Shown: one piece after another, positions 1 to 20,429 of the stretch | Position numbering within the stretch: position 1 is the stretch's first letter | Layout of the letters: every line of letters begins with the position of its first letter | Source: a virus | Lineage: Duplodnaviria; Heunggongvirae; Uroviricota; Caudoviricetes | DNA: 20,429 nt | Reading direction: 5' to 3' (one strand) | IMG/VR virus record: IMGVR_UViG_3300045988_007995 | Location: 1 to 20,429 of that record | Notes under the pieces: generated by a model | What the model was told of the DNA's origin: nothing | The model's database searches: none | What the model saw: only the letters and a program-made list of their open reading frames with translations | Made by a program: the position numbers and the translations under genes

Positions 1-1
1 T

Positions 2-400
2 TCACTCACTCAAGCAGGGCTAGTTGAAGGTTTTCAGTGGGTAGATGGAAGCTTCACAGAACATATTGAACTTATTGAAAAAAGGCCACCGAATGATGTC
101 GATGTTGTGACCTTTTTTCAATTCAGTAATGGCGATAATGATGCAATCGTAATCGGTAGAAAGCCAGAGCTATTTGATCATGATTTTGTTAAGAAGGAGT
201 TTTTCGTAGATTCCTACTTCCAAGAACTTAATCTACCAAGTCATGAGCTTGTTGAAATGACTGTATATTGGTACAGTATGTGGGCACATAGACGCGATCT
301 GTCGTGGAAGGGATTTATCCAAATCCCGTTAAACCCACAACTTGATGTTGTGGCAATGACTATACTTAATTCGGCTACTACTGAGGGGGTCAAACAATGA
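2..400 (+). CDS. 5'-truncated hypothetical protein; first gene of a two-gene operon in the immunity region (rexA-equivalent position)
   Basis: Reading frame is open from the window edge to TGA at 398-400 with no internal start before the end of the frame; stop overlaps the ATG of the next gene (ATGA at 397-400). AT-rich by eye. No motif I can assign. Confidence 0.55.
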   Translation, partial: SLTQAGLVEGFQWVDGSFTEHIELIEKRPPNDVDVVTFFQFSNGDNDAIVIGRKPELFDHDFVKKEFFVDSYFQELNLPSHELVEMTVYWYSMWAHRRDLSWKGFIQIPLNPQLDVVAMTILNSATTEGVKQ

Positions 401-1326
401 ATCGTAATGATTATGTTTTCGCTCTCAGTGAGCGCGAGCAAATAAGTAATCTATTAAAAAATATGCCAACAAGTCATTCTATTAGCCGAAAAAGCTTAGA
501 AGACCGTCTGGAGAAAGTTGAGCGATTAATTTCACAAGCTGACGTTCGAGAACATGAACCTACGCATGCTGTGTTAACTTTTAGAGGCCCAACAGTAGTT
601 GGCACGCATGGCATTTCAGCAGTATTTGGAACAAAAGCTATATCTTGTTTTAATGATGCAATAGCTTACTTGGCAACCTCTTTCAATGGCCCACTTCCTG
701 CATCAGGCAAGATACCAAACATAGAAAATAATCATCTCATGATTACCGCGTCAGCCCGTGGTTCTTTCGGATTCGTACTTGAAGAGTTTAGACCTGATGC
801 TCCTCTTGAATTCGATGAAGAAACCCCAGTAGCAAAAGCTATTAATAAGGCCAGAAAAATATTTCAGGCAAGCTTGGATAATGATGATGAAGAATTGTCT
901 GATGCTATAGAAAACTTAGACTCTCGGGCCTTAGATAAAATCAGAGCATTCATTCATTATCTGCATGAAAATAAAACAGTTTTTACACTTAAAAGCCAAG
1001 GTTTTAGCATCGTTTTTAGAGAGCCAAAACAGCTTGAAGCTGTATATCAACATCTCAGCAATGATAACATTCAGCAGGAAAAAATTATTGAGAACGTTAT
1101 ATTTTTGGGAACTCTTCCTAACAAGCGCCAATGTGAATTTATAGTTTTAGGTAACACTGATATCAGAACCGCTAGCATTGACAAAGCTGTAGATGACCCA
1201 GATATTATAAACAAGCACTTAGGAAGCGTTGCAACAGCCACGTTCCTGAAAAAAACTGTTGGTAAGGGCAAGCCCAGATACACTCTGGTTTCTCGACCTC
1301 AATGGGATATTAAATCAATCGATTAG
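397..1326 (+). CDS. hypothetical 309-aa protein; second gene of the immunity-region operon (rexB-equivalent position but not membrane-like)
   Basis: 309-codon ORF, ATG overlapping upstream stop (translational coupling), followed 15 nt later by a strong intrinsic terminator; AT-rich by eye; no long hydrophobic segments, no Walker or nuclease motif I can recognise. Confidence 0.7.
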   Translation: MNRNDYVFALSEREQISNLLKNMPTSHSISRKSLEDRLEKVERLISQADVREHEPTHAVLTFRGPTVVGTHGISAVFGTKAISCFNDAIAYLATSFNGPLPASGKIPNIENNHLMITASARGSFGFVLEEFRPDAPLEFDEETPVAKAINKARKIFQASLDNDDEELSDAIENLDSRALDKIRAFIHYLHENKTVFTLKSQGFSIVFREPKQLEAVYQHLSNDNIQQEKIIENVIFLGTLPNKRQCEFIVLGNTDIRTASIDKAVDDPDIINKHLGSVATATFLKKTVGKGKPRYTLVSRPQWDIKSID

Positions 1327-1340
1327 AATGAGCCCCTTCA

Positions 1341-1368
1341 GCCCGGCCTCCGCGCCGGGTTTTCTTTT
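1341..1368 (+). terminator. Rho-independent terminator closing the immunity-region operon (tImm-like position)
   Basis: GC-rich hairpin CCCGGC-ctccgc-GCCGGG (1342-1359) followed by TTTTCTTTT. Confidence 0.75.
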
Positions 1369-1518
1369 ACCATCAGCCCGTCAAAAACACACCTAACGAA
1401 TTGTATTTATTGAATAAATATAAATCACACTTATCACATTGCGCAATTCAGCTCCTACACATCCAGACTAGCTCTGCAAAACTTTAAAAAAATAAATCAA
1501 TAGTAAAAACATGCACAT

Positions 1519-1581
1519 AACCATTTGCGGTAATATTTTATCTCTAGCGGTGTTGACGAAAATACCTCCGGCGGTGATACT
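1519..1581 (+). promoter_or_regulatory. Lambda-type OL3-OL2-OL1 operator triplet overlapping a PL-like sigma70 promoter (rightward in this window)
   Basis: Three 17-bp sites AACCATTTGCGGTAATA (1519-1535), TATCTCTAGCGGTGTTG (1539-1555), TACCTCCGGCGGTGATA (1563-1579) with 3-bp and 7-bp spacers; -35 TTGACG (1553-1558), 17-bp spacer, -10 GATACT (1576-1581). By recollection each operator differs from lambda OL3/OL2/OL1 at only 1-2 positions and the downstream transcript start region (acacatcagcaggacgc) is lambda-like. Confidence 0.8.
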
Positions 1582-1626
1582 AAACACATCAGCAGGACGC
1601 TGGAAGCTAAATGGAACAGACTGGCA

Positions 1627-1673
1627 GGCTCTTTAAACAACGTCGACTCTCGACTACGTGGCTGAAAAGCCAG
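1627..1673 (+). promoter_or_regulatory. candidate nutL site (boxA plus boxB hairpin) in the PL leader
   Basis: boxA-like GGCTCTTTAAACAA (1627-1640) about 40 nt downstream of the predicted PL start, followed by small hairpin TGGCT-GAAA-AGCCA (1659-1672) with a GNRA-type loop; lies between PL and the N-like gene. Confidence 0.5.
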
Positions 1674-1770
1674 ATCACCCAACCACATAAGCTGTGGGAT
1701 GCAATGCCGAAGCAACCGTCTCAGGAGGAGCTTCGAGATTGCATCACCAAAGTTTATTCGGGAGGAATCT

Positions 1771-2043
1771 ATGTCCAGAAAAACAGAATTTAAAGGCACC
1801 TCAGCTTCTCGTCGTAGAGCTCGTCGCGCAAACCTGCAAAGTCAGGAGGCGATTAGCTCCGACAAGCTACACAGACCAACCCCCTCTCGAGTGGTCTTGC
1901 AATGCAAGCGCAAACCAGCAATGAGAGCAGAAGTAATAACACTGACAACGTTGACCAGAAAATATGAAGGCTCAACTTGTCTTCCAAATGTAGCTCTTTA
2001 CGCGGCAGGCTACCGGAAATCCAAACAACTGACAGCAAGATGA
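1771..2043 (+). CDS. N: N-like transcription antitermination protein (arginine-rich motif)
   Basis: ATG at 1771 preceded by GGAGG (1761-1765); N-terminal arginine-rich motif GTSASRRRARRANLQSQ resembling the ARM of lambdoid N proteins; first gene downstream of PL and nutL. The longer ORF from 1699 lacks an RBS and overlaps the leader. Confidence 0.7.
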   Translation: MSRKTEFKGTSASRRRARRANLQSQEAISSDKLHRPTPSRVVLQCKRKPAMRAEVITLTTLTRKYEGSTCLPNVALYAAGYRKSKQLTAR

Positions 2044-2104
2044 CTTGTGTTGGTCGCCAGAAAATGAAATTAGGCAGCAAACCACTTATTTGAGAGGAAT
2101 TAAT

Positions 2105-2728
2105 ATGTCATCAATCCGCTTAACTACGAGAATGAAAGAGAAAATCGCTCGTAACGCTTTAATTAAATCTGGGGTTTTCACTGAGCTTGAAGAAGTAACA
2201 AAGTTAAAGAACCAGCTTGCACTTGACGCCAGAGTTGTTGCGTTTGGCGGTAAAAAGAAAACTGAGGAAGTGGATCAGTTATCATCCAAGTTAATGGCTA
2301 TAAGCGAAGAACTTGAAAAGCTGGGATGTTCATTTTACTCATGCGATGCCCGTTCAACTTCAATTTATCTGACTGTATCTGGCAGAAGGGTTGGCTGGTA
2401 TTCATATGGGAAAGACGGCAACGGCGAAGATATATTGCTCCCTACTCCGACCAAAGATAAATGCATGTTTAGCGCAGAACACGAAATAACAAAAAGGTTT
2501 GATGAAATCTGCGCATTGCAACAAAAACTTGAAGCCAAGAAAAAGGATATCGAATCAAATGTATGGGCTGCTTTGAACTCAGTCACAACAGTTAAGCGAC
2601 TTATTGAAGTTTGGCCTGAAAGCAAAGAGTTGCTACCAAAAGAAGCAGATAAAGCAAGTACAGCACTTCCTGCTTTACGGGTAGAAGATTTGAATAAGAT
2701 GATTGGACTTCCTTCCGAGGTCGCATAA
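2105..2728 (+). CDS. hypothetical 207-aa protein (AT-rich insert between N and the tL1-like terminators)
   Basis: ATG at 2105 preceded by GAGAGGAA; ORF-track frame 2045-2728; AT-rich by eye; occupies the lambda ral/sieB/ea10 interval but resembles none of them to my recollection. Confidence 0.6.
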   Translation: MSSIRLTTRMKEKIARNALIKSGVFTELEEVTKLKNQLALDARVVAFGGKKKTEEVDQLSSKLMAISEELEKLGCSFYSCDARSTSIYLTVSGRRVGWYSYGKDGNGEDILLPTPTKDKCMFSAEHEITKRFDEICALQQKLEAKKKDIESNVWAALNSVTTVKRLIEVWPESKELLPKEADKASTALPALRVEDLNKMIGLPSEVA

Positions 2729-2862
2729 TCGTCCTTTATTTTTGGCATAAACAACAGAATAAACACTGCACTGTGTATTCATTCCAACGAGTGAATACAC
2801 GGAGCAATGTCGCTCGTAACCAAACAGGAGCCGACTTGTTCTGATTATTGGAAATCTTCTTT

Positions 2863-2888
2863 GCCCTCCAGTGTGAGGGCCTTTTTAT
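2863..2888 (+). terminator. intrinsic terminator (first of a tandem pair, tL1-like)
   Basis: Hairpin GCCCTC-cagtgt-GAGGGC (2863-2880) followed by CTTTTTA. Confidence 0.65.
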
Positions 2889-2902
2889 ATGCATACCAAT
2901 AA

Positions 2903-2924
2903 CGCTTCACTCGAGGCGTTTTTC
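2903..2924 (+). terminator. intrinsic terminator (second of the tandem pair)
   Basis: Hairpin CGCTTC-actc-GAGGCG (2903-2918, one G-U pair) followed by TTTTT. Confidence 0.6.
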
Positions 2925-2949
2925 GTTATGTATAAATAAGGAGCACACC

Positions 2950-3090
2950 ATGCAATATGCCATTGCAGGGTGGCCTGTTGCTGGCTGCCCTTCCGAATCT
3001 TTACTTGAACGAATCACCCGTAAATTACGTGACGGATGGAAACGCCTTATCGACATACTTAATCAGCCAGGAGTCCCAAAGAATGGATAA
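2950..3090 (+). CDS. cIII: CIII (FtsH/HflB inhibitor), truncated to 46 aa relative to lambda
   Basis: ATG at 2950 after AAGGAG; product MQYAIAGWPVAGCPSESLLERITRKLRDGWKRLIDILNQPGVPKNG matches my recollection of the first 46 residues of lambda CIII (54 aa); TAA at 3088-3090 where lambda continues. Confidence 0.8.
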   Translation: MQYAIAGWPVAGCPSESLLERITRKLRDGWKRLIDILNQPGVPKNG

Positions 3091-3196
3091 AACACTTATG
3101 GCTATCCAGACTAAATTCACTATCGCCGCTTTTATTGGCGATGAAAAGATGTTTCGTGAGGCCGTCGAAGCCTACAGAAAATGGAGGTCAAAATGA
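3083..3196 (+). CDS. kil: Kil-like FtsZ-inhibiting peptide
   Basis: ATG at 3083 overlapping the end of cIII as in lambda; product MDKTLMAIQTKFTIAAFIGDEKMFREAVEAYRKW... closely matches my recollection of the lambda Kil N-terminus; TGA at 3194-3196 overlaps the next start. Confidence 0.7.
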   Translation: MDKTLMAIQTKFTIAAFIGDEKMFREAVEAYRKWRSK

Positions 3197-3381
3197 TTCC
3201 GGTAGAACTGGCGAAAACTCCAGAGTTAAGTCGATTAAAAAGAGAATATCACATTGCTGAGGCTCGTTACTGGCGTAAAGCGGGAGATAAATCAAAGAAA
3301 CAACTTTGCTTATGGCAGGCACAAAGAGAGCGCATGAATGAGCGTGAGTTTCTTTCCTCCCCATCCGAATTACCATTCTGA
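3193..3381 (+). CDS. hypothetical small protein (62 aa)
   Basis: ATG at 3193 preceded by GGAGG (3183-3187); ATGA overlap with kil stop; sits where lambda has gam but is unrelated by eye. Confidence 0.5.
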   Translation: MIPVELAKTPELSRLKREYHIAEARYWRKAGDKSKKQLCLWQAQRERMNEREFLSSPSELPF

Positions 3382-3389
3382 GGCAAATT

Positions 3390-4070
3390 ATGGGAACTGC
3401 GACATTAATACTCGGTGAATCTGGCACCGGAAAATCAACCAGCATGAGAAATATCAATCCAGAGGAAGCAATACTTATAAAACCAATAGGCAAGCCGCTT
3501 CCATTTAAATCAAAAGACTGGCTGGCATGGGATGCCAGAGCAAAAAAAGGAACCGTAGTTACCACTGACAAATGGGACGTAATAGTTGCCGTAATTAAGC
3601 GTGCTCACGAATACGGGAAAAGAATCGTTATTGTTGATGACTTCCAGTATGTGATGAGCAATGAGTTTATGCGCCGCTCAGAAGAAAAATCGTTTGATAA
3701 ATTCACTGAGATAGGCCGCCACGCATGGGAGGTGATTAAGGCTGCACAGGATGCACCTGATGACCTGAGAGTCTATTTTCTCGCACACACCGAAGAAACC
3801 CCTATGGGGCGTGTGAAAATGAAGACTATCGGCAAAATGCTGGACGAGAAAATCACTGTCGAAGGCATGTTTACTATAGTTCTTCGCACCCTTACCCGCG
3901 ATGACCAGTTCTTTTTCACCACGAAAAACAACGGTGCAGACACTGTTAAATCCCCAATAGGAATGTTTGATTCCAATGAGATTGATAACGATCTCTCTTT
4001 CGTCGATGCCACTGTTTGTGATTACTACGGCATCAATAATGTTCATCAAATTAAGGAAAACGCCGCATGA
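3390..4070 (+). CDS. P-loop ATPase, Sak4-like / RecA-family recombination protein
   Basis: Walker A GESGTGKST near the N-terminus and Walker B-like RIVIVDD; about 226 aa; located where lambdoid phages carry the recombination module; AT-rich by eye. Confidence 0.7.
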   Translation: MGTATLILGESGTGKSTSMRNINPEEAILIKPIGKPLPFKSKDWLAWDARAKKGTVVTTDKWDVIVAVIKRAHEYGKRIVIVDDFQYVMSNEFMRRSEEKSFDKFTEIGRHAWEVIKAAQDAPDDLRVYFLAHTEETPMGRVKMKTIGKMLDEKITVEGMFTIVLRTLTRDDQFFFTTKNNGADTVKSPIGMFDSNEIDNDLSFVDATVCDYYGINNVHQIKENAA

Positions 4071-4654
4071 GCAACGTGATTTTTACTTATAACGAAGAAG
4101 CAGCACTGACCGCAGGGCAAGGTGGTTTTATTAACGAAACTGGCGCCCATATCATTACCATTACTGAAGCAGAACTAAAGAAATCAGAAAAAGGAGCCAA
4201 ATTTATTGAGTTTTCTGGAGAATCCGACGACGGACGTAAAATCCAGTATCTTAGCGTTTGTGTTCAGAAAAATGACGGAACGGAAAACAAATTTGGCGCA
4301 AATGTCGTTCACGCCATGATGGGGTGTGCCGGGATTGGACAATTAACACAGCATATGGTTTCCGCCAGTAAATTTGTTGCACCTGAATTTCATGGAAAGA
4401 AAATCGGGTTAGTGCTCCAGAAAGTATTAACCACAAACAAAAAGACTGGCGCAGACAGCTACCAGATGGAAATACGCATCCCGTTTATTGCACAAACAGG
4501 TCAAACCCTTAAAGAAAAGGCAGAAGGCAAGCAACCAGAAACTATCGCCGACATGGTTGCCAGCCTCAAAGATAAAGACAATCGCTCTAAAAACGTAAGC
4601 CAGAATCATGCAGATGATTATGGTTACAGCCAGAACGATTACCCTGCTTTCTGA
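4067..4654 (+). CDS. putative phage single-strand DNA-binding protein partner of the Sak4-like ATPase (DUF669-type is a guess)
   Basis: ATGA overlap with upstream ATPase gene; 195 aa; C-terminus ...DDYGYSQNDYPAF resembles an acidic SSB-type tail; family assignment is from recollection of Sak4-SSB gene pairs only. Confidence 0.5.
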   Translation: MSNVIFTYNEEAALTAGQGGFINETGAHIITITEAELKKSEKGAKFIEFSGESDDGRKIQYLSVCVQKNDGTENKFGANVVHAMMGCAGIGQLTQHMVSASKFVAPEFHGKKIGLVLQKVLTTNKKTGADSYQMEIRIPFIAQTGQTLKEKAEGKQPETIADMVASLKDKDNRSKNVSQNHADDYGYSQNDYPAF

Positions 4655-4677
4655 TTACTGAAAATAAGGCTCCCATT

Positions 4678-4974
4678 ATGCCAGCGCCTCTGTATGGTGC
4701 GGATGACCCGCGCAACTGCTCCGGTAGCTCCAAGGCGGAGGTGCTGGAGAATATCAAAAACAATTTCGACGCGTTTCTTGCTCTGACACCAGAAACAAAA
4801 GCAGAACGGATGTACCGACGCGATATACAACTCGCGCTAAAACAGGAGAAGGACCGAACAAACGAAACAGCAATGAGACCGTTGCGAAAAGCGACAATAG
4901 ACAAATTCCCTGAATATATCGACCCGCGCCTGCGTAATTACCGCTCACGTTATGGTGCTATCAGTAATGACTGA
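4678..4974 (+). CDS. hypothetical protein (98 aa)
   Basis: ORF in series with flanking plus-strand genes; weak RBS; no recognisable motif. Confidence 0.45.
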
Positions 4975-4984
4975 GGAATTTACC

Positions 4985-5149
4985 ATGAGAGGACTTGCAT
5001 ACAATCCCGGCATTCTTCCGGCAGAAATGATTATTCGCCAACGCGTAAAGCCAATGCCATCGAGAGAGGAATTGCTTAAGAGAAATTCTTTTCCGTCAGT
5101 GAATCAAAACAAATATCTGAATGCGATGTTGCGGAGTGGGAAGAAATGA
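4985..5149 (+). CDS. hypothetical small protein (54 aa)
   Basis: ATG at 4985 preceded by GAGGAA (4974-4979); ORF-track frame 4952-5149; stop overlaps next start (ATGA at 5146). Confidence 0.4.
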
Positions 5150-5691
5150 AACAAATGTCACTAATTGAGATGGATGGATTCCTGAAAGGTAAATGCATCC
5201 CAAGCGATTTAAAGGTTAACGAAACAAACGCTGAATATCTGGTGCGTAAATTTGCTGAAGCGGAGGCCAAGTGCGCGGCGCTGGCGGCGGAGAGTGCGCT
5301 GGCTCGTAAGGCAGTTCAGGCATTCTGCGATGTTGTTGGCGACAACACCGAGGTTATCTGTGAGGCGGTTGGGAGAGATGGCGTTCTGGTTATTTTGGAG
5401 GCCATGAAGGCAACAGGAAATATGTCAGCCACCGACGCTTTCCTGGCTGAAATACGTGCGGAGGCACGCAACGAGGGGATTAACTACACCGCAAGCCGTC
5501 TTGCTGCTGCGTTCAATCACGGATTTATCAATAAGTCTTTGCGTGAAGTTTTCGACGTTACACGCATGATTTTGTCAGCGAAAGAAGAGTTGGCTAATGA
5601 ACCGCATCCGATTGATGGCCTGTCCGGTGAATATGCGGAGAAATCCCTTGAAGAATGGGCGGAACAGATTCGCAAAGGAGGCAACCAGTGA
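5146..5691 (+). CDS. hypothetical protein (181 aa)
   Basis: Complete ORF, translationally coupled on both sides (ATGA at 5146, GTGA at 5688); Ala-rich; no motif assigned. Confidence 0.55.
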
Positions 5692-6323
5692 GCAAGATTG
5701 ACTATCAGGCACTGCGTGAGATAGCAAAACAGGCAACACAAGGCGAATGGGTCGCATTTATTTCGTCTGGTACTGGTACGTATGCGGTGCATACGCCCGG
5801 TGATGAACGATGTGAAGACGTTATCAAATGGACCGGCTTTGATGGACAGAAAAACGCAGAGAACAACGCCCATTATATCGCAGCTTTCAACCCTGAAGTA
5901 GTGCAGGCATTACTGGATGAACTGGAAGCCAAAGACAAAGCATGGTCCGCTCAGGACAACCATATCAACCAGCTGGCTGAACGAATTGAATCGCTGGAGA
6001 AGAAGAATGGCGAGATGGGAAGATCGCTGGAAGCCGCAGAGAAGCGCATAGCAGAACTGGAAGCACGGGAAATAAAACCAGCCAAAGGCGAAGTTCTTGT
6101 CGTTGTATCTGGTTTTACTGGTTGCGGGAAAAGCGCCATTGCCGGGGAAATAGAAATTGCGATGAAAGCTATTGGTGTGTCGGTTCAGTGGACTAATGGC
6201 GATGCGGAAAAGCGCATGACAGGAGCTGACTGGCTGACAGCGATTGAGATGTACAAACCAACTGTGCGCATCGTGGAAGTTAATGTGCCACGCGCCGCAG
6301 GCATTCGCATCAAAGGAGAGTGA
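5688..6323 (+). CDS. Ead/Ea22-like family protein (coiled-coil)
   Basis: GTG at 5688 preceded by AAAGGAGG; N-terminus [21 protein letters not shown]... and central heptad-like segment (LEAKDKAW...IAELEAR) match my recollection of lambdoid Ead/Ea22-like proteins. Confidence 0.6.
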   Translation: MSKIDYQALREIAKQATQGEWVAFISSGTGTYAVHTPGDERCEDVIKWTGFDGQKNAENNAHYIAAFNPEVVQALLDELEAKDKAWSAQDNHINQLAERIESLEKKNGEMGRSLEAAEKRIAELEAREIKPAKGEVLVVVSGFTGCGKSAIAGEIEIAMKAIGVSVQWTNGDAEKRMTGADWLTAIEMYKPTVRIVEVNVPRAAGIRIKGE

Positions 6324-6324
6324 T

Positions 6325-7272
6325 ATGACCACTATTACCAAAGAGCGACTGCTGACAATCAGGCAGTGGCGCGAAACATACGGACCTGGTAGCAACGTTG
6401 TACTGCCAGCAGAAGAAGCGGAAGAACTGGCACGAATTGCTCTGGCATCGCTGGAAGCAGAGCCGATAGGTTTCCGTTGCAGGCGCAATGATAACCTTGG
6501 TGATTGGAGTTACGTATATCATCGAGAGCCAGATGATTTTGAGCGCAAACATTTAGTGATAGAGGGCATTTACGCCGCCCCTCCAGCACCGGTAGTGCCT
6601 GAAGAAGCAACTCCGGAAAACGTAGAAATGCTCTCTGGCTATGTTTCAACGTACAAATTAACCGATAGCGAGCGCGATATTGCTGCCGAAATATGGAACG
6701 CCTGCCGCGCCGCCATGCTTCAGTCCGGAAACTTTCGGGAAAACAAGAATTCGTCAACCAATAATTTTCGGGAAATCGCGGAAACGTCAACCAACTATCC
6801 GGCAATTCCTAGTGAGGTGTTGTCCGCAATCCTGAAGGTTGCCAGGATTCGTGCCGATTTCGATGATTTTGACGGTGACAGGCGAGGTATCGGTGATTGT
6901 CTGGATGAGGCTGAGCAAGAGCTTATCGTTACCATTAACAAATATGCCAGTCAGTTGGCAGCAGAACCTATAGCGCCTAATGACGTTCGAGAGCAGACAG
7001 CCATTCCACAAGTTCCGGTAACTCCGGATGGTTGGATAAGCTGTAGTGAGCGAATGCCAGAAATGGGAGAGCGACAATGCTATGTGTTAGCTGCTGACTT
7101 TAAAAACAACTACCTACCAAGCATCCCCAACACTCAGGTCGGCGTATATGGCGACTGGTTTAATGATGGCAAGCCCACTTGGGATGACGGTGGTGGCGAA
7201 GACCTGTATCTCAAGGAGGTAACCCACTGGATGCCGCTGCCAGAACCGCCGCAGGAGGTTAACCGTGGCTAA
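6325..7272 (+). CDS. DUF551-domain protein
   Basis: ATG at 6325 after AAGGAG; C-terminal segment DGWISCSERMPEMGERQCYVLAAD...THWMPLPEPP has the pattern of the DUF551 domain common in lambdoid early regions. Confidence 0.6.
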   Translation: MTTITKERLLTIRQWRETYGPGSNVVLPAEEAEELARIALASLEAEPIGFRCRRNDNLGDWSYVYHREPDDFERKHLVIEGIYAAPPAPVVPEEATPENVEMLSGYVSTYKLTDSERDIAAEIWNACRAAMLQSGNFRENKNSSTNNFREIAETSTNYPAIPSEVLSAILKVARIRADFDDFDGDRRGIGDCLDEAEQELIVTINKYASQLAAEPIAPNDVREQTAIPQVPVTPDGWISCSERMPEMGERQCYVLAADFKNNYLPSIPNTQVGVYGDWFNDGKPTWDDGGGEDLYLKEVTHWMPLPEPPQEVNRG

Positions 7273-7546
7273 CCTGCAACTTGCCGTTAAAGGTGAATAC
7301 TTCGATGCCATGATTCGCGGAGAGAAAACGGAAGAGTATCGCCTGTGTAATGACTACTGGAATAAGCGAATTATGTTCCGCGAGTATGACCGCCTGATTA
7401 TCACAAAGGGATATCCGAAGCGCGACGATTCCAGCCGCAGAATTGACGTCCCGTATGACGGATATGAAATCAAGACAATCACACATCCGCACTTCGGCGA
7501 TAAGCCGGCAAAGGTGTTCGCGATAAAGGTGAATATTGATGGCTAA
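7265..7546 (+). CDS. small PUA-like (ASCH/DUF3850-type) protein, tentative
   Basis: GTG at 7265 preceded by AGGAGG (7251-7256); 93 aa; YFDAMIRGEKTEEYR pattern reminiscent of ASCH/DUF3850 proteins (recollection only). Confidence 0.4.
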   Translation: MANLQLAVKGEYFDAMIRGEKTEEYRLCNDYWNKRIMFREYDRLIITKGYPKRDDSSRRIDVPYDGYEIKTITHPHFGDKPAKVFAIKVNIDG

Positions 7547-7841
7547 ATCAGCAGCAGAGCGCAAAGCCGCTCAGAGAGCCAGACAAGCTGCATCTGGTGT
7601 GCGTAAGCTGGAAATTGTGCTTGATGCTCAGGAAATTGAAATGCTGGAGCGTAACTGTGCCACGCGTCGCCCCGGGCGTGCGCCTTACGAATTTGGTGAG
7701 TATATAGCGTTACTGATCCGCCAGGATGATGCACGCGTGCACGGGCGTATAAAATCGATCAGCAGAAACGTTGCGGTAAGTGCGGCGAGAGAGTTCCCGT
7801 TAATTCATGCCCGTGTAATGGTGACTCGGAATGCTGGGTGA
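7539..7841 (+). CDS. hypothetical basic protein (100 aa), last gene before the packaging module
   Basis: ATG at 7539 after AAGGTG, overlapping previous stop; Arg/Ala-rich N-terminus; no HNH or other motif seen. Confidence 0.5.
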   Translation: MAKSAAERKAAQRARQAASGVRKLEIVLDAQEIEMLERNCATRRPGRAPYEFGEYIALLIRQDDARVHGRIKSISRNVAVSAAREFPLIHARVMVTRNAG

Positions 7842-7871
7842 CTAAAGGCTGGCATGAAACGAAATTAATAG

Positions 7872-7885
7872 CGTGACATGTCACG
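7872..7885. repeat. perfect palindrome CGTGACATGTCACG (copy 1 of 3 of the GTGACATGTCAC core)
   Basis: Exact dyad symmetry read directly; same 12-bp core recurs at 10138-10149 and 10531-10542. Confidence 0.9.
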
Positions 7886-7925
7886 AGTAGATTATGCATG
7901 ATGAATTTGATGGGTTTTGAATACT

Positions 7926-7951
7926 GCCGCCAACTATGGCGGCTTTATTTT
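7926..7951 (+). terminator. intrinsic terminator between the early operon and terS
   Basis: Hairpin GCCGCC-aactat-GGCGGC (7926-7943) followed by TTTATTTT. Confidence 0.7.
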
Positions 7952-7958
7952 GCATGGT

Positions 7959-7987
7959 ACTATTACCACAACGGTAACTATTACCAC
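7959..7987 (+). repeat. two exact 11-bp direct repeats ACTATTACCAC immediately upstream of the terS start
   Basis: Copies at 7959-7969 and 7977-7987 (18-bp period), ending 8 nt before the predicted terS ATG. Confidence 0.85.
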
Positions 7988-7994
7988 GGTGGTT

Positions 7995-8591
7995 ATGATG
8001 CCTGCTGAACCTAAAACCTATAAACGCAAATCAACGCAATTTAAGCCACTAACAGCAATGCAGGAGGCTTATTGCCAGTCATACATCAAAACGCCTGAAA
8101 ACCAGACTCAGGCAGCGATTAACGCAGGATTCTCCCCAAATACAGCGGCAGTTAAAGCCAGTCTCATGATGCGCGATGAACGCATTCAAAAACGGATTGC
8201 CGAGCTGATGGAAGAGCGCAACAAACGAATGCGCGTCAGTGCTGATTACGTTCTCATGCGCCTGGTGGAGATCGACCAGATGGACGTGATCGACATCCTC
8301 AACGACGATGGGAGCCTTAAGCCAATCCGCGAGTGGCCGAAAATCTGGCGCACTACGCTTAGTGGCTTTGATCTGTCATCGACCATCATGAACATGAACG
8401 AGGATTCGATAGAGACAATCCTCAAAAAAATTAAATGGCCTGACAAGGTGAAGAACCTCGAACTGATTGGTAAGCACGTCGACGTCAACGCATTCAAAGA
8501 ACGCCTGGATGTTAATGTGAATGTGACAATTGCTGATCGCATAGCGGCAGCCAGGAAGAGACTGAAAGAACGTCAGGATGGCAATCAGTGA
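7995..8591 (+). CDS. terS: terminase small subunit (P27-family-like)
   Basis: Located immediately upstream of and overlapping (GTGA) the large terminase gene; start placed at ATG 7995 (MMPAEPKTYKRK...) because the ORF-track extension from 7917 spans the terminator and direct repeats. Confidence 0.65.
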   Translation: MMPAEPKTYKRKSTQFKPLTAMQEAYCQSYIKTPENQTQAAINAGFSPNTAAVKASLMMRDERIQKRIAELMEERNKRMRVSADYVLMRLVEIDQMDVIDILNDDGSLKPIREWPKIWRTTLSGFDLSSTIMNMNEDSIETILKKIKWPDKVKNLELIGKHVDVNAFKERLDVNVNVTIADRIAAARKRLKERQDGNQ

Positions 8592-10063
8592 CAGATACAG
8601 CGTTATCTCCTGAAGAGCAGTTAATCGAGGATATTGCAGGGTTCACTCACGATCCGCTTGGCTATGCCCTCTATGCGTTCCCATGGGGGGAAGAGGGGAC
8701 TGAACTGGCACATGCCACCGGCCCACGTCAGTGGCAGGCTGATGCGTTCCGAGAGATACGTGATCACCTGCAGAATCCAGAGACGCGCTATCAGCCGCTT
8801 ATGCTGGCACGCGCTTCTGGTCACGGTATTGGTAAATCCGCATTCATCTCAATGCTGATCAACTGGGGCATGTCCACTTGCGAGGATTGTAAGGTCGTGG
8901 TGACCGCCAACACCGACAACCAGCTACGAACGAAGACCTGGCCGGAAATTATCAAGTGGTCGAACCTTGCTATCACGAAAGACTGGTTTACCTGTACCGC
9001 TACCGCGATGTACAGCAATGACCTAGGGCACGACAAGCGGTGGCGGGCTGACGCAATACCCTGGTCTGAGCACAACACCGAGGCATTCGCCGGACTACAC
9101 AACGAGCGCAAACGCATCATCGTGGTGTTTGATGAAGCGTCGAACATTGCGGATCTGGTGTGGGAAGTTGCCGAGGGTGCGCTTACGGACGAAGACACTG
9201 AGATTATTTGGGTGGCGTTCGGAAACCCTACACGTAACACCGGGCGTTTTCGCGAATGTTTCCGCAAATATAAACACCGCTGGAAAACTGCGCAGATTGA
9301 CAGCCGGACGGTGGAAGGCACTAACAAACAGCAGTTGCAGAAATGGGTTGATGACTACGGGGAAGACAGCGACTTCGTTAAAATCCGTGTGCGTGGCATA
9401 TTCCCTGATGCATCTGAATTGCAGTTTATCCCTACCGGTCTTACTGACGAGGCAATGAAACGGGTGGTAACCGCTGCGCAGGTTGCACATGCTCCGGTGA
9501 TAATCGGCGTTGACCCGGCATACTCCGGCGTTGATGACGCTGTGATATACCTGCGGCAGGGGCTACACAGTAAGGTGCTGTGGACTGGCAACAAGACTAC
9601 CGACGATCTGATTATGGCGAAGCGTATCGCTGACTTTGAAGACCAGTATCAGGCTGACGCGGTGTTCATCGACTTCGGTTACGGAACCGGTTTGAAGTCA
9701 ATCGGTGACGGCTGGGGTCGTACATGGCAACTTGTTCCGTTCGGTGGCGCGTCTACTGACCCGCAGATGCTCAACAAGCGTGGGGAGATGTTCAATTCAT
9801 GCAAGACATGGCTGAGGCTGGGCGGCATGCTGGATGACCAGGAAACAGCAGACGACCTGTCGGCGGCAGAGTACAAAGTTCGAGTGGACGGTAAAATCGT
9901 TATCGAACCGAAGGAAGATATCAAGGAGCGGCTTGGGCGTTCACCGGGTAAAGGCGATGCGCTACTGCTGACGTTTGCGTTCCCTGTGTCTAAGCGTCTG
10001 CGAATTCCCGGTCAGCAGAACCAGCAAGGCAAGGCCATCACAGATTACGATCCCTATGCTTAA
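8588..10063 (+). CDS. terL: terminase large subunit
   Basis: 491-aa ORF; GTG start overlapping terS stop; ATPase-like segment ...IIVVFDEASNI... (Walker B-like) and overall size and position typical of phage TerL. Confidence 0.85.
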   Translation: MTDTALSPEEQLIEDIAGFTHDPLGYALYAFPWGEEGTELAHATGPRQWQADAFREIRDHLQNPETRYQPLMLARASGHGIGKSAFISMLINWGMSTCEDCKVVVTANTDNQLRTKTWPEIIKWSNLAITKDWFTCTATAMYSNDLGHDKRWRADAIPWSEHNTEAFAGLHNERKRIIVVFDEASNIADLVWEVAEGALTDEDTEIIWVAFGNPTRNTGRFRECFRKYKHRWKTAQIDSRTVEGTNKQQLQKWVDDYGEDSDFVKIRVRGIFPDASELQFIPTGLTDEAMKRVVTAAQVAHAPVIIGVDPAYSGVDDAVIYLRQGLHSKVLWTGNKTTDDLIMAKRIADFEDQYQADAVFIDFGYGTGLKSIGDGWGRTWQLVPFGGASTDPQMLNKRGEMFNSCKTWLRLGGMLDDQETADDLSAAEYKVRVDGKIVIEPKEDIKERLGRSPGKGDALLLTFAFPVSKRLRIPGQQNQQGKAITDYDPYA

Positions 10064-10104
10064 TCCGCTGGTGGGGATAATGTCGTTGATATCCTCTGGT
10101 GAGG

Positions 10105-10133
10105 ATAAAACAAAGCCAGCTCATAGGCTGGCT
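10105..10133 (-). terminator. minus-strand intrinsic terminator downstream of the opposite-strand gene pair
   Basis: Hairpin AGCCAGC-ctatga-GCTGGCT followed on the minus strand by TTGTTTTAT; protects terL from antisense read-through. Confidence 0.5.
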
Positions 10134-10137
10134 GTTT

Positions 10138-10149
10138 GTGACATGTCAC
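10138..10149. repeat. palindrome GTGACATGTCAC (copy 2), 4 nt downstream of the gene A stop codon
   Basis: Exact 12-bp palindrome; flanking context CTGtTTGTGACATGTCACGGtGTTA nearly identical to copy 3. Confidence 0.9.
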
Positions 10150-10153
10150 GGTG

Positions 10154-10486
10154 TTATTTCGGTAGATTGTGTTTGGCATTCGACTCGTCTATCACGTAAC
10201 GCATTGCAGTTCGACCGAGATTACCAGGATCTTCATGCAGACTCACTCGTGCCTTTAGGAGCACACATTCAGCCTTGACATAGTTTGCTGGAATTATTCC
10301 TACCTCGGCATTTTTAAATGCCTCCTTCACCGCCTCACCGTTGTACTGACCGCCAAGCAACTCTGTACATGTCAGGTTGTTATGGATAATTGCAAGGAGA
10401 TCTTTAATCTCTTCACGCAGGTTTACAATCGCCATCGCGGCATTGATAGCTGCGGCATAGCGCTCAGCTGCAGTCTTCTCTTTCAT
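10154..10486 (-). CDS. hypothetical 110-aa protein (opposite-strand insert gene A)
   Basis: Minus-strand ORF; start placed at MKEKTAAERY... (ATG complement at 10484-10486) preceded by AAGGTGA; the only long ORF in this interval on either strand. Confidence 0.55.
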   Translation of the reverse strand: MKEKTAAERYAAAINAAMAIVNLREEIKDLLAIIHNNLTCTELLGGQYNGEAVKEAFKNAEVGIIPANYVKAECVLLKARVSLHEDPGNLGRTAMRYVIDESNAKHNLPK

Positions 10487-10498
10487 GATTTTCACCTT

Positions 10499-10525
10499 AA
10501 AAAAATGCCCGGCGAATCGGCGGGC
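10499..10525 (-). promoter_or_regulatory. conserved hairpin plus T7 tract directly upstream of gene A RBS (copy 1 of duplicated 5' element)
   Basis: Minus strand reads GCCCGCCGATTCGCCGGGCATTTTTTTAAGGTGAAAATCATG; terminator-like stem GCCCG/CGGGC then U-tract, immediately followed by the RBS. Confidence 0.5.
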
Positions 10526-10530
10526 TGATT

Positions 10531-10542
10531 GTGACATGTCAC
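10531..10542. repeat. palindrome GTGACATGTCAC (copy 3), 4 nt downstream of the gene B stop codon
   Basis: Exact 12-bp palindrome in context CTGaTTGTGACATGTCACGGcGTTA. Confidence 0.9.
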
Positions 10543-10546
10543 GGCG

Positions 10547-10969
10547 TTAGAAGGTTATTTTATCGAATGCGGCGTTGATTGCCTTGGCGTCCTGCTCAGC
10601 ACCAACCACATCAAGTAAAGATCTTTTACTAAGCACTTCAGCCAGGCATTGTAACTTCATGTTGTATAAGTTTTCGCGCATGTAATCATCATCACTTTTT
10701 TCTTTGGCGTATACAGCGCGAGAAATATCAAACACATTGCCTTTTTCCATTTCAGTTTTCTGCGCTGAAATCCAGTCATGGCAAGTAACTCCTATTCCAT
10801 GGTCATCGCTAAGCGTTAACCCGGCAAGTCGCTCACCTGGAATTGCTTCACAAAGCATTTCATTTCCTGCAAAAACACCATAAAAAATTGAGTCATCACC
10901 CTGAACAATGCGTACATATTTGCACGGCCATTCATTTAGATATTTAGCTAGCATGTCGGCTGTTTTCAT
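10547..10969 (-). CDS. hypothetical 140-aa protein (opposite-strand insert gene B)
   Basis: Minus-strand ORF; start placed at MKTADMLAKY... (ATG complement at 10967-10969) preceded by TAGGTGA; upstream ORF-track extension crosses the hairpin/T-tract and is rejected. Confidence 0.55.
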   Translation of the reverse strand: MKTADMLAKYLNEWPCKYVRIVQGDDSIFYGVFAGNEMLCEAIPGERLAGLTLSDDHGIGVTCHDWISAQKTEMEKGNVFDISRAVYAKEKSDDDYMRENLYNMKLQCLAEVLSKRSLLDVVGAEQDAKAINAAFDKITF

Positions 10970-10979
10970 GATCTCACCT

Positions 10980-11005
10980 AAAAAAAATGCCCGGCGAATC
11001 GGGCG
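10980..11005 (-). promoter_or_regulatory. conserved hairpin plus T8 tract directly upstream of gene B RBS (copy 2 of duplicated 5' element)
   Basis: Minus strand reads CGCCCGATTCGCCGGGCATTTTTTTTAGGTGAGATCATG; about 40 nt alignable with copy 1. Confidence 0.5.
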
Positions 11006-11045
11006 AACTGGAAGCAATGAGTTATGCCTTCCGTGGCTGTACTGG

Positions 11046-11085
11046 TTTACAGCATGAAGCCATCGCAATGGCGTCATGCTGTAAA
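11046..11085. repeat. 40-bp near-perfect nested palindrome
   Basis: TTTACAGCATGA-aGCCATcgcaATGGCg-TCATGCTGTAAA: 12-bp outer arms with a 5-bp inner dyad. Confidence 0.85.
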
Positions 11086-11124
11086 AAGGGCGGTGATAGT
11101 CCTTCAAGGGAAACCATCACCGCC
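11083..11124 (-). terminator. minus-strand terminator 43 nt downstream of the tRNA
   Basis: 9-bp stem GGCGGTGAT/ATCACCGCC with 18-nt loop, followed on the minus strand by CTTTTT. Confidence 0.5.
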
Positions 11125-11167
11125 AAGCCCCTGGAACTTCTGGCATCACGGTCCTTAGGCGTGATTC

Positions 11168-11244
11168 TGGCGTGGCATGCAGGATTCGAACCTGCGACCA
11201 ACCGCTTAGAAAGCGGTTGCTCTGTCCAGCTGAGCTAATGCCAC
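11168..11244 (-). tRNA. tRNA-Arg (anticodon UCU), phage-encoded
   Basis: 77-nt cloverleaf on the minus strand: acceptor GTGGCAT/ATGCCAC, D-stem GCTC/GAGC, anticodon stem ACCGC/GCGGT with loop TT-TCT-AA, T-stem GCAGG/CCTGC with TTCGAAT loop, discriminator G and encoded CCA. Confidence 0.85.
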
Positions 11245-11671
11245 AACGCTGAGAGCACTTAGCCTGTTAAGGCGCCACACTTTGTCGCGGCTCCATAAAT
11301 GCTCTCATCGTTGTACCCTCGTCTCTTCCGAGGCGTCACACCGAATCGCCGGGATGGTGAATCCCCGTGCGCGGAATAAAACCGCTCGACTTGCACATTC
11401 CGGCTACCTGGTTCGTTTGCCACAGCCAGGGAGGGTGCCCCTTAAACGTATCCAGACCGCTATCGGCGCATGTGCCATACGCCGTACTGCTCAAAATAAA
11501 AGCTCACTCCACCTGTTCAATTTAACGACAAGCCAGTCAGGTTAGTAACCGGAATGAACTCTTTGGTTACCTGAAAGGTAATAATTTGTGCGTTAAATGT
11601 CAACTACCTACGATAAATAAATCATATGTGGTTAAATTGGTAATAATTTAATTGCGTACGGAGTCATTGAT

Positions 11672-11878
11672 ATGTGCATGGGTAGCTCACCATCAGTGCC
11701 TGCAACACCAGAAGTTCAGGCAGCACCACAGGAGCAGGATGCCGCCGTTGTTGATGCCCGCGACGAAGAAACTCGTCGCCGTCGCGCTGCTGCTGGTCGT
11801 AGTTCTACGCTGCTTACCGGTTCTCAGGGCGACACATCAACCGCTAATACCAGCGGTAAAACGCTGCTTGGTCAGTAA
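11672..11878 (+). CDS. small virion-associated protein candidate (T7 gp6.7-like?), 68 aa
   Basis: ATG at 11672 preceded by GGAG; begins MC..., Ser/Pro/Ala-rich; immediately upstream of the portal gene, whose leader shares the motif CGGAGTCATTGA(t/a)ATG. Confidence 0.45.
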   Translation: MCMGSSPSVPATPEVQAAPQEQDAAVVDARDEETRRRRAAAGRSSTLLTGSQGDTSTANTSGKTLLGQ

Positions 11879-11892
11879 CCGGAGTCATTGAA

Positions 11893-13572
11893 ATGGCGGA
11901 AACAACTAAAGAGCGATTGAACAAACAGTTCGCACAACTTGAAAGCGAGCGTCAGTCGTTCGAGCCGCACTGGCGCGAGTTGAGTGATTACATCAACCCG
12001 CGTGGTTCCCGCTTTCTGACTTCTGAGGTCAACCGTAACGATCGACGCAATACACGCATTATTGATTCGACCGGGACTATGGCGGCGCGCACTCTCGCCA
12101 GCGGCATGATGTCAGGCATCACAAGCCCCGCGCGTCCGTGGTTTCGCCTGGCTACGCCAGATCCTGAAATGATGGATTATGGCCCTGTTAAGTTGTGGCT
12201 TGAGGCGGTGCAGAACCGCATGAACGATATGTTCAATAAGTCGAATCTCTATCAGTCGCTGCCGCAGTTATACGGAAGCCTCGGCACATACAGCACTGGT
12301 GCAATGGCAGTGCTGGAGGATGACGAGGACATCATTCGCACAATGCCATTCCCGATAGGCAGTTACTACCTGGCTAACTCACCTCGTGGCAGTGTGGACA
12401 CCTGTTTTCGCAAGTTCTCTATGACTGTTCGTCAGCTTGTTCAGGAGTTCGGGCTAAATAACGTCAGCGAATCCGTAAAAAGCATGTGGGAAAGCGGAAC
12501 CTACGAGAAGTGGATTGAAGTGATGCATTCGGTTTACCCGAACATTGACCGCGATACATCGAAGCTGGATAGCAAGAACAAGCCATTCAAATCGGTTTAT
12601 TACGAGGTTGGTGGCGATAACGACAAGTTGTTGCGTGAGTCCGGATTCGATGAGTTTCCAATTATGGCTCCGCGCTGGGAAGTTAACGGCGAAGATGTTT
12701 ATGGATCATCATGCCCGGGTATGCTGGCGCTTGGACCTGTTAAGGCATTGCAGCTTCTCCAGAAGCGCAAGTCGCAGTTGATTGATAAAGCCACCAATCC
12801 GCCGATGGTTGCTCCGACTTCCCTCAAGAATCAGCGTGCCTCCCTTCTTCCTGGCGACATCACGTATATCGATCAGATTACTGGTCAGGATGGTTTCAGG
12901 CCTGCTTATCTGGTTAACCCCAGTACAGCAGATTTGGTGGCAGACATTCAGGACACCCGTCAAATCATTAACAGCGCCTACTTTGTCGATCTGTTCATGA
13001 TGTTGCAGAACATCAATACCCGCTCGATGCCTGTTGAAGCGGTGATCGAAATGAAAGAAGAAAAACTTCTGATGTTGGGGCCGGTTCTGGAGCGTCTGAA
13101 CGACGAATGTCTTAATCCTCTCATTGACCGCGCTTTCTCGATGATGGTGCGTAAAAACATGCTGCCGCCACCGCCTGACGCGATGGAAGGTATGCCCCTG
13201 AAGGTCGAATACATTTCCGTCATGGCTCAGGCGCAGAAGTCTATCGGCCTGTCCAGTCTGGCGTCTACGGTCAACTTCATTGGTCAACTTGCGCAAGCGA
13301 AACCAGAAGCTCTCGACAAACTCAACGTTGATCAGGCGATCGATGCATTCGCTGATATGTCCGGAGTGTCTCCAACCGTCATTGTTCCGCAGGAACAGGT
13401 TGAGCAGGCTCGCCAGCAACGGGCACAGCAACAACAGCAGCAACAAATGATGGCGATGGGGATGGCGGCGGCACAGGGTGCCAAGACGCTAAGCGAAGCT
13501 AAAACTTCGGATCCGAGTGTTTTGTCAGCTATGGCGAATGCAGTTAGTGGTCAGGGTGGGCAATCACAATGA
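11893..13572 (+). CDS. portal (head-to-tail connector) protein, T7 gp8-like
   Basis: 559-aa ORF following terL; C-terminal Q/A/M-rich tract (QQRAQQQQQQQMMAMGMAAAQGAK) resembles the T7 connector C-terminus as I recall it. Confidence 0.8.
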   Translation: MAETTKERLNKQFAQLESERQSFEPHWRELSDYINPRGSRFLTSEVNRNDRRNTRIIDSTGTMAARTLASGMMSGITSPARPWFRLATPDPEMMDYGPVKLWLEAVQNRMNDMFNKSNLYQSLPQLYGSLGTYSTGAMAVLEDDEDIIRTMPFPIGSYYLANSPRGSVDTCFRKFSMTVRQLVQEFGLNNVSESVKSMWESGTYEKWIEVMHSVYPNIDRDTSKLDSKNKPFKSVYYEVGGDNDKLLRESGFDEFPIMAPRWEVNGEDVYGSSCPGMLALGPVKALQLLQKRKSQLIDKATNPPMVAPTSLKNQRASLLPGDITYIDQITGQDGFRPAYLVNPSTADLVADIQDTRQIINSAYFVDLFMMLQNINTRSMPVEAVIEMKEEKLLMLGPVLERLNDECLNPLIDRAFSMMVRKNMLPPPPDAMEGMPLKVEYISVMAQAQKSIGLSSLASTVNFIGQLAQAKPEALDKLNVDQAIDAFADMSGVSPTVIVPQEQVEQARQQRAQQQQQQQMMAMGMAAAQGAKTLSEAKTSDPSVLSAMANAVSGQGGQSQ

Positions 13573-13865
13573 CAGATTACGAAGACGATCAACTGAAAGA
13601 AGAAAACGCCCGTAAGCAACGTGACATGGCACAGCGTGAAATTGATGACATTTGCTTTGTCATGAGCAGTGAACAGGGGCGTCGCGTTGTCTGGTCGGTG
13701 CTGGAGAAAGGCCGTGTGTTTTCCGCTATCTCACCGATGGACGCTATGGCAATGGCATTTAATGAGGGGCAACGCAATCTGGCGCTGGAACTGTTTCAGC
13801 GCGTTATGGCGCATTGCCCTGAACAGTATTTGAAGATGGCCAAAGAGGCCAGTGAACAGGAGTGA
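13569..13865 (+). CDS. hypothetical protein (98 aa) between portal and scaffold genes
   Basis: ATGA overlap with portal stop; acidic; no motif assigned. Confidence 0.5.
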   Translation: MTDYEDDQLKEENARKQRDMAQREIDDICFVMSSEQGRRVVWSVLEKGRVFSAISPMDAMAMAFNEGQRNLALELFQRVMAHCPEQYLKMAKEASEQE

Positions 13866-13867
13866 TC

Positions 13868-14563
13868 ATGAATTTATTTGAGCGTTTGCTGTATCGCCGT
13901 CTTTGCAATGAGCAACCAGTCGATGGTGGAGCAGCTCCGGCTGCGTCAGAACCGTCAGCGCCTGCAGGTGATAACCCTGCTCCAGTTGGTGATCCATCAC
14001 AACAGGAAGGTGATAAGCCACAACCTGTTGCTGATGGCGATAAACCTGCTGATGACAAAAAGCCTGAAAACGATAAGCAGGATGAAAAAAAGGACGGCGA
14101 TAAACCAGAGGGTGCGCCTGAAAAGTACGAGTTTCAGGCTGCCGAAGGCGTAGAGCTGGATACAGAAGCGTTGAAGGAATTCGAGCCGGTGGCGCGAGAA
14201 CTAAACCTGACCAACGAGCAAGCGCAAAAGCTGGTTGATGCTTATCCGAAGATTCTGGCAGGTGTTCAGCAGCGCCAGGCAGAAGCCTGGCAGAAAACAA
14301 CCGAGCAGTGGGCAGCGGATGTAAAAGCCGACAAAGAAATCGGTGGCGACAAGTTGATTTCTAACCTTAGCGCCGCACAGCGTGCGCTTGACCAGTTCGG
14401 GACACCTGAACTCAAAGAATATCTGAACACCACCGGGCTGGGTAATCACCCTGATCTGGTCAAAACGTTCGTGAAAATCGGAAAGGCGATGTCTGAAGAT
14501 GGCATGGTCACCGGTGGTAATGAAGGCCAGCGTAGTGCGGCCGAAGTGCTCTATGGCAAATAA
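13868..14563 (+). CDS. putative scaffolding protein (acidic, Pro/Asp/Lys-rich N-terminal region)
   Basis: ATG at 13868 after AGGAG; low-complexity acidic segment (PAASEPSAPAGDNPAPVGD...DKPADDKKPENDKQDEKKDGDKPEG); sits directly upstream of the capsid gene. Confidence 0.5.
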   Translation: MNLFERLLYRRLCNEQPVDGGAAPAASEPSAPAGDNPAPVGDPSQQEGDKPQPVADGDKPADDKKPENDKQDEKKDGDKPEGAPEKYEFQAAEGVELDTEALKEFEPVARELNLTNEQAQKLVDAYPKILAGVQQRQAEAWQKTTEQWAADVKADKEIGGDKLISNLSAAQRALDQFGTPELKEYLNTTGLGNHPDLVKTFVKIGKAMSEDGMVTGGNEGQRSAAEVLYGK

Positions 14564-14571
14564 GAGAGGAA

Positions 14572-15564
14572 ATGACAATGGCTGTTAAAGGCTTAACTGC
14601 GCTAACGCTGGCTGACTGGGGTAAGCGCGTCGATCCAAACGGGAAAGTCGATAAGATTATCGAGCTTCTCGGTCAAACTAACCCGATCCTTCAGGATATG
14701 CCTTTTGTCGAAGGGAACCTTCCTACCGGACACCGAACCACCATTCGTTCTGGTTTACCTTCAGCTACCTGGCGTTTGCTGAACTATGGCGTACAGCCAA
14801 GCAAATCAACCACAGTGCAGGTAACCGATTCCGTTGGCATGCTGGAAACCTATGCGGAAGTCGATAAGTCACTGGCTGATCTGAACGGCAATACCGCCGA
14901 ATTCCGCCTGTCTGAAGACCGCGCATTTATTGAAGCGATGAATCAGCAGATGGCGCAGACGCTGTTTTATGGTGATTCCAGCGTTAACCCTCAGCAGTTT
15001 ATGGGACTGTCCTCCCGCTATTCCAGCCTGTCTGCGGGTAATGCTCAGAACATCATTGATGCTGGTGGCACGGGTACAGATAACACCTCAATCTGGTTAG
15101 TGGTGTGGGGCGAAAACACCGTGCATGGCATCTTCCCGAAAGGGCAGAAGGCTGGCATCCAGATGGAAGATAAAGGCCAGGTGACACTGGAAGATGCTAA
15201 TGGCGGCAAGTACGAAGGCTATCGCACCCATTACAAATGGGATAACGGACTTGCTCTGCGTGACTGGCGTTATGTTGTTCGCATTGCAAACATCGATGTC
15301 AGCAATATTTCAGAACCATCCTCTGCCGCAAATATTGCGAAGTTGATGGTTAAAGCACTACATCGCATTCCAAACCGTGGCATGGGCCGCCCGGTGTTCT
15401 ACATGAACCGCACTGTAGGCCAGGCTCTTGATCTGCAATCTCTGGAGAAAACATCTCTGGCTATCAGCGTAAAAGAGACTGAAGGCGAGTGGTGGACTTC
15501 ATTCCGTGGTGTACCAATCCGTGAAACTGATGCGCTTCTGGAAACAGAATCCCGCGTGGTGTAA
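14572..15564 (+). CDS. major capsid protein
   Basis: 330-aa ORF after GAGAGGAAA, in the canonical position after portal and scaffold; assignment by size and synteny, not motif. Confidence 0.65.
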   Translation: MTMAVKGLTALTLADWGKRVDPNGKVDKIIELLGQTNPILQDMPFVEGNLPTGHRTTIRSGLPSATWRLLNYGVQPSKSTTVQVTDSVGMLETYAEVDKSLADLNGNTAEFRLSEDRAFIEAMNQQMAQTLFYGDSSVNPQQFMGLSSRYSSLSAGNAQNIIDAGGTGTDNTSIWLVVWGENTVHGIFPKGQKAGIQMEDKGQVTLEDANGGKYEGYRTHYKWDNGLALRDWRYVVRIANIDVSNISEPSSAANIAKLMVKALHRIPNRGMGRPVFYMNRTVGQALDLQSLEKTSLAISVKETEGEWWTSFRGVPIRETDALLETESRVV

Positions 15565-15615
15565 CGCCTGTTATTAACCTGTGGGTCGTAACAGACCCAC
15601 TAATGGAGAAAGAAG

Positions 15616-16053
15616 ATGATCACCGACAAACTGTTGATGTTCTCCGAAGCTCAGGCGGTTACGAATACCGCGGCTTCTACTGACGTAATCGATCTCGGTC
15701 CAATTGACGGAAAACGTCGTGATATCGGCGTGGGTTACCCGCTTGAGTTTTGGGCGCTGGTTAACGCAGCCGCCGCGGCAAGCGGTGATGCAACTGTAAA
15801 CATCCAGTTGCAGACGAGTGAGAATAACAGCTCATGGACCACTATTTATGATAGTGGCGCACTGGCAAAGACCGCCCTGACAGCAGGTAAACGAGTTGTT
15901 TCTGCAAAGGTGCCTGCCGGTGTTCAGCGATATCTGCGTGTTAACTACTCCGTCGCAACTGGCCCACTAACGGCTGGCAAATTCACTGCGGGTATCAGTC
16001 TGGATGTTGATGCCAATACGCCGTACCCGATCCGCTCAAAAGTAACTGGTTAA
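15616..16053 (+). CDS. hypothetical virion protein (145 aa, beta-rich composition)
   Basis: ATG after GGAGA; within the head gene block; Thr/Ser/Ala/Val-rich. Confidence 0.5.
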   Translation: MITDKLLMFSEAQAVTNTAASTDVIDLGPIDGKRRDIGVGYPLEFWALVNAAAAASGDATVNIQLQTSENNSSWTTIYDSGALAKTALTAGKRVVSAKVPAGVQRYLRVNYSVATGPLTAGKFTAGISLDVDANTPYPIRSKVTG

Positions 16054-16063
16054 GGTGATATCG

Positions 16064-16399
16064 ATGTCAGGTGAGAAACCAAGATACCGCGTTCTGCGCC
16101 TCTCTCATATCCATAACACTCTGTGGCCGGAGGGGGCAGAAATCGAATACGAAGGTGAGCCTGGTAGCGCACTGGAACCTGTTAACGATGCAGCCAGACA
16201 GGCAAAAGCAAAAGTTGCAGGAAAGGTGTCAATGGCAGCAACCAGCACCAAAATCATCAACGATGTGTCAGATGATGGTGAACTGGATAAGCTCCGTGAA
16301 GAGTACGAATTGCTCTTTAACGAGAAGCCACACCATAACGCCAAAGCCGAAACGCTACGCGAGAAGATCGCAGATAAGCGTAAAGAACTGGGCGTGTAA
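16064..16399 (+). CDS. hypothetical protein (111 aa)
   Basis: ATG at 16064 preceded by AAGGTGA (16052-16058); followed by a strong terminator. Confidence 0.5.
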   Translation: MSGEKPRYRVLRLSHIHNTLWPEGAEIEYEGEPGSALEPVNDAARQAKAKVAGKVSMAATSTKIINDVSDDGELDKLREEYELLFNEKPHHNAKAETLREKIADKRKELGV

Positions 16400-16415
16400 G
16401 CCTCGCGAATCAGAC

Positions 16416-16437
16416 AAGGGGCTTCGGCCCCTTTATT
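16416..16437 (+). terminator. intrinsic terminator after the head gene block
   Basis: Hairpin GGGGC-TTCG-GCCCC (UUCG tetraloop) followed by TTTATT. Confidence 0.75.
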
Positions 16438-16455
16438 GCAGGAGTATAGAAACTT

Positions 16456-17061
16456 ATGGCCTCTGTAGTAGAGATCTGCAATCGTGCGCTGTCCAATATT
16501 GGCAACAGCCGCAGCATTAACAGCCTGACGGAAGCCAGCAAGGAAGCGGGGGAATGTTCGCTGCACTTTGAGGCCTGCCGTGATGCTGTGCTTTCTGATT
16601 TTGACTGGAACTTTGCTACCAAACGCGTGGCGCTTGCAGATACGAGCAATCCACCGCCTGACTGGGAATATGCGTACCAGTACCCGTCAGATTGTCTGCG
16701 CATTACTGAAATTATGCTTCCTGGTGTACGCAATCCAACAGCAGCAATGCGCGTTCAGTACGAAGTTGGTGCAGACACCAACGGAACAGGAAAATTGATC
16801 TACACAGACCAGCCGCAGGCATGGCTCAAGTATGTCTCTCGCGTTTCAGATGTAAACATGTTTGATGCCATTTTTATGGAGGCGCTGGCCTGGCGTCTTG
16901 CGGCAGCCATTAACATGGCGCTGACTGGGAATGCGGATCTCGGTACATTTGCTCTCAATATGTACAATCGCGTGATTCTTAGTGCTGGCTCGCATAGCCA
17001 GAATGAATCACAGGAACCACAGCCACCGGTTGACGAGTTTACCATTGCGAGGTTGTCCTGA
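16456..17061 (+). CDS. tail tubular protein A / adaptor (T7 gp11-like)
   Basis: 201 aa; N-terminus ...NRALSNIGNSRSINSLTEA resembles the gp11 family pattern as I recall it; size and position next to an 823-aa partner fit the gp11/gp12 pair. Confidence 0.5.
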   Translation: MASVVEICNRALSNIGNSRSINSLTEASKEAGECSLHFEACRDAVLSDFDWNFATKRVALADTSNPPPDWEYAYQYPSDCLRITEIMLPGVRNPTAAMRVQYEVGADTNGTGKLIYTDQPQAWLKYVSRVSDVNMFDAIFMEALAWRLAAAINMALTGNADLGTFALNMYNRVILSAGSHSQNESQEPQPPVDEFTIARLS

Positions 17062-19532
17062 TGGCTATCAGTTGGATCCAGCCCAGCTTTGCCGGTGGTG
17101 AGATTGGACCGTCGTTGTACGGGCGTATTGACATGGCGAAGTACCAGGTGGCATTGCGCAAGTGCGATAACTTTATCGTGCGGCAGTATGGCGGCGTTGA
17201 GAATCGACCAGGTACGCGTTTTGTCGGTGCCGCCAAATACCCAAATCGGAAATGCCGCCTGATCCCGTTCCAGTTCTCGACGGTTCAGACCTATGCTCTG
17301 GAGTTCGGACACCAGTACATGCGCGTTATCAAAGATGGTGCGTTGGTGCTGAACAGCAGCAATGTTATTTATGAAATTGCCACGCCATATACTGAAGCCG
17401 ATCTGTTCCGAATTAAATTCACGCAAAGCGCCGACGTGCTTACGCTTGTTCATCCGGCATACCCGCCGAAAGAGTTGCGTCGCTATGCGCATGACAACTG
17501 GCAACTGGTTGATGTGGTAACGAAGAACGGACCATTTGAAGATATCAATATTGACGAGTCAGTGACGGTTTATGCCAGCGCCAGCACCGGGACAATTACG
17601 TTAACGGCAAGCGCCTCTATTTTTGGCGCGGAGCAGGTAGGCAAATTGTTCTATCTGGAACAGCCTGCAGTGGATTCTGTGCCGGTATGGGAAACCAGTA
17701 AGAGTACGTCAATTGGCGATATTCGCCGTGCAGACAGTAACTACTATCGCGCCGTTACAGTAGGCAAAACAGGCACTTTGCGCCCTTCGCATACAGAAGG
17801 CACATCATGGGATGGCTGGGGCGGATCCGGTGATGATGATACCGGCATTGAGTGGGAGTATCTGCACAGTGGTTTTGGCATTGCCCGTATCTCTGCTGCA
17901 AATGGAACTACTGCAACTGCCGAGGTGATTTCCTATATCCCTTCGCAGGTAGTTGGCGAGGATAATGCCAGCTATAAATGGGCTAAATATGCCTGGAACA
18001 GTGTTAATGGTTATCCTGGCACTGTTGTTTATTATCAACAACGTCTTTACTTCGCCGCATCGACTGCGTTTCCTCAGACTATCTGGGCCAGCCGTACCGG
18101 GGATTATAAGGATTTTGGCAAAAGCAATCCTACGCAGGATGACGACAGAATTATCTACACCTATGCCGGGCGTCAGGTTAATGAGATCCGCCACCTGATT
18201 GATGTTGGTTCGCTGGTGGCGCTGACTTCCGGAGGTGAGTACGTCATCACTGGCGACCAGAACAAAGTGCTTACCCCATCACCATTTGCATTCAGCTCTC
18301 AGGGATCAAATGGCTCGAGCAATGTCCCACCAATTGCCGTGGCGAATATTGCTCTGTTCGTCCAGGAGAAAGGCAGTGTTGTCCGTGATCTGGCCTACTC
18401 ATTCGATGTTGACGGCTATCAGGGGAACGACCTTACTATCCTTGCCAATCATCTTTTTCAGAAGCACAGCATTGTTGACTGGTGCTTCTCAATAGTCCCT
18501 TACTCCAGCGCCTTCTGCATCCGTGATGACGGTAAATTACTGGTGATGACCTATTTGCGTGATCAGCAGGTTTTTGCATGGGCACCACAATCCAGTACCG
18601 GAAAATATGAAAGCACATGCAGTATCAGCGAAGGCAATGAAGATGCGGTGTATTTCGTCGTTAACCGAACCGTTAACGGGCAAACAGTGAGATACATCGA
18701 GCGACTGTCCAGCCGTTTATTTACCAGCGATGAAGATGCTTTCTTTGTTGATTCTGGCCTTAGCTATGATGGAAGAAATACGTCTGACAGAACGATGATC
18801 ATCACTGGTGGTTCTGGCGAATGGGATTACCGCGCGGAATATACAATCAGTGTTTCTGGTGGTGCGTACTTCACCAGTAGTGATGTCGGCGCGCAACTAC
18901 AGTTCCCTTATACCGGAACTGATCCTGATACTGGCGATGAGGTGTCAAAAGAATTACGTTGCGACATTATTTCTGTAACCAGCAATACCGCTGTAGTGGT
19001 TCGTGCTAACAGGAACGTCCCGCCATCCCTCAGGAATGTGGCCACCACGAACTGGCAGATGGCGCGCCGGACATTTGGAGGCCTGTCTCATCTTGAAGGC
19101 CAGACCGTAAACATTCTCTCTGATGCGAACGTGGAACCACAGAAAGTGGTTTCCGGAGGTGCCGTCACGCTGGAATCACCGGGGGCTGTAGTGCACATCG
19201 GCCTGCCAATAACTGCTGAATTCGAAACACTGGATATCAACATTAACGGACAGGAAACGCTGCTGGACAAAAAACAGGTGATCCCGTCCGTTACTCTGGT
19301 TGTGAATGCCAGTCGCGGCATCTGGGCGACTACGCCCGGCGGTAAATGGCACGAATATCCACAGCGTGAATTCGAGTTCTACGATGATCCTGTTGATGAT
19401 GCTACCGGAAAAGTAGAAGTGAAACTGGACAGTAACTGGGGCAAAAACGGGCGTGTAAAAATCCGTCAGCTTGACCCGTTGCCGCTGTCTGTTCTTGCCG
19501 TTATTCCTCGCCTTACTGTTGGGGGATTCTGA
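17061..19532 (+). CDS. tail tubular protein B / nozzle (T7 gp12-like)
   Basis: 823-aa ORF, ATG overlapping upstream stop (TGATG); size and synteny with the gp11-like gene. Confidence 0.5.
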   Translation: MAISWIQPSFAGGEIGPSLYGRIDMAKYQVALRKCDNFIVRQYGGVENRPGTRFVGAAKYPNRKCRLIPFQFSTVQTYALEFGHQYMRVIKDGALVLNSSNVIYEIATPYTEADLFRIKFTQSADVLTLVHPAYPPKELRRYAHDNWQLVDVVTKNGPFEDINIDESVTVYASASTGTITLTASASIFGAEQVGKLFYLEQPAVDSVPVWETSKSTSIGDIRRADSNYYRAVTVGKTGTLRPSHTEGTSWDGWGGSGDDDTGIEWEYLHSGFGIARISAANGTTATAEVISYIPSQVVGEDNASYKWAKYAWNSVNGYPGTVVYYQQRLYFAASTAFPQTIWASRTGDYKDFGKSNPTQDDDRIIYTYAGRQVNEIRHLIDVGSLVALTSGGEYVITGDQNKVLTPSPFAFSSQGSNGSSNVPPIAVANIALFVQEKGSVVRDLAYSFDVDGYQGNDLTILANHLFQKHSIVDWCFSIVPYSSAFCIRDDGKLLVMTYLRDQQVFAWAPQSSTGKYESTCSISEGNEDAVYFVVNRTVNGQTVRYIERLSSRLFTSDEDAFFVDSGLSYDGRNTSDRTMIITGGSGEWDYRAEYTISVSGGAYFTSSDVGAQLQFPYTGTDPDTGDEVSKELRCDIISVTSNTAVVVRANRNVPPSLRNVATTNWQMARRTFGGLSHLEGQTVNILSDANVEPQKVVSGGAVTLESPGAVVHIGLPITAEFETLDININGQETLLDKKQVIPSVTLVVNASRGIWATTPGGKWHEYPQREFEFYDDPVDDATGKVEVKLDSNWGKNGRVKIRQLDPLPLSVLAVIPRLTVGGF

Positions 19533-19996
19533 TGATCGATGTTCAAATTATTCCCGCTACCGAAGAGCATCTTCAGATGATTTTGCCGGATGTTCGTCAG
19601 GCTGATATTGACGAACTGTATGCGGTATCGCTGATGACTACCAAAGATGCGCTGCGTGTTGGTCTGCGTACTGCGACTATGGCCTGGTCAGGGTTCGCGA
19701 ACGGAGAACTGGTAACCATGTTTGGCGTATCTCCGGCGTCAATGATCGGTGGCAATGGTACGCCCTGGCTGGTCGGAACCAGCCGTATCGAAAAATATCA
19801 GAAGACATTTCTTCGCCACTGCCGCCCTGTATTGCAGCAGATGCTGGCAGTTTATCCGCGCCTGGAAAACTATGTCGACGAGCGAAACCATGTTGCCAAA
19901 GCATGGCTGCACTGGCTTGGATTCAGGCTTGAAGAAGCCGCGCCTTATGGTGCTCTTGGTCTTAATTTCCACAGATTTCACATGGAGAGAAAATAA
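19532..19996 (+). CDS. hypothetical protein (154 aa), possible internal virion protein
   Basis: TGATG overlap with the upstream gene; position corresponds to T7 gp13. Confidence 0.45.
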   Translation: MIDVQIIPATEEHLQMILPDVRQADIDELYAVSLMTTKDALRVGLRTATMAWSGFANGELVTMFGVSPASMIGGNGTPWLVGTSRIEKYQKTFLRHCRPVLQQMLAVYPRLENYVDERNHVAKAWLHWLGFRLEEAAPYGALGLNFHRFHMERK

Positions 19997-20429
19997 TGTG
20001 CGATCCGGTTATTGCTGGTGGCGCAATGCTCGCCATGAGTGGCATTCAGGCATACACCCAGCACCAACAGGGAAAGTATGCCTCGAAGGTTGCAGAAGCG
20101 AACGCAGATATAGCCACAGCTCAGGCAAATGATGCAATAAACAGAGGTAACGCTGAAGCTGAGCAACGACGCAGAGAGACCCGACAGCGGCTTGGTACAC
20201 AGGCGGCGACAATGGGGGCTACCGGCGCTGATTTATCTACAGGTAACGCGCTGGATATATTTGGCGACACTGCCCAGTTTGGCGCTCTTGATTCGCTGAC
20301 GACGGTGAATAACGCGCAACGCGAGGCTTACGGTTATCAGGTTCAGGCTGCCAACTATAAAGCAGAAGCCAGTTCAGCCCGTAAACAGGGGAATGTGGGA
20401 GCAGCAACAACATTGCTCACTGCGCCTCT
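19996..20429 (+). CDS. 3'-truncated internal virion / ejection protein candidate (T7 gp14-like)
   Basis: ATG at 19996 after GGAGAG; frame open to the window end; begins MC followed by a hydrophobic segment (VIAGGAMLAMSGIQA) then an Ala/Gln-rich region. Confidence 0.45.
   Translation, partial: MCDPVIAGGAMLAMSGIQAYTQHQQGKYASKVAEANADIATAQANDAINRGNAEAEQRRRETRQRLGTQAATMGATGADLSTGNALDIFGDTAQFGALDSLTTVNNAQREAYGYQVQAANYKAEASSARKQGNVGAATTLLTAP

Follow-up and report, generated by a model that had tools for sequence, protein, structure and literature searches.

The DNA that separates cI from PL in lambdoid phages has long been studied as a location of lysogen-expressed exclusion genes, such as rexAB, and RexB is a membrane protein. 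Among two-gene modules that contain a nucleotidyltransferase, AbiE is an established abortive-infection system.

The closest catalogued relative of the locus described here is PDC-M63, a phage-defence candidate with the cassette FAM_00167>>FAM_00523 (Payne et al., bioRxiv 10.1101/2024.01.29.577857). The PDC candidates derive from genes located inside BREX, DISARM or type I RM systems, and the A family of PDC-M63 also pairs with FAM_01519 in 269 instances, a combination that was rejected by the authors (bioRxiv 10.1101/2024.01.29.577857). In the only published test, deletion of PDC-M63AB from its native host, E. coli NILS69, left the infectivity of all 10 virulent phages unchanged. A literature search found no papers on DUF6932, PF22014, the two RefSeq accessions of the pair or its PHROG ids, and nucleotidyltransferases are not mentioned in DefensePredictor or in a domain-centric discovery paper.

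The window, which is the whole 20,429-nt stretch of viral DNA that was analysed, begins within a two-gene cassette, termed A–B, in the immunity region of a lambda-type prophage. Judged by sequence, A–B is a variant of PDC-M63, a catalogued but unvalidated defence candidate, and it is a plausible candidate for an anti-phage module.

The gene pair in the rexA-rexB slot

Positions 1–1370 of the window contain the 3′ 133 codons of gene A, gene B (309 aa) and a terminator. The features of the region are as follows.

1..400, + strand: gene A (partial), predicted DUF6932 minimal nucleotidyltransferase; the complete gene (192 aa) has its start 178 nt before the window
383..400, + strand: coupling junction, a Shine-Dalgarno-like GAGGGGG (383–389) followed by ATGA, read directly from the sequence
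397..1326, + strand: gene B, encoding an uncharacterised, predicted soluble protein of 309 aa
1340..1371, + strand: intrinsic terminator, homologue of tIMM, from the terminator scan and alignment to the lambda rexB-end/tIMM region
1541..1600, + strand: lambda-type OL operators and PL promoter, with a –35 TTGACG at 1553 and a –10 GATACT ending at 1581, from the promoter scan and alignment to lambda OL/PL

The open frame of gene A extends from base 2 through its TGA stop (398–400). The start codon of gene B overlaps the stop codon of gene A in the shared ATGA, and the GAGGGGG is placed 7 nt ahead of the ATG of gene B, in agreement with the translational coupling of the original prediction. The predicted terminator was also found; its stem-loop (1340–1361) consists of 8 base pairs, of which 6 are G-C, and is followed by TTCTTTT. 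The sequence CCCGGCCTC(C/A)GCGCCGGGTTTTC is conserved between this terminator and the lambda rexB-end/tIMM region. The cassette had been described as AT-rich, and its GC content (0.35–0.41) is indeed below that of cI (0.42–0.47), although the difference is modest. The maximum Kyte–Doolittle mean over 19 residues was 1.13 for A and 1.16 for B, with a hydrophobic segment in neither. B is therefore not a membrane protein, as had been expected from its lack of long hydrophobic segments. Since B belongs to a family of 1,487 clusters and A has a Pfam match, both are evidently real genes and not chance ORFs.

When the first 1,500 positions of the window were compared with 5,426 complete E. coli genomes, a 100% identical prophage was found in 8 of them. 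In these prophages gene A is complete, with 192 codons and a TTG start, and a LexA-family repressor gene lies 86 nt upstream of it, with cro divergent. This repressor shares 95% identity with lambda cI, so that the upstream extension recovered both the cI-like repressor and the full first gene, as the original prediction had proposed to check. Similarity to lambda breaks at the stop codon of cI and restarts at the stem of the tIMM terminator. Therefore, the A–B pair sits in the slot of rexA-rexB. The predicted rexAB position in an imm-lambda region was thus borne out by the cI identity, the two breakpoints and the close alignment of the window OL/PL with lambda OL/PL. The OL/PL at 1541..1600 forms the right-hand boundary of the slot.

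The pair resembles lambda RexA-RexB in its place between the imm-lambda cI and tIMM and in having two genes that are both co-oriented with cI. However, the proteins differ. Homology of A and B to RexA or RexB, which the original prediction had also doubted, was ruled out by hhalign, with all probabilities below 1% (0.1%, 0.1% and at most 0.6%). A and B both lack a membrane segment, and A is a predicted enzyme of the nucleotidyltransferase superfamily.

In other imm-lambda-like prophages, the slot between cI and N contains PIN/NYN genes or other genes for hypothetical proteins. Lambda cI-like genes were present in 618 genomes and rexAB in only 99. On the + strand between cI and A, the terminator scan did not find a terminator-like site. 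Since the pair lies between cI and tIMM, lysogens most likely transcribe it together with the repressor gene, and its genomic context fits lysogen-expressed accessory cargo. Because the lambda repressor, operators and tIMM were kept and rexAB was swapped for A–B, the locus provides a near-isogenic natural experiment.

A predicted nucleotidyltransferase and its uncharacterised partner

Gene A matched Pfam DUF6932 with 93.6 bits (gathering cutoff 27; E 2e-26), and the same match was obtained for all 29 A homologues. The gene also corresponds to phrog_9194. Residues G76, S77, D92 and D94 of the motif VDGSF...NDVDVV were invariant in the 29 diverse homologues, and the sequence satisfies the Pol-beta-type pattern, hG[GS] followed 10–15 residues later by [DE]x[DE]. 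The third catalytic carboxylate, D130, was invariant as well and is located in a predicted strand (residues 129–135). The top matches in the fold search were MNT, ANT, CD-NTase and poly(A) polymerase; the MNT proteins were nearest, at low scores, and the CD-NTase matches were weak. No Pfam MNT-type or NTP_transf_2 model was matched, and the family profile gave only spurious PPR-repeat matches against PDB sequences. By motif and probably by fold, A is thus assigned as a minimal Pol-beta-type nucleotidyltransferase, with an intact catalytic motif and predicted activity. The original prediction could place neither protein; for A this no longer holds, as it is DUF6932, phrog_9194, PDC-M63A and, by motif and probably by fold, a Pol-beta-type nucleotidyltransferase.

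For B, the statement stood. Window B matched no model of Pfam, NCBIfam or PADLOC, and no full-length fold match was found. When 46 diverse relatives were searched against the same three libraries, only marginal matches to PDC-M63B and PDC-M32A were obtained. The family profile gave only spurious matches against PDB sequences (uL23 and BAG1, at E>0.1). The family is nevertheless large: a search of 1.8 billion representatives matched 1,487 clusters (50% identity) at E<=1e-3. In its model, B starts with a helical hairpin, continues with a conserved alpha/beta core and a helical bundle, and ends in a small beta-barrel, which resembles OB-like nucleic-acid or ligand binders in the fold comparison. 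Conservation is concentrated in the core (residues 60–80 and 114–130, with the motif ARGSFGFVLEE). In its most conserved loop, Ser123 is invariant and Thr117 near-invariant. The later segments are variable. Domain and fold searches recognised no catalytic or effector domain in B, so that a killing mechanism is not evident.

Distribution of the pair and relation to PDC-M63

A is directly upstream of B in 47 of 52 genome loci, which cover several bacterial phyla and the archaeon Methanoculleus, and in the majority of these 47 the two genes are contiguous or overlapping. At the five unpaired B loci, A was truncated or at a contig edge in two, the contig was short or ended in two, and one was without A. 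Distant A homologues were always followed by a gene of 300–311 aa without a Pfam match. The synteny of A and B is near-obligate across bacterial phyla and in one archaeon. No conserved third gene was found among 125 neighbours of the 47 loci.

The pair was also found in prophages with unrelated repressors, just downstream of the repressor gene; these are a second E. coli prophage type, present in 26 genomes, and prophages of Salmonella and Proteus. In viral contigs of IMG/VR, all 34 carriers of B also carried A. Upstream neighbour ORFs were scanned from 25 of these 34 contigs, and 17 of the 27 contained HTH_3, 9 of them together with Peptidase_S24 and 7 with Phage_CI_repr. A homologue of B was found in none of 50,697 deposited phage genomes, virulent phages included. 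Most family members are at non-prophage chromosomal loci, one of them in an archaeon, and many copies stand alone among housekeeping genes. Neighbours at other loci include integrases, resolvases, DRT2 reverse transcriptases, mad2 and a type I methylase; by raw counts, defence genes among the neighbours are few.

Decayed copies were observed for both genes. A was frameshifted, truncated or absent with B intact at L028, L039, L048 and L010, and B was frameshifted with A intact at L040, L079 and L096. The four copies with an intact B might be explained by sequencing errors or by compensation. Since breaks were found in both genes, they are uninformative as to which gene is toxin and which antitoxin, beyond weakly opposing a constitutive toxin.

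Window A matched the PADLOC model PDC-M63A at 2.2e-10, and the A protein of the second E. coli variant matched it at 2.5e-11. Like PDC-M63, the locus is a two-gene cassette of a small DUF6932-like protein followed by a partner of ~300–326 aa. In contrast, window B matched no PADLOC model, PDC-M63B included, at E<=1. Most of the B proteins checked likewise lacked a PDC-M63B match, which was obtained for 5 of the 46 diverse relatives (best 2.4e-5, collinear at the C-terminus) and, weakly, for one of nine further B proteins. Some distant relatives matched PDC-M32A marginally. Without a PDC-M63B match for window B, PADLOC would not call the locus. The original prediction had proposed an undescribed system; this had to be given up, because a DUF6932-like protein with a ~320-aa partner was already catalogued as PDC-M63.

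Possible functions of A–B

There is about an even chance that A–B is a self-contained, horizontally mobile conflict module, carried as prophage cargo and providing putative lysogen-expressed exclusion or abortive infection through nucleotidyl transfer. We infer lysogenic expression, formation of an A–B complex, a defence phenotype and an acceptor of the transfer. In this scheme, A would be the only recognisable enzyme, a minimal Pol-beta-type nucleotidyltransferase that is predicted to be catalytically intact. B would be a non-enzymatic partner, whose conserved core may form an A-facing or functional surface and whose variable later segments, including the OB-like beta-barrel, may be the sensing or target-binding part. 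A and B would be complexed in the lysogen, and on superinfection a phage component sensed by B would switch nucleotidyl transfer by A. Candidate acceptors are B itself, the 3′ end of tRNA or another RNA, and a molecule of the phage. The cell would then stop growing or the phage would fail to replicate, which amounts to exclusion or abortive infection. This reading is favoured by the exchange of rexAB for A–B behind cI, the varied cargo of the slot, the repeated siting beside repressors, the near-obligate pairing and the enzyme motif of A, and independently by the signs of a defence context, namely the PADLOC matches, the origin of the PDC candidates and the neighbours at other loci. It is weakened by the unchanged infectivity after deletion of PDC-M63AB, the lack of a PADLOC match for window B and of a recognisable effector domain in B, the small number of defence genes among the neighbours, the many copies that stand alone and the absence of B from the deposited phage genomes. 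More tentatively, B may be a sensor with a new fold that couples phage recognition to an MNT-like A nucleotidylating a protein or RNA target, which would represent uncharacterised bacterial and archaeal immunity.

The known nucleotidyltransferase modules suggest other roles for the two proteins. A has as its nearest solved structures the MNT partners of HEPN-MNT (HepT/MntA) pairs (2rff, 1ylq, 1no5, 5yep and 8xeh, with low scores) and has the GS/DxD catalytic motif in common with them. As in HEPN-MNT, the nucleotidyltransferase gene comes first and its partner overlaps it. If B were a constitutive toxin silenced by nucleotidylation, as in these type VII toxin-antitoxin systems, Ser123 and Thr117 of its most conserved loop would be possible acceptor residues, and the mobile, patchy distribution of the pair would fit stabilisation of a prophage or mobile element rather than defence. 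However, B is not a HEPN RNase, as its model combines mixed alpha/beta elements and a beta-barrel and is not all-helical. A HEPN reading was considered and rejected: the spacing R183-x6-H190 is present, but neither His is among the conserved columns. In the two B alignments, none of the invariant or near-invariant columns is a His, and hence there is no conserved Rx4-6H. The four loci with an intact B and a broken or absent A are unexpected for a constitutive toxin. A, with 192 aa, is longer than the matched MNT chains of 92–119 aa, has conserved regions at its N-terminus (RSPY) and C-terminus (YW..H.R...WKG), and shares no detectable sequence similarity with them. A role as a type VII-like toxin-antitoxin is thus quite improbable. 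The opposite assignment, in which A is a toxin that blocks tRNA acceptor ends like AbiEii/MenT and is released on infection by B, an antitoxin and phage sensor, is unlikely but deserves somewhat more weight. A is the only predicted enzyme and its catalytic triad is invariant, its conserved C-terminal aromatic/basic patch (Y149, W150, H156, W162 and K163) might hold an RNA 3′ end, the variable segments of B are of the sensor-domain kind, and its barrel is like those of OB-like binders. AbiE/MenAT is likewise a two-gene module with a Pol-beta-superfamily nucleotidyltransferase as the active component, in AbiE for abortive infection. Nevertheless, A and B matched no DUF1814/AbiEii or AbiEi model: Pfam returned only DUF6932 for A, and PADLOC gave no AbiE model. 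The gene order is opposite to that of AbiEi-AbiEii, A is smaller than the AbiEii/MenT proteins, B lacks a wHTH antitoxin domain, and A remained intact at the three loci where B was frameshifted.

CBASS and Hailong HalB share the architecture of a nucleotidyltransferase with a partner, and CdnC, CdnE, CdnB and DncV of CBASS were among the weak fold matches of A. In contrast to CBASS, A lacks the CD-NTase C-terminal domain and PADLOC matched no CBASS model; B carries neither a transmembrane, nuclease or SAVED domain nor any other effector or sensor domain that is known. Functions outside host protection have slight probability. In a lysogenic-conversion or housekeeping role, A might nucleotidylate an antibiotic, a metabolite or some other small molecule, while B would bind or assist. 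The strict pairing with a non-enzymatic partner of 300 aa, the repeated siting beside prophage repressors, the patchy spread across phyla and into an archaeon, and the location within defence systems in the PDC study are features that conflict systems, and not resistance enzymes, typically show. Least probable of all is a pair that benefits the phage in lytic growth or establishment, for example in counter-defence or host takeover, rather than protecting the host from within the lysogen. The pair is phage-borne and within the early regulatory region, and nucleotide-modifying enzymes are common phage counter-defence tools. However, it is co-oriented with cI, is placed between cI and tIMM and lies outside the PL and PR operons, most family members are chromosomal and not in prophages, and B was absent from the deposited phage genomes.

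The more tentative reading of B as a new-fold sensor coupled to an MNT-like A, if true, would add a third logic of nucleotidyltransferase-based defence, apart from CBASS-type signalling and from the AbiE/MenT or HEPN-MNT toxin-antitoxin systems. The cassette comes from a very large unannotated family whose partner B has no known fold match, and it is amenable to a direct test in E. coli K-12 using lambda genetics. If A–B does not defend, it would be a clean case of cargo exchange at an immunity-region hotspot. If it does, a function would be given to Pfam DUF6932, one clade of the PDC-M63 candidate would be validated, and a nucleotidyltransferase-based mechanism would be added.

The rexAB position of the immunity region

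The left end of the window contained the predicted two-gene arrangement and terminator (1–1370), composed of the following elements:

2–400, + strand: 3' part of gene A, an open frame of 133 codons with its stop at 398–400
397–1326, + strand: gene B, a 309-codon ORF whose ATG, preceded by GAGGGGG, overlaps the stop of A as ATGA
1340–1371, + strand: G+C-rich hairpin and T tract, corresponding to lambda tIMM

A prophage 100% identical to window 1–1500 was present in 8 of 5,426 complete E. coli genomes, among them O7:K1 strain CE10, whose annotation supplied the upstream part absent from the window. The complete A was composed of 192 residues and was named 'DUF6932 family protein', and B was labelled 'hypothetical protein'. 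The repressor expected upstream was found as a LexA-family gene located 86 nt from A, with cro divergent from it. The AT-richness claimed for the cassette was present but only modest (GC 0.35–0.41 versus 0.42–0.47 in cI). Neither A nor B contained a hydrophobic segment, in agreement with the prediction for B.

The CE10 repressor was 95% identical to lambda cI across all 237 residues, and the lambda OL operators and PL promoter aligned with the window from 1380 onward, which bore out the predicted rexA–rexB position in a lambda-type immunity region. Lambda homology was lost past the cI stop codon and regained at the tIMM terminator stem (CCCGGCCTCnGCGCCGGGTTTTC). The alignment thus places A–B in the rexAB slot, as a cassette that takes the place of rexA–rexB; the 'strong terminator' of the original prediction is lambda's own tIMM. 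The proposed comparison with lambda RexA and RexB revealed no homology to the A and B families (profile comparison probabilities <1%), and a relationship was rejected. No terminator-like site was found on the coding strand between cI and A, which fits co-transcription of cI, A and B.

Lambda cI-like genes were present in 618 genomes and rexAB in only 99. In three other imm-lambda-like prophages the slot held either PIN/NYN genes or else hypothetical genes, so the cI-to-N slot is a variable cargo site. In these three, with cI of ~90% nucleotide identity, the contents were a PIN pseudogene and a NYN-domain gene (L104, 3842–4699), a 129-aa hypothetical gene (L105, 3842–4231), or two hypothetical genes (L106, 4140–5044).

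The remainder of the window contained the following features:

1771–2043: N-position gene, encoding an arginine-rich protein (MSRKTEFKGTSASRRRARRANLQ...)
2105–2728: Nmad5 (nucleotide-modification-associated domain 5) protein (Pfam, 4.2e-71), encoded in the early-left operon after the N-like gene and before cIII
2937–2995: lambda cIII thermoregulator RNA element (Rfam RF01804, 88.5 bits), upstream of cIII
upstream of 7917: Ea22 and DUF551 genes, directly before the Terminase_2 gene
7917–8588: Terminase_2 small subunit
8588–10063: ORF after the small terminase gene, no Pfam match
11168–11244, − strand: tRNA-Arg (anticodon TCT), between ORF 8588–10063 and the portal gene
11893–13569: T7-type portal
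14572–15561: GP7 major capsid protein

The N-position gene is not lambda N, despite the lambda-type cI and OL/PL, and lambda alignment was lost past PL. The C-terminus of its product presumably resembles P22 gene 24. An Nmad5 gene also followed N in other imm-lambda-like prophages. The CE10 prophage match ended near base 5100, with divergence beyond. No possible integrase ORF of at least 110 aa was found between the Ea22/DUF551 genes and the terminase, portal and capsid genes, and no complete E. coli genome covered at least 80% of window 4800–12800. The identical cI–A–B module is therefore carried by at least two different phage backbones.

Families and predicted structures of A and B

Neither protein had been assigned to a family in the original prediction. 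This did not hold for A, which matched Pfam DUF6932 (2e-26), phrog_9194 (2.7e-38), and PDC-M63A (2.2e-10), a PADLOC candidate model. Among 29 aligned homologues (identity down to 37%), residues Gly76-Ser77, Asp92-X-Asp94, and Asp130 were invariant and formed hG[GS]...[DE]x[DE]...[DE], the signature of Pol-beta-type nucleotidyltransferases. An N-terminal RSPY segment was also conserved, and residues Tyr149, Trp150, His156, Trp162, Lys163, and Gly164 formed an invariant C-terminal patch. The AlphaFold model of A was confident (pLDDT 90.7). Its best Foldseek neighbours in the PDB were weak but consistent, including a putative nucleotidyltransferase (2rff, probability 0.96), the SO_3166/SO_3165 MNT–HEPN pair, and CdnC; in the modelled shape, MNT proteins are the closest. 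No sequence-level nucleotidyltransferase family was detected for A in PDB or Pfam. From these motifs and the model, A is probably an active, divergent minimal nucleotidyltransferase.

B had no match in Pfam, NCBIfam, or PADLOC, and its sole match was phrog_18731, with function unassigned there. A word-indexed search gave 31 relatives, for the most part from Enterobacterales, and an exhaustive profile search gave 1,487 clusters (50% identity) at E ≤ 1e-3 and 614 at E ≤ 1e-30. Most of the 150 matches listed were ~300–315 aa long. Along the B model (pLDDT 86.1), a helical hairpin at the N-terminus was followed by a small α/β unit, then a helical bundle, and finally a β-barrel at the C-terminus. 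Conservation peaked at residues 60–80 and 114–130 (ARGSFGFVLEE), and residues 201–235 and the C-terminal end were variable even between close relatives. B looks non-enzymatic, since neither His nor Cys was conserved in its sequence and no nuclease motif could be recognised.

Conservation and placement of the A–B pair

A and B formed one unit. At 47 of 52 loci encoding a B relative, drawn from one-genome-per-species contigs, an A homologue was directly upstream, mostly abutting or overlapping B. Of the five exceptions, one had a truncated A, one had A at a contig edge, two were loci at the end of a contig or on a short one, and L010 truly had no A. The loci came from Proteobacteria, Planctomycetota, Armatimonadota, Leptospira, Hymenobacter, Bryobacteraceae, and the archaeon Methanoculleus. 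Distant A homologues all had a downstream gene of 300–311 aa without a Pfam match, and every one of the 34 IMG/VR contigs carrying B carried A as well. No third conserved gene was found around the pair; the neighbours included integrases (5), HTH_3 proteins (5), resolvases (4), DRT2-type reverse transcriptases (2), mad2 proteins (2), a type I methylase (1), and plain housekeeping genes.

Alone among the B homologues, the one at locus L010 (4650–6777) had no accompanying A gene. B directly followed a 371-aa ORF, a putative Mrr-type restriction endonuclease by eye only, and adjoined a 1105-aa SNF2-like helicase on the opposite strand. B may be able to pair with other effectors, or the locus may just have lost A.

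The predicted setting, a lysogen-type cargo site beside a repressor, recurred in several prophages. A second E. coli variant (A at 67% nucleotide identity, 26 genomes) was located downstream of a different LexA-family repressor, the Salmonella pair followed a 155-aa CI-type repressor, and the Proteus pair followed cI and a DUF3024 gene. Among 27 upstream ORFs scanned from 25 of the 34 IMG/VR contigs, 17 contained HTH_3, with Peptidase_S24 in 9 of these and Phage_CI_repr in 7. In Proteus-type prophages (L059–L062, 5614–5949; L095; L096), the DUF3024 gene between the cI-like repressor and A–B encoded 111 aa. In a Burkholderia contaminans element (L066, 4114–7520), A–B followed phage lysozyme, LprI, and DUF6232 genes, not a repressor, and one upstream neighbour in the IMG/VR contigs was a lysozyme-family protein. 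The end of the lysis cassette may be a second cargo position.

Relation to PDC-M63 and proposed function

The 145 PDC systems in PADLOC are candidates, as yet untested, that were drawn from genes located inside BREX, DISARM or type I RM loci (10.1101/2024.01.29.577857). As listed there, the PDC-M63 cassette reads FAM_00167>>FAM_00523 and has 45 instances, and supplementary table 8 marks a 269-instance cassette of FAM_00167 (the PDC-M63A family) with another partner, FAM_01519, as 'Reject' (10.1101/2024.01.29.577857). The system is therefore not wholly 'undescribed' as first proposed, the architecture being already catalogued as PDC-M63, still unvalidated, and the original interpretation is supported in part. 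The suggested PADLOC comparison succeeded for A, which matched PDC-M63A, whereas B matched no model, PDC-M63B included. PDC-M63B was matched by 5 of 46 diverse B relatives and one Leptospira B, collinear at the C-terminus, and PDC-M32A by 6 of the 46. On these profile matches, the locus represents a clade sister to PDC-M63, one that would escape a PADLOC call. No paper mentioning DUF6932 or the A/B accessions was found in the literature. In the only experiment found, removing PDC-M63AB from E. coli NILS69 changed infectivity for 0 of 10 virulent phages.

A lysogen-expressed conflict module is the best-supported reading. The biochemical output would be nucleotidyl transfer by A, and B, its partner, would sense or bind a target; we infer the defence phenotype, the A–B complex, and the acceptor of the transfer. 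Two rivals are more specific versions of this mechanism, HEPN–MNT-like or AbiE/MenT-like. Decayed copies had A broken and B intact (L028, L039, L048) or B broken and A intact (L040, L079, L096). Because breaks occurred in both genes, these copies, anecdotal and in some cases possible assembly errors, offer weak evidence that neither protein is a constitutive toxin and favour a trigger-dependent two-component system.

Interest in the A–B pair is tempered by the many such candidates and by the negative result for one relative, PDC-M63AB. The pair is worth testing for the precise replacement of rexAB in an otherwise lambda-type immunity region, and for the very large B family, with a fold that has no known counterpart.

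What the first reader, a model, noticed from the sequence alone, without database searches (positions are those of the whole stretch)
1519..1581. Near-lambda OL3-OL2-OL1/PL with point substitutions in every operator
Operator spacing (3 bp and 7 bp) and sequence are almost those of lambda, but each 17-mer carries 1-2 substitutions relative to what I recall (e.g. TATCTCTAGCGGTGTTG against TATCTCTGGCGGTGTTG). This fixes the orientation of the whole region and predicts lambda-type immunity, possibly with altered repressor affinity.
Basis: partly seen in the sequence, partly recalled or inferred. Interest (0 to 1): 0.45.

Follow-up and report, generated by a model that had tools for sequence, protein, structure and literature searches.

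The report
Diverged natural lambda-type OL/PL operator
This is the left operator-promoter (OL3-OL2-OL1/PL) of an E. coli prophage that carries a diverged natural version of phage lambda's immunity region; its nine base changes fall where they should barely affect repressor binding, so it is an ordinary, well-understood genetic switch element.

Summary
Window 1519-1581 holds three 17-bp sites, OL3 1519-1535, OL2 1539-1555 and OL1 1563-1579. They have lambda's 3-bp and 7-bp spacers and overlap a TTGACG-17-GATACT promoter that reads rightward. Against NC_001416 the operators carry 2, 1 and 2 substitutions. The spacers carry four more, one of which is the last base of the -35 hexamer.

An N antiterminator gene (1771-2043) and a candidate nutL site lie downstream on the + strand. 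The window itself does not reach cI. Nine other loci carry this exact 63-bp segment. Eight of them encode one identical cI allele upstream, 224/237 identical to lambda CI with an identical helix-turn-helix. The ninth is cut inside cI. Wherever cro is held, Cro is 66/66 identical to lambda Cro.

Scored with the published Sarai-Takeda substitution energies, each operator is predicted only 0.3-0.5 kcal/mol weaker than lambda's, and the order OL1>OL2>OL3 is kept. All five operator changes sit at tolerant positions (P about 0.01). Two of them also occur in mEp332, a wild phage of lambda immunity specificity.

This is a new, more diverged allele of a known kind, present in 8 of 5,426 complete E. coli genomes. 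Interest is low.

The parts
2..400 (+). 3' part of a DUF6932 gene, the first passenger gene downstream of cI in the 'rex slot' of the cI operon
   Evidence: Pfam PF22014, E 7e-19. The full-length gene follows cI in CE10 at L002 8822-9400. It gives a weak match to the PADLOC candidate PDC-M63A.
397..1326 (+). 309-aa gene of unknown function, the second passenger gene in the place of rexA/rexB
   Evidence: No Pfam, NCBIfam or PADLOC hit. It matches phrog_18731, function unknown. It occupies the same position in CE10, L020, L021, L023 and L025.
1340..1371 (+). Intrinsic terminator that ends the cI operon, the equivalent of lambda Timm
   Evidence: An 8-bp stem with 6 G-C pairs followed by TTCTTTT. 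A Timm terminator is annotated at the same relative place in the wild lambda-immunity phages.
1486..1518 (+). A/T-rich segment just upstream of OL3, conserved among lambda-immunity prophages. In lambda this region is reported to hold IHF/UP elements that stimulate PL; only the title of that paper was seen here.
   Evidence: The AAAAAATAAAT...AAAAACAT...ATAACC block is invariant or nearly so in 11 aligned sequences, while the sequence further upstream is not. Giladi et al. 1998 was seen only as a reference in PMC3708714. The function in this window is inferred.
1519..1535 (+). OL3: AACCATTTGCGGTAATA, 2 substitutions against lambda
   Evidence: Predicted ddG relative to OR1 is 1.8 kcal/mol, against 1.5 for lambda OL3.
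1539..1555 (+). OL2: TATCTCTAGCGGTGTTG, 1 substitution. Its last 3 bp are the start of the -35 hexamer.
   Evidence: Predicted ddG is 1.5 kcal/mol, against 1.1 for lambda OL2. The same G-to-A change is present in mEp332 and in three sampled prophages.
1553..1581 (+). PL promoter: -35 TTGACG (lambda has TTGACA), 17-bp spacer, -10 GATACT
   Evidence: It is the only promoter-like site in 1250-2100. It is colinear with the PL annotated in the wild phage records.
1563..1579 (+). OL1: TACCTCCGGCGGTGATA, 2 substitutions against lambda OL1 and 1 against lambda OR1. It overlaps the -10 hexamer.
   Evidence: Predicted ddG is 0.3 kcal/mol, against -0.2 for lambda OL1.
1587..1601 (+). Module junction at the transcription start. 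The predicted +1 is A1588, 7 nt after the -10 hexamer, by homology. The stretch CATCAGCAGGACGC is shared by the lambda-type operator module on the left and the Stx-phage-type N leader on the right.
   Evidence: Similarity to lambda runs up to 1600. Identity of 99.1% to the VT2-Sakai/933W-type N leaders starts at 1587. The +1 position follows the annotation of the EF1204xx records.
1628..1636 (+). Candidate nutL boxA: GCTCTTTAA
   Evidence: Read directly from the sequence. No experimental support.
1659..1672 (+). Candidate nutL boxB hairpin: UGGCU-GAAA-AGCCA
   Evidence: It aligns with the boxB annotated in mEp234 and lambda. The minimum-free-energy fold of 1620-1685 pairs GGCU/AGCC differently, so the hairpin is assigned by homology and not by the fold.
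1771..2043 (+). N antiterminator gene, 90 aa, with the arginine-rich N-terminus MSRKTEFKGTSASRRRARRA. It is the first gene of the PL operon.
   Evidence: Pfam PF25694, E 7e-32. PHROG 271 'anti-termination protein N-like', E 1e-24.
2937..2995 (+). cIII thermoregulator RNA element, further down the same PL operon
   Evidence: Rfam RF01804, 88.5 bits against a gathering score of 50.

Best explanation
Window 1519-1581 is the functional left operator and promoter of a lambdoid prophage whose immunity region is a diverged natural allele of phage lambda's. In a lysogen, dimers of a lambda-specificity CI repressor, encoded about 2.5 kb upstream just outside the window, bind OL1 and OL2 cooperatively. 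This occludes the -10 and -35 hexamers of PL and shuts off the N-cIII-kil-recombination operon that runs rightward. OL3 supplies the extra dimer that, in lambda, helps close the OL-OR loop and damp PRM. After induction or infection, PL fires at about A1588 and N acts at nutL. The nine base differences from lambda are old, nearly neutral drift under purifying selection. They avoid the base pairs that dominate CI binding energy, so specificity stays that of lambda and affinities change only slightly. Shown here: the sequence anatomy, the strict linkage of this OL to one cI allele, and the selection pattern. Inferred: actual CI and Cro binding, homo-immunity with lambda, looping, and promoter strength.
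For: (1) The segment is colinear with the annotated lambda OL/PL without gaps, and the consensus half of every operator is kept (CGGTGATA in OL1; CGGTGTTG in OL2; CGGTAATA in OL3, with one change at a weakly contributing position). (2) The three sites are the three best CI-matrix scores in the whole window. (3) A single promoter lies in the expected register, with N and nutL downstream and a Timm-like terminator upstream. (4) The exact 63-mer recurs in CE10, in 8 of 5,426 complete E. coli genomes in all, in 5 IMG/VR contigs and in 3 further assemblies. In eight of these nine loci it is linked to the identical cI allele; the ninth, L013, is cut inside cI. Seven of them also carry CE10's exact OR; L016 has two OR changes and L013 does not reach OR. 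(5) That cI is 224/237 identical to lambda CI and the helix-turn-helix ([20 protein letters not shown]) is unchanged. Cro is 66/66 identical and OR1 is identical. (6) Purifying selection: cI has 50 synonymous against 13 non-synonymous codon differences, and cro has 7 against 0. The operators differ at 5 of 51 positions against 4 of 10 in the spacers (Fisher P=0.03). The summed predicted ddG of the five operator changes is 1.2 kcal/mol, and random substitutions reach a value that low with P=0.01. (7) Two of the five operator changes, OL3 C7T and OL2 G8A, also occur in mEp332, one of the wild phages described as having lambda immunity specificity. (8) The one within-haplotype OL variant seen (L025) differs in the OL2-OL1 spacer and not in an operator.
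Against: The window itself contains neither cI, cro nor OR, so linkage is inferred from identical sequence in other genomes. The energy matrix was measured on OR1 with laboratory lambda CI. Its additive predictions misrank lambda's own OL2/OL3 and OR2/OR3 by about 1 kcal/mol when compared with the measured values in PMC2685085, so differences of 0.3-0.5 kcal/mol are not resolvable. Three operator changes (OL1 A5T and T7C, OL3 G14A) and the -35 A-to-G change have no experimentally characterised carrier. The linked cI has 13 substitutions, including Y60S next to the DNA-binding surface and R196K, Y210F and M212I in the C-terminal domain. The linked OR2 has four clustered changes. Effects on cooperativity or on the switch set-point cannot be excluded. 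Cro binding energetics were not evaluated.
Confidence: 0.85

Rival explanations
1. The allele has drifted into a partly distinct immunity or a shifted switch set-point. The operator changes (a weaker OL3, a changed OL1, and OR2 in the linked region), together with the 13 CI substitutions and a weaker -35 hexamer, would alter relative occupancies, looping or PRM autoregulation. They could even give asymmetric or partial hetero-immunity with lambda.
For: This is the most diverged lambda-type allele sampled. It shows 9 of 63 OL differences against 0-5 in six wild lambda-immune phages. Its cI is 95% identical to lambda's against 97-99% in the other sampled prophages. The cI-cro DNA is about 91.5% identical to every characterised lambda-immunity phage. 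OR2 carries four clustered changes predicted to strengthen it by about 1 kcal/mol. The CI changes include Y210F, at a position where Y210H abolishes cooperativity.
Against: The helix-turn-helix and the N-terminal arm are identical to those of other wild lambda-immunity alleles, and Cro is identical. The high-energy operator positions are untouched, and the predicted per-site changes are at most 0.5 kcal/mol. The amino-acid changes are conservative.
Confidence: 0.1
2. The segment is a decaying, non-functional operator remnant in a defective prophage, and the substitutions reflect relaxed selection.
For: The window's prophage has an unusual architecture: a lambdoid PL operon fused to Uetakevirus structural genes. 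This could indicate a rearranged or defective element, or an assembly join.
Against: The identical 63-mer is kept in nine other loci, next to intact cI and cro under strong purifying selection wherever those genes are held. The substitutions are depleted in the operators relative to the spacers and avoid costly positions. The promoter hexamers and their spacing are intact.
Confidence: 0.04
3. The resemblance to the lambda operators is due to chance.
For: None.
Against: There is 54 of 63 identity in register with the annotated lambda OL/PL. The expected number of chance matches is 0.02 for a single operator. The flanking genes are syntenic with lambda's.
Confidence: 0.01

Closest known systems
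Phage lambda OL3-OL2-OL1/PL (NC_001416 35591-35651 and the PL promoter)
   Same: Three 17-bp operators in the same order, with the same 3-bp and 7-bp spacers and the same register with the -35 and -10 hexamers. The -10 hexamer is identical and the first 14 transcribed bases are identical. 54 of 63 bases are identical. In the linked region CI is 95% identical, Cro is 100% identical and OR1 is identical.
   Different: There are five operator substitutions and four spacer substitutions, one of which turns the -35 hexamer into TTGACG. rexA/rexB are replaced by a DUF6932 gene and a 309-aa gene of unknown function. The N gene and nutL leader are of the Stx-phage (VT2-Sakai/933W) type from +1 onward. 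The OL-OR distance in CE10 is about 2.5 kb, against 2.3 kb in lambda.
Wild phages with lambda immunity specificity (Degnan et al. 2007; GenBank EF120455-EF120461: HK544, mEp332, HK244, HK542, CL707, mEp234, HK106)
   Same: The architecture is the same: lambda-type cI, cro, OR and OL, a Timm terminator, non-rex passenger genes between cI and OL, and non-lambda N alleles joined right at PL. mEp332 shares the OL3 C7T and OL2 G8A changes.
   Different: In the six records examined here (EF120455-EF120460), those phages differ from lambda at 0-5 of the 63 OL/PL positions; this allele differs at 9. Their cI-cro DNA is as far from this allele (about 91.5% identity) as lambda's is, so this allele branches outside the characterised group. 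HK106 (EF120461) was seen only as a cI-cro hit.
N/nutL module of Stx-converting phages (VT2-Sakai, 933W, Stx1/Stx2 phages)
   Same: Window 1587-1700 is 99.1% identical to the leader and start of the N gene in these phages.
   Different: Those phages have their own, unrelated repressor and operators upstream. Here the module is joined to a lambda-type OL/PL.

Membership tests
Lambda-type OL/PL tripartite operator | Three 17-bp pseudo-symmetric sites matching the lambda half-site consensus (TATCACCGC), in the order O3-O2-O1 with 3-bp and 7-bp spacers | tested here: met
   Gap-free alignment to the annotated lambda operators. The sites are the three best matrix scores in the window.
Lambda-type OL/PL tripartite operator | A sigma-70 promoter whose -35 hexamer overlaps O2 and whose -10 hexamer overlaps O1, reading away from cI | tested here: met
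   TTGACG-17-GATACT at 1553-1581 on the + strand. It is the only promoter-like site in 1250-2100.
Lambda-type OL/PL tripartite operator | An N antiterminator gene and a nut site as the first elements of the transcript | tested here: met
   PF25694 N_peptide at 1771-2043. Candidate boxA at 1628-1636 and boxB at 1659-1672, the latter aligned with annotated boxB sites. The allele is of the Stx-phage type, not lambda's.
Lambda immunity specificity (imm-lambda) | A cognate CI repressor with lambda's DNA-recognition helices, encoded upstream in the same operon direction | tested here: inconclusive
   cI is not inside the window, which starts in the gene after cI. Eight of the nine other loci with the identical OL encode one identical cI allele, 224/237 identical to lambda CI with an identical helix-turn-helix. 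The ninth (L013) is cut at cI residue 37.
Lambda immunity specificity (imm-lambda) | A lambda Cro and a matching OR1-OR2-OR3 | tested here: inconclusive
   These lie outside the window. In CE10, Cro is 66/66 identical, OR1 is identical, OR3 has 1 change and OR2 has 4 changes. Cro is also 66/66 in the IMG/VR contigs that reach it.
Lambda immunity specificity (imm-lambda) | A lysogen is immune to lambda and sensitive to imm434/imm21 hybrids and to lambda vir; CI footprints the operators | not testable with these tools
   No experiment on this allele was found. Only two of the five operator changes occur in a phage reported as lambda-immune (mEp332).
Canonical lambda immunity region gene content | rexA-rexB between cI and OL | tested here: not met
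   DUF6932 plus a 309-aa unknown gene take their place. The wild lambda-immunity phages also lack rex, so this feature does not define the specificity.

The most novel reading that the evidence does not exclude
The CE10-type haplotype (this OL, an OR2 with four clustered changes, and a CI carrying Y60S, R196K, Y210F and M212I) could be a naturally re-tuned lambda switch. Its operator hierarchy, looping and PRM autoregulation, and hence its induction threshold, would differ measurably from lambda's. It might also show asymmetric partial hetero-immunity. That would make it a natural intermediate on the path by which new immunity specificities arise.
Probability: 0.1. Interest if true: 0.45.

Novelty: new member of a known kind. 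Interest (0 to 1): 0.17.

Why it matters
The practical value is for annotation. The segment fixes the direction of early-left transcription, places the missing cI just upstream of the window, and identifies the prophage as lambda-immunity type. As biology it is a modest natural experiment. An immunity region about 8-10% diverged from lambda at the DNA level has kept Cro unchanged and the CI recognition helix unchanged, and it has changed operators only at energetically cheap positions. This fits the earlier finding that the lambda switch is strongly conserved in the wild. The allele could serve as a ready-made test of how much operator drift the circuit tolerates.

Tried and rejected
(1) I first expected the OL3 G-to-A change (C4-to-T in the consensus half) to be a strong operator-down mutation, because C4 is invariant in lambda's half-sites. 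The Sarai-Takeda values tabulated in PMC2194778 give only +0.6 kcal/mol for it, so I dropped that idea.

(2) I looked for the window's own source in order to read its cI. No complete E. coli genome, no GTDB species-representative genome (0 hits) and none of the five IMG/VR contigs holds the whole window. Linkage therefore rests on other genomes with the identical left part.

(3) I tried to read Degnan et al. 2007, Sarai & Takeda 1989 and Takeda et al. 1989 directly. None is held. I used the GenBank records of the first and a secondary tabulation of the second. No Cro energy matrix was obtained, so Cro binding was not scored.

(4) The RNA fold of 1620-1685 did not single out the boxB hairpin (z = -1.0). 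boxB is assigned by alignment only.

(5) An Rfam scan of 1-8000 found nothing at OL/PL or nutL. It found only the cIII thermometer and one sub-threshold chance hit.

(6) NCBIfam gave no hit for N or for the passenger genes.

Full report
1. THE OBSERVATION

Window 1519-1581 reads AACCATTTGCGGTAATA-TTT-TATCTCTAGCGGTGTTG-ACGAAAA-TACCTCCGGCGGTGATA-CT. I fetched lambda NC_001416, where operator-l1, -l2 and -l3 are annotated at 35591-35651, and aligned it with the window.

- The two are colinear without gaps.
- OL3 (1519-1535) has 2 substitutions, OL2 (1539-1555) has 1 and OL1 (1563-1579) has 2.
- The 3-bp and 7-bp spacers are kept in length but differ at 2 positions each.
- The total is 9 differences in 63 bp.

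The match is not due to chance. Lambda OL1 with up to 3 mismatches is expected 0.02 times in shuffled windows and occurs once. I then scanned both strands of the whole window with the experimental single-substitution free energies of Sarai & Takeda, as tabulated in PMC2194778 Table 5. The three sites are the three best 17-mers, at 0.3, 1.5 and 1.8 kcal/mol relative to OR1. The next best 17-mer scores 3.2.

2. ANATOMY AND ORIENTATION

- The only sigma-70-like promoter between 1250 and 2100 is TTGACG (1553-1558), a 17-bp spacer, then GATACT (1576-1581), on the + strand. It is in lambda's register: the -35 hexamer overlaps OL2 and the -10 hexamer overlaps OL1. The last -35 base is G where lambda has A.
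- By homology with the annotated wild-phage records, +1 is A1588.
- Upstream, a stem-loop followed by a T-run at 1340-1371 ends the preceding + strand operon. This corresponds to the Timm terminator annotated in the related records.
- Downstream lie a candidate boxA (GCTCTTTAA, 1628-1636) and a boxB-like hairpin (1659-1672) that aligns with the annotated boxB of mEp234 and lambda.
- The N gene follows at 1771-2043 (PF25694, E 7e-32; phrog_271).
- Next come an Nmad5 gene, the cIII thermometer (RF01804, 88.5 bits), kil and recombination genes.

3. MOSAIC STRUCTURE AROUND THE OPERATORS

- Similarity to lambda runs from about 1342 to 1600, at 76% overall and higher across the operators.
- From 1587 onward the sequence is 99.1% identical to the N leader of VT2-Sakai/933W-type Stx phages.
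- The two modules meet in the shared stretch CATCAGCAGGACGC, right at the transcription start.
- rexA/rexB are replaced by a DUF6932 gene and a 309-aa gene of unknown function.
- This pattern matches the GenBank records EF120455-EF120461: a lambda immunity core, non-rex passenger genes, and foreign N alleles joined at PL.
[quoted passage not shown] The paper itself is not held.

4. IS THIS LAMBDA IMMUNITY?

The window starts inside the gene that follows cI, so I used relatives.

- Window 1-5133 is 99.9% identical to a torS-integrated prophage of E. coli CE10.
- Window 1-6473 is 99.8% identical to the same prophage type in other assemblies.
- In CE10, the 714-nt gene just upstream encodes a CI that is 224/237 identical to lambda CI. 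Residues 1-60 are identical except T3A (ORF numbering), a change shared by all wild alleles sampled.
- Cro is 66/66 identical to lambda Cro.
- OR1 is identical, OR3 has one change and OR2 has four clustered changes.
- Nine other loci carry the exact 63-bp OL: CE10 (L002), the IMG/VR contigs L012-L016, and the assemblies L020, L021 and L023. Eight encode the identical cI allele. L013 is cut at cI residue 37 and shows 12 mismatches over the 202 residues held.
- One further locus with the same cI (L025) differs in OL only by one base, in the OL2-OL1 spacer.
- OL, cI, OR and cro therefore form one haplotype. It occurs in 8 of 5,426 complete E. coli genomes, while about 620 others carry OL regions only 80-90% identical to the window's. 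All nine of those that I fetched proved to be lambda-type.
- The exact CI protein is seen on 408 contigs of the protein collection.

5. SELECTION PATTERN AND PREDICTED EFFECT

Against lambda:

- cI has 71 nucleotide differences. 50 codons differ synonymously and 13 non-synonymously.
- cro has 7 differences, all synonymous.
- In OL the operators differ at 5 of 51 positions and the spacers at 4 of 10 (Fisher P=0.03).

The five operator changes and their predicted effects under the matrix are:

| Operator | Change | Predicted ddG (kcal/mol) | Note |
|---|---|---|---|
| OL1 | A5T | +0.2 | Makes the position the same as in OR1 |
| OL1 | T7C | +0.3 | |
| OL2 | G8A | +0.4 | |
| OL3 | C7T | -0.3 | |
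| OL3 | G14A | +0.6 | |

- Their sum is 1.2 kcal/mol. Five random substitutions spread over the operators in the same way (2, 1, 2) average about 1.4 kcal/mol each, and they reach a sum that low with P=0.01.
- None touches consensus-half positions 2 or 5-8, where the penalties are 2-3.7 kcal/mol.
- The predicted site energies are OL1 0.3 (lambda -0.2), OL2 1.5 (lambda 1.1) and OL3 1.8 (lambda 1.5). The hierarchy is kept.
- These shifts of 0.3-0.5 kcal/mol are smaller than the model's error. For lambda's own six operators the additive model departs from the measured affinities by up to about 1 kcal/mol and swaps OL2/OL3 and OR2/OR3.

Two of the five changes, OL3 C7T and OL2 G8A, also occur in mEp332 (EF120456). 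That phage belongs to the collection described as having lambda immunity specificity. The other five wild phages examined have a 63-mer identical to lambda's.

6. HOW IT MOST LIKELY WORKS

The mechanism is lambda's.

- CI dimers bind cooperatively at OL1 and OL2 and occlude PL.
- OL3 provides the additional dimer that, with OR3, stabilises the OL-OR loop and attenuates PRM (mechanism summarised in PMC2685085).
- The OL3-OR3 distance in CE10 is about 2.5 kb, against 2.3 kb in lambda (read).
- On derepression PL fires, and N modifies RNA polymerase at nutL.

Shown here are the sequence features, the linkage and the selection pattern. Binding, immunity, looping and the effect of TTGACG on promoter strength are inferred.

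7. RIVAL EXPLANATIONS

- A re-tuned or partly hetero-immune switch is possible but not favoured, at about 0.1. In its favour, this is the most diverged lambda-type allele sampled. Its cI is 95% identical to lambda's against 97-99% in the other prophages, and its cI-cro DNA is about 91.5% identical to every characterised lambda-immunity phage. Its OR2 is predicted about 1 kcal/mol stronger. CI carries Y210F at a residue where Y210H abolishes cooperativity. Against it, the recognition helix and Cro are unchanged.
- Decay in a defective prophage is contradicted by the selection pattern and by the recurrence of the identical sequence.
- Chance is excluded.

8. COMPARISON WITH WHAT IS KNOWN, AND VERDICT

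- This is a member of the lambda OL/PL kind. The membership features testable inside the window are met: operator number, sequence and spacing, promoter register, and N/nut.
- The features that define immunity specificity (CI, Cro, OR) are met only in relatives with the identical OL. The phenotype is untested.
- It is a new, more diverged allele of a known element and not a new mechanism.
- The interest is low. It would be useful as a natural variant for quantitative switch studies.

9. SEEN IN PASSING

- From 5276 to the end, the window is 97-98% identical to Uetakevirus (phiV10/PAS61-like) Eae/Ea22/DUF551 genes and structural genes. Window 1-6473 is lambdoid. The 1.2-kb overlap is common to both phage types, and no complete E. 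coli genome or fetched contig holds the whole arrangement. It is either a recombinant prophage or an assembly join.
- In a normal Uetakevirus the rightward replication operon, not a PL-type operon, leads into these genes.

Noticed in passing
window 5276-6473 (junction zone) and 5276-20429: The lambdoid PL operon runs straight into Uetakevirus (phiV10/PAS61-like) Eae/Ea22/DUF551, terminase and structural genes, where the xis-int-torS end seen in CE10-type prophages would be expected. The 1.2-kb stretch 5276-6473 matches both phage types. No complete E. coli genome or fetched contig contains the whole window. It is either a genuine recombinant prophage or an assembly mis-join across a shared repeat.
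   Followed up: partly
window 2-1326 (full first gene in L002 8822-9400): The 'rex slot' between cI and OL holds a DUF6932 protein, which gives a weak hit to the PADLOC candidate defence family PDC-M63A (E 2e-10), and a 309-aa protein with no Pfam, NCBIfam or PADLOC match (phrog_18731). Other lambda-immunity prophages carry quite different cargo at this spot: HicAB, a Ser/Thr kinase, an SDH-family protease, a P63C-domain protein, and DUF3024 or DUF1828 proteins. It looks like a hypervariable locus of lysogen-expressed genes, probably for defence.
   Followed up: partly
window 1659-1672: The candidate nutL boxB is UGGCU-GAAA-AGCCA. It has a 5-bp stem and a 4-nt GNRA loop, one base shorter than lambda's GAAGA/GAAAA pentaloop. 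It aligns with the annotated boxB of mEp234 and lambda. A second small hairpin, GUCGA-CUC-UCGAC (1642-1654), lies between boxA and boxB.
   Followed up: partly
L002 7972-7988 (OR2 of the same haplotype, outside the window): OR2 carries four clustered substitutions (CAACACGCACGGTGTTA in lambda becomes CAACATCTGCGGTGTTA). Its centre then reads CACCGCAGATG on the other strand, identical to the centre of lambda OL3. The change is predicted to strengthen OR2 by about 1 kcal/mol. L016 has a further variant, CAACATCCGCGG. Gene conversion between operators is one possible origin.
   Followed up: partly
L002 8022-8735 (cI linked to this OL, outside the window): The 13 CI substitutions include conservative changes R196K, Y210F and M212I (mature numbering) in the C-terminal domain. 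Y210H is a known cooperativity-deficient mutant (PMC3048382). Y60S and R82K are unique to this allele among the seven alleles aligned.
   Followed up: no
window 1611-1793 and 1771-2043: RefSeq annotates a 60-aa 'hypothetical protein' across the nutL leader. In CE10 it labels the N gene only as 'hypothetical protein'. The 60-aa ORF has no family hit and overlaps boxA and boxB, so it is probably spurious.
   Followed up: partly
window 2105-2728: An Nmad5 (nucleotide modification associated domain 5) gene sits immediately after N, as the second gene of the PL operon (PF18757, E 6e-71).
   Followed up: no
window 2937-2995: A lambda cIII thermoregulator RNA element is intact (RF01804, 88.5 bits).
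   Followed up: no

Follow-up and report, generated by a model that had tools for sequence, protein, structure and literature searches.

The window (the whole 20,429-nt stretch of DNA analysed here) carries, in the slot between the antiterminator gene N and cIII of a lambdoid prophage, a 207-aa gene whose product is certainly a member of the Nmad5 family. That this is a dispensable, horizontally swapped accessory gene is well supported: it is exchanged as an exact cassette, is split by an insertion sequence, occurs in only 211 of 5426 complete E. coli genomes, is spread patchily among N4-like phages, and can be deleted from a Dhillonvirus with the phage remaining viable.

Family membership rests on a match to Pfam PF18757 (Nmad5, in full 'nucleotide modification associated domain 5') that spans profile positions 1-206 of 206 and scores 239.7 bits (cut-off 27; E=4.2e-71). 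The protein also matches PHROG 1965, annotated as function unknown (E=1.1e-81), and is 100% identical to RefSeq WP_000095087.1, named 'Nmad5 family putative nucleotide modification protein'. As a catalogued gene it is no new discovery; the earlier note, made from the sequence alone, was mistaken in calling the protein not recognisable. The homology search run as a check returned no homology to a housekeeping function. The Nmad names reportedly go back to Iyer et al. 2013.

The Nmad5 gene in the early-left operon

The features of the left part of the window are as follows.

1553-1581, plus strand: pL-type promoter, TTGACG-17-GATACT (sigma-70-like scan)
1771-2043, plus strand: antiterminator N, 90 aa (Pfam N_peptide, E=1e-31; PHROG 271)
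2092-2099, plus strand: Shine-Dalgarno GAGAGGAA of the Nmad5 gene, 5 nt before the ATG (sequence)
2105-2728, plus strand: Nmad5-family gene, 207 aa (PF18757, PHROG 1965, identity to WP_000095087.1, dN/dS ~0.3)
2771-2802, plus strand: 14-bp RNA hairpin 3' of the Nmad5 gene (RNA fold)
2863-2888, plus strand: first intrinsic-terminator-like site after pL, GCCCTC-loop-GAGGGC then a T-run (hairpin 2863-2880; scan)
2901-2927, plus strand: second terminator-like hairpin, just 5' of cIII (hairpin 2901-2920; scan)
2937-3090, plus strand: cIII thermoregulator element and cIII (cIII 2950-3090; Rfam RF01804 Lambda_thermo at 2937-2995, 88.5 bits)
3390-4070, plus strand: Sak4-like gene (PHROG)
4067-4654, plus strand: SSB-type gene (PHROG)

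The open reading frame runs from an ATG start to a TAA stop, at exactly the coordinates given for a 207-aa gene in the earlier note. A mechanical ORF listing gives a longer version of 227 aa with a TTG start at 2045; the 207-aa start is the right one, as MSSIRLT is where the family profile begins and is the start of every homolog. Close relatives supplied 76 copies with 61 distinct alleles; the gene is intact in 60 of the 61 and dN/dS is ~0.29-0.31, which shows that this is a real coding gene under purifying selection. A membrane protein is ruled out by a maximum Kyte-Doolittle value of 0.61 over 19 residues.

The pL-type site is the only sigma-70-like site found by the promoter scan in 1300-3400; the same scan found no separate promoter for the Nmad5 gene in this region. 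From direct reading, the sequence around 1553-1581 presumably corresponds to the lambda OL operator and pL. It is followed at 1627-1672 (plus strand) by a leader which we take to be nutL-like, reading by eye from the lambda nut sites; it has a boxA-like GGCTCTTTAAACAA and a boxB-like hairpin TGGCT-GAAA-AGCCA. The N protein is 98.9% identical to that of phage VT2-Sakai. A 61-nt spacer separates N from the Nmad5 gene, and a consensus scan found no terminator-like site in this gap. The Nmad5 gene is the first ORF after N and lies upstream of the first terminator-like sites (2863 and 2901), two hairpins located where the earlier note has its tL1-like terminators. Judged from this arrangement, the gene is probably immediate-early and N-independent, transcribed from pL together with N; in the lysogen it would be silent.

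The region 2725-2925 folds far better than shuffled sequences (z=-5.3). The hairpin at 2771-2802 is kept in 77-78 of 83 close E. coli loci and the terminator-like site at 2863-2888 in 74-76 of the 83. Both are also present in VT2-Sakai, which does not carry the Nmad5 gene; these elements are therefore features of the right border of the slot rather than of the gene. On its downstream side the variable slot ends at cIII, the translation of which agrees with lambda CIII; the corresponding gene in a twin locus matches Pfam Lambda_CIII. After cIII the gene order is kil, a small ORF, a Sak4-like annealing protein, an SSB-type protein and Abc2.

In lambda, ral, sieB and ea10 are located after tL1 and so depend on N, and sieB has its own expression in lysogens. 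The Nmad5 gene shares with these genes the slot between N and cIII and the pL operon; it differs in its position, which is before the first terminator-like site.

The Nmad5 gene has a GC content of 0.407 (GC3 0.356), below that of N (0.480), cIII (0.468) and the whole window (0.486); this places it at the 5.7th percentile among 624-nt windows. Composition does differ from the two neighbours when computed, as had been proposed. However, the AT-richness is regional: the immunity and early-left segment 1-4654 has a GC content of 0.420 and the genes upstream of pL 0.385-0.395 (orf309, 0.385). Since the left segment as a whole is AT-rich, the gene is no compositional island in its own neighbourhood.

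Two AT-rich genes in the same orientation (107-1326, plus strand) lie between pL and cI, which is off the window; this is the position of rexA and rexB in lambda. The first encodes the C-terminal part of a DUF6932 protein that is complete in a twin prophage (locus L099, 4751-5296). The second encodes a 309-aa protein of PHROG 18731 (function unknown), and a terminator-like site at 1340-1361 ends the pair. The sole match of the pair in a defence database is a weak one to PDC-M63A (E=0.0046). The two genes are a candidate lysogen-expressed defence pair.

A further segment, at 10154-11244 (minus strand), lies between the terminase and portal genes. It contains two opposite-strand ORFs (PHROG 27507 and 4846; function unknown), and a tRNA-Arg(tct) is located at 11168-11244. 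The arrangement suggests that something moron-like has been inserted into the packaging module.

Cassette exchange and distribution

The exchange is most clearly seen against VT2-Sakai. The window and VT2-Sakai are alike at the DNA level up to 2094; identity is then lost and returns from 2733. In VT2-Sakai, orf20 (83 aa) replaces exactly the Nmad5 ORF and the slot reads orf20, orf19, ea10. Phage 2G7b, with a 98.9% identical N, has sieB and ral in the same slot. These occupants agree with the earlier assignment of the gene to the interval where lambda carries ral, sieB and ea10. Nmad5 has no BLASTP match better than E=1.8 to SieB, Ral, Ea10-like proteins or the other occupants in 2G7b, VT2-Sakai and mEp234. 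Of the suggestion of an accessory or anti-defence gene, accessory status is borne out (cassette swap, IS disruption and patchy spread); nothing found here points to an anti-restriction or exclusion function, the protein being unlike Ral, SieB and Ea10 and without a match in PADLOC-DB.

Past ~2887, close relatives of the window hold many different cargo genes. A 31-codon ORF remnant lies at 2807-2902 on the plus strand (MSLVTKQEPTCSDYWKSSLPSSVRA...); its first ~20 residues are the same as those that open 354-356-aa proteins located at this place in other prophages (e.g. locus L019, 6703-7767). The remnant marks a mosaic junction of cargo-gene exchange.

Loss of the gene can be observed in Stx2a-converting phages. 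In LC616039 (locus L088, 1672-2980), a 1.3-kb IS3-family element splits Nmad5 after codon 35; it has a 3-bp GAA target duplication, an OrfA of 108 aa, an OrfB of 296 aa and terminal repeats TGAACCGCCCCGG. The insertion was verified in this one record, and all Stx2a-converting phages among the matches listed have the same truncated Nmad5 match. We take the element to resemble IS629.

The window has its own recombination module of the Sak4 type at 3193-4974 (plus strand), consisting of a small PHROG 1723 ORF, the Sak4-like ATPase, the SSB-type protein and the anti-RecBCD protein Abc2. The closest Nmad5 carriers have Red or RecT instead, which indicates free reassortment around the gene.

All contexts examined for Nmad5 genes are phage or prophage; carriers include Stx phages, P22-like, N4-like and M6-like phages, Dhillonvirus and vibriophages. 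Kapi1_018 of phage Kapi1 is 99% identical to the window protein and Stx phage copies have ~93% identity. In the 83 close E. coli loci, the gene is located directly 3' of N, with three unrelated N types upstream. The complete order, cI, DUF6932, 309-aa ORF, N, Nmad5 and cIII, can be seen in the twin prophage of E. coli AR_0017.

Klebsiella and Serratia prophages that carry no N have a repressor, a terminator, a sigma-70-like promoter matching at 10 of 12 positions, a leader of 200-265 nt and Nmad5 as the first ORF. One Providencia prophage has a similar layout. In a Providencia prophage (locus L093, 3880-5001), 1.1 kb without a called plus-strand gene extends from the repressor to Nmad5, which far exceeds the 200-265 nt leaders. 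A role as an antiterminator substitute, considered because Nmad5 is the first pL gene in the N-less prophages, is rejected, as virulent phages carry family members too, in unrelated locations.

In 21 family clusters (70% identity), the three genes flanking Nmad5 on each side were counted. CI-like repressors come first (8 phrog_4, 8 HTH_3, 6 Peptidase_S24); AAA_24/Sak4 (3) and thymidylate-synthase types (3) are rarer. Other positions vary between phages: the gene is in the nin region in SPN3UB, between ThyX and a Cas4-like nuclease in the N4-like phage MY01, and forms a divergent cassette among capsid or tail genes in Dhillonvirus and VchM-138. Only a few genera of N4-like phages carry the gene; Nmad5 as a core gene of these phages is accordingly rejected. 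A modification-gene neighbourhood is confined to M6-like phages, with a looser form in N4-like phages.

In a 74.7-kb N4-like contig (locus L102, 5021-6977 and 10955-12189), the Nmad5 homolog directly follows NUDIX-like and Tad2-like (anti-Thoeris family) genes, and ThyX and a Sequestin-family gene are nearby. Such proximity to known anti-defence families was seen in this one contig.

Family conservation and published data on homologs

With 2290 clusters at 50% identity (E<=1e-3), this is a large family. Among the best 150 of these clusters, nearly all members are stand-alone proteins of 190-220 aa, as is the 207-aa window protein. Conservation was measured on 146 homologs (25-57% identity) and two further alignments. 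A short N-terminal signature, RLT..I..NA..K.G, and a GG turn are conserved; the strongest conservation is found in the C-terminal 45 residues, T-x-K-[K/R]-L-x3-W-P-E-x2-E-L-L-P ... L-P-A ... L-N-x2-I-G-L-P. The window protein is like the family across the whole profile, in its size of ~200 aa and in all these motifs. It has the family positions R5, I14, A18, G23, R43, G48-G49, G93, T162 and L166 and also keeps W170-P171-E172, E175-L176, P178, L188-P189, L196-N197 and G201-L202-P203. Most of the residues invariant across the family are Gly, Pro, Leu or Trp; they are concentrated in the C-terminal tail, where pLDDT is low.

Searches for a function gave little. The predicted fold matches no solved structure and no enzyme-like fold was found; a PDB sequence-profile search was empty, NCBIfam has no match to the window protein, and no PADLOC-DB family of known or candidate defence proteins was matched at E<=0.1. 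In the literature searched, no activity of Nmad5 proteins on nucleotides or DNA is reported. The 'NMAD' domain of the DefensePredictor paper was considered as a possible Nmad5 and rejected, as it is Nmad2.

Genetic data are available for Dhillonvirus. Mutants that escape the Tmn defence carry K216E (SM_A8) or K296E (SMS22) in an Nmad5-domain protein, and reversion of the mutation brings back Tmn sensitivity (PMC11846954). Deletion of nmad5 is viable and does not give Tmn escape, while cloning of the wild-type gene failed and the gene appeared toxic (PMC11846954). These data are ambiguous: since deletion does not give escape, Nmad5 is neither the sole trigger nor a proven inhibitor of Tmn. Anti-Tmn (ORF35 of phage SMS22) is a protein other than Nmad5. 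The Dhillonvirus protein is longer than the window protein (254-334 aa) and can be aligned pairwise only over the C-terminal 100 residues; within this C-terminal half, the SM_A8 homolog has 33% identity to the window protein. K216 of SM_A8 aligns with R165 of the window protein, inside the conserved TxK[K/R]L..WPE motif. What connects an Nmad5 homolog to Tmn, a KAP-NTPase defence, is this genetic link, whereby a K-to-E change at the R165 equivalent gives escape.

Biochemical data are available for M6, in which the thymidine hypermodification pathway has been rebuilt from four purified enzymes, gp54, gp51, gp53 and gp52; the Nmad5 homolog is not among them (PMC8989533). In the M6-like phages SN1 (SN1_019) and CN1, the homolog is located within the thymidine-hypermodification cluster and adjoins a thymidylate-synthase-like hydroxymethylase.

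Possible functions of the Nmad5 protein

The explanation preferred here is that Nmad5 acts early as a non-enzymatic effector, its conserved C-terminal module binding a defence component or a host factor that is itself conserved; this is put forward as a hypothesis, with somewhat less than even confidence. Expressed from pL, Nmad5 would be among the first proteins made after infection or induction and would be silent in the lysogen. Here the protein would not be a base-modifying enzyme but would act by binding. The predicted four-helix body and beta-hairpin would present the near-invariant C-terminal segment, which would dock on a conserved bacterial factor or a defence protein; docking would alter the reaction of the cell to the incoming phage, making the protein a counter-defence or host-takeover factor. 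Several observations lie behind the hypothesis: the gene is placed early and is dispensable, no enzyme-like fold was found, a Tmn escape mutation falls in the motif, a homolog appeared toxic, and the slot is equivalent to that of ral and sieB. Since the motif is very strongly conserved across phages of many hosts, a core host target fits better than a fast-evolving defence protein. The nature of the invariant residues in the low-pLDDT tail, and the completeness of the M6 pathway without Nmad5, argue that the protein is not an evident enzyme; the conserved polar residues R5, R43, T162, E172, E175 and N197 could, though, form an active site. Counted against an effector is the fact that in several lineages the gene adjoins replication, recombination or thymidylate-synthase genes.

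By analogy, the logic resembles that of T7 gene 0.3 (Ocr), which is dispensable and belongs to the earliest genes expressed as the phage genome enters. The likeness would be in logic only: in contrast to Ocr, the window protein is no acidic DNA mimic (pI 8.2; family median 7.7) and its predicted fold is unrelated. An acidic DNA-mimic reading is rejected on the basis of the pI.

Two other functions have been considered. As an accessory of nucleotide or DNA modification, the protein may be a DNA-binding or adaptor subunit, working here with host enzymes, e.g. by stimulating methylation as Ral does. This would fit the homologs inside the SN1 and CN1 cluster and next to ThyX in MY01, and the presence of ral in the same slot in 2G7b. 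It is nevertheless improbable: the base-modification neighbourhood for which the family is named is absent at the window gene, and no modification, thymidylate-synthase or kinase genes are found among the genes annotated in the window, in the twin prophage stretch from AR_0017 or in the 10.6-kb segment of Kapi1 annotated around Nmad5. A thymidylate-synthase-type neighbour occurs in only 3 of the 21 family clusters, the M6 pathway does not need the homolog to be complete in vitro, and there is neither similarity to Ral nor an enzyme-like fold. The same low degree of belief is given to an accessory of replication or recombination, which would bind DNA or its ends, or load or regulate the Sak4, SSB and nuclease module. 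The gene does recur upstream of Sak4/AAA_24, SSB-type, Cas4-like (DUF2800) and PolA genes (in the window, the Providencia prophage, loci L100 and L101, and MY01), and the N-terminal third of the protein is basic (pI 9.2). However, the E. coli relatives pair the gene with RecT (Kapi1), with Gam-Bet-Exo (Stx phages) or with Sak4, and a Sak4 gene is present in only 6 of 87 loci; an obligatory Sak4 partnership is rejected because close relatives have RecT or Red instead. The divergent cassettes among structural genes in Dhillonvirus and VchM-138, and the loss of the gene by IS insertion in the Stx2a phage records examined, also count against such a role.

It is very unlikely that the gene serves the prophage in exclusion or defence and protects the lysogen in the manner of sieB or rexAB. 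The gene occupies the slot that holds sieB in 2G7b and is AT-rich, as are many morons. In opposition to this, it lies behind the repressor-controlled pL with no promoter-like site of its own found, the family occurs in virulent N4-like, Dhillonvirus and M6-like phages, and the protein has no PADLOC match and no similarity to SieB.

The early-effector hypothesis can be extended to the family. Nmad5 might be a large class of early effectors with a fold of its own, whose invariant, peptide-like C-terminal module contacts an immune sensor or a conserved factor of the bacterium, perhaps in a pathway watched by Tmn-type KAP NTPases; this extension is speculative and on balance unlikely. A variant is that in lambdoid phages the protein would be Ral-like, steering host enzymes to protect the entering DNA. 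If this early-effector class exists, the 'nucleotide modification' name would be a by-product of the gene order of one lineage. The family is very widespread in phages (~2300 clusters), and for most of its members the present name has poor support. As a recurrent first ORF of the early-left operon, a clean cassette and a gene with a single genetic link to Tmn, Nmad5 is an appealing experimental target. If it is a counter-defence or host-takeover factor, it would bear on phage-therapy engineering and on the biology of Stx phages.

Follow-up and report, generated by a model that had tools for sequence, protein, structure and literature searches.

Does a cIII gene that ends eight codons before that of phage lambda represent a damaged lysogeny gene or an ordinary allele? 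The question is raised by the early-left (pL) operon of the window, that is, the whole stretch of 20,429 nucleotides of phage DNA analysed here. From the sequence alone, the first-pass annotation had described an apparent nonsense truncation of cIII in this operon, coupled to a Gln-to-Lys change at position 3 of the Kil protein, which is encoded in the overlapping frame. The best explanation, held with considerable confidence, is that the short cIII-kil allele of the window is ordinary and functional, ancient and common. The allele is regarded as ordinary because it is old, widespread and already annotated, and because it keeps all parts of both proteins that are known to matter.

The window contains a lambdoid early-left operon with the gene order N - Nmad5 - cIII - kil - hkaM - Sak4 (Table 1). 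The position of cIII is the one expected for the family, in the early-left operon, 3' of N, and directly 5' of and overlapping kil. The two terminator-like hairpins 5' of cIII sit where the annotation of HK620 places tL2A and tL2B. Following kil, the window has an hkaM-like ORF and a Sak4-like ATPase instead of the gam-bet-exo genes found at this place in lambda. The hkaM-like ORF matched no family in the Pfam search, and homologues of the ATPase are labelled 'DNA binding ATPase' or 'Sak4-like ssDNA annealing protein' in JEP4 and HK620. The ORF between N and cIII gives a full-length match to the Pfam family Nmad5 ('nucleotide modification associated domain 5', E 4e-71) and occupies the slot of the ea10/ral/sieB-type accessory genes of lambda.

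Table 1. Features of the early-left operon and adjoining genes, in window coordinates.
Feature	Position	Strand	Basis
pL-like promoter	1553-1581		Sequence scan
N antiterminator ORF	1699-2043		Pfam N_peptide
Nmad5-domain ORF, between N and cIII	2105-2728	+	Pfam
Two terminator-like hairpins, 2863-2880 and 2901-2920	2863-2920	+	T run after each
cIII 5' RNA thermoregulator	2937-2995	+	Rfam RF01804 Lambda_thermo
cIII, 46 codons and TAA, short allele of the FtsH-inhibitor CIII	2950-3090	+	ORF, Pfam Lambda_CIII
AGGAG, likely kil Shine-Dalgarno	3069-3073	+	Read from sequence; function inferred
cIII/kil overlap, 8 nt, ATGGATAA (kil start codon and cIII stop codon)	3083-3090	+	
Single polymorphic base, A (lambda C)	3089	+	Lambda alignment
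kil, 37 codons and TGA, short HK620/HK629-type, Lys3 and Ala16	3083-3196	+	Pfam Lambda_Kil
hkaM-like 62-aa ORF, start overlapping the kil stop (ATGA)	3193-3381	+	Homologous to HK620 hkaM and ST64T orf-66
Sak4-like ATPase, HK620 hkaL homologue	3390-4070	+	Pfam AAA_24, 29.8 bits
P22-type Abc2 anti-RecBCD protein	4678-4974		

Nucleotide alignment with lambda traces the difference to one base, which is A in the window and C in lambda (junction GGATAAAAC and GGATCAAAC, respectively). In the cIII frame, TCA (Ser47) becomes TAA at 3088-3090 and CIII has 46 residues compared to 54; in the kil frame, CAA (Gln3) becomes AAA (Lys3). Both the stop at cIII codon 47 and Kil Q3K are thus due to a single C-to-A difference. 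Apart from this base, window and lambda are the same base for base from 20 bases 5' of the cIII start codon through the stop. Since lambda has TCA, translation of its CIII proceeds through 8 further codons (SNTYGYPD). The resulting overlap with kil is 32 nt, compared to 8 nt in the window as well as in HK620, HK629, epsilon34, ST64T, NM-3 and PSP2-22. The cIII stop falls on the kil start in the window, compared to 24 nt past it in lambda.

The factual core of the first-pass annotation was borne out by these comparisons. Translation of the ORF confirmed a TAA after ...GVPKNG and a CIII of 46 residues, the interval 2950-3196 runs exactly from the cIII start to the kil stop, and the continuation of lambda cIII for 8 residues was found in the alignment together with the CAA-to-AAA change in kil codon 3. 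In the alignment of the two cIII/kil regions the stop positions differ and the window is not identical to lambda. Of the term 'nonsense truncation', only the formal part survives: one base shortens CIII by 8 residues relative to lambda, but the reading as a damaging mutation is not supported for an allele that is shared, makes up 18% of the copies in E. coli and is conserved in Salmonella phages. The wording is correct as a formal comparison with lambda but biologically misleading.

The short protein (MQYAIAGWPVAGCPSESLLERITRKLRDGWKRLIDILNQPGVPKNG*, 46 aa) is 100% identical to residues 1-46 of lambda CIII, and LLERI is common to both. It matches the Pfam family Lambda_CIII (PF02061) with 106.1 bits (cutoff 25.7) over the entire profile (1-42/42; residues 2-43). 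As cited by Kobiler et al. (PMC1838920), the mapping by Kornitzer (1991) defined residues 14-37 of lambda CIII as essential and sufficient, with S17, R24, L26, R27 and R32 being critical; a CIII-GFP fusion protein is still active. This segment with all five residues is present in the 46-aa form. By analogy with the domain mapping in lambda, CIII-46 would have normal activity: its amphipathic helix (residues 14-37) would competitively inhibit the FtsH protease, so that CII would be stabilised. As the conserved CIII domain and the amphipathic helix are kept, CIII-46 should still promote lysogeny. Annotated CIII homologues vary in length from 41 to 54 aa and have nothing in common beyond NQPG.

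The regulatory region is retained as well. The window matches RF01804 over its full length (1-59/59) with 88.5 bits (gathering score 50, E 9.6e-21), an element that spans the ribosome-binding site and the start codon of cIII; the specialised translation-control element of the gene is therefore intact. NCBIfam gave no match for the short or long CIII or for Kil at E values up to 0.01, and the peptides may be too short for its models. The protein cluster at 90% identity that holds CIII also includes 122-aa 'DUF2528 family' proteins and a 113-aa hypothetical protein, which suggests alternative ORF calls or fusions with cIII sequence in some E. coli prophages.

The short cIII allele is already known, annotated, common and conserved. 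The junction AATGGATAAA was found in the phages HK620, HK629, JEP4, Stx2_EH0505 and TL-2011a. The RefSeq record of HK620 carries the note 'protein shorter than similar proteins due internal stop codon' on CIII, and the CDS coordinates of JEP4 yield the same 46-aa protein. Among 124 listed copies (119 IMG/VR stretches, four GenBank phages and the window), 34 have A and 90 have C. Of 1355 copies located in complete E. coli genomes with allele-specific 30-mers, 248 (18%, spread over 220 genomes) have the TAA junction of the short allele and 1107 (82%, in 942 genomes) the TCA junction of the long one. Among the matches listed, the genes carry the names CIII and Kil whichever form is present. The exact 46-aa CIII is present on at least 1000 public contigs under the NCBI name CIII and the exact 37-aa Kil on about 999 under the name Kil.

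These population data bear directly on the idea of a private loss-of-function mutation, in which a nonsense change inactivated cIII in this one phage or prophage and Kil Q3K was collateral. Such an event is highly improbable. The change is formally nonsense relative to lambda, and a cIII that is otherwise nucleotide-identical to the lambda gene could look like the recent target of a point mutation. As a private event, however, it is refuted by the number of independent carriers. Besides the E. coli genomes and contigs just mentioned, at least 15 local haplotypes carry the A allele, both kinds of recombinant with the short and long kil 3' ends occur, and the exact window haplotype (lambda-identical cIII, A and short kil) is found in 2 other contigs. 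A loss of function is further disfavoured by the complete Pfam domain and RNA thermoregulator, and by the absence of frameshifts or earlier cIII stops among the A copies of the 124 listed, whereas a few C copies have such lesions. That base 3089 was misread or misassembled can be dismissed with near certainty, given that the identical base appears in hundreds of independent records and is co-inherited with the downstream short-kil haplotype.

More distant relatives indicate how long the short form has existed. The Salmonella P22-like phages epsilon34, ST64T, NM-3, PSP2-22 and ST-32 carry a diverged cassette (approximately 70% nucleotide identity) with the same junction AATGGATAAA, so that their CIII ends in ...NQPGVPCNG* and their Kil begins with MDK. 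All 17 further diverged junction variants, 12 of them from Salmonella-type IMG/VR contigs and 5 from E. coli, have A, and the C allele was not seen in the Salmonella lineage, as sampled by the five named phages and the 12 IMG/VR contigs. The A in every diverged variant, the Salmonella lineage included, also speaks against a private mutation. In the part of cIII outside the kil overlap, comparison of the window with epsilon34 and ST64T gave a pS of 0.70-0.76, which is saturated, and a pN of 0.12-0.15; omega is about 0.06 for cIII and about 0.10-0.14 for kil, values that are based on about 30 codons only. Synonymous saturation combined with low pN means that the short CIII has long been kept as a protein, with the stop codon conserved alongside, and the low omega between short alleles is hard to reconcile with a loss of function. 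On these sequence comparisons, the short cIII form is old and under purifying selection, which provides indirect support for FtsH inhibition by the 46-aa form.

The same phages suggest a direction for the change. For the near-identical cIII genes of lambda and the window, the Salmonella lineage serves as outgroup, and by parsimony TAA/Lys3 is then the ancestral state and TCA/Gln3 of lambda a stop-loss. As judged from this one outgroup lineage, the 54-aa CIII of lambda is probably a derived form that reads 8 more codons into kil, although the junction might in principle have been transferred between lineages by recombination. The first-pass annotation had taken the lambda state as the original one, a polarity that is most likely reversed.

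A scan of genome contigs by Kil alignment was discarded as evidence on polarity. Almost all of its 20 matches were lambda-identical contigs in unrelated taxa and hence uninformative. Lambda-identical cIII-kil turned up in assemblies labelled Shewanella, Pseudomonas, Neobacillus, Oceanobacillus, Bradyrhizobium, Kitasatospora, Enterococcus and others, often on contigs of about 48.4-48.5 kb or on tiny contigs with roughly 1x coverage; these almost certainly represent contamination with lambda control DNA.

The second consequence of the polymorphic base concerns Kil. The window protein (MDKTLMAIQTKFTIAAFIGDEKMFREAVEAYRKWRSK*, 37 aa) is of the short HK620/HK629 type, compared to 47 aa for lambda Kil, a point absent from the first-pass annotation. 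It matches the Pfam family Lambda_Kil (PF06301) with 74.2 bits (cutoff 27.6; profile 1-31/31 over residues 2-32) and is 95% identical to Kil of HK620/HK629 and 81% identical to that of lambda. The helix-turn-helix core defined by Naha et al. (2025; PMC11762379) appears to be retained in its sequence (helix 1, residues 4-18; turn, G19-D20; helix 2 from residue 21), and G19-D20 together with 19 invariant columns are common to the aligned Kil proteins of the window, lambda, HK620 and epsilon34. In that study, the division block by lambda Kil persisted upon removal of the N-terminal 5 or the C-terminal 11 residues, and HK629 Kil', which comprises residues 6-37 of the short Kil and hence lacks residue 3, disrupted Z rings and blocked division in a ZipA-dependent manner (PMC11762379). 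HK629 Kil' differs from the window protein by 2 substitutions. Residue 3 lies in a dispensable segment, since lambda Kil without its first 5 residues still blocks division. By extension from these proteins, Kil-K3 would have normal activity, and the 37-aa Kil of the window is expected to transiently block FtsZ ring assembly through ZipA via its helix-turn-helix core.

Two further observations concern the annotation and variability of kil. At position 3128, in kil codon 16, the window has Ala16, compared to Thr16 in lambda, HK620 and most short Kil peptides; the Ala16 form is common, as its exact peptide is found on about 999 contigs and in 6 sampled viral contigs. The kil frame is open back through cIII, which creates a 79-aa ORF (2957-3196). 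This ORF was rejected as a real product because the ST-32 homologue has several stops in the frame and because the Pfam Kil match covers the last 37 residues only. In the HK629 record (NC_019711.1; 408-647 of the compared stretch), a 79-aa ORF is annotated as Kil and cIII is left without annotation; the 79-aa 'Kil' is probably an annotation artefact, as judged from the frame.

The preferred reading of an ordinary short allele can be summarised mechanistically as follows. The allele belongs to the pL operon of a temperate phage or prophage of E. coli whose structural genes are of the phiV10/epsilon15 type. The TAA that ends cIII after 46 codons lies at the kil start (ATGGATAA), and the polymorphic base within it also sets Lys3 of Kil.

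An alternative to equivalent alleles is that the short one is functionally distinct and kept by selection. The 8-nt overlap, compared to 32 nt, might alter the translational coupling between kil and cIII, or loss of the tail might alter the turnover of CIII by FtsH, so that TAA and TCA would tune the lysis-lysogeny decision or the output in filamentation. We consider this unlikely, even though both forms persist and recombine onto both kil backgrounds. A role for coupling is suggested by the 4-32 nt by which cIII overlaps the next gene in all homologues examined. The AGGAG motif, 9 nt 5' of the kil ATG and inside cIII codons Pro40-Val42, is a likely Shine-Dalgarno sequence of kil, and the Salmonella-type junctions have retained CCAGGAGT despite saturation at other synonymous sites. 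A role in turnover would fit with CIII being itself a substrate of FtsH, as stated in PMC1838920. On the other side, there is strong linkage of the A allele with the short kil 3' end and the hkaM/Sak4 module, so the frequency of A may do no more than follow that of the module. Furthermore, the tail SNTYGYPD is just the region for the conserved Kil N-terminus translated in the alternative frame, and other CIII homologues show no protein conservation of it. Slightly more doubtful still is the combined proposal that the 54-aa CIII is derived and the 46-aa form ancestral and that both are kept as a functional polymorphism, acting via coupling or FtsH-dependent half-life and tuning lysogenisation and filamentation.

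Comparison with known phages places the window allele in a familiar series. Closest is the cIII-kil-hkaM-hkaL (Sak4) cassette of HK620 and HK629, which has the junction AATGGATAAA, a 46-aa CIII and a 37-aa Kil ending in RSK, followed by an ATGA overlap with hkaM and a Sak4-like ATPase, all as in the window; over a 551-bp region the nucleotide identity is 96.7%. A few residues differ: HK620 CIII has Val36 where the window, which is the same as lambda 5' of the polymorphic base, has Ile36, and Kil of HK620/HK629 has Thr16 and Ile28 instead of Ala16 and Val28. The structural genes of the window also differ, being phiV10/epsilon15-like rather than P22-like or lambda-like. Lambda shares with the window CIII residues 1-46, the Rfam thermoregulator, the pL position 3' of N and the helix-turn-helix core of Kil, and differs in Gln3 and in a different Kil C-terminus that is 10 residues longer. 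The C3-Kil-Orf66 arrangement of the epsilon34, ST64T and ES18 type has the 8-nt overlap, a 37-aa Kil starting with MDK and a following hkaM/orf-66 homologue, like the window; the N-terminus of CIII in epsilon34/ST64T-type phages is 2 residues longer than in the window, and their downstream recombinase is Erf-type, unlike that of the window. The Sak4-like recombination module travels with the short kil.

Beyond the operon, the window is a mosaic. The lambdoid pL operon with its HK620/P22-type recombination module (Sak4-like ATPase, Abc2) continues directly into genes for Ea22-like and DUF551 proteins, which lie beyond Abc2, and then into phiV10/epsilon15-like terminase, portal and capsid genes; from about 5.3 kb on, the identity to genes of phiV10/epsilon15-like podophages is 97-98%. 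In the phage and E. coli record collections, no single record covers more than 68% of the window in one place. On the plus strand 5' of the pL-like promoter (107-1326), two ORFs stand where lambda has rexA/rexB, with a strong terminator (1340-1361) behind them. One (97 aa) matches DUF6932 near the threshold and the other (309 aa) matches no Pfam family; they are candidates for prophage-expressed accessory or defence genes. A tRNA-Arg (anticodon TCT; 11168-11244, minus strand) lies within the otherwise plus-strand late/structural region, beside two ORFs on the minus strand (10154-10537 and 10547-11107), neither of which matches a Pfam family.

As a discovery, the short allele is of little significance. 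Its recognition guards against calling a damaged lysogeny gene where there is none, because annotators and readers who compare with lambda may take the common 46-aa CIII to be truncated. The HK629 record, with cIII omitted and a spurious ORF named Kil, illustrates the problem. The overlap of cIII and kil would be a convenient natural system for studying one base constrained in two reading frames. As a minor evolutionary point, it is the reference phage lambda that probably carries the derived, extended CIII.

Follow-up and report, generated by a model that had tools for sequence, protein, structure and literature searches.

A lambda-type PL operon and Uetakevirus packaging genes meet inside a DUF551 gene of one metagenome contig

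Introduction

The PL operon of phage lambda carries N, cIII, kil, gam/bet/exo and ea genes and closes with xis, int and att. The locus described here raises the question of how an operon of this kind can instead run, on one strand, into phage packaging genes. A sequence-only reading had reported that Ea22-like, DUF551 and small genes on the plus strand are followed closely by terS and terL, with no integrase, att site or lysis cassette, and had proposed either a different genome architecture, combining T7-like colinearity with lambda-like control, or a rearranged prophage. The window that we analysed (20,429 bases) is the whole of contig ena:ERZ812616:NODE_1865_length_20429_cov_2.818445, from a metaSPAdes-style metagenome assembly with approximately 2.8x coverage.

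Results and Discussion

Early genes and packaging genes in the window

The reported gene order and coordinates were confirmed. The early genes end at 7841 and terS starts at 7998, leaving a gap of 156 bp. The features of the right part of the window are as follows.

6325-7272, plus strand: DUF551 gene, 315 aa (PF04448), holding the join between two parents
6325-6453 at minimum, 6325-7062 at maximum: crossover or join zone, from base-by-base parental mapping
7265-7546, plus strand: ASCH-like gene, 93 aa, equivalent of phiV10 gp54 (phrog_625; RefSeq names its homologues ASCH domain proteins)
7539-7841, plus strand: small regulator, equivalent of phiV10 gp55 and epsilon15 gp49 (phrog_536 and alignment), last gene of the early operon
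7876-7877: point matching both ends of the linear phiV10 record, inside the palindrome GTGACATGTCAC
7926-7943, plus strand: strong intrinsic terminator between regulator and terS, GCCGCCAACTATGGCGGC then TTTATTTT (terminator scan)
7998-8591, plus strand: terS, Uetakevirus type (PF03592, E 7e-30)
8588-10063, plus strand: terL, Uetakevirus type (PHROG matches for terS and terL, phrog_51 and phrog_2; terS-terL 97.3% identical to phiV10 and PAS61)
10154-11244, minus strand: insert between terL and the portal gene, with ORFs 10154-10486 and 10547-10969 and tRNA-Arg(tct) at 11168-11244
11672-20429, plus strand: head and tail module (Pfam labels; 98-98.9% identical to phiV10 and PAS61), within which:
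start of the module, ahead of the portal gene, plus strand: 68-aa gene
11893-13572, plus strand: portal
between portal and major capsid, plus strand: Bbp19-like gene and protease
14578-15564, plus strand: major capsid
after major capsid, to the contig end, plus strand: Bbp16-like gene, then tail and internal virion proteins

Gene order and nucleotide identity indicate with high confidence that, starting with the DUF551 gene, the contig is an ordinary Uetakevirus of the epsilon15/phiV10 type. The region 6325-20429 has the same gene order as phiV10, ZX5, PAS61 and TL-2011b at 97-100% nucleotide identity, and the same order as the Salmonella phage epsilon15 at 76.6%. The order in common is DUF551, ASCH-like gene, gp55-like regulator, terminator, terS, terL, minus-strand insert with tRNA-Arg, portal, protease, capsid and tail. 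Over 7264-20429 the identity to phiV10, PAS61 and ZX5 is 97-99% with identical gene order, and TL-2011b also matches the right part of the window at 97-99%. The packaging and structural genes follow the Uetakevirus sequence of terS, terL, portal, protease, GP7-type capsid, Bbp16-like gene and tail, and the VR50 prophage and O157 typing phages 9 and 10 carry the same minus-strand island.

The succession of ea gene, ASCH-like gene, regulator and terS on one strand, as seen in the window, is also that of phiV10, PAS61, TL-2011b and the VR50 prophage at guaA. The layout in which early genes lead into packaging genes is standard for phages of the phiV10/epsilon15 type, and the proposal of a new T7-like colinear architecture is not supported. 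ZX5 is an intact relative with this arrangement and a working life cycle: it is a functional temperate phage which lysogenises at guaA and releases 1e7 PFU/ml (PMC9782041).

The reported absences also held, as no integrase, excisionase, att or lysis genes were found in the 20,429 bases of the window. Their absence between early and packaging genes is normal, because Uetakeviruses place them after the tailspike. In the annotated maps of phiV10, PAS61, TL-2011b and the VR50 prophage, the passage from ea genes through the regulator to terS is internal, and the lysis cassette and int/attP follow the tailspike, approximately 17-19 kb further on. The end of the window at 20429 corresponds to phiV10 position 12431, and the phiV10 lysis genes (24.8-26.6 kb) and int (26.9-28.2 kb) lie outside the equivalent range. 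A P4-type integrase with attP downstream of the tailspike, and integration at the 3' end of guaA, are features of Uetakevirus membership that belong to the region beyond the window; the complete VR50 prophage runs from int, next to guaA, to spanin, next to yfgI.

In Uetakeviruses the rightward early operon runs from a cro-like gene through DnaT-like/P replication genes, DUF1064 and the Eae/Ea22/DUF551 ea genes to the ASCH-like gene and the small regulator. It ends at a terminator in the short intergenic region to which the ends of the phiV10 record map, with terS and terL next on the same strand. In the window, 7254-7876 aligns to phiV10 38481-39104 and 7877-10158 to phiV10 1-2282. The terminator at 7926-7943 has a folding energy of -16.2 kcal/mol (z -4.96), and none of 200 shuffles was as stable. 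This element in the gap before terS had been overlooked in the sequence-only reading.

The regulator is the 100-aa allele, a minority form with a run of A3 where other phages have A4. We considered whether this 1-bp shortening marked a sequencing error or a decaying prophage, and rejected both since the allele occurs in 264 blocks of the collection; the context was standard for Uetakeviruses in all places examined, and an exact-protein look-up gave such contexts only. Searches for Pfam matches and for PDB sequence relatives of the regulator and the ASCH-like protein found none.

A lambdoid early region in place of the Uetakevirus one

The window lacks the genes that stand upstream in Uetakeviruses (repressor, cro-like, DnaT-like, P and DUF1064) and has a lambdoid cI-side cassette and PL operon at 1-6323 instead. 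Neither the markers of the Uetakevirus rightward early operon nor its divergent repressor were found in the window. Of the sampled loci of Uetakevirus type, 68 extended 3.5 kb or more beyond terS on the upstream side, and 64 of these had the standard early genes; the lambdoid PL markers of the window occurred in none of the 90 sampled loci of this type. The features of the left part are as follows.

1-1326, plus strand: 3' part of a DUF6932 gene (ending at 400), then a 309-aa gene (397-1326); the two form a cassette placed like lambda rexAB, with PL on one side and cI, which falls just outside the contig, on the other
1340-1361, plus strand: intrinsic terminator closing the cI-side cassette (terminator scan; -14.6 kcal/mol, z -2.8)
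1553-1581, plus strand: PL promoter TTGACG-17-GATACT (promoter scan), overlapping lambda-like operator sequences
1629-1637, plus strand: boxA-like GCTCTTTAA, read directly from the sequence
1642-1654, plus strand: possible, weak boxB-like hairpin (-4.9 kcal/mol, z -0.4; not above shuffles, of which 57/200 fold at least as well)
1771-5691, plus strand: body of the lambdoid PL operon (PHROG matches and Pfam labels), comprising:
1771-2043, plus strand: N
2105-2728, plus strand: Nmad5
2950-3090, plus strand: cIII
3083-3196, plus strand: kil
between kil and the Sak4-like ATPase gene, plus strand: 62-aa gene
3390-4070, plus strand: Sak4-like ATPase
4067-4654, plus strand: SSB-like gene
4678-4974, plus strand: abc2, anti-RecBCD
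4985-5149, plus strand: DUF2737 gene
5146-5691, plus strand: 181-aa ea gene
5688-6323, plus strand: Ead/Ea22-like gene (PF13935), last gene purely of the lambdoid parent type

As judged from gene content and identity, the part of the window ahead of DUF551 very probably represents the lambda-type cI-PL-N operon of a P22-like prophage of the torS type. P22-like lambdoid prophages adjoining torS match positions 1-6473 at 99.85% identity, and the operon body at 1771-5691 reaches 99.85-99.9%. The DNA of 1-1326 is 100% identical to three of these prophages (L003, L005 and L010), in which cI (S24 LexA-like) lies directly upstream, and the full-length DUF6932 protein matches PADLOC candidate family PDC-M63A (E 2e-10). 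The window has cI operators at PL, N together with a proposed nutL, then cIII and kil, and beyond them the recombination and ea genes. Likeness to the lambda OL/OR and nut sites is the basis on which we assign the operator, boxA and boxB elements at 1553-1654, the latter two being read as nutL.

The claim that this is a true lambda-type PL operon, of a kind that normally ends in xis-int-att, was also upheld, as the 99.85%-identical torS prophages end in this way. L005 and L010 differ from window 1-6473 by 8-9 mismatches, and beyond this point both go on to DUF551, AntA, xis, int and torS. The CE10 prophage (NC_017646) has the same layout of DUF551, xis-int and torS. The window has no such xis-int end beside attP/attR; in the parents, xis and int come after DUF551/AntA.

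The join lies within the DUF551 gene

Comparison of synteny with related prophages gave the torS lambdoid order to the left of 6325 and the Uetakevirus order to the right, and base-by-base mapping places the join between the two prophage types within the DUF551 gene. The exact DUF551 protein was found elsewhere only in four short metagenome contigs (L014-L017). One of these, L015, runs on into the regulator and terS; L014 and L016 end inside the regulator gene and L017 inside the ASCH-like gene. Compared with window 6325-7998, L014 is 100% identical as far as its own end at 7718, and L015 is 99.1% identical. L014-L016 carry an unrelated 87-aa gene in place of Ead/Ea22, and exact-protein look-up of the 181-aa ea protein returned canonical torS lambdoid prophages only.

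The 129 bp at 6325-6453 are identical in the lambdoid L005/L010 and in L014-L016 of the Uetakevirus type. Across 5001-7062, two further lambdoid loci (L012 and L013) differ from the window by 3 mismatches only, which sets the maximum of the join zone at 7062. The switch of parent lies in the stretch common to both, at 6325-6453 and possibly extending to 7062. More generally, lambdoid and Uetakevirus-type prophages have 99-100% identical ea-gene segments in common.

We searched for the junction with a pattern of 29 lambdoid-specific nucleotides, N{150,156} and 28 Uetakevirus-specific nucleotides. This gave one match, in the window itself, and 0 matches in IMG/VR, GTDB species genomes and JGI metagenomes. 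Megablast with the whole window and sub-windows against 50,697 phage records and 5,426 complete E. coli genomes, in which a record covering both sides of the join would have ranked first, returned no such record. The idea of a rearranged prophage may still be correct, as two prophage types meet inside the window; however, in the collections searched the join was seen in one 2.8x metagenome contig only, where it looks no different from a mis-assembly.

Origin of the join

The most likely origin of the join, which we hold with modest confidence, is an assembly chimera: in a gut sample containing both prophages, the assembler would have passed from one to the other through the inter-prophage repeat. 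This reading is preferred because the join is confined to one contig of approximately 2.8x coverage and each half is near-identical to a common, separate prophage. A second hybrid singleton of the same kind from a metagenome (L032) was counted towards it. However, the contig contains no N gap and runs unbroken through the repeat common to both parents, and De Bruijn assemblers usually break at unresolved repeats and seldom cross them wrongly. In addition, since ea segments in the two phage groups are 99-100% identical, real recombination in exactly this region must happen in nature, which also counts against a chimera. The join may then be a real, one-off single-crossover recombinant, a possibility that we regard as clearly the less probable of the two, in which a circular Uetakevirus genome or co-resident prophage exchanged with a resident torS lambdoid prophage via DUF551/ea. 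Identical sequence of 129-738 bp was on hand for homologous exchange, both types carry recombinases (Sak4/SSB/abc2 in the window, RecT/RecE-like in Uetakeviruses), the identical ea cassettes indicate ongoing exchange, and passage of the contig through the repeat without break fits such an event. Other contigs, namely L032 and the isolate-derived L071, likewise join non-standard early regions to a Uetakevirus module. In a scan with a conserved repressor 26-mer for a nested prophage, the 92.8-kb isolate contig of L071 was not among the matches listed. The product would be a nested or hybrid prophage whose PL transcripts, antiterminated by N, extend across the ea genes in the direction of the Uetakevirus regulator and terS. 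Elsewhere in the same chromosome one would expect the reciprocal junction, with Uetakevirus early genes leading to DUF551, AntA, xis, int and torS. Against this stand the single low-coverage contig and the failure to find the join in the complete E. coli genomes and phage records searched. The geometry in VR50, which has both prophage types (at torS and guaA) in the same orientation and 1.7 Mb apart, is a further difficulty: an intrachromosomal crossover would need a 1.7-Mb duplication or an excised circle, so only the insertion route is plausible. Inversion between co-resident prophages was considered unlikely on account of the same direct orientation and distance.

It is improbable that the window derives from a viable hybrid phage, in which a lambdoid immunity and early region of opposite functional orientation has wholly replaced that of a Uetakevirus. 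In such a phage PR with cro-cII-replication would replace the Uetakevirus leftward operon, cI-PL-N-recombination-ea would replace the rightward replication operon, and the regulator, and through antitermination the packaging genes too, would be driven by the PL operon instead of the replication-side operon. The lambdoid parent does have cro, cII and replication genes on the opposite strand upstream of cI, like the Uetakevirus leftward operon; N and a boxA-like nutL element are present; and the inferred size of approximately 40.7 kb (~11.9 kb lambdoid plus ~28.8 kb Uetakevirus) falls within the 39.1-44.8 kb of known members. L032, with an analogous series of cI, PL-type operon, ea, regulator and terS, would be a second independent example. 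However, the required second junction is absent from the window and was not found, and the layout occurs in no isolated phage among the 50,697 records and in none of the 5,426 complete genomes. Nor does an established lineage fit well with the two examples, each a singleton from a metagenome with halves that match ordinary parents at 99.9-100% identity. We consider a native new architecture with T7-like colinearity and lambda-like control scarcely credible. It draws only on the look of the map, in which all major genes between 1 and 10063 share one strand. Against it, both halves are near-identical to well-known types of phage whose early operons diverge, a strong terminator stands between the early genes and terS, terL is followed by ORFs and a tRNA on the minus strand (10154-11244), and the arrangement was seen in 0/90 related loci. 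A T7-like colinear genome would keep to one strand in temporal order, with RNA polymerase or host-takeover genes and without a lysogeny module; no phage RNA polymerase or other T7-like early gene was found in the window, and cI-type operators and N are present.

The assembly chimera that we favour carries a caution, as short-read metagenome contigs can swap phages at shared ea-type genes (Ead/Ea22, DUF551, ASCH) and so mimic a new architecture. Lambdoid prophages carry these genes at the PL-distal end and Uetakeviruses at the close of the rightward early operon, with 99-100% identity between the two. If the join were real, it would capture the single-crossover intermediate through which both phage groups trade ea cassettes, and would show a prophage with N-antiterminated PL transcription directed towards a foreign packaging module, of interest for phage mosaicism; it would still not be a new kind of system.

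Comparison with known systems

The window resembles the phage lambda PL operon in promoter and operator layout, in N with a boxA-like nutL, and in the succession of cIII, kil, a recombination module and ea genes. It differs in that its recombination module is Sak4/SSB/abc2 where that of lambda is Red, and in that it has no xis-int-att end. The torS P22-like prophages (CE10, L005/L010) are alike over 1-6473, from DUF6932 through Ead/Ea22 and the start of DUF551, and then continue through DUF551, AntA (or ASCH), xis and int to attR/torS, whereas the window continues to the Uetakevirus regulator and terS. A second contig with a comparable join is L032 (IMGVR_UViG_3300045988_095680), in which a cI-type repressor and a PL-side operon of the yfdP/Q/R/S type run co-directionally via Ea22 and DUF551 into a Uetakevirus regulator and terS. 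Its lambdoid parent, different from that of the window, is e14/KpLE1-like and 99.99% identical to E. coli AST262, and its parental switch lies in a shared 361-bp stretch in the Ea22 gene, whereas that of the window lies in DUF551.

Gene order across the window

Plus-strand genes run uninterrupted across window positions 1-10063, with a head and tail module making up the rest of the window beyond the packaging genes. Across its entire length the window has no gene for an integrase, an excisionase or lysis, and none associated with att. The small regulator gene and terS are separated by 156 bp. This gene order confirmed the sequence-only reading that an early-left operon runs co-directionally into terS/terL without an integrase, att or lysis cassette.

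Features of the window (coordinates, strand, description)
1553-1581, PL promoter, TTGACG-17-GATACT, embedded among lambda-like operator sequences
1771-2043, +, N
5688-6323, +, Ead/Ea22 (PF13935)
6325-7272, +, DUF551 gene (PF04448)
7265-7546, +, ASCH-like gene, 93 aa
7539-7841, +, small regulator, 100 aa (phrog_536)
7998-8591, +, terS (PF03592)
8588-10063, +, terL
within 10154-11244, -, two small ORFs, 110 and 140 aa, zero family matches
within 10154-11244, -, tRNA-Arg(tct)

The packaging side follows the Uetakevirus plan

Megablast against 50,697 phage records identified window 5276/6325-20429 as Uetakevirus at approximately 97-99% identity, with matches to PAS61, O157 typing phages 9 and 10, ZX5, phiv142-3, TL-2011b and phiV10. 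Salmonella phage epsilon15 was more distant (76.6% identity). The annotated maps of phiV10, PAS61 and TL-2011b and the complete prophage of E. coli VR50 share one plan, with guaA, int, a leftward early operon and the repressor on the left, followed rightward by cro-like, DnaT-like, P, DUF1064, Eae/Ea22/DUF551, ASCH, small regulator, terS and terL genes, and at the late end by tailspike, holin, endolysin, spanin and attR. In this shared plan the Uetakevirus ea-type genes come last in the rightward (replication-side) early operon and abut terS. Another 17-19 kb separates terS from the lysis cassette and int/attP, which fall beyond the end of this contig. Ninety Uetakevirus-type loci were sampled, 80 of them from IMG/VR and 10 through exact-protein look-ups. 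Standard early markers were present in 64 of the 68 that reach 3.5 kb or more upstream of terS; N, Nmad5, Sak4, SSB-like, abc2 and the 309-aa gene were found upstream in none of the 90.

In the linear phiV10 record, both termini correspond to window 7876/7877, within the regulator-terS gap; this gap also contains a strong intrinsic terminator (7926-7943, -16.2 kcal/mol, z -5.0). Gene order and this terminator suggest that in a standard Uetakevirus early rightward transcription would cross the replication and ea genes, reach the small regulator, and then meet the terminator just before terS, where the phiV10 record ends map. The annotated terS start in phiV10 and RefSeq is a TTG equivalent to 7917 (224 aa), and the gene caller on the source contig used ATG 7998 (197 aa). 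Since the TTG-started frame runs through the terminator hairpin, ATG 7998 is the more plausible start.

The left part is a lambdoid early operon

The early-left operon upstream of 5688-7994 is of true lambda type. PL is followed by a boxA-like GCTCTTTAA, a small weak hairpin (z -0.4) and N, and the operon also encodes Nmad5, cIII, kil, a Sak4-like ATPase, an SSB-like protein and abc2. The first 6.3 kb of the window does not belong to Uetakevirus. An exact-match search with the 181-aa ea protein gave 10 contigs, all of them lambdoid (P22-like) prophages adjoining torS. Window 1-6473 differs from two such loci, L005 and L010, by 8-9 mismatches (99.85% identity), and window 1-5133 is 99.92% identical to E. 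coli CE10.

The putative nucleotide-modification gene of the Nmad5 family (2105-2728) directly follows N, and two terminator-like hairpins (2863-2880 and 2901-2920) separate it from cIII. A two-gene cassette of DUF6932 and a 309-aa protein (window 1-1326; the start of the DUF6932 gene is seen in L005:4677-5255) occupies the rexAB position, between cI and PL, and is closed by its own terminator (1340-1361). The DUF6932 protein resembles the PADLOC candidate defence family PDC-M63A (E 2e-10), and its 309-aa partner had no matches in PADLOC or Pfam. The two genes may form a defence or exclusion pair carried by the prophage.

The two parents meet within the DUF551 gene

Four short metagenome contigs with the exact DUF551 protein of the window (L014-L017) match it from 6325 rightward (L014 at 100% identity over 1394 bases, L015 at 99.1% through the regulator into terS), and left of 6325 carry an unrelated 87-aa gene. 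L005 and L010 depart from the window right of 6453, so that 129 bp (6325-6453) is identical in both parents. Two further lambdoid loci, L012 and L013, have only 3 mismatches to window 5001-7062; the shared stretch may thus be up to 738 bp long, according to which lambdoid parent was involved. In a 500-bp scan, the nearest relatives changed only here along the full window, with no further mosaic breaks.

The 5' region of DUF551 is 99-100% identical in torS lambdoid prophages and Uetakevirus-type contigs (5001-7062 with L012/L013; 6325-7718 with L014), and in other loci Ea22, 87-aa and ASCH genes are likewise 99-100% identical across both groups. The ea region is therefore an exchange zone common to two otherwise unrelated groups of temperate phages.

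A junction pattern of lambdoid-specific bases, a gap and Uetakevirus-specific bases matched once in the window and nowhere in IMG/VR, in one genome per GTDB species, or in JGI metagenomes. No single record covered both sides among 50,697 phage records or 5,426 complete E. coli genomes. Whatever its ea set, a hybrid should cover approximately 75% of the 1-8600 query and rank at the top; the best matches were pure lambdoid prophages at 65% coverage. The exact Ead/Ea22 protein occurred on one contig only, ena:ERZ812616:NODE_1865_length_20429_cov_2.818445, all of which is the window. It has a SPAdes-style name, a k-mer coverage of only 2.8x and no N bases, and for a 20-kb contig to rank 1865th implies metagenome origin.

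Origin of the join

These data fit an assembly chimera formed through a 129-738 bp repeat common to two prophages in one sample, and also a very recent homologous recombinant. We lean towards the chimera. Only one contig carries the join, its coverage is very low, and its two halves match, at 99.85-100% identity, prophages that are common and occur separately. None of the finished genomes and isolated phages has the join, and a second such hybrid, L032, was likewise a lone metagenome contig. A real single-crossover product is a less probable explanation, although unresolved repeats normally stop assemblers rather than being crossed, both phage types encode recombinases, and the 99-100% identical ea segments show that recombination here does take place. 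Prophages at their usual sites are unlikely to have undergone an intrachromosomal crossover, because in VR50, which carries both types, they lie 1.7 Mb apart in direct orientation; a real join would more plausibly have come from a circular Uetakevirus genome inserting into a lambdoid prophage by single crossover. N-modified PL transcripts (at nutL) would then be expected, from established lambda biology, to read through the 7926-7943 terminator into terS.

A viable double-recombinant hybrid phage is improbable. It is topologically possible, with the PR side of the lambdoid phage taking the place of the leftward Uetakevirus operon and its PL side that of the rightward one, and its estimated size of ~40.7 kb is inside the 39.1-44.8 kb range of known members, but none of the data show the second junction it requires. 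The proposed T7-like colinear architecture was not borne out, as ea to terS is the Uetakevirus layout and the PL operon comes from a second parent; a native new architecture is very hard to credit. A rearranged prophage, the alternative proposal, would be the less probable reading of the two-parent join that the window spans. The PL operon feeding a Uetakevirus layout is the product of that join, which is most likely an artefact and otherwise no more than a one-off recombinant.

Variation at related loci

In L032 (IMGVR_UViG_3300045988_095680, locus 1-12000), a cI and PL-side operon of lambdoid type (yfdP/Q/R/S type) leads into the Uetakevirus regulator and terS. Up to 7797 its e14/KpLE1-like left parent agrees with E. 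coli AST262 at 99.99% identity, from 7437 its Uetakevirus right parent is 99.7% identical to the Uetakevirus-type locus L031, and the two overlap by 361 bp inside the Ea22 gene. This hybrid was found in none of the complete E. coli genomes. On L071 (IMGVR_UViG_651053022_000007, locus 1-10600, from an isolate-derived 92.8-kb contig) a lambdoid PR-type region precedes the Uetakevirus regulator and terS, replacing the standard DnaT/P genes; it encodes a DnaC-like loader, nin-type genes and an HNH/RusA fusion ORF, with an antitermination protein in matching genomes. The contig size suggests two prophages, tandem or nested.

The regulator had no Pfam or PDB relatives, and its N-terminal half looks by eye like a ribbon-helix-helix domain. 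The A run at 7766-7768 has three bases in the window and four in phiV10, PAS61 and L015; the shorter run shifts the frame and replaces a C-terminal CxxC...CxC (zinc-ribbon-like) tail, giving 100 rather than 112 aa. Sequencing error was ruled out by 264 occurrences of the 100-aa allele in collection blocks, always, among the places examined, in otherwise standard Uetakevirus contexts. It is a minority allele (A4 in 76 of 87 loci; A3 in 11, 10 of which were picked by the look-up itself).

The minus-strand island at 10154-11244 is inserted between terL and the portal gene and has terminator-like hairpins of its own. Its content differs from one Uetakevirus to another: parts are missing in PAS61 and phiV10, whereas the tRNA is present in VR50 and O157 typing phages 9 and 10.

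Comparison with known temperate phages

All torS lambdoid prophages compared share the order cI - DUF6932 - 309-aa gene - PL - N ... abc2 - ea with the left part of the window, and past the ea genes continue through DUF551 - AntA (or ASCH) - xis - int - torS, the canonical lambda ending. ZX5, a 98.7% match to the window, lysogenises at the 3' end of guaA and carries its attP 190 bp upstream of int; spontaneous induction yields 1e7 PFU/ml (PMC9782041). Intact relatives that share the ea to terS order thus live a normal temperate cycle, and the view of this arrangement as exceptional is contradicted by ZX5 and other Uetakeviruses. It is the known Uetakevirus layout, made to look exceptional by the lambda-type PL operon upstream.

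Follow-up and report, generated by a model that had tools for sequence, protein, structure and literature searches.

The window analysed here (the whole stretch of DNA, 20,429 nucleotides) is assigned by its sequence to an epsilon15/phiV10-like (Uetakevirus) prophage of E. coli, a temperate podophage. It shows 98% identity to the O157 typing phages 9 and 10, phiV10, TL-2011b and ZX5, and approximately 80-85% identity to the Salmonella phages epsilon15, SPN1S and SPC32H, all of them Uetakevirus. The segment is carried by 651 of 5426 complete E. coli genomes (approximately 12%).

The junction considered below lies on the plus strand between a gene of the gp49/p55 family (phrog_536, 7536-7876) and terS (7998-8591), which encodes a small terminase subunit of the Terminase_2 family (Pfam PF03592, 7.4e-30). 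terS is followed by terL, whose product had no match in a sequence search of PDB. The first-pass annotation described three elements in this junction, and all of them were found again. The perfect 14-bp palindrome CGTGACATGTCACG was confirmed at 7872-7885 by direct reading. The terminator at 7926-7951, on which scan and folding agree, is the hairpin GCCGCC-AACTAT-GGCGGC with TTTATTTT behind it. A repeat search identified ACTATTACCAC in two exact copies, at 7959-7969 and 7977-7987, with a spacing of 18. By rough arithmetic, the number expected by chance is approximately 0.01 for a 14-bp palindrome in 150 bp and approximately 0.001 for a pair of exact 11-mers within 30 bp; all three features exceed chance for a stretch of 150 bp. 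The view of the junction as structured and functional, with a genuine terminator and candidate protein-binding repeats bearing on the expression of packaging genes, is upheld. The 150-bp length ascribed to the gap is not, as it was inflated by a 1-nt frameshift in the upstream gene. Similarly, the repeats are placed correctly, but their distance of 8 nt to the ATG of terS was counted to 7995, whereas the start codon is most likely at 7998, since epsilon15 has a single ATG at this position and two natural variants (L024, L070) destroy the ATG at 7995.

Upstream gene, terminator and candidate promoter

The upstream gene has AAA at 7766-7768 in the window and in one relative (L017) versus AAAA in 56 relatives. 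For this reason the mechanically defined ORF ends at 7841, whereas the homologues in phiV10 and epsilon15 run to a TGA corresponding to positions 7874-7876 of the window, inside the palindrome. The phiV10 homologue p55, which is also a homologue of epsilon15 gp49, matches the PHROG family phrog_536, "transcriptional regulator", at 1.5e-54. The gp49 homologue has no match among Pfam families and no sequence match in PDB. In NCBIfam there is a weak match to the LexA-regulated protein YbfE family with E = 0.05, below the cut-off. The AlphaFold2 model of gp49, which is of low confidence (pLDDT 61.6), contains helices at residues 30-40 and 52-67 after an extended segment. The weak match and this secondary-structure pattern are the basis for proposing, tentatively, a ribbon-helix-helix domain; the gp49-family protein may have such a domain together with a Cys-rich C-terminal one.

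Between the palindrome and the terminator there is an 8-codon ORF on the plus strand, MHDEFDGF* (7894-7920). In one lineage (L020) a 70-aa ORF starts 9 nt past the palindrome and ends with ...YDEFDGL* 5 nt before the corresponding terminator. The 8-codon ORF represents the start codon region of this 70-aa gene, found in other prophages, joined to its last six codons. It was considered as a candidate leader peptide or attenuator and judged to be a deletion remnant; its E. coli variants include Gly-to-Val and Phe-to-Leu substitutions and a 1-nt deletion. Only synonymous changes were observed in it in four genera.

The terminator has a stem of seven pairs, six of them GC, preceding the TTTATTTT tract (-14.5 kcal/mol, z = -3.55). 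The homologous stem-loop in the epsilon15 record (39646-39672) is annotated as a terminator. The structure is kept in most lineages, and the changes in L014 are G-U-compatible. This plus-strand hairpin is a rho-independent terminator that ends the rightward early operon. An Rfam match to rseX (26.8 bits versus the gathering score of 50, E = 0.39) was rejected as a chance match driven by the terminator.

Immediately downstream, 93 related loci contain the pattern TGnTA(C/G/T)TAT (consensus TGnTAsTAT) abutting TAC[CT], with variation mainly at the n position. In every lineage this extended -10 element either directly precedes site A, the first of the two dyads described below, or shares two bases with it; the copy in the window is TGGTACTAT on the plus strand at 7955-7963 (TGgTACTAT). 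An extended -10 element can function without a -35 box. Conserved across genera, it is a predicted promoter of the terS-terL operon, from which transcription would start near 7970, producing a 28-nt leader with GGTGG as the likely Shine-Dalgarno box. It has no recognisable -35 box and was not called by the consensus promoter scan.

Paired dyads upstream of terS

The "direct repeats" are, from their sequence, the left halves of two abutting 17-bp dyads with the consensus ATTACC-N5-GGTAAT. Site A is ATTACC-ACAAC-GGTAAC (7962-7978). Site B, ATTACC-ACGGT-GGTTAT (7980-7996), abuts site A and overlaps the Shine-Dalgarno box of terS (GGTGG, 7988-7992). Each site has one mismatch to the perfect dyad, in the right half-site (GGTAAC and GGTTAT, respectively). 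The exact 11-bp repeat exists because similar bases precede each of the left half-sites. At up to two mismatches the window contains four dyads versus 0.59 expected, and no shuffled sequence reached four. One of the operator-like dyads, GTTACC-TGAAA-GGTAAT (11566-11582), is situated upstream of the gp3 homologue and portal operon and matches the site 2931-2947 of epsilon15.

The conservation of these elements was considered in TerS-linked loci from 13 lineages of approximately ten genera (Pseudocitrobacter, Citrobacter, Erwinia, Klebsiella, Scandinavium, Superficieibacter, Pseudescherichia, Buttiauxella, Samsonia, Enterobacter). The 80 IMG/VR loci that were found via TerS and kept are near-identical to the window and informative on microvariation only. 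In site A the half-sites are near-invariant in the 13 lineages and are combined with nine different spacers. Site B is kept just before the ATG, overlapping the Shine-Dalgarno box; several lineages have a degenerate version of it, and ST512-KPC3phi13.3 has almost lost it. Sites A and B are spaced 18-20 nt apart, depending on the lineage. In three cases (L006, L008, BUCT554) the dyad pair stays with terS though the upstream gene, the palindrome and the terminator have all been replaced. The exact 11-mer is confined to the version of E. coli and Klebsiella; in other genera only TATTAC is common to both copies. Natural E. coli variants disrupt the 11-mer at positions 7960, 7979 and 7987, leaving the half-sites untouched. 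Since the half-sites are kept and both the spacers and the 11-mer are free to vary, the conservation agrees with a DNA site for a dimer rather than an 11-bp repeat unit.

Several observations point to the prophage repressor Rep. In the RefSeq record of epsilon15 (NC_004775.2) the sequence ATTACCAAAACGGTAAT at positions 12-27 of the record, just ahead of terS, is labelled "protein_bind: repressor, lysogeny"; it corresponds to positions 7962-7978 of the window, that is, to site A. All seven epsilon15 sites annotated in this way are perfect ATTACC-N5-GGTAAT dyads. SPC32H shares these perfect sites, one of which is at positions 11-27 of its genome, ahead of terS. The repressor gene itself is outside the window, and the sites flanking it were considered in related phages. 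In epsilon15, three annotated sites separate the repressor gene from the leftward early operon, and more are found toward the rightward operon. The flanking dyads are at 32478, 32554, 32616, 33340, 33357 and 33387 in epsilon15 and at 31952, 32014 and 32726 in phiV10; the pattern is similar in BUCT554 and SPC32H. In these four phages there are two or three copies on the leftward side of the repressor gene and more on its rightward side, and dyads also precede terS, gp3, the tail fibre gene, the lysis genes and a mid-early gene. All nine phiV10 sites with at most one mismatch are intergenic versus an intergenic genome fraction of 6.7% (binomial p of approximately 3e-11). At the phiV10 PL promoter, TTGACA-17-AATTAT, one dyad falls on the -10 box and start site, and a perfect dyad lies 62 bp upstream.

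The experimentally studied Rep of SPC32H is identical to gp38 of epsilon15 in 194 of 198 positions. The repressors of epsilon15 and phiV10 are 42% identical overall, and share the N-terminal domain including NLVNRW, which is taken, from the sequence, to be the recognition helix. SPC32H Rep is a tetramer when bound to its palindromic sites, and one tetramer is enough for repression (PMC9638917; PMC9986798), which fits the abutting dyad pair. An abutting pair is also present at OR of epsilon15 (33340 and 33357). In phage ZX5, endolysin and holin transcription fell by more than 99.9% when the repressor was overexpressed (PMC9782041). Thus the two dyads upstream of terS are candidate operators of Rep, the best-supported of the factors considered. 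This identification, including the predicted binding of Rep, rests on the GenBank annotation and the genomic distribution of the dyad. The operator reading is already essentially known, as a repressor site before terS is annotated in a related phage.

The candidate operators agree with those of epsilon15 and SPC32H in their homologous position directly before terS and after the corresponding terminator, in the common 17-bp dyad with a second, weaker dyad abutting it in both, and in the genome-wide occurrence of dyads at PL, PR and the starts of later operons. They differ in that each site of the window has one mismatch, that the exact 11-bp direct repeat is limited to the E. coli/Klebsiella lineage, and that the cognate repressor would be of the phiV10 type, 42% identical, with the operator role predicted here from sequence. 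As in lambda, several dyads flank the repressor gene and overlap promoter elements, and adjacent sites suit one oligomer. Unlike lambda, there are extra operators before structural, packaging and lysis operons, and Rep is a tetramer inactivated by an antirepressor rather than by RecA-stimulated cleavage (PMC9638917; PMC9986798).

Alternatively, a positive late regulator or a Cro-like protein might bind the dyads in place of the lysogenic repressor, and would switch on or tune the packaging operon in lytic growth. The lack of a -35 box in the terS promoter is typical of activator-dependent promoters, the dyads precede several late operons (gp3/portal, tail fibre, lysis genes), and a gene of the gp49 regulator family lies directly upstream of the junction. 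However, the dyad clusters at PL and PR surround the repressor gene and cover -10 boxes and start sites, which is the classical layout of repressor and operators. The terS dyads lie over and downstream of the -10 element, in a position suited to repression, not activation. Moreover, the depositors of epsilon15 assigned the dyad sites to the repressor, and the motif that tracks genes of the gp49 family is the palindrome GTGAC-N2-GTCAC, not the ATTACC dyad. This alternative, with either protein, is unlikely. The earlier suggestion of a late-activator site survives insofar as a transcription-factor site does lie at the start of the packaging operon; as for the factor, the prophage repressor is better supported than an activator. 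Still, the operators could be shared in lytic growth, with a Cro-like protein or some other factor as the ligand that matters then.

Another possibility, also raised in the first-pass annotation, is that the paired repeats form a pac- or cosB-like site where the small terminase assembles to start packaging. The pac sites of phages P22, Sf6, SPP1 and P1 are situated in or beside the small-terminase gene. The repeats here are directly 5' of terS and thus resemble these sites and lambda cosB, being short repeated motifs beside the small-terminase gene, and the dyads remain linked to terS when everything upstream is exchanged. The genome of the related phage Tyrion is reported to be terminally redundant and circularly permuted (PMC5754475), so that cohesive ends are unlikely in this phage group and its packaging mechanism needs a pac site. 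A literature search on the packaging mode of Uetakevirus yielded nothing specific beyond this genome note. However, unlike pac and cosB as they are generally known, the motif is multi-copy and shared with the immunity region: each genome has the dyad in no fewer than nine other intergenic places, among them the operator positions that flank the repressor gene. The dyad keeps its sequence even as identity between TerS proteins falls to 66%, and the 11-bp direct-repeat unit is not conserved. The starts of the deposited genomes vary, corresponding to positions 7877, 7897, 7923 and 7952 of the window, and reflect annotation convention, not mapped ends. Deposited ends were therefore rejected as evidence for cos or pac, as phiV10 starts inside the palindrome, at the base after the stop codon of the last annotated gene. 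The conserved unit is an inverted-repeat dyad present in many copies at operator positions, and recognition of the repeats by TerS is very unlikely. The interpretation given in the first-pass annotation is thus partly supported overall.

Palindrome GTGAC-N2-GTCAC and the gp49 family

The core of the palindrome, GTGACATGTCAC (7873-7884), overlaps the true stop codon of the gp49-family gene. The window contains three exact copies, starting at 7873, 10138 and 10531, versus approximately 0.002 expected. The second copy (10138-10149) lies between the stop of a minus-strand gene (10154-10537) and a minus-strand terminator with the hairpin at 10114-10133. The third one (10531-10542) falls between the stop of another minus-strand gene (10547-11107) and a GC-rich hairpin (10507-10525) that has a T-run on the minus strand. 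Epsilon15 and SPC32H have three exact copies each, phiV10 has two plus one with a single mismatch, and BUCT554 has two plus the central variant GTGACCTGTCAC. In these four phages, three positions are conserved: one follows the gp49-family gene, one separates terL from a convergent gene resembling gene 66 of Sf6, and one comes behind the last structural gene. The third copy of the window follows the second minus-strand gene in the interval between terL and gp3.

At every copy in the window and in the four phages the order, in the direction of the ending gene, is stop codon, palindrome, terminator. The hairpins differ from copy to copy, and the adjoining palindrome is identical. In a sample of 108 distinct contexts from IMG/VR, a terminator is present within 40 nt in 41 cases (at 0-4 nt in 29 of them), and in 20 of the 108 a gp49-family gene ends at the palindrome. 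Of the other 50 contexts, many are probably chance or coding matches. The palindrome GTGAC-N2-GTCAC was also found at or beside the stop codons of distant homologues that are 34-66% identical to gp49, in ZF40, phiKO2, Kpn74, PhiR46_1, Yersinia vB_YenM_56.17 and a Vibrio phage. The arms are invariant in these phages, and the centre is AT, TG, GC or AG. In ZF40 and two further loci (L011, L118) the palindrome is fully non-coding, hence its conservation is not explained by coding constraint. There is no palindrome at the stop codon of the gp49 homologue in Vibrio K303 and in an Aeromonas phage, and in BUCT554 no co-variation was seen between the copy adjacent to gp49 and the other copies.

The conserved arms with a free centre indicate a sequence-specific dimeric protein. 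The palindrome would thus most probably be bound by a dimeric regulator, for which the gp49-family protein is the leading candidate. It is conceivable, although we regard this as tentative and more doubtful than the operator prediction, that GTGAC-N2-GTCAC and the gp49-family protein form an undescribed gene-plus-site cassette controlling termination or read-through at operon ends. If so, the cassette spans podo-, myo- and siphophages of Enterobacterales and Vibrio, and in epsilon15-like phages the protein would bind the copies directly ahead of operon-end terminators and control, for example, the passage from early to packaging genes or a neighbouring antirepressor promoter. A full-text literature search for both motif strings and a search of Rfam revealed no described family with the palindrome motif. 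The sole part of this analysis that may be new is the association of the palindrome with the regulator gene.

Several other roles of the palindrome were considered and rejected. It is ruled out as a cos or pac site, as it is not unique. The CRP consensus is TGTGA-N6-TCACA, and the palindrome does not conform to a CRP-like site, its spacing being 4, not 6. Finally, scan matches for the palindrome as the -35 box of a promoter for a short RNA are no more frequent than chance.

The palindrome marks the ends of genes and operons just upstream of terminators, and is in this respect similar to mosaic-junction boundary elements and to the Q and nut modules of lambda; like boundary elements, it survives exchange of the neighbouring modules. 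It differs from all of these in that an invariant palindrome is combined with differing adjacent hairpins and is tied to phrog_536 across podo-, myo- and siphophages.

The arrangement of the junction also resembles the Q-PR'-tR' region of lambda, where a regulator gene is followed by a promoter-like site, a short transcript, a strong terminator and the late genes. By analogy, the upstream regulator could load RNA polymerase at a palindrome-based promoter with GTGACA as the -35 box, and the polymerase would then pass the terminator at 7926-7951 and reach the late genes. The scan indeed produced GTGACA-18-CATGAT at 7873-7902, and epsilon15 has GTGACA-17-TAAATT. However, the promoter match with GTGACA is at the chance level (one found versus 0.9 expected). 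The gp49 homologue matches no Pfam family and hence no family of Q antiterminators, and ZF40 has both a gp49 homologue and a separate gene for a Q-like antiterminator. The other copies of the palindrome lie 0-4 nt from terminators, which leaves no room for a promoter. We consider a late switch of this kind highly improbable.

Regulation at the boundary of the early and packaging operons

Overall, it is fairly likely from the sequence that the early-right operon meets the terS-terL operon at this junction, which would be equipped with a terminator, a promoter, predicted Rep operators and a separate palindrome element. Rightward early transcription would stop at the intrinsic terminator (7926-7951). 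A weak sigma-70 promoter with an extended -10 element, TGnTACTAT (7955-7963), would serve the packaging operon separately, with the start near 7970. The dyads at 7962-7978 and 7980-7996 would cover the edge of the -10 element, the start site and the leader up to the start codon. By binding across both sites, a single Rep tetramer would make the promoter inaccessible and stop read-through. In the lysogen this would keep the terminase genes off until Rep, an HTH_XRE protein, is removed by the antirepressor Ant, itself under LexA control. Least probable of all is that the inverted repeats act in RNA, with a leader hairpin sequestering the Shine-Dalgarno box of terS and controlling translation: the RNA 7955-8005 does fold (-16.9 kcal/mol, z = -2.5) with CCAC paired to the GGUGG of the Shine-Dalgarno box, but most of this fold is upstream of the predicted transcription start, the half-sites in relatives are conserved as sequence, not via compensatory changes, the spacing of sites A and B varies between 18 and 20 nt, and the dyad recurs where no start codon follows.

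The prediction of Rep operators at this boundary corrects a tempting mis-annotation: in a very common family of E. coli prophages, the repeats adjacent to terS are predicted repressor operators, not packaging signals. It also supports direct control of the packaging, head, tail-fibre and lysis operons by the immunity repressor in epsilon15-like phages, rather than by a lambda-style cascade alone. Such direct control is relevant to the prediction of induction behaviour and to the engineering of reporter phages of the phiV10 type. Finally, the function of a widespread family of "hypothetical" phage regulators could be approached through the palindrome with which the regulator gene is associated.

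Further copies of the palindrome and of the operator-like dyad

The terL-gp3 interval of the window contains two exact copies of the dispersed element GTGACATGTCAC, to which the 14-bp palindrome before terS (7872-7885) also belongs. Both copies (10138-10149 and 10531-10542) are situated after the stop codons of reverse-oriented genes and before minus-strand terminator hairpins. The genes in question, 10154-10537 (phrog_27507, resembling gene 66 of Sf6) and 10547-11107 (phrog_4846), respectively, encode hypothetical proteins. The palindrome was also observed in five IMG/VR contigs that have no relation to the window (L119, L138, L148, L167, L205), where it lies within arrays of repeated half-sites, GTGACA(T)/TGTCACG, that look like iterons or multi-site binding regions for a protein recognizing the half-site of the palindrome.

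The operator-like dyad, a predicted site of the prophage repressor Rep, occurs as GTTACCTGAAAGGTAAT at 11566-11582, approximately 90 bp upstream of the operon of the gp3 homologue and portal genes. It is the counterpart of the "repressor" site 2931-2947 of epsilon15. A weak match with two mismatches, ATTACCGCTCACGTTAT, was found where ORFs 4678-4974 and 4952-5149 meet (4937-4953), and it is possibly due to chance.

The regulator gene, the short ORF and the start of terS

The gene of the gp49-family transcriptional regulator upstream of terS (ORF 7536-7841) is frameshifted, and the Cys-rich C-terminal part of the product is lost. The frameshift is caused by the loss of one nucleotide in the A-run at 7766-7768, which reads AAA instead of the AAAA of 56 relatives; among the relatives compared, this state is common only to the window and L017. 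Either the prophage lineage carries a genuine inactivating mutation, or the deletion is a sequencing error in the homopolymer.

Directly past the palindrome there is an ORF of eight codons (MHDEFDGF*, 7894-7920) preceded by a Shine-Dalgarno-like sequence. It is kept in four genera, yet it is not intact in every E. coli copy. It is a remnant of a 70-aa gene found in L020-type prophages. In Rfam, the region from the palindrome through the terminator (7865-7950) matches the Hfq-binding sRNA rseX below the threshold (26.8 bits vs. the gathering score of 50, E = 0.39), probably by chance and due to the terminator.

The 5' end of terS contains a tandem pair of 10-mers, ATAAACGCAA and ATCAACGCAA (8020-8039), most of which is kept in epsilon15 as AAACGCAAATCAACGCA. 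The pair could be purely coding (KRKSTQ) or relevant to the pac site of the phage.

An extra gene in some relatives

Some relatives, namely Enterobacter phage BUCT554 (L099, about 745-830), L102 and L103, have an extra gene between the gp49 homologue and terS. A LexA box, CTGT-N8-ACAG, overlaps its strong promoter (TTGACT ... TATACT), which begins 6-8 bp past the palindrome; the centre of the palindrome would then be near position -50 of the promoter. This promoter resembles that of the LexA-controlled antirepressor described in Salmonella phage SPC32H.

Follow-up and report, generated by a model that had tools for sequence, protein, structure and literature searches.

In the window, the whole 20,429-bp stretch of DNA analysed here, a block of genes on the opposite strand lies between the terminase large subunit gene (terL) and the portal gene, and this raises the question of what the block encodes and how it came to lie among the head genes. 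The window consisted of an epsilon15-type head module joined to a lambdoid early region, that is, a temperate lambdoid/epsilon15 mosaic. The first-pass annotation, made from the letters of the sequence, had described a moron of two minus-strand genes and a tRNA-Arg(UCU) in an otherwise unidirectional operon. This layout was confirmed between terL and gp3/portal, and the remaining long ORFs in the window were all on the plus strand. The proposed size of 1.8 kb holds only when measured to the portal start (1.83 kb); 1,608 nt separate the stop codon of terL and the start of gp3. The G+C content was 0.43-0.47 across positions 10001-11000 compared to 0.53-0.55 in both flanks. The interval, referred to below as the slot, was arranged with its boundary genes as follows.

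8588-10063, plus strand: terL, 491 aa, forming the left boundary of the slot; matched PHROG 2 (terminase large subunit) with E 8e-53, also annotated as terL in the PAS61, phiV10 and epsilon15 records
10154-10486, minus strand: gene A, 110 aa, soluble, pI 6.8; phrog_27507, a family without known function
10547-10969, minus strand: gene B, 140 aa, soluble and acidic, pI 4.8; phrog_4846, a modular family without known function
11168-11244, minus strand: tRNA-Arg(UCU), predicted by ARAGORN with anticodon TCT; CCA encoded (ends GCCA)
11672-11878, plus strand: gp3-like gene, 68 aa, forming with the portal gene the right boundary of the slot (11672-13572)
11893-13572, plus strand: portal gene; Pfam PF12236, E 1.6e-187; phrog_831

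Two plus-strand ORFs in the same interval were rejected as genes, namely an 83-aa phiV10p04-like ORF (10987-11238), which is antisense to the tRNA, and an 87-aa ORF (11282-11545) in a region whose conservation followed an RNA-structural pattern with indels.

Genes A and B are real genes. The mechanical ORF list gave sizes of 127 and 186 aa, while the starts preceded by a ribosome-binding site yielded 110 and 140 aa, in agreement with the sizes first proposed. AAGGTGA ribosome-binding sites were present before both genes, the start being AAGGTGAAAATC-ATG for gene A and AGGTGAGATC-ATG for gene B. Comparison with homologues, which included up to 51 synonymous differences, revealed purifying selection on both gene A (pN/pS 0.06-0.23) and gene B (pN/pS 0.00-0.29). 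Full-length homologues with identities down to 41-61% could be found in several genera, and the PHROG family matches had E values of 1e-75 to 1e-87. Sequence-based prediction indicated that both proteins are small, soluble and cytoplasmic. A profile search among 5.8e9 proteins placed the gene A family in 16 clusters, and the family was absent from 50,697 phage records. An exhaustive profile search among 1.84e9 proteins recovered 30 representative clusters of the gene B family, 0 of them annotated; the modularity of this family is as expected for a fast-evolving accessory protein.

The two products had been called unrecognised, and the remote-homology and structure-prediction check agreed with this, as Pfam, NCBIfam, PADLOC, PDB sequence and profile searches and AF2/Foldseek gave no family and no usable fold for A or B. 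No Pfam match was obtained for either protein at E <= 0.01, neither PF13876 nor PF11195, and the PADLOC defence-protein models returned 0 families at E <= 1. Single-sequence and profile searches of the PDB gave nothing useful, and domain searches detected no enzymatic, membrane or nucleotide-binding domain in A or B. AF2 models built with family alignments were poor (pLDDT 48 for A and 62 for B), the C-terminal helical hairpin of gene B being the sole confident part, and Foldseek found no match for the gene B model in PDB or BFVD at E <= 0.001. Pfam analysis of longer or fused gene B relatives and of the other slot cargo yielded nothing except Acb4, Tad2-like and HNH families. The literature searched contained no mention of the accessions of the A and B proteins.

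Comparison of the terL-portal junction in related phages, a check proposed with the first-pass annotation, revealed a gene-acquisition hotspot with exchangeable cargo. The comparison covered 108 loci, including 79 IMG/VR loci with portals 99-100% identical to that of the window and 15 GTDB relatives. Among the 108 loci there were 97 distinct junctions, with lengths of 185-1,982 nt, and portals that were 99-100% identical flanked at least 13 unrelated cargo families. Each locus carried an array of 0-3 cargo genes, with four gene calls at one Hafnia locus. The cargo in the 79 IMG/VR loci was distributed as Acb4 (36), the TM family (18), gene B (17), gene A (2), Tad2-like (1), others (2) and none (4). 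The terL-gp3 gap was only 185 nt in Providencia L104. In two empty slots (L081 and L084), both boundaries were retained around a mini-ORF of 7 codons, which, besides the tRNA leader, was all they contained; L024 was likewise empty apart from a short ORF call.

Part of the cargo could be identified. The PF13876 cargo (Pfam E 6e-35 and 9e-35) belongs to the Acb4 family of anti-CBASS sponges (10.1101/2024.12.30.630793; 10.1101/2025.07.12.664507), and its family profile matched PDB 9E4W, "anti-CBASS 4 (Acb4)", with E 5.9e-5; the slot Acb4 proteins have a variable central segment. PF11195 (Tad2-like) cargo was present at L019 and L111, with E 1.9e-24 in L019 and E 4e-26 in Klebsiella phage ST512-KPC3phi13.3. 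An anti-defence role is not obvious for some other cargo, namely an HNH endonuclease, a membrane/coiled-coil family of 201-310 aa that has its own promoter, and further membrane proteins. Gene A was located in the terL-portal slot at every locus examined, as were even the most divergent relatives of gene B (Hafnia, Enterobacter), and at L119/L120 a gene B relative was found 12 nt upstream of the Acb4 gene. The A and B genes occurred together only in the window, gene A being found elsewhere alone or with 82/84-aa partners. The slot was present in a prophage of 518 of 5,426 complete E. coli genomes (~10%), among which the A+B combination was not seen and none covered at least 80% of the block. 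A and B as divergent Acb4 proteins were rejected, since hhalign against the Acb4 alignment of the slot gave a probability of 0.1%. The literature searched, in which coverage was incomplete, held no description of the terL-portal slot as an anti-defence locus.

The cassettes are delimited by hairpins and palindromes, as listed below.

10104-10133, minus strand: terminator T1, 3' of gene A; hairpin 10114-10133, -13.5 kcal/mol, z -3.4; tail UUUGUUUUAU
10138-10149, no strand assigned: palindrome copy 1, perfect 12-bp GTGACATGTCAC, part of the conserved 3' boundary TAA-CRCCGTGACATGTCACAAnCAG
10499-10525, minus strand: terminator T2, between B and A; hairpin 10507-10525 followed by U7, -10.4 kcal/mol; repeats D1 and D3
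10531-10542, no strand assigned: palindrome copy 2, GTGACATGTCAC, 3' boundary of the gene B cassette; repeats I4 and D1
10980-11004, minus strand: terminator T3, directly 5' of the gene B ribosome-binding site; hairpin 10989-11004 followed by U8, -10.0 kcal/mol
11046-11085, minus strand: conserved leader hairpin between tRNA and cargo; 18-bp stem, -24.1 kcal/mol, z -6.8; repeat I2
11089-11124, minus strand: terminator T4, just 3' of the tRNA; 14-bp stem followed by CUUUUU, -22.8 kcal/mol, z -4.4

Hairpins with U runs were thus present around each unit, as the bracketing minus-strand terminators of the first-pass annotation had implied. Their raw count (four terminator-like hairpins against 1.9 +/- 1.3 in shuffles) was not significant by itself; they are credible as terminators because they are conserved across distant relatives. 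The leader hairpin was kept in a Klebsiella phage, SPN1S and epsilon15. The absence of a terminator-like signal on the plus strand had also been proposed. The scan called none, but the T1 hairpin is symmetric, its plus-strand tail is weakly T-rich (TGTTTGTG) and the hairpin carries a plus-strand terminator annotation in the phiV10 record; T1 is possibly a weak bidirectional terminator.

Each cassette was built from a ribosome-binding site, an ORF, TAA-CRCCGTGACATGTCAC and a terminator, and the terminator after one cassette resembled that preceding the next (GCCCG..TTCGC..GGGC-T7). T3 represents the conserved 5' cassette boundary, and T2 runs directly into the ribosome-binding site of gene A (10493-10498). 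The 5' boundary (CATTGCTTCCAGTTCGCCCGGTTCGCCGGGCATTTTTTTAAGGTGA...ATG) was common to Acb4, Tad2-like, HNH, A and B cargo, and the 3' boundary to Acb4, Tad2-like, A and B. The GTGACATGTCAC palindrome followed the stop codon of these unrelated cargoes (Acb4, Tad2-like, A, B) and was also kept in empty slots. Both boundaries were repeated within the window (D1, 50 nt, 78%; D3, 29 nt, 97%).

The way in which such cassettes could be expressed was examined from the sequence signals. A sigma-70 consensus scan of positions 9800-12000 called no promoter. Neither gene has one in the stretch from the upstream terminator to its ribosome-binding site, which a terminator directly precedes in both cases. As a cassette promoter could not be found, A and B are probably expressed by read-through from upstream. 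Two further features lie between the tRNA and gp3.

11298-11532, plus strand: structured non-coding element, conserved, outside the cargo
11567-11581, no strand assigned: palindrome TTACCTGAAAGGTAA, followed by TGTCAA at 11598-11603, 17 nt past AAGGTA (11575-11580)

On the minus strand, the latter arrangement reads TTGACA-N17-TACCTT (11603-11575), a candidate promoter for leftward transcription of the tRNA and cargo, and on the plus strand the palindrome with TAATAA is a candidate gp3/portal promoter. The palindrome-TGTCAA arrangement was exact in 98 of 108 loci, and one base was changed in 7 of the other 10. The candidate leftward -10 matches 3 of 6 positions only, and this candidate promoter is located ~600 nt upstream of the cargo. 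In the GenBank record of epsilon15, a repressor site is annotated at the 11567-11581 palindrome; the "repressor", "RNase III" and "IHF" features of that phage are taken from this record alone. The structured element consisted of 31 pairs, 11 of which showed compensatory changes compared to 5.3 +/- 1.4 in shuffles, and its invariant G-U pairs favour the plus strand. It had no Rfam match and probably forms part of the plus-strand late transcript.

The explanation of the whole that we prefer, with a probability of about 0.5, combines an occupied hotspot, recombination of cassettes, leftward expression and inhibition of host immunity by A and B. The block represents the occupied state of an acquisition hotspot in epsilon15/phiV10-type (Uetakevirus-like) head modules, in which a leftward unit consists of a conserved-hairpin leader, with or without tRNA-Arg(UCU), and then 0-3 small cassettes. 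Unequal recombination in the 16-30-nt boundaries may swap, add and delete cargo at exact ORF borders and, in the window, may have stacked gene B and gene A. Transcription would proceed from the TTGACA-N17-TACCTT promoter through the tRNA and would be attenuated by the successive terminators, while late rightward transcription would oppose the unit by convergent transcription. The identifiable cargo of the slot consists mainly of nucleotide-signal sponges (Acb4 anti-CBASS, Tad2-like anti-Thoeris), and we therefore infer that A and B may be small cytoplasmic inhibitors of host anti-phage immunity. Lysogenic conversion, defence and anti-defence had been offered as options at the outset; the choice can be narrowed with anti-defence leading, because relatives have Acb4-family and Tad2-like sponges in this slot, between identical boundaries. 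Judged by position alone, A and B are good candidates as novel anti-defence proteins. With two to four terminators in front of them, genes may be expressed at too low a level, or too late, to act in early anti-defence.

A further-reading version, which we consider improbable, would make A and B two new immune-antagonist families (e.g. nucleotide-signal sponges or inhibitors), the slot an integrase-free cassette array with terminators as recombination linkers, and the 11567-11603 region a pair of overlapping face-to-face promoters with one palindromic operator switching between early leftward and late rightward transcription. If so, the tRNA and anti-defence cargo would belong to the early leftward phase, and the portal and head genes to the late rightward phase.

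The slot resembles several known systems. The anti-signalling/anti-defence hotspot of N4-like phages collects Acb4, Tad2 and small proteins without known function, and position has been used there to nominate new inhibitors (bioRxiv 10.64898/2026.06.04.730250). Like that hotspot and anti-CRISPR loci, the slot is compact, with conserved boundary genes and a content that varies between close relatives. The boundaries of the N4-like hotspot are vRNAP and primase, whereas here they are terL and gp3-portal in a temperate epsilon15-like head module; moreover, the slot cargo is opposite in strand to the flanking genes, its cassettes are individually terminated and have sharply conserved boundaries, and a tRNA is often present in the slot. 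Lambdoid morons, following the concept of Juhala and Hendrix, are extra genes between genes that are adjacent in relatives. The moron reading of the first-pass annotation stands as far as the adjacency of the flanks in relatives, the lower G+C content, the cassettes' own terminators (T1 after A, T2 after B) and an orientation suited to expression apart from the late operon are concerned. It fits less well with regard to a promoter, as none lies within the cassettes, a terminator directly precedes each ribosome-binding site and the one candidate is that ~600 nt upstream. Nor does it extend to a single unit, as two independently shuffled cassettes are present; these are exchangeable at one fixed site, whereas lambdoid morons are scattered single insertions. 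Integron cassettes are likewise promoter-less single ORFs in one orientation, stacked at a fixed site, with imperfect palindromic boundaries, and like them the slot cassettes would rely on a promoter upstream, with expression falling off along the array. The boundaries of integrons are attC sites, while those of the slot are intrinsic terminators and a 12-bp palindrome, and no integrase or recombinase was present among the ORFs and gene calls listed at the junctions examined. Recombination, homologous or unequal, between relatives in a co-infection is a simpler explanation of the exchange than an integron mechanism. A and B share with Acb4 (PF13876, PDB 9E4W) and Tad2 (PF11195) the slot and identical boundaries and are similar in size (98-130 aa for Acb4/Tad2), solubility and acidity, but no similarity of sequence or profile to either family could be detected. 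The moron reading is thereby narrowed to a two-cassette occupant of an anti-defence hotspot.

Two other functions for A and B have to be weighed. They may be accessory genes outside immunity (host physiology, phage regulation or lysogenic conversion) in a slot that is merely insertion-tolerant, a reading we consider rather unlikely. It would agree with the uptake of unrelated cargo, including the HNH endonuclease and many small proteins without known function, with the permissive gap between two transcription units and with the lack of a functional signature in A or B. The fast cargo turnover beside near-identical portals, the modularity of gene B and the variable segment of slot Acb4 are arms-race features that oppose it, as does the confinement of both families to the slot, one member lying directly beside Acb4. 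It is also unlikely that A and/or B are prophage defence or superinfection-exclusion genes protecting the lysogen, as in the P2/P4 defence hotspots. Genes that a repressed prophage expresses typically form such a unit, opposite to the late operon and with its own terminators; the mosaic is temperate, the slot is frequent in E. coli prophages, and exclusion could be the function of the membrane/coiled-coil family, which has its own promoter. The PADLOC search and the domain searches speak against defence, and the recognisable small soluble cargo is anti-defence. To our knowledge, single soluble proteins of 110-140 aa are rarely complete defence systems.

It is very improbable that A and B function as one pair, for instance as a toxin-antitoxin system or a two-component module. 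Both are small, adjacent on the same strand and separated by 60 nt, and the C-terminus of B and the N-terminus of A have in common a weak helix motif, AExxAxAINAA (hhalign probability 65%, 21 columns). Each also occurs without the other, gene B being alone in 17 of 79 IMG/VR and 3 of 15 GTDB loci, and a terminator separates them; an obligate pair is largely refuted by these co-occurrence data, the window holding the only joint occurrence. Least probable is that the minus-strand ORFs arose by chance in a non-coding spacer with a tRNA. The mechanical ORF list is rich in spurious ORFs and AF2 confidence was low, but the substitution pattern (pN/pS 0.06-0.29) refutes this, and the conserved ribosome-binding sites, full-length homologues and PHROG matches are also against it.

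The discovery of phage anti-defence proteins has mostly relied on chance or on "guilt by position" in hotspots. The slot is common and sharply bounded, holds two validated sponge families and roughly ten small families without known function, and so yields a small set of testable candidates for immune antagonists, headed by A and B. It also offers a clear example of the exchange of cargo precisely at the borders of ORFs.

The tRNA-Arg(UCU) named in the first pass was intact (Rfam tRNA model, 71.1 bits, E 4.9e-14) and was the sole match in an Rfam scan of the leader and spacer. It was encoded at 78 of the 79 IMG/VR loci whose portals are near-identical and in none of the 15 GTDB relatives. A role as a codon supplement for the cargo was rejected, as A contains 0 AGA codons and B contains 1; epsilon15 has an Acb4 gene without the tRNA, which is thus unnecessary for cargo expression. 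AGA usage was 0-5 per 1,000 in the structural genes and 17-23 per 1,000 in three early ORFs. Phage tRNA-Arg(UCU), e.g. argN/argO of Stx phages, reads the rare codon AGA. The tRNA of the window has the same anticodon, also in a temperate enterobacterial phage, but is located inside the head module, whereas argN/argO of Stx phages lie upstream of the toxin gene.

The window was found to be a temperate phage of mosaic structure. Rfam detected a lambda cIII thermoregulator RNA (2937-2995; 88.5 bits), which revealed a lambdoid early region joined to an epsilon15-like head module, and this epsilon15/phiV10-type module begins at about 7.9 kb. The credible ORFs lie on the plus strand throughout with two exceptions, genes A and B, situated in the following layout. 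The terL-portal block of TL-2011b, which came from an EHEC outbreak patient, was 96% identical.

7917-8591, plus strand: terS (PF03592)
8588-10063, plus strand: terL
10154-10486, minus strand: gene A, 110 aa
10547-10969, minus strand: gene B, 140 aa
11168-11244, minus strand: tRNA-Arg(UCU)
11298-11532, plus strand: conserved structured non-coding element between the tRNA and gp3
11672-11878, plus strand: gp3-like gene, 68 aa
11893-13572, plus strand: portal (PF12236, E 1.6e-187)

Mechanical ORF listing gave 127 and 186 aa for the two minus-strand ORFs; the starts preceded by ribosome-binding sites (AAGGTGAAAATC-ATG for gene A and AGGTGAGATC-ATG for gene B) yield 110 and 140 aa, the sizes proposed in the first-pass annotation. 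Its observation of a minus-strand block of two genes and a tRNA was confirmed: ARAGORN and Rfam concurred on an intact tRNA-Arg(UCU), and the terminators said to bracket the block could be located as four minus-strand hairpins with U runs, after the tRNA (T4), directly before B (T3), between B and A (T2) and after A (T1). The claim that the plus strand lacks terminator-like signals was mostly upheld by a scan, the exception being the first hairpin downstream of terL, which is symmetric and which the phiV10 record annotates as a plus-strand terminator. Late transcription, if it reads through, would converge on the cargo genes, as the accessory genes at this junction are termed here.

The G+C fraction over the cargo fell to 0.43-0.47. 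Gene A had a pN/pS of 0.06-0.23 and gene B one of 0.00-0.29 in comparisons with homologues at other loci, the synonymous differences numbering as many as 51, and full-length homologues of A and B were present in Escherichia, Salmonella, Citrobacter, Klebsiella, Enterobacter, Pseudocitrobacter and Hafnia. Judged from sequence, A and B are real genes; that they are spurious ORFs was essentially excluded, as was a toxin-antitoxin pair. They belong to separate PHROG families (phrog_27507 and phrog_4846), both of unknown function, and encode soluble proteins without a membrane segment (pI 6.8 for A and 4.8 for B). Both families are very small, with 16 clusters in 5.8 billion proteins for A and 30 representatives in 1.84 billion for B; among 50,697 phage records, A had no match and B had five, epsilon15-like without exception. 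The products had been described as unrecognised, and indeed neither matched a family in Pfam, NCBIfam or PADLOC, nor was a relative obtained from the PDB by sequence and profile searches. AF2 with family alignments reached pLDDT values of 48 (A) and 62 (B), and the gene B model had no Foldseek match in the PDB or BFVD. Gene B is modular. Its parts are an N-domain, a C-terminal hairpin of helices that is conserved and, in some members, a third domain of about 60 aa; the modules recombine between family members. A short helix motif, A-E-x-x-A-x-A-I-N-A-A, was common to the B C-terminus (10547-10630) and the A N-terminus (10430-10486; hhalign probability 65%, 21 columns).

The terL-portal junction was compared across 108 loci, comprising GenBank phages, E. 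coli prophages, 80 IMG/VR contigs, 17 GTDB genomes and contigs with gene A homologues. These represented 97 distinct junction sequences of 185 to 1,982 nt, in which the minus-strand ORFs clustered into at least 13 cargo families.

Cargo in the 79 IMG/VR loci with a portal 99-100% identical to that of the window (counts total 80 because two families share one locus)
PF13876 family: 36/79
201-310-aa membrane/coiled-coil (TM) family: 18/79
Gene B family: 17/79
Gene A family: 2/79
Tad2-like: 1/79
Other cargo: 2/79
No cargo: 4/79

More distant relatives carried an HNH endonuclease, small membrane proteins or other unknown genes, and the insertion was entirely absent from the Providencia and Cloacibacillus junctions. 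Some loci stacked cassettes in arrays of two or three. The B + A combination occurred only in the window among the loci compared; none of 5,426 complete E. coli genomes covered 80% of the block, and part of it was present in 518.

Cassette arrays at numbered loci of the comparison
Acb4 + B: L004
TM + Acb4: L018
A + 82-aa or 84-aa gene: L007, L010
B-like + Acb4 + 82-aa gene: L119/L120
Three to four small gene calls: Hafnia, L116/L117

Unrelated cargoes (Acb4-like, Tad2-like, HNH, A and B) were preceded by a common 5' boundary, ...CATTGCTTCCAGTTCGCCCGGTTCGCCGGGCATTTTTTTAAGGTGAnnATC-ATG, and the Acb4-like, Tad2-like, A and B cargoes shared the 3' boundary TAA-C(A/G)CCGTGACATGTCACAAnCAG, a hairpin and TTTGTTTTATCC. 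Empty slots (L081, L084, L024) retained both boundaries with a 7-codon mini-ORF (MKYEFDGF*) between them; a remnant of its sequence lies after the Acb4 gene of epsilon15. In the window these boundaries recur as direct repeats, one of 50 nt (78% identity) and one of 29 nt (97%), and the B-A junction CAGCCCGCCGATTCGCCGGGCATTTTTTTAAGGTGAAAATC can be read as a 3' boundary terminator joined, inside the hairpin, to a 5' boundary terminator. Such a fusion would be the expected product of unequal recombination between two similar terminators.

The commonest cargo (phiV10p03; an epsilon15 ORF; 'Gp49 family protein' in RefSeq) matched PF13876 (E 6e-35), and its profile matched PDB 9E4W, 'anti-CBASS 4 (Acb4)' (E 5.9e-5). 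PF11195 matched cargo at L019 (E 1.9e-24) and in Klebsiella phage ST512-KPC3phi13.3 (E 4e-26), where the same tRNA-Arg adjoins. Two preprints equate PF13876 with Acb4, a family of cyclic-dinucleotide sponges, and PF11195 with Tad2 (10.1101/2024.12.30.630793; 10.1101/2025.07.12.664507). The slot is analogous to the 'anti-signalling hotspot' of N4-like phages, which holds Acb4, Tad2 and new inhibitors found by position (10.64898/2026.06.04.730250). The interpretation of the block as a moron, or accessory-gene insertion, was supported and could be narrowed: epsilon15-like head modules have an anti-defence gene hotspot here, and the window shows it with two cassettes in place. The leading hypothesis, given a probability of about 0.5, is that both products are immune antagonists themselves, solely from their position, adjacency to Acb4, confinement to the slot and rapid turnover. 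Prophage defence or exclusion genes would be an unlikely identity for them, and an accessory function unrelated to immunity is about equally doubtful. Divergent Acb4 proteins were ruled out (hhalign probability 0.1%). The value of the slot lies in a short list of testable candidates.

Other cargo showed further features. In the slot Acb4 homologues (alignment A4), both terminal parts are invariant and the centre (about residues 40-64) is hypervariable in sequence and length, which may reflect diversified ligand specificity. In ST512-KPC3phi13.3 (L111:1483-2004), the Tad2-like domain occupies residues 77-173 and the N-terminal 76 aa form an unknown domain; fused to a sponge, this domain becomes another candidate anti-defence module. 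Proteins of the TM family (L015, L018, L023, L045, L049, L066, L102, L103 and others) combine an N-terminal membrane region with a long coiled coil, and this cargo takes the place of the left boundary as far as the terL stop. The family had no real match, PADLOC returning coiled-coil noise only; an exclusion or abortive-infection protein is possible.

There is no space for a promoter in either cassette; the upstream terminator U run extends into the ribosome-binding site. A consensus scan of 9800-12000 found no promoter. TM-family cargo at other loci has its own xTGACx-N17-TAnnAT promoter with the palindrome TTACCTnAAAGG as spacer. A copy, TTACCTGAAAGGTAA, occupies 11567-11581, some 90 nt ahead of gp3, where it is invariant and is labelled a repressor site in the epsilon15 record. 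TGTCAA follows AAGGTA by 17 nt in 98 of 108 loci (palindrome and TGTCAA together span 11567-11603 in the window), with one changed base in seven of the other ten; the minus strand reads TTGACA-N17-TACCTT, which we infer to be the best candidate promoter for the tRNA and cargo. Its transcripts would traverse the tRNA and then thin out at T4, T3, T2 and T1. The palindrome could be a shared operator of overlapping leftward and rightward promoters. With one mismatch allowed, TTACC-N5-GGTAA has three copies in the window against 0.38 expected, two of them within terS (7963-7977 and 7981-7995). Two very stable hairpins separate the tRNA from the first cassette (11046-11124, minus strand; -24.1 and -22.8 kcal/mol, z -6.8 and -4.4). 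They are conserved in a Klebsiella phage, SPN1S and epsilon15, which argues that they are more than simple terminators.

Of the 79 loci with a near-identical portal, 78 carried the tRNA. It was absent from epsilon15 and 15/15 GTDB relatives examined, in which cargo is still there, and is thus an optional leader passenger not required for cargo. AGA codons are almost missing from head genes and reach 17-23 per 1,000 in three early ORFs; the tRNA could plausibly supplement codons for early genes. The adjoining structured element kept 70-80% identity even in distant tRNA-less relatives, with 31 consensus pairs and 93.7% of cells paired. Compensatory changes occurred in 11 pairs, compared with 5.3 +/- 1.4 in shuffles and 1-3 in slid controls, and the plus strand is favoured by G-U pairs that do not vary. 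The element had no match in Rfam; in the epsilon15 record, an 'RNaseIII mRNA processing' site is annotated at the corresponding position. A 19-bp inverted repeat (11243-11261 / 11296-11314) overlaps the tRNA 5' end, and the loop between its arms differs completely between phages; in SPN1S the loop holds an apparently degenerate tRNA T-arm. Insertion of the tRNA block into the structured element, which would then be the older of the two, is suggested by this arrangement.

Follow-up and report, generated by a model that had tools for sequence, protein, structure and literature searches.

A terminator joined to a Shine-Dalgarno sequence as the likely border of a gene-swapping, counter-defence slot in Uetakevirus prophages

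Why are two neighbouring minus-strand genes of a prophage each preceded by nearly the same stretch of hairpin, T-run, Shine-Dalgarno (SD) sequence and ATG? The question arose from an initial annotation of the window, i.e. the whole stretch of 20,429 nucleotides analysed here (IMG/VR record IMGVR_UViG_3300045988_007995), which comparisons with PAS61 and with the annotation of phiV10 assigned to a Uetakevirus (epsilon15/phiV10-like) prophage. This group is widespread in E. coli, Salmonella and Klebsiella, and the region in question is carried by about 10% of the complete E. coli genomes. The two genes, here called A and B, belong to a minus-strand island lying between terL and the portal gene, which comprises a promoter, a structured RNA of approximately 300 nt, a tRNA-Arg, terminator hairpins and a variable slot. 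The best explanation as a whole, to which we assign a probability of about 65%, is that the repeated stretch is a composite border of a gene-swapping slot devoted to counter-defence, and that the tandem of genes A and B was generated by a crossover. The features of the slot and its surroundings are as follows:

7873-7884, strand not applicable: third copy of the palindrome GTGACATGTCAC, at the 3′-end of a gp55-like regulator gene (copy count)
8588-10063, plus strand: gene of the terminase large subunit (terL), known from the PAS61 and phiV10 annotations; conserved right flank of the slot
10114-10133, strand not applicable: bidirectional terminator hairpin, common to the convergent terL gene (terminator scan; -12.1 kcal/mol; an annotated terminator in phiV10)
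10138-10149, strand not applicable: palindrome GTGACATGTCAC, 4 nt after the gene B stop codon (repeat search and copy count)
10154-10486, minus strand: gene B, 110 aa, phrog_27507, function unknown; ATG at 10486-10484
10492-10525, minus strand: 5′ element, copy 2, with the hybrid hairpin GCCCGCCGATTCGCCGGGC (10525-10507), A (10506), T7 (10505-10499) and the SD AAGGTGA (10498-10492)
10531-10542, strand not applicable: palindrome GTGACATGTCAC, 4 nt after the gene A stop codon (repeat search and copy count)
10547-10969, minus strand: gene A, 140 aa, phrog_4846, function unknown; ATG at 10969-10967
10974-11004, minus strand: 5′ element, copy 1, with the hairpin GCCCGATTCGCCGGGC (11004-10989), A (10988), T8 (10987-10980) and the SD AGGTGA (10979-10974)

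The near-identical stretches of about 40 nt reported in front of both genes were confirmed on the minus strand at 11005-10964 and 10523-10481. They share 22 identical bases as well as AGGTGA and ATGAAA, none of which is expected by chance. The exactly identical core of 22 nt is CCGATTCGCCGGGCATTTTTTT; past it, copy 1 has a T and copy 2 an A, and the spacers to the ATG read GATC and AAATC, respectively. The consensus string given previously was essentially right, albeit slightly idealised. A repeat search of the window returned a direct repeat of 29 nt with 97% identity (10492-10520 vs. 10974-11002), and a 24-nt pattern search hit exactly these two sites against 0.00 expected (100 shuffles). 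In both copies the T-run adjoins the SD with a gap of 0 nt. Copy 1 is located 3′ of the structured RNA and tRNA-Arg on the same strand, while copy 2 begins 21 nt after the stop codon of gene A. AGGTGA is a common SD, and the likeness might in principle come just from a good SD next to a T-rich tract. We give this reading practically no chance: it is refuted by the 22 identical bases upstream of the SD, by the two sites against 0.00 expected and by more than 100 related phages which, when searched as the initial annotation had suggested, disclosed the same sequence at the same position. The similarity thus extends well beyond the ribosome-binding site (RBS), to which its limitation had been named as a ground for refutation.

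Viral contigs with the hairpin plus T-run numbered 120, and the sequences downstream of it differed greatly. Anchoring on terL yielded 109 related slots, all of which (109/109) possess the hairpin and T7, with compensatory changes in the stem. In 84 slots the T-run directly adjoins AAGGTGA-N3-9-ATG (RBS-type), in 20 it is immediately followed by a gene that has a promoter of its own, and one slot is empty. The consensus of the element in the relatives reads GCCCGG-UUCG-CCGGGC, A, U7, AAGGTGA, and stem variants include GCCCGG/CCGGGC, GCCCAC/GTGGGC, GCCTCC/GGGGGC and GCCCGC/GCGGGC. Two of the six pairs change on both sides, and 91% of the cells are paired vs. 19-62% in slid-partner controls, a small sample of 13 variants. 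Compared with this consensus, the lineage of copy 1 has an A in place of a G in the stem and, after the T-run, a T in place of an A. The consensus hairpin has a 6-bp GC stem with a UUCG loop, followed by A and U7, and a folding energy of -12.9 kcal/mol; copy 1 has a 5-bp stem, then U8 (-10.2 kcal/mol), and copy 2 an interrupted 7-bp stem with an internal mismatch, then U7 (-10.4 kcal/mol). Copy 1 was detected by the terminator scan.

The proposal that an intrinsic terminator sits directly on the RBS is therefore backed by comparative evidence, since the hairpin and T-run with their compensatory stems occur in every related slot examined. A G+C-rich stem-loop followed by a U-run, a location that closes a transcription unit of the same strand and a conserved structure all speak for a Rho-independent terminator; its anatomy is plain, and it would be expected to act as one. 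The element would accordingly consist of the terminator of the upstream unit fused to the fixed SD of the slot. The terminator of copy 1 would end the unit of promoter, structured RNA and tRNA-Arg, that of copy 2 would end gene A, and AAGGTGA would serve as the fixed SD of a single-ORF exchange slot between the RNA unit and terL in Uetakevirus. The element does stand before both genes, as had been noted, yet it is not a unit owned by each gene.

Alternatively, the hairpin might act mainly on the mRNA, as a 5′ stem-loop that shields the processed cassette transcript against RNase E, while the U-run before the SD would bind S1 and enhance translation. The U-run adjoining the SD without a gap in 84 slots, the very stable C(UUCG)G tetraloop of the consensus hairpin and the upstream tRNA, which implies processing of a long precursor by RNase P and RNase E, agree with such a role. 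On the other hand, the structure matches the standard description of an intrinsic terminator, and the hairpin and T-run are kept in the empty slot (L121) and before genes with their own promoter, so that their conservation is independent of a downstream SD. We regard this role as a very unlikely explanation of the element, even if it is compatible with that of a terminator.

At the other end of the genes, the shared 3′ palindrome GTGACATGTCAC turned out to be real, with three exact copies in the window vs. 0.00 expected. The cassettes share one frame composed of T-run, AAGGTGA, N3-9, ATG, ORF, stop, N4, GTGACATGTCAC and terminator, the 3′ part of which is present in nearly all of them; of 77 cassettes belonging to 11 families, 74 keep the spacing stop-N4-GTGACATGTCAC. 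Between the same 5′ and 3′ borders, no fewer than 15 unrelated ORF families (19 ORF clusters over the 109 slots) were encountered. This affirmed two earlier suggestions, a cassette-boundary signal and a modular cassette, whose common 3′ border consists of the stop codon, 4 nt, the palindrome and a terminator. Cassettes reduced to a remnant of 8 codons exist, and in the empty slot the T-run is followed immediately by all that is left of the palindrome, its right half. The possibility that the flanks travel together with a gene was rejected, as homologues of the slot protein Acb4 in Akira, mEpX1 and MK54 lack both AAGGTGA and the palindrome.

Regarding the cargo, 46 out of 93 slot ORFs belong to PF13876, five to PF11195 (Tad2) and one to PF24729 (Acb2/Tad1); PF13876 is the Acb4 family (bioRxiv 10.1101/2024.12.30.630793; 10.1101/2025.07.12.664507). 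Because 52 of the 93 ORFs are thus Acb4, Tad2 or Acb2/Tad1 sponges, the slot is a counter-defence hotspot for nucleotide-signal sponges. Its principal cargo therefore consists of proteins blocking the immune signalling of bacteria, from families whose anti-defence activity has been demonstrated. Our literature search for this Uetakevirus slot found no paper describing it. Anti-defence hotspots have been reported in N4-like phages (bioRxiv 10.64898/2026.06.04.730250), in P2/P4 (PMC9122126) and in the iLund4u survey (bioRxiv 10.1101/2024.10.15.618418). The slot resembles them in its fixed position between conserved genes and its varying small genes including Acb4 and Tad2 sponges, and differs in its host group (Uetakevirus), in its site between terL and a tRNA/structured-RNA gene, in usually containing a single ORF and in its nucleotide-precise borders. 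Since varied inhibitors share such a fixed location, the location itself can be used to nominate new ones.

With dN/dS values of 0.18-0.21 (gene A) and 0.05 (gene B, against L129), both genes can be regarded as real. Neither product gave a match in Pfam, NCBIfam, PADLOC or PDB sequences, nor detectable similarity to any known anti-defence protein; for gene B, tblastn against phage records was negative as well. The AlphaFold model of gene A (pLDDT 77) disclosed no informative structural neighbour, and an hhalign comparison of its family with the Acb2/Tad1-hairpin cassette protein was negative. The model of gene B was too poor for use (pLDDT 50). By their position in the slot, both are nominated as candidate immune inhibitors. 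Together with about ten further uncharacterised families they constitute cheaply testable candidates, and strong ones, because three known sponge families fill the same frame.

Slot genes are reminiscent of the morons of lambdoid and P2-like phages, as they are extra, non-essential opposite-strand genes between conserved late genes, each with its own terminator, and absent from some relatives. Following Juhala et al. (2000) and Cumby et al. (2012), as summarised in PMC3573123 and bioRxiv 10.1101/2024.10.15.618418, the classical moron possesses a promoter of its own and is expressed by the prophage. Genes A and B and the other RBS-type cassettes, in contrast, are promoterless and situated downstream of a promoter that bears an operator-like site; the definition applies only to the 20 occupants that bring a promoter along.

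How, then, are the promoterless cassettes transcribed? A promoter scan revealed no sigma-70-like promoter between the tRNA and either ATG. By elimination, as no cassette promoter was found, the expression of genes A and B would depend on read-through or antitermination, and we infer that transcription enters from a promoter upstream of the structured RNA. The components of this upstream unit are:

11567-11581, strand not applicable: palindrome TTACC-N5-GGTAA overlapping the -10 region (only two copies in the window vs. 0.04 expected)
11575-11603, minus strand: putative promoter, read from the sequence, with -35 TTGACA (11603-11598), a 17-nt spacer and a -10-like TACCTT (11580-11575)
11245-11566, minus strand: conserved structured non-coding RNA between promoter and tRNA (RNAalifold consensus)
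11168-11244, minus strand: tRNA-Arg, anticodon UCU (ARAGORN; Rfam tRNA, 71 bits)
11089-11124, minus strand: first terminator-like hairpin after the tRNA, a 14-bp stem followed by CTTTTT (terminator scan)
11046-11085, minus strand: second long hairpin with 18-nt arms (inverted repeat, 94% complementary; present in the RNA fold)

A strict sigma-70 scan of 9800-12000 gave no site on either strand, TACCTT matching the -10 region in only three of six positions; the promoter TTGACA-N17-TACCTT was afterwards picked out by eye and by conservation, the pattern TTGAC(A/C/G)-N17-TACCTT being conserved in relatives of several genera. The overlapping palindrome looks like a repressor operator. Eight copies of it are present in phiV10, three of which flank the gene of a CI-like repressor. 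The promoter has a near-consensus -35 region and, given the operator-like palindrome, is likely to be under the control of the phage repressor. The RNAalifold consensus of the structured RNA (22 representatives, up to 93% identity) comprises several helices with compensatory pairs. Compared with Rfam, the RNA belonged to no family, the tRNA alone being matched in this region of the window at E up to 1, and six relatives gave no match at the gathering threshold. In several genera the RNA contains tRNA or tRNA-like modules.

The hairpin and U-run would determine the amount of transcript reaching each cassette, and after read-through the 5′ stem and the U-rich tract would remain in front of the SD. 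Simple leakage may yield little transcript, since two terminator-like hairpins (11124-11089, with a folding energy of -22.8 kcal/mol and z = -5.75, and 11004-10989) precede the first cassette. Sponges are expected to need high expression, which is at odds with a supply by leakage only, and the 20 slots containing genes with their own promoter hint at an efficient terminator. The locus thereby poses an expression problem: promoterless genes, presumably needed early and in quantity, reside behind one to three terminators.

Internal operon terminators, such as that between rplL and rpoB of E. coli, set or gate the expression of genes downstream of a highly expressed unit, and antiterminator RNAs acting in cis (HK022 put, Bacillus EAR) after a promoter can make the polymerase read through. 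The island would resemble attenuators of the rplL-rpoB type with its predicted intrinsic terminator between an upstream unit and downstream genes. Its leader RNA is located between promoter and terminators, where a put- or EAR-like RNA would be expected. One may therefore envisage efficient hairpins and cassettes that are expressed only with a terminator-resistant polymerase, modified in cis by the leader RNA in the manner of put or EAR or by a phage protein, e.g., the Cys-rich gp55-like regulator. A conserved RNA of about 300 nt whose helices covary, which belongs to no known family and which directly follows the promoter and precedes all terminators, would suit such a mechanism. So would the up to three hairpins, two of them with U-runs, before the first promoterless cassette, the need to pass the closing terminator of each cassette to reach the next one, and the own-promoter genes, which are consistent with strong termination of ordinary polymerase. 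However, the leader RNA resembles neither put nor EAR nor any further Rfam family in sequence, and in the 141-nt fold the hairpin takes part in no alternative antiterminator pairing. An N- or Q-like protein did not come to light either, albeit by no systematic search. Moreover, in PAS61-type phages the 32 nt just upstream of the slot hairpin are deleted while the cassette is unchanged, and the tRNA and tRNA-like modules suggest that the RNA may be a plain stable-RNA gene. On balance, we consider regulated read-through of this kind unlikely as the principal explanation of the element.

Returning to the composite border, we asked how its second copy came into being. The left part of copy 2 is identical to the usual 3′ terminator of gene A, GCCCGCCGATTCGCGGGC (L115, L186-L193), while its right part, its T7 and AAGGTGAAAATC are identical to the border before gene B in single-cassette phages (L176-L185); the native 5′ border of gene B was also seen in L129. 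There are indeed two copies of the element, as initially described, but copy 2 is no plain duplicate. It contains a recombinant hairpin, one half of which corresponds to the gene A 3′ terminator and the other half to the slot border. Single-gene parents of both kinds are common, whereas the tandem is rare. Only one other contig, L192, which is identical to the window, shares it, and none of the 518 region-carrying complete E. coli genomes covers at least 80% of the region of the window. These sequences suggest an unequal crossover between two common single-cassette phages. One parent would have contributed gene A together with its downstream terminator GCCCGCCGATTCGCGGGC-T6, the other the slot hairpin, T7 and AAGGTGAAAATC before gene B. 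The breakpoint would be located in the hairpin, in the TTCGC or CCGATTCGC that both parents have in common, and the exchange would have given rise to the hybrid hairpin of copy 2. Because the commonest gene B border reads TTCGTCCGGGC and not TTCGCCGGGC, the exact crossover point is not unique. The G-to-A change that gives copy 1 its 22-nt match to copy 2 may reflect a later gene conversion. The RecE/RecT fusion of these phages, annotated in phiV10, could promote an exchange of such short homologies. An independent tandem composed of gene A and Acb4 was found in L124, with a different junction lying inside the T-run.

A similar organisation is known from T4-like phages. Their hyperplastic regions contain non-essential variable ORFs bordered by PeSLs (promoter-early stem-loops), which are short, conserved regulatory motifs with a terminator stem-loop (Arbiol et al. 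2010, PMC2839356; Comeau et al. 2014, PMC4122927), and recombination between PeSL copies leads to the insertion, deletion and replacement of ORFs (PMC2839356; PMC4122927). Here, too, terminator stem-loops flank variable ORFs, and hybrid junctions are present in the window and L124. PeSLs, though, combine a strong sigma-70 promoter with a stem-loop and thus provide a promoter for each ORF, whereas the slot combines a terminator with an SD, has no promoter and possesses an additional 12-bp palindrome on its 3′ side. Furthermore, PeSL phages have many hyperplastic regions, and these temperate podoviruses a single slot. In the hybrid hairpin, nature provides a clear example of how conserved terminators can serve as recombination handles by which accessory genes are swapped and stacked, and the PeSL concept of T4-like phages is thereby extended to temperate podoviruses.

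Homology-driven exchange explains the swapping among Uetakeviruses, but not the exact 4-nt spacing of the palindrome in 11 unrelated families. A site-specific cassette system was considered, either integron-like or driven by a nuclease, which would insert and excise precise ORF cassettes and in which the palindrome and the hairpin/SD border would be recombination sites and the repeated element a product of recombination. Integron cassettes are likewise promoterless single ORFs arranged in tandem behind one upstream promoter, their stop codons being closely followed by a palindromic element. ORF-precise borders around at least 11 unrelated families, the stop-N4-palindrome arrangement in 74 of 77 cassettes, the half palindrome directly after the T-run of the empty slot, the 8-codon remnants and the fact that two further genome modules also have GTGACATGTCAC at their 3′-ends would fit such a system. 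Yet the slot includes neither a recombinase nor a nuclease gene; IntI is absent, and the phage integrase, which is of the P4 type, is located away from it. Instead of attC with its bipartite, imperfect structure there is a perfect 12-mer palindrome, and the junctions of the two independent tandems differ (hairpin loop vs. T-run), which is typical of short-homology crossover. In addition, beyond this group of phages Acb4 genes have neither flank, and the conserved flanks are merely continuous with the conserved backbone on both sides. A site-specific system is thus quite improbable in our opinion.

Several of these proposals can be joined. The island would then be one counter-defence module, with the leader RNA as a processive antiterminator in cis, the border of palindrome, terminator and SD as a nucleotide-precise signal for swapping ORFs, and genes A and B as new inhibitors of nucleotide-signalling immunity. 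We judge this combination to be rather unlikely. If it were true, only polymerases started at the promoter with the operator-like palindrome could cross the terminator before every cassette, and the leader RNA and the palindrome/border would be two undescribed parts.

A minor point concerns the palindrome itself, whose string was contained in no paper retrieved from the literature. The record of phiV10 starts inside it, which raised the idea that GTGACATGTCAC marks a physical genome end (pac or cos). This was rejected because the record just ends at the stop codon of the last gene, the cut being arbitrary. The third copy in the window, at the gp55-like regulator gene, is followed by a terminator hairpin (7926-7951), and its position is conserved in all enterobacterial relatives examined.

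The element repeated in front of genes A and B is best explained as a scar that recombination left at the edge of a slot for counter-defence cassettes. The window was assigned to the genus Uetakevirus (epsilon15/phiV10-like phages), and the whole series of minus-strand features lies between terL and the portal gene:

plus strand: terS; terL (8588-10063); portal gene (from 11893)
11603-11575, minus strand: promoter TTGACA-N17-TACCTT
3' of the promoter, minus strand: non-coding stretch of approximately 320 nt
11244-11168, minus strand: tRNA-Arg(UCU)
11124-11089, minus strand: strong terminator-like hairpin
11085-11046, minus strand: second hairpin
next on the minus strand: copy 1 of the element
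10969-10967 (ATG) to the stop at 10547, minus strand: gene A, 140 aa
10531-10542: palindrome GTGACATGTCAC
next on the minus strand: copy 2 of the element
10486-10484 (ATG) to the stop at 10154, minus strand: gene B, 110 aa
10138-10149: palindrome GTGACATGTCAC
end of the series: bidirectional terminator common to the gene B unit and terL

Upstream of both genes, a GC-rich hairpin is followed by an A, seven to eight T residues and AGGTGA. A repeat search of the window disclosed a direct repeat of 29 nt with 97% identity (10492-10520 and 10974-11002), and a 24-nt pattern of the element occurred at two sites, both in front of these genes, versus 0.00 expected. Since the copies share the exactly identical core CCGATTCGCCGGGCATTTTTTT, their likeness extends beyond the ribosome binding site (RBS), by which a similarity of the RBS alone was ruled out. 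Folding energies of -10.2 and -10.4 kcal/mol were obtained for copies 1 and 2, respectively. Thus, the duplication described in the initial annotation was confirmed. Its interpretation as a terminator placed on the RBS is supported by the terminator anatomy, the conserved structure and the direct contact with the Shine-Dalgarno (SD) sequence, while the other reading, a cassette-boundary signal, is backed by unrelated ORF families residing between constant borders in related slots.

Phages phiV10, PAS61 and HEMP4 exhibit the identical layout, but their slot contains one gene, encoding a PF13876 protein in phiV10 and gene A homologues in PAS61 and HEMP4. Viral contigs were scanned for T7 preceded by the right hairpin arm, which yielded 120 loci, 109 of them with a located downstream terL. 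AAGGTGA, or a sequence close to it, adjoined the T-run without a gap in 84 slots, and the ATG followed 9-16 nt past the T-run. In 20 slots the T-run preceded a gene that brings its own promoter, contains TATAAT as well as a TTACC-N5-GGTA motif, and encodes a membrane/coiled-coil protein of approximately 270 aa; one slot (contig L121) was empty. At least 15 unrelated families were represented among the 19 clusters of slot ORFs. Exactly 4 nt separated the stop codon from the 12-bp palindrome GTGACATGTCAC in 74 of 77 cassettes (11 unrelated families), the stop codon and the 4 nt themselves being variable. The terminator behind the palindrome was one of two versions, CAGCCAGCCGATGAGCTGGCTTTGTTTT or AGCCCGCCGATGCGCGGGCTTTTTT. 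Acb4 genes of other phage groups lacked GTGACATGTCAC.

A second sample was collected via terL, so that the hairpin sequence was no source of bias. Here the hairpin was found at the same position in Klebsiella, Citrobacter, Pseudocitrobacter, Scandinavium, Buttiauxella, Rahnella and other genera. Relatives revealed compensatory stems (GCCCAC/GTGGGC, GCCTCC/GGGGGC and GCCCGC/GCGGGC); among 13 hairpin variants 91% of the cells were paired, compared to 19-62% in slid controls, and two of six stem pairs were changed on both sides. The conserved position and the compensatory stems indicate that hairpin and T-run are part of the conserved backbone and are selected for their structure, a pattern that a terminator ending the upstream RNA unit should show.

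The membrane/coiled-coil protein (about 250-280 aa in 20 of 109 slots, e.g., those of contigs L024, L004, L008, L031, L131, L132 and L136) combines membrane segments at its N-terminus with a long coiled coil. Its promoter lies directly after the T-run, the gene has no palindrome, and in contig L097 an Acb4 cassette is located upstream of it. The gene may function in defence or exclusion. The slot of a Pseudescherichia vulneris contig (L147) contains, in a frame of the RBS type, an HNH homing-endonuclease-like protein (PF13392); a search of this locus up to about 2.2 kb from terL detected no palindrome.

The commonest slot occupant was PF13876, the Acb4 anti-CBASS sponge family (bioRxiv 10.1101/2024.12.30.630793; 10.1101/2025.07.12.664507). 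Together with Tad2-like (PF11195) and Acb2/Tad1-hairpin (PF24729) proteins it accounted for 52 of 93 slot ORFs, which makes the slot a counter-defence hotspot. A hotspot of the same kind has recently been described in N4-like phages (bioRxiv 10.64898/2026.06.04.730250). Genes A and B are, by their location only, counter-defence candidates. Both are under purifying selection, as indicated by dN/dS values of 0.18-0.21 (gene A) and 0.05 (gene B), and neither gave a match among protein families, the defence library or the PDB. The gene A model (pLDDT 77) joins a small alpha/beta part at the N-terminus to a helical hairpin at the C-terminus, and the structure search with this model returned no informative neighbour; the gene B model was unreliable. 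The C-terminal hairpin of approximately 45 aa (...ENLYNMKLQCL...AEAINAAFDKITF) is common to proteins in which the N-terminal part is very different or absent (61-65 aa, 123 aa and longer fusions; window 10547-10969, contigs L021, L063, L091, L039, L047, L105 and L154). The slot proteins are therefore domain mosaics.

Single cassettes of both genes are common and encode proteins identical to those of the window. Behind single-cassette gene A, TAACGCC-GTGACATGTCAC-AATCA-GCCCGCCGATTCGCGGGC-TTTTTT abuts the terL stop codon (L115, L186-L193), while single-cassette gene B has the 5' border GCCCGGTTCGTCCGGGC-A-T7-AAGGTGAAAATC (L176-L185), or GCCCACTTCGGTGGGC-A-T7-AAGGTGAAAATC in Pseudocitrobacter (L129). 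The junction in the window reads ...AATCA-GCCCGCCGATTCGC|CGGGC-A-T7-AAGGTGAAAATC-ATG. Its left side is the gene A terminator up to the loop and its right side the slot border of gene B phages, which places the crossover inside the hairpin. The exchange would have occurred within a short common stretch, either TTCGC or, given a partner with the G-to-A variant, CCGATTCGC. In an independent tandem of gene A and an Acb4 gene (E. coli UID2309220026) the gene A terminator is intact and AAGGTGA follows its T-run. Because the breakpoints of the two tandems differ within similar short sequences, they point to short-homology crossover rather than site-specific insertion. A RecE/RecT fusion encoded by phages of this group is a plausible agent.

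The tandem of the window is rare. None of 518 complete E. coli genomes carrying the region covered it by at least 80%, and among the contigs read for both proteins L192 was the only other carrier (1300/1300 identical to the window). Compared to the usual border, copy 1 shows two lineage-specific changes, a G-to-A in the stem and an A-to-T after the T-run. Through the former, copy 1 matches copy 2 at each of 22 nt, possibly as a result of gene conversion between the copies.

A promoter scan revealed no sigma-70-like promoter between the tRNA and either ATG. Cassette mRNA would thus have to be made by polymerases initiating at 11575-11603 and running through the hairpins, so that the terminators would meter expression; after read-through, stem and U-run would persist as a 5' structure and U-rich tract before the SD sequence. 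The -10 region of this promoter is overlapped by TTACC-N5-GGTAA, present twice in the window (7963-7977, upstream of terS, and 11567-11581) versus 0.04 expected. The phiV10 genome has eight copies (87, 3252, 20497, 31953, 32015, 32727, 35070 and 35132), three of which surround the CI-like repressor gene, and others lie near the antirepressor region and after replication genes; promoter-bearing slot genes also carry a motif of this type. Judged by this distribution, the palindrome is probably the operator of the phage repressor, spread over many transcription units. Its position on the -10 region and around the repressor gene suggests that the unit is probably silent in the lysogen and activated upon infection or induction, a timing appropriate for anti-defence genes.

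The weak point of the read-through account is quantity: polymerase meets two terminator-like hairpins before it reaches the first cassette, and sponges should be required in large amounts. Together with the 20 slots whose genes have their own promoter, this makes active read-through a live rival, in which a conserved structured RNA might serve as cis-acting antiterminator; the RNA lies in the right place, directly after the promoter, but nothing ties it to this role. The RNA (approximately 300 nt, window 11245-11566, minus strand, between promoter and tRNA; also in L126-L134, L147 and L154) exhibits compensatory changes in several helices (8 of 17 pairs in the closing helix) and a possible GCACAU/AUGUGC pseudoknot. 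It matched no Rfam family and appears to represent a structured RNA, as yet undescribed, of the Uetakevirus-like prophages.

Of the mechanisms described so far, the modular shuffling that PeSLs mediate in T4-like phages (PMC2839356; PMC4122927) comes closest; there, swappable ORFs are likewise flanked by conserved terminator-containing motifs. However, the element described here lacks a promoter, its 5' motif ends in the SD sequence, and the slot adds a palindrome on the 3' side. The slot works like a promoterless integron array but failed the tests for integron membership. It fits the concept of anti-defence hotspots as a new instance with an unusually exact frame. The value of the finding lies mainly in candidate inhibitors, the question of expression and two undescribed sequence elements nearby.

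The palindrome GTGACATGTCAC occurs three times in the window (none expected), the third copy at 7873-7884, and in phiV10 at 2262, 19493 and 39101. At gene 3' ends it always resides just upstream of a terminator hairpin, in slot cassettes as well as behind phiV10 gp21 and the gp55-like gene, the stop codon of the latter being part of the palindrome. Behind the gp55-like gene it was conserved in every enterobacterial relative examined, even with differing downstream sequence. The palindrome may serve for protein binding, as a signal in the RNA or in recombination.

The gp55-like gene (7536-7841; phrog_536, annotated as transcriptional regulator) is one nucleotide shorter in an A-run compared to phiV10 (AGAAAACG to AGAAACG). 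The deletion causes a frameshift that takes away the Cys-rich C-terminal part, and it reflects either a defective prophage or a sequencing error. In L126, L129 and L133 (at about 3000) a LexA-box-like TACTGT-N8-ACAGTA and a different insert follow the palindrome of this gene, where otherwise the terminator is arranged with terS. The start annotated for terS (TTG at 7917, the same as in phiV10; window 7917-8000) would put the terminator hairpin (7926-7951) and the operator-like palindrome within the coding region; the in-frame ATG at 7995, preceded by GGTGG, is more plausible. In other genera, one to three modules of 100-200 nt replace tRNA-Arg (11168-11244) upstream of the slot hairpin (L127, L128, L129, L133, L134 and L147). 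ARAGORN called no tRNA or tmRNA in them. Each is closed by GUUGUGGUG...CACCACAAC and holds a T-arm-like GGTTCGA(C/T)TCC; the modules could represent tRNA-like elements or else tRNAs that carry large insertions.

What the first reader, a model, noticed from the sequence alone, without database searches (positions are those of the whole stretch)
11046..11085. 40-bp nested palindrome between the tRNA terminator and gene B
The 12-bp arms TTTACAGCATGA/TCATGCTGTAAA enclose an inner GCCAT/ATGGC dyad. A long perfect dyad of this size is rare by chance and could be an operator, a processing site or a recombination site.
Basis: seen in the sequence. Interest (0 to 1): 0.45.

Follow-up and report, generated by a model that had tools for sequence, protein, structure and literature searches.

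The report
Conserved hairpin beside phage tRNA terminator
The 40-base palindrome is real and belongs to a conserved, previously unannotated hairpin found at the same spot in epsilon15/phiV10-like phages of enteric bacteria; it is probably a small regulatory or RNA-processing signal, but its function has not been shown.

Summary
The palindrome is present exactly as described (11046-11085: 12-bp arms, one A/G mismatch, inner 5-bp dyad, CGCA loop). Shuffles predict 0.025 such repeats per window. The window is a Uetakevirus (epsilon15/phiV10-like) prophage or phage. The element lies in a minus-strand noncoding stretch between the large terminase gene and gp3/portal, in the order tRNA-Arg, terminator 1, palindrome, terminator 2, cargo genes. 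Homologous copies occur at the same position in at least 133 other phage and prophage loci and once per genome in about 10% of complete E. coli genomes. It is the most conserved intergenic block. However, the family consensus is imperfect, and the window copy is the most perfect one sampled. The outer 8 bp and the apex barely vary, while the middle keeps pairing through compensatory changes. The neighbouring terminators covary freely. Most variants fold better as plus-strand RNA, which is the strand of the N-antiterminated early-left/late transcript. Some close relatives lack it together with terminator 1, so it is accessory. It is not a terminator, promoter, dispersed repeat, attP, pac site or Rfam family. 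My best guess, at low confidence, is a protein-recognised RNA hairpin that acts in processing or stability. A DNA operator is the main rival. Interest is modest.

The parts
11046..11085 (.). The 40-nt nested palindrome/hairpin: 12-bp outer stem, A/G mismatch, 5-bp inner stem, CGCA loop. It is a member of a conserved Uetakevirus intergenic element with consensus TTTACAGCATGAAGTCATCGCAATGGCGTCCTGCTGTAAA.
   Evidence: establish presence and rarity. Searches show conservation. Searches give pairing and covariation. One search gives folding energies: window copy -31.5 (+) and -24.1 (-) kcal/mol in a 60-nt context; consensus copy -24.4 (+, z -4.1) and -12.8 (-, z -1.6).
11089..11128 (-). Terminator 1, the tRNA terminator: GGCGGTGAT...ATCACCGCC followed by CTTTTT. 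The T-run runs into the palindrome's TTTACA.
   Evidence: 14 pairs, minus strand. The stem covaries among relatives (GGCGGTGAT / GGCGGTGG..CAG / GGCGGTACCAG / GTCGGTACCAG).
10981..11004 (-). Terminator 2: GCCCGATTCGCCGGGC plus T8. It directly abuts the Shine-Dalgarno sequence of gene B and marks the edge of the variable cargo slot. It is annotated as a rho-independent terminator in epsilon15.
   Evidence: Compensatory changes are seen (GC/AU/CG at two pairs). The variants are listed.
11005..11045 (.). Conserved spacer block between terminator 2 and the palindrome (GAACTGGAAGCAATG...TGCCTTCCNTGGC...GGG), with a possible small hairpin GGAAG/CTTCC.
   Evidence: Alignments. It is deleted in PAS61 and L048.
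11145..11165 (-). Small conserved hairpin ATCACG-GTCCTTAGG-CGTGAT in the tRNA 3' trailer. It is kept even in relatives that lack the palindrome.
11168..11244 (-). tRNA-Arg (anticodon TCT).
10547..10969 (-). Gene B, 140 aa of unknown function (phrog_4846). It is the first gene of the variable minus-strand cargo slot.
   Evidence: Homology with most relatives stops at its start codon.
10154..10537 (-). Second cargo ORF, 127 aa (phrog_27507). It is absent from the closest phage, PAS61.

Best explanation
The palindrome is one copy of a conserved accessory cis-element of enterobacterial Uetakeviruses (epsilon15/phiV10 group). It is an imperfect hairpin of about 18 bp placed right after the terminator of the phage tRNA (or pseudo-tRNA) gene, in the long untranslated gap between the large terminase gene and gp3/portal.

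I think it most likely acts as RNA. When the region is transcribed it folds into a hairpin whose base (TTTACAGC/GCTGTAAA) and apex (GTCATCGCAATGGCG) are recognised sequence-specifically. That recognition would serve as a processing or stability signal: an RNase III-type or other nuclease/protein site that cuts or protects the transcript at the junction of two convergent transcription units.

The more likely carrier is the plus-strand transcript. This is the N-antiterminated early-left/late RNA that runs from PL through terminase and must cross the antisense tRNA/cargo cassette to reach gp3-portal.

Shown here: existence, conservation, fixed synteny, pairing maintained by compensatory change, better folding on the plus strand, and dispensability in some relatives.

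Inferred only: that the element acts as RNA, which strand matters, which factor binds or cleaves it, and the consequence.

The near-perfect symmetry of this window's copy is best explained as two secondary 'perfecting' substitutions (T15>C and C31>A) on an imperfect ancestral hairpin. It is not the functional requirement.
For: (1) Conservation above background. In a 14-phage alignment spanning four host genera, 33 of 43 invariant columns fall within or directly beside the palindrome (first-sequence positions 85-126), while the flanks average about 65% column identity. 133 other phage and prophage loci carry the element, and it always lies between TerL and gp3/portal wherever those genes are within the fetched DNA. 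530 of 5426 E. coli genomes carry the module, with a median of one copy per genome that has it.

(2) Evidence for a hairpin rather than plain duplex DNA. The variable middle (pairs 9-13 with 28-32) keeps pairing despite 5 substitutions between the two main clades: 11-30 switches GC to AT, 12-29 switches AT to GC, and 13-28 goes from A.G to C-G. 88% of cells are paired, against 29-52% when partners are slid. The covariation score exceeded all 500 shuffles.

(3) Evidence for the plus strand. U15.G26 is the state in 19 of 24 variants and G9.U32 is the state in 8 of 24, chiefly the GCAAC-type (Salmonella/Enterobacter) variants. Both would be A.C mismatches on the minus strand. Counted over the 22 variants, mismatches are 46 on plus versus 67 on minus. 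RNAalifold gives -25.7 versus -19.1 kcal/mol. Mean 40-mer MFE is -16.4 versus -13.4, and plus is better in 19 of 24 variants. The consensus copy folds at z = -4.1 on plus and -1.6 on minus.

(4) Evidence that the plus strand is transcribed through the element. The window has a lambda-like PL/OL, nutL (boxA plus GAAAA boxB) and an N-like gene. All are on the plus strand upstream of TerS/TerL, and the gene order continues uninterrupted. No plus-strand terminator was found between 10150 and 11670.

(5) Evidence for sequence-specific constraint. The two genuine terminators next door change their stems freely by compensatory substitution in the same genomes. The palindrome's outer 8 bp and apex are almost invariant.
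Against: No experimental or transcript data exist for this region. Rfam has no family for it.

The strand argument rests on few independent substitution events. A.C states, which favour the minus strand, occur at 12-29 in six variants and at 15-26 in one.

Eight of 18 pairs never vary. They therefore say nothing about pairing, and this invariance fits a DNA site as well as a sequence-read RNA.

An 18-bp stem with 1-3 mismatches is short for a classical RNase III substrate, and RNase III does not need conserved sequence.

The element is missing from relatives with 73-93% identical TerL and about 80% identical portal, so whatever it does is not essential.

On the minus strand it lies downstream of a strong terminator. 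Minus-strand RNA carrying it should therefore be scarce, which weakens any minus-strand reading but does not prove the plus-strand one.
Confidence: 0.35

Rival explanations
1. The palindrome is a DNA-level protein-binding site: an operator or transcriptional roadblock. A dimeric phage or host protein would read the inverted outer boxes TTTACAGC / GCTGTAAA (centres about three helical turns apart) and the central GTCAT-CGCA-ATGGC core. It would control or insulate transcription at the convergent junction between the late operon and the tRNA/cargo unit.
For: Both arms and the apex are nearly invariant, unlike the freely covarying terminator stems beside them. The element is retained through several independent rearrangements of its flanks (PAS61 deletion, BUCT711 insertion, epsilon15 replacement). 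Transition intermediates of both polarities occur (G.T and A.C on the plus strand), as expected if neither RNA strand is selected.
Against: No sigma-70-like promoter lies nearby for it to regulate (0 found in 10000-12000). The half-site is not repeated elsewhere in the window. The most common versions are asymmetric at 10-31, 13-28 and 15-26, while compensatory change at 11-30 and 12-29 preserves pairing in a segment a dimer would treat as spacer. No candidate binding protein was identified.
Confidence: 0.22
2. The palindrome acts as a minus-strand RNA element in a sib-like retroregulation or read-through processing mechanism. Transcripts that escape the tRNA terminator would fold the hairpin and be cleaved or degraded. 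This would uncouple the tRNA from the cargo genes downstream of terminator 2, or silence those genes.
For: The minus strand is certainly transcribed, since it carries the tRNA and two intrinsic terminators. In every arrangement the palindrome directly follows a GC-rich hairpin on the minus strand and supplies its U-tract. This holds even in BUCT711, where an 81-aa gene with its own hairpin is inserted in front of it. Cargo genes start immediately after terminator 2 with no room for a promoter. The window's own copy folds equally well on both strands as a bare 40-mer.
Against: The family consensus folds poorly on the minus strand (-12.8 kcal/mol, z = -1.6, 12 of 200 shuffles as good). The near-universal T15.G26 is an A.C mismatch there. 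Relatives without the palindrome have the same terminator-2/SD/cargo layout (L140), so cargo expression does not depend on it.
Confidence: 0.15
3. The palindrome is a recombination scar or anchor with no dedicated function. It would persist because it sits at the border of a gene-shuffling hot spot, and replication template switching (quasi-palindrome correction) would keep it hairpin-like or make it more so.
For: The region is a cargo hot spot. The distance from TerL to the palindrome ranges from 52 to 1178 nt with many different genes. One insertion junction lies exactly at the palindrome's right end, with a GTAAA duplication. The palindrome plus terminator 1 is a presence/absence indel of about 110 nt among close relatives. 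Single 'perfecting' changes (A31 or C15) recur in different backgrounds and are combined in the window.
Against: A neutral scar should decay at the rate of its flanks. Instead it is far more conserved than they are, across phages whose portal proteins are only about 60-65% identical. Most cargo exchange points lie at the T-run of terminator 2, 45-75 nt away, not in the palindrome.
Confidence: 0.15

Closest known systems
Lambda sib / tI retroregulation site and T7 intercistronic RNase III sites (for example R1.1)
   Same: All are irregular intergenic hairpins with internal mismatches in long polycistronic phage transcripts. They sit next to or overlap an intrinsic terminator and act, or here are proposed to act, after read-through by antiterminated polymerase. 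The phage in this window has a lambda-type N/nut system.
   Different: No cleavage has been shown. The stem is only 18 bp. The sequence, not just the shape, is conserved. There is no sequence similarity to sib or the T7 sites, and no Rfam hit. The comparison rests on my own knowledge of those systems and was not tested.
Intrinsic (rho-independent) terminators
   Same: Both are GC-containing stem-loops in an intergenic region, and this one is flanked by two real terminators.
   Different: No T-run follows the stem on either strand: AAAAAGGG follows on plus and AAACCAG on minus. The terminator scan does not call it. Its stems do not covary as the neighbouring terminators' stems do.
Moron or cassette boundary elements (lambdoid moron promoter/terminator borders, T4 PeSL, integron attC)
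   Same: All are conserved structured sequences next to a slot that holds different accessory genes in different phages. Like attC, this one is an imperfect palindrome with conserved outer boxes and a variable middle.
   Different: Exchange points mostly lie at the terminator 2 T-run, not in the palindrome. There is no integron integrase or GTTRRRY core. There is a single copy per genome rather than one per cassette. The element persists where there is no cargo at all (L043, L074).
Phage operators (lambda OL/OR type)
   Same: Both have dyad symmetry and strong sequence conservation.
   Different: This phage's own lambda-like operators (TACCTCCGGCGGTGATA at PL) are unrelated in sequence and are 17 bp long. 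The palindrome is 40 bp, lies away from any recognisable promoter and occurs only once.

Membership tests
Intrinsic terminator | GC-rich hairpin followed within 0-2 nt by a T/U-rich tract on the transcribed strand | tested here: not met
   One search lists terminators at 11124-11089 and 11004-10989 but not the palindrome. The sequence after the stem is AAAAAGGG on plus and AAACCAGT on minus.
Dispersed palindromic repeats (REP/MITE/IS ends) | Many copies per genome in unrelated contexts | tested here: not met
   There is one copy in the window. The median is one copy per E. coli genome that has it, and the three copies inspected sit between terminase and portal genes. All 133 loci are syntenic.
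attP / site-specific recombination core | Lies next to the integrase and shares an identical core with the bacterial attB | tested here: not met
   In the related phage ZX5, attP (attgagtgggaatgatt) lies 190 bp from the integrase and matches the 3' end of guaA (PMC9782041). The palindrome sits between TerL and portal.
pac / terminase recognition site | Present in every phage that shares the orthologous terminase | tested here: not met
   It is absent from prophages with 73-93% identical TerL (L140, L142, L145, L146) and from the Rahnella and Providencia relatives.
Sigma-70 promoter | -35 and -10 hexamers with 16-18 bp spacing | tested here: not met
   One search found 0 promoter-like sites in 10000-12000 on either strand. 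By eye, TTTACA has no acceptable -10 hexamer 17 bp downstream on either strand.
LexA (SOS) box | CTGT-N8-ACAG conserved at the site | tested here: not met
   CTGTACTGGTTTACAG (11037-11052) overlaps the left arm in the E. coli clade only. The Klebsiella, Salmonella and Enterobacter versions lack the CTGT half.
RNase III processing hairpin (sib / T7 R1.1 type) | Extended irregular double-stranded RNA stem (about two helical turns) within a transcript | tested here: inconclusive
   The stem has 18 pairs with 1-3 mismatches and forms on plus-strand RNA at -16 to -24 kcal/mol. That is shorter than classical substrates.
RNase III processing hairpin (sib / T7 R1.1 type) | Cleavage by RNase III in vivo or in vitro | not testable with these tools
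   This needs rnc+/rnc- end mapping or in vitro cleavage.
Known RNA families (Rfam 15) | Score at or above a family's gathering threshold | tested here: not met
   Searches gave only the tRNA and Lambda_thermo in the window. Nothing overlapped 11046-11085, even at E up to 10.
Lambda-type nut site (boxA + boxB) | boxA (YGCTCTTWA) about 8-10 nt upstream of a short hairpin with a GAAAA-type loop | tested here: not met
   The phage's nutL has GCTCTTTAA plus GGCTGAAAAGCC. The palindrome has no boxA next to it and has a CGCA loop.
Integron attC | R''/L''-L'/R' boxes with GTTRRRY core, one site per cassette, IntI integrase | tested here: not met
   There is no GTTRRRY core in the sequence. There is a single copy irrespective of the number of cargo genes. 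No integron integrase was looked for beyond the window.

The most novel reading that the evidence does not exclude
The hairpin may be a dedicated recognition site for an as yet unidentified sequence-specific RNA- or DNA-binding factor that governs the hypervariable accessory-gene and tRNA island of Uetakeviruses. One form of this idea is a translational or processing operator that mimics the gp3/portal ribosome-binding region (15 of 18 nt identical to the portal start region in the E. coli clade). Another is the anchor of a cassette-exchange mechanism.
Probability: 0.1. Interest if true: 0.6.

Novelty: new member of a known kind. Interest (0 to 1): 0.3.

Why it matters
If the element is functional, it would be a small, easily tested cis-signal at the point where two convergent transcription units meet. 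One unit is the N-antiterminated late operon. The other is a prophage-expressed tRNA/accessory-gene cassette. The phages concerned are used as O157 and Salmonella typing and reporter phages. Knowing what the element does would help in engineering that locus, which is a natural cargo slot, and would correct database annotation that currently reads the region as a protein. It is not a new principle of biology.

Tried and rejected
- Rfam at gathering and permissive thresholds, on the window and on eight relatives: nothing at the palindrome.
- Promoter scan: none found.
- Terminator: not called, and there is no T-run.
- Dispersed repeat: single copy.
- attP: lies elsewhere.
- pac site: rejected, because close relatives with orthologous terminase lack the element.
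- LexA box overlapping the left arm: not conserved outside the E. coli clade.
- Sigma-54, sigma-E, CRP, IHF, DnaA and LacI-family half-sites: checked by eye against consensus sequences recalled from memory. None fit, and none was tested formally.
- Coding potential: the only AUGs are not conserved, and indels in the neighbouring terminator loops are not multiples of three. The 83-aa ORF annotated in phiV10 is therefore probably spurious.
- Antisense target search: the apex motif matches only the portal start region, and that similarity is confined to the E. coli clade, so it is probably coincidental or the result of local conversion.
- More distant relatives (Cobetia, Vibrio, Pseudomonas, Bordetella phages): they have no antisense cassette and no counterpart of the element.
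- Literature searches for epsilon15/phiV10/Uetakevirus with tRNA, packaging, RNase III or boxA terms: no description of the element was found. The epsilon15 genome paper is not held in the library.

Full report
**Observation.** The sequence at 11046-11085 reads TTTACAGCATGA A GCCAT CGCA ATGGC G TCATGCTGTAAA. The repeat finder scores it as 18-nt arms, 94% complementary. It is the longest close inverted repeat in the window. No shuffle of the window reproduced it. A perfect inverted repeat with arms of at least 12 bp and a spacer of at most 20 nt is expected only 0.025 times per shuffled window.

**Context.** The window is a Uetakevirus, of the epsilon15/phiV10 group. The best DNA match is vB_EcoP_PAS61, followed by HEMP4, phiV10, the O157 typing phages 9 and 10, and TL-2011b.
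- On the plus strand lie a lambda-like PL/OL, nutL (boxA plus a GAAAA boxB), an N-like antiterminator, the cIII thermoregulator, recombination genes, TerS (7917-8591), TerL (8588-10063), gp3 (11672-11878) and portal (11893-13572).
- Between TerL and gp3 lies a minus-strand island. In minus-strand order it holds tRNA-Arg(TCT) at 11244-11168, a small trailer hairpin, a strong intrinsic terminator ('terminator 1', 11124-11089 plus CTTTTT), the palindrome, a conserved spacer, a second terminator ('terminator 2', 11004-10989 plus T8), and then, with no gap, the Shine-Dalgarno sequence and ATG of gene B (10969-10547). A further ORF follows at 10537-10154.
- Both cargo proteins belong to PHROG families of unknown function.

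**Conservation.** A BLAST-based alignment of 14 phages from E. coli, Salmonella, Klebsiella and Enterobacter hosts shows that the palindrome is the most conserved block of the whole intergenic region. 33 of 43 invariant columns lie in it or directly beside it, against a mean column identity of 65%.
- Together with the GenBank loci I examined 133 copies. Wherever the flanking genes are within the fetched DNA, the element lies between TerL and gp3/portal.
- In complete E. coli genomes the module occurs in 530 of 5426, with a median of one copy per genome that has it. The places listed are almost all unannotated, and the three I inspected lie between terminase and portal genes.
- It is therefore a real, lineage-specific, single-copy element and not a dispersed repeat.

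**What exactly is conserved.** The dominant family sequence is TTTACAGCATGAAGTCATCGCAATGGCGTCCTGCTGTAAA. It has two internal mismatches (10-31 and 13-28) and a T.G at 15-26.
- The window's version carries C15 and A31. It was the only copy of its kind among 134 and is the most perfect. The 'long perfect dyad' is thus an exception.
- Each of the two perfecting changes also occurs singly in other backgrounds. This is what template-switch 'quasi-palindrome correction' would produce, but that is an inference.
- Across 24 distinct variants, pairs 2-6 and 16-18 never vary, and pairs 1, 8 and 14 vary only once each. The middle (9-13 with 28-32) differs between clades yet stays paired: 11-30 is GC in 10 variants and AT in 12, 12-29 changes from AT to GC in 3, and 13-28 goes from A.G to C-G.
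- 88% of cells pair, against 29-52% when partners are slid. The covariation score exceeds all 500 column shuffles. Relatedness inflates that statistic, so I treat it as supportive only.
- In the same genomes the stems of terminators 1 and 2 change freely by compensatory substitution.
- The contrast suggests that the palindrome is constrained both in shape (middle) and in sequence (base and apex). This is the signature of a hairpin that something reads.

**Which strand.** The persistent non-Watson-Crick states are G.U-type on the plus strand. U15.G26 is found in 19 of 24 variants and G9.U32 in 8 of 24, chiefly the GCAAC-type (Salmonella/Enterobacter) variants. On the minus strand both would be A.C mismatches.
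- Over the 22 variants, mismatches total 46 on plus and 67 on minus.
- RNAalifold gives -25.7 versus -19.1 kcal/mol for the module.
- The consensus copy folds at -24.4 kcal/mol (z = -4.1) on plus and -12.8 (z = -1.6) on minus.
- The plus strand is more stable in 19 of 24 variants.
- Counter-examples exist: A.C at 12-29 in six variants and C.A at 15-26 in one. The number of independent events is small, so the strand call is a lean and not a proof.
- The plus strand is the sense strand of the N/PL operon, which runs without interruption into TerS, TerL and, across this island, gp3-portal. Plus-strand RNA containing the hairpin should therefore be made during lytic growth.
- Minus-strand RNA containing it requires read-through of a 14-bp-stem terminator.

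**The element is accessory.** Among GTDB prophages with portal about 80% and TerL 73-93% identical, five carry the element (Superficieibacter, Pseudocitrobacter, two Citrobacter, Erwinia dacicola). Four lack it together with terminator 1 while keeping terminator 2 and the trailer hairpin (Scandinavium, Kluyvera, Buttiauxella, Pseudescherichia vulneris). This is an indel of about 110 nt.
- More distant Rahnella, Advenella and Providencia prophages also lack it.
- Cobetia, Vibrio, Pseudomonas and Bordetella relatives have no antisense island at all.
- This rules out a pac site or any essential role.
- The element nevertheless survives several independent rearrangements of its flanks: a deletion up to its left edge in PAS61, replacement of half of terminator 1 in epsilon15, and insertion of an 81-aa gene between terminator 1 and the palindrome in BUCT711. 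It also persists where there is no cargo gene at all (L043, L032, L074).

**What it is not.**
- It is not an intrinsic terminator, because neither strand has a T-run after the stem.
- It is not a sigma-70 promoter.
- It is not a LexA box. A CTGT-N8-ACAG overlaps the left arm, but only in the E. coli clade.
- It is not attP, which lies by the integrase and matches guaA (PMC9782041).
- It is not an Rfam family.
- It is not coding. The 83-aa ORF annotated over it in phiV10 and TL-2011b spans two terminators and the antisense of the tRNA.
- The epsilon15 GenBank record annotates terminator 2 and, further downstream, a predicted RNase III site, an IHF site and a repressor site, but nothing at the palindrome.

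**Mechanism.** My best-supported reading (confidence about 0.35) is a cis-acting RNA hairpin, more likely on the plus-strand polycistronic transcript. It would be recognised at its base and apex by a protein or nuclease and would act as a processing or stability signal at the convergent junction. This is functionally akin to lambda sib or the T7 intercistronic RNase III sites. I do not claim membership of those classes: the stem is short, the sequence conservation is atypical, and cleavage is untested.

The rivals are:
- a double-stranded DNA operator or roadblock (0.22), favoured by the invariance of both arms but lacking a promoter, a partner protein or repeated half-sites;
- a minus-strand sib-like element (0.15), favoured by its fixed position immediately after a terminator hairpin but disfavoured by poor folding of the consensus on that strand;
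- a recombination scar maintained by template switching (0.15), favoured by the hot-spot context but disfavoured by conservation well above that of the flanks.

**Verdict.** The feature is real and conserved, and to my knowledge undescribed (limited literature search). It belongs to a familiar general kind, the phage intergenic regulatory or processing hairpin, and its function is unknown. Interest is modest.

Noticed in passing
window 7873-7884, 10138-10149, 10531-10542: The 12-bp perfect palindrome GTGACATGTCAC occurs three times exactly, against 0.06 expected. The sites are just upstream of TerS, just after the TerL bidirectional terminator, and between the two cargo ORFs. In relatives the core TGACATGTCA recurs about 2.2-3.9 kb upstream of the 40-bp palindrome (consistent with a position just upstream of TerS, as at the window's own site) and a few hundred nt upstream of it, downstream of TerL: 155 hits in 1.13 Mb of loci. 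It may be a regulator-binding or cassette-boundary site.
   Followed up: partly
window 11168-11244 (-) and the same slot in L157, L159, L043, L082, L142 and others: The tRNA slot is polymorphic. It holds tRNA-Arg(TCT) in this window and many relatives. In others it holds a 113-150-nt tRNA-like sequence with a 9-bp closing stem (GTTGTGGTG/CACCACAAC). ARAGORN does not call it, and PGAP labels it 'pseudogenic tRNA-Gly'.
   Followed up: partly
window 11238-11485: The noncoding stretch just upstream of the tRNA on the minus strand is about 82% identical to unannotated DNA in unrelated phages: mEp460 and cdtI (in mEp460 it lies next to the prophage repressor gene), 2H10, and P7 (between tRNA-Ile and ban). 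It contains a plus-strand boxA-like TGCTCT(C/T)A (11300-11307) followed 9 nt later by the hairpin CCTCG-TCTCTTC-CGAGG (11317-11333). The boxA-like motif is conserved as far as a Rahnella prophage; the hairpin is conserved in the closer relatives (Salmonella, Klebsiella and Kluyvera loci) but not in Rahnella. There is no Rfam family for it.
   Followed up: partly
window 10064-10980 and the same interval in 119 loci: There is a hypervariable minus-strand cargo slot between TerL and terminator 2. It spans 52-1178 nt between the end of TerL and the 40-bp palindrome and holds many unrelated small genes. In most cases the Shine-Dalgarno sequence abuts the T-run of terminator 2, leaving no room for a promoter.
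   Followed up: partly
window 10987-11238 (+): An 83-aa ORF is annotated as a hypothetical protein in phiV10 (PhiV10p04) and TL-2011b. It spans terminator 2, the palindrome, terminator 1 and the antisense of tRNA-Arg, so it is very likely a spurious gene call.
   Followed up: partly
window 11884-11898 and 11660-11674 versus 11055-11073: In the E. coli clade the centre of the palindrome (GAAGTCATCGCAATGGCG) resembles the portal start region (GGAGTCATTGAAATGGCG, 15/18) and the gp3 start region (GGAGTCATTGATATG). In other clades the portal start region differs while the palindrome does not, so this is probably coincidence or local conversion.
   Followed up: yes
window 1550-2040 and 2937-2995: There is a lambda-like PL (TTGACG/GATACT) with OL-type operators (TACCTCCGGCGGTGATA), nutL (boxA GCTCTTTAA, boxB GGCTGAAAAGCC), an N-like gene and the cIII thermoregulator. 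All are on the plus strand, so the early-left operon runs directly into the terminase and structural genes.
   Followed up: partly
L009 (Klebsiella phage BUCT711) 1611-1880; also L089: An 81-aa minus-strand gene is inserted exactly between terminator 1 and the palindrome, flanked by a GTAAA duplication. Its own hairpin (GCCGCATTAGGCGGC) reads as a good plus-strand terminator (T4-T6) directly after the palindrome.
   Followed up: partly
L005 (Enterobacter phage Tyrion) 1021-1085 (-): There is an Rfam int-alpA RNA hit (44 bits, above the gathering threshold) inside the cargo region of Tyrion.
   Followed up: no
window 11037-11052: CTGTACTGGTTTACAG fits the LexA-box core CTGT-N8-ACAG and overlaps the palindrome's left arm. 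It is present only in the E. coli clade.
   Followed up: yes
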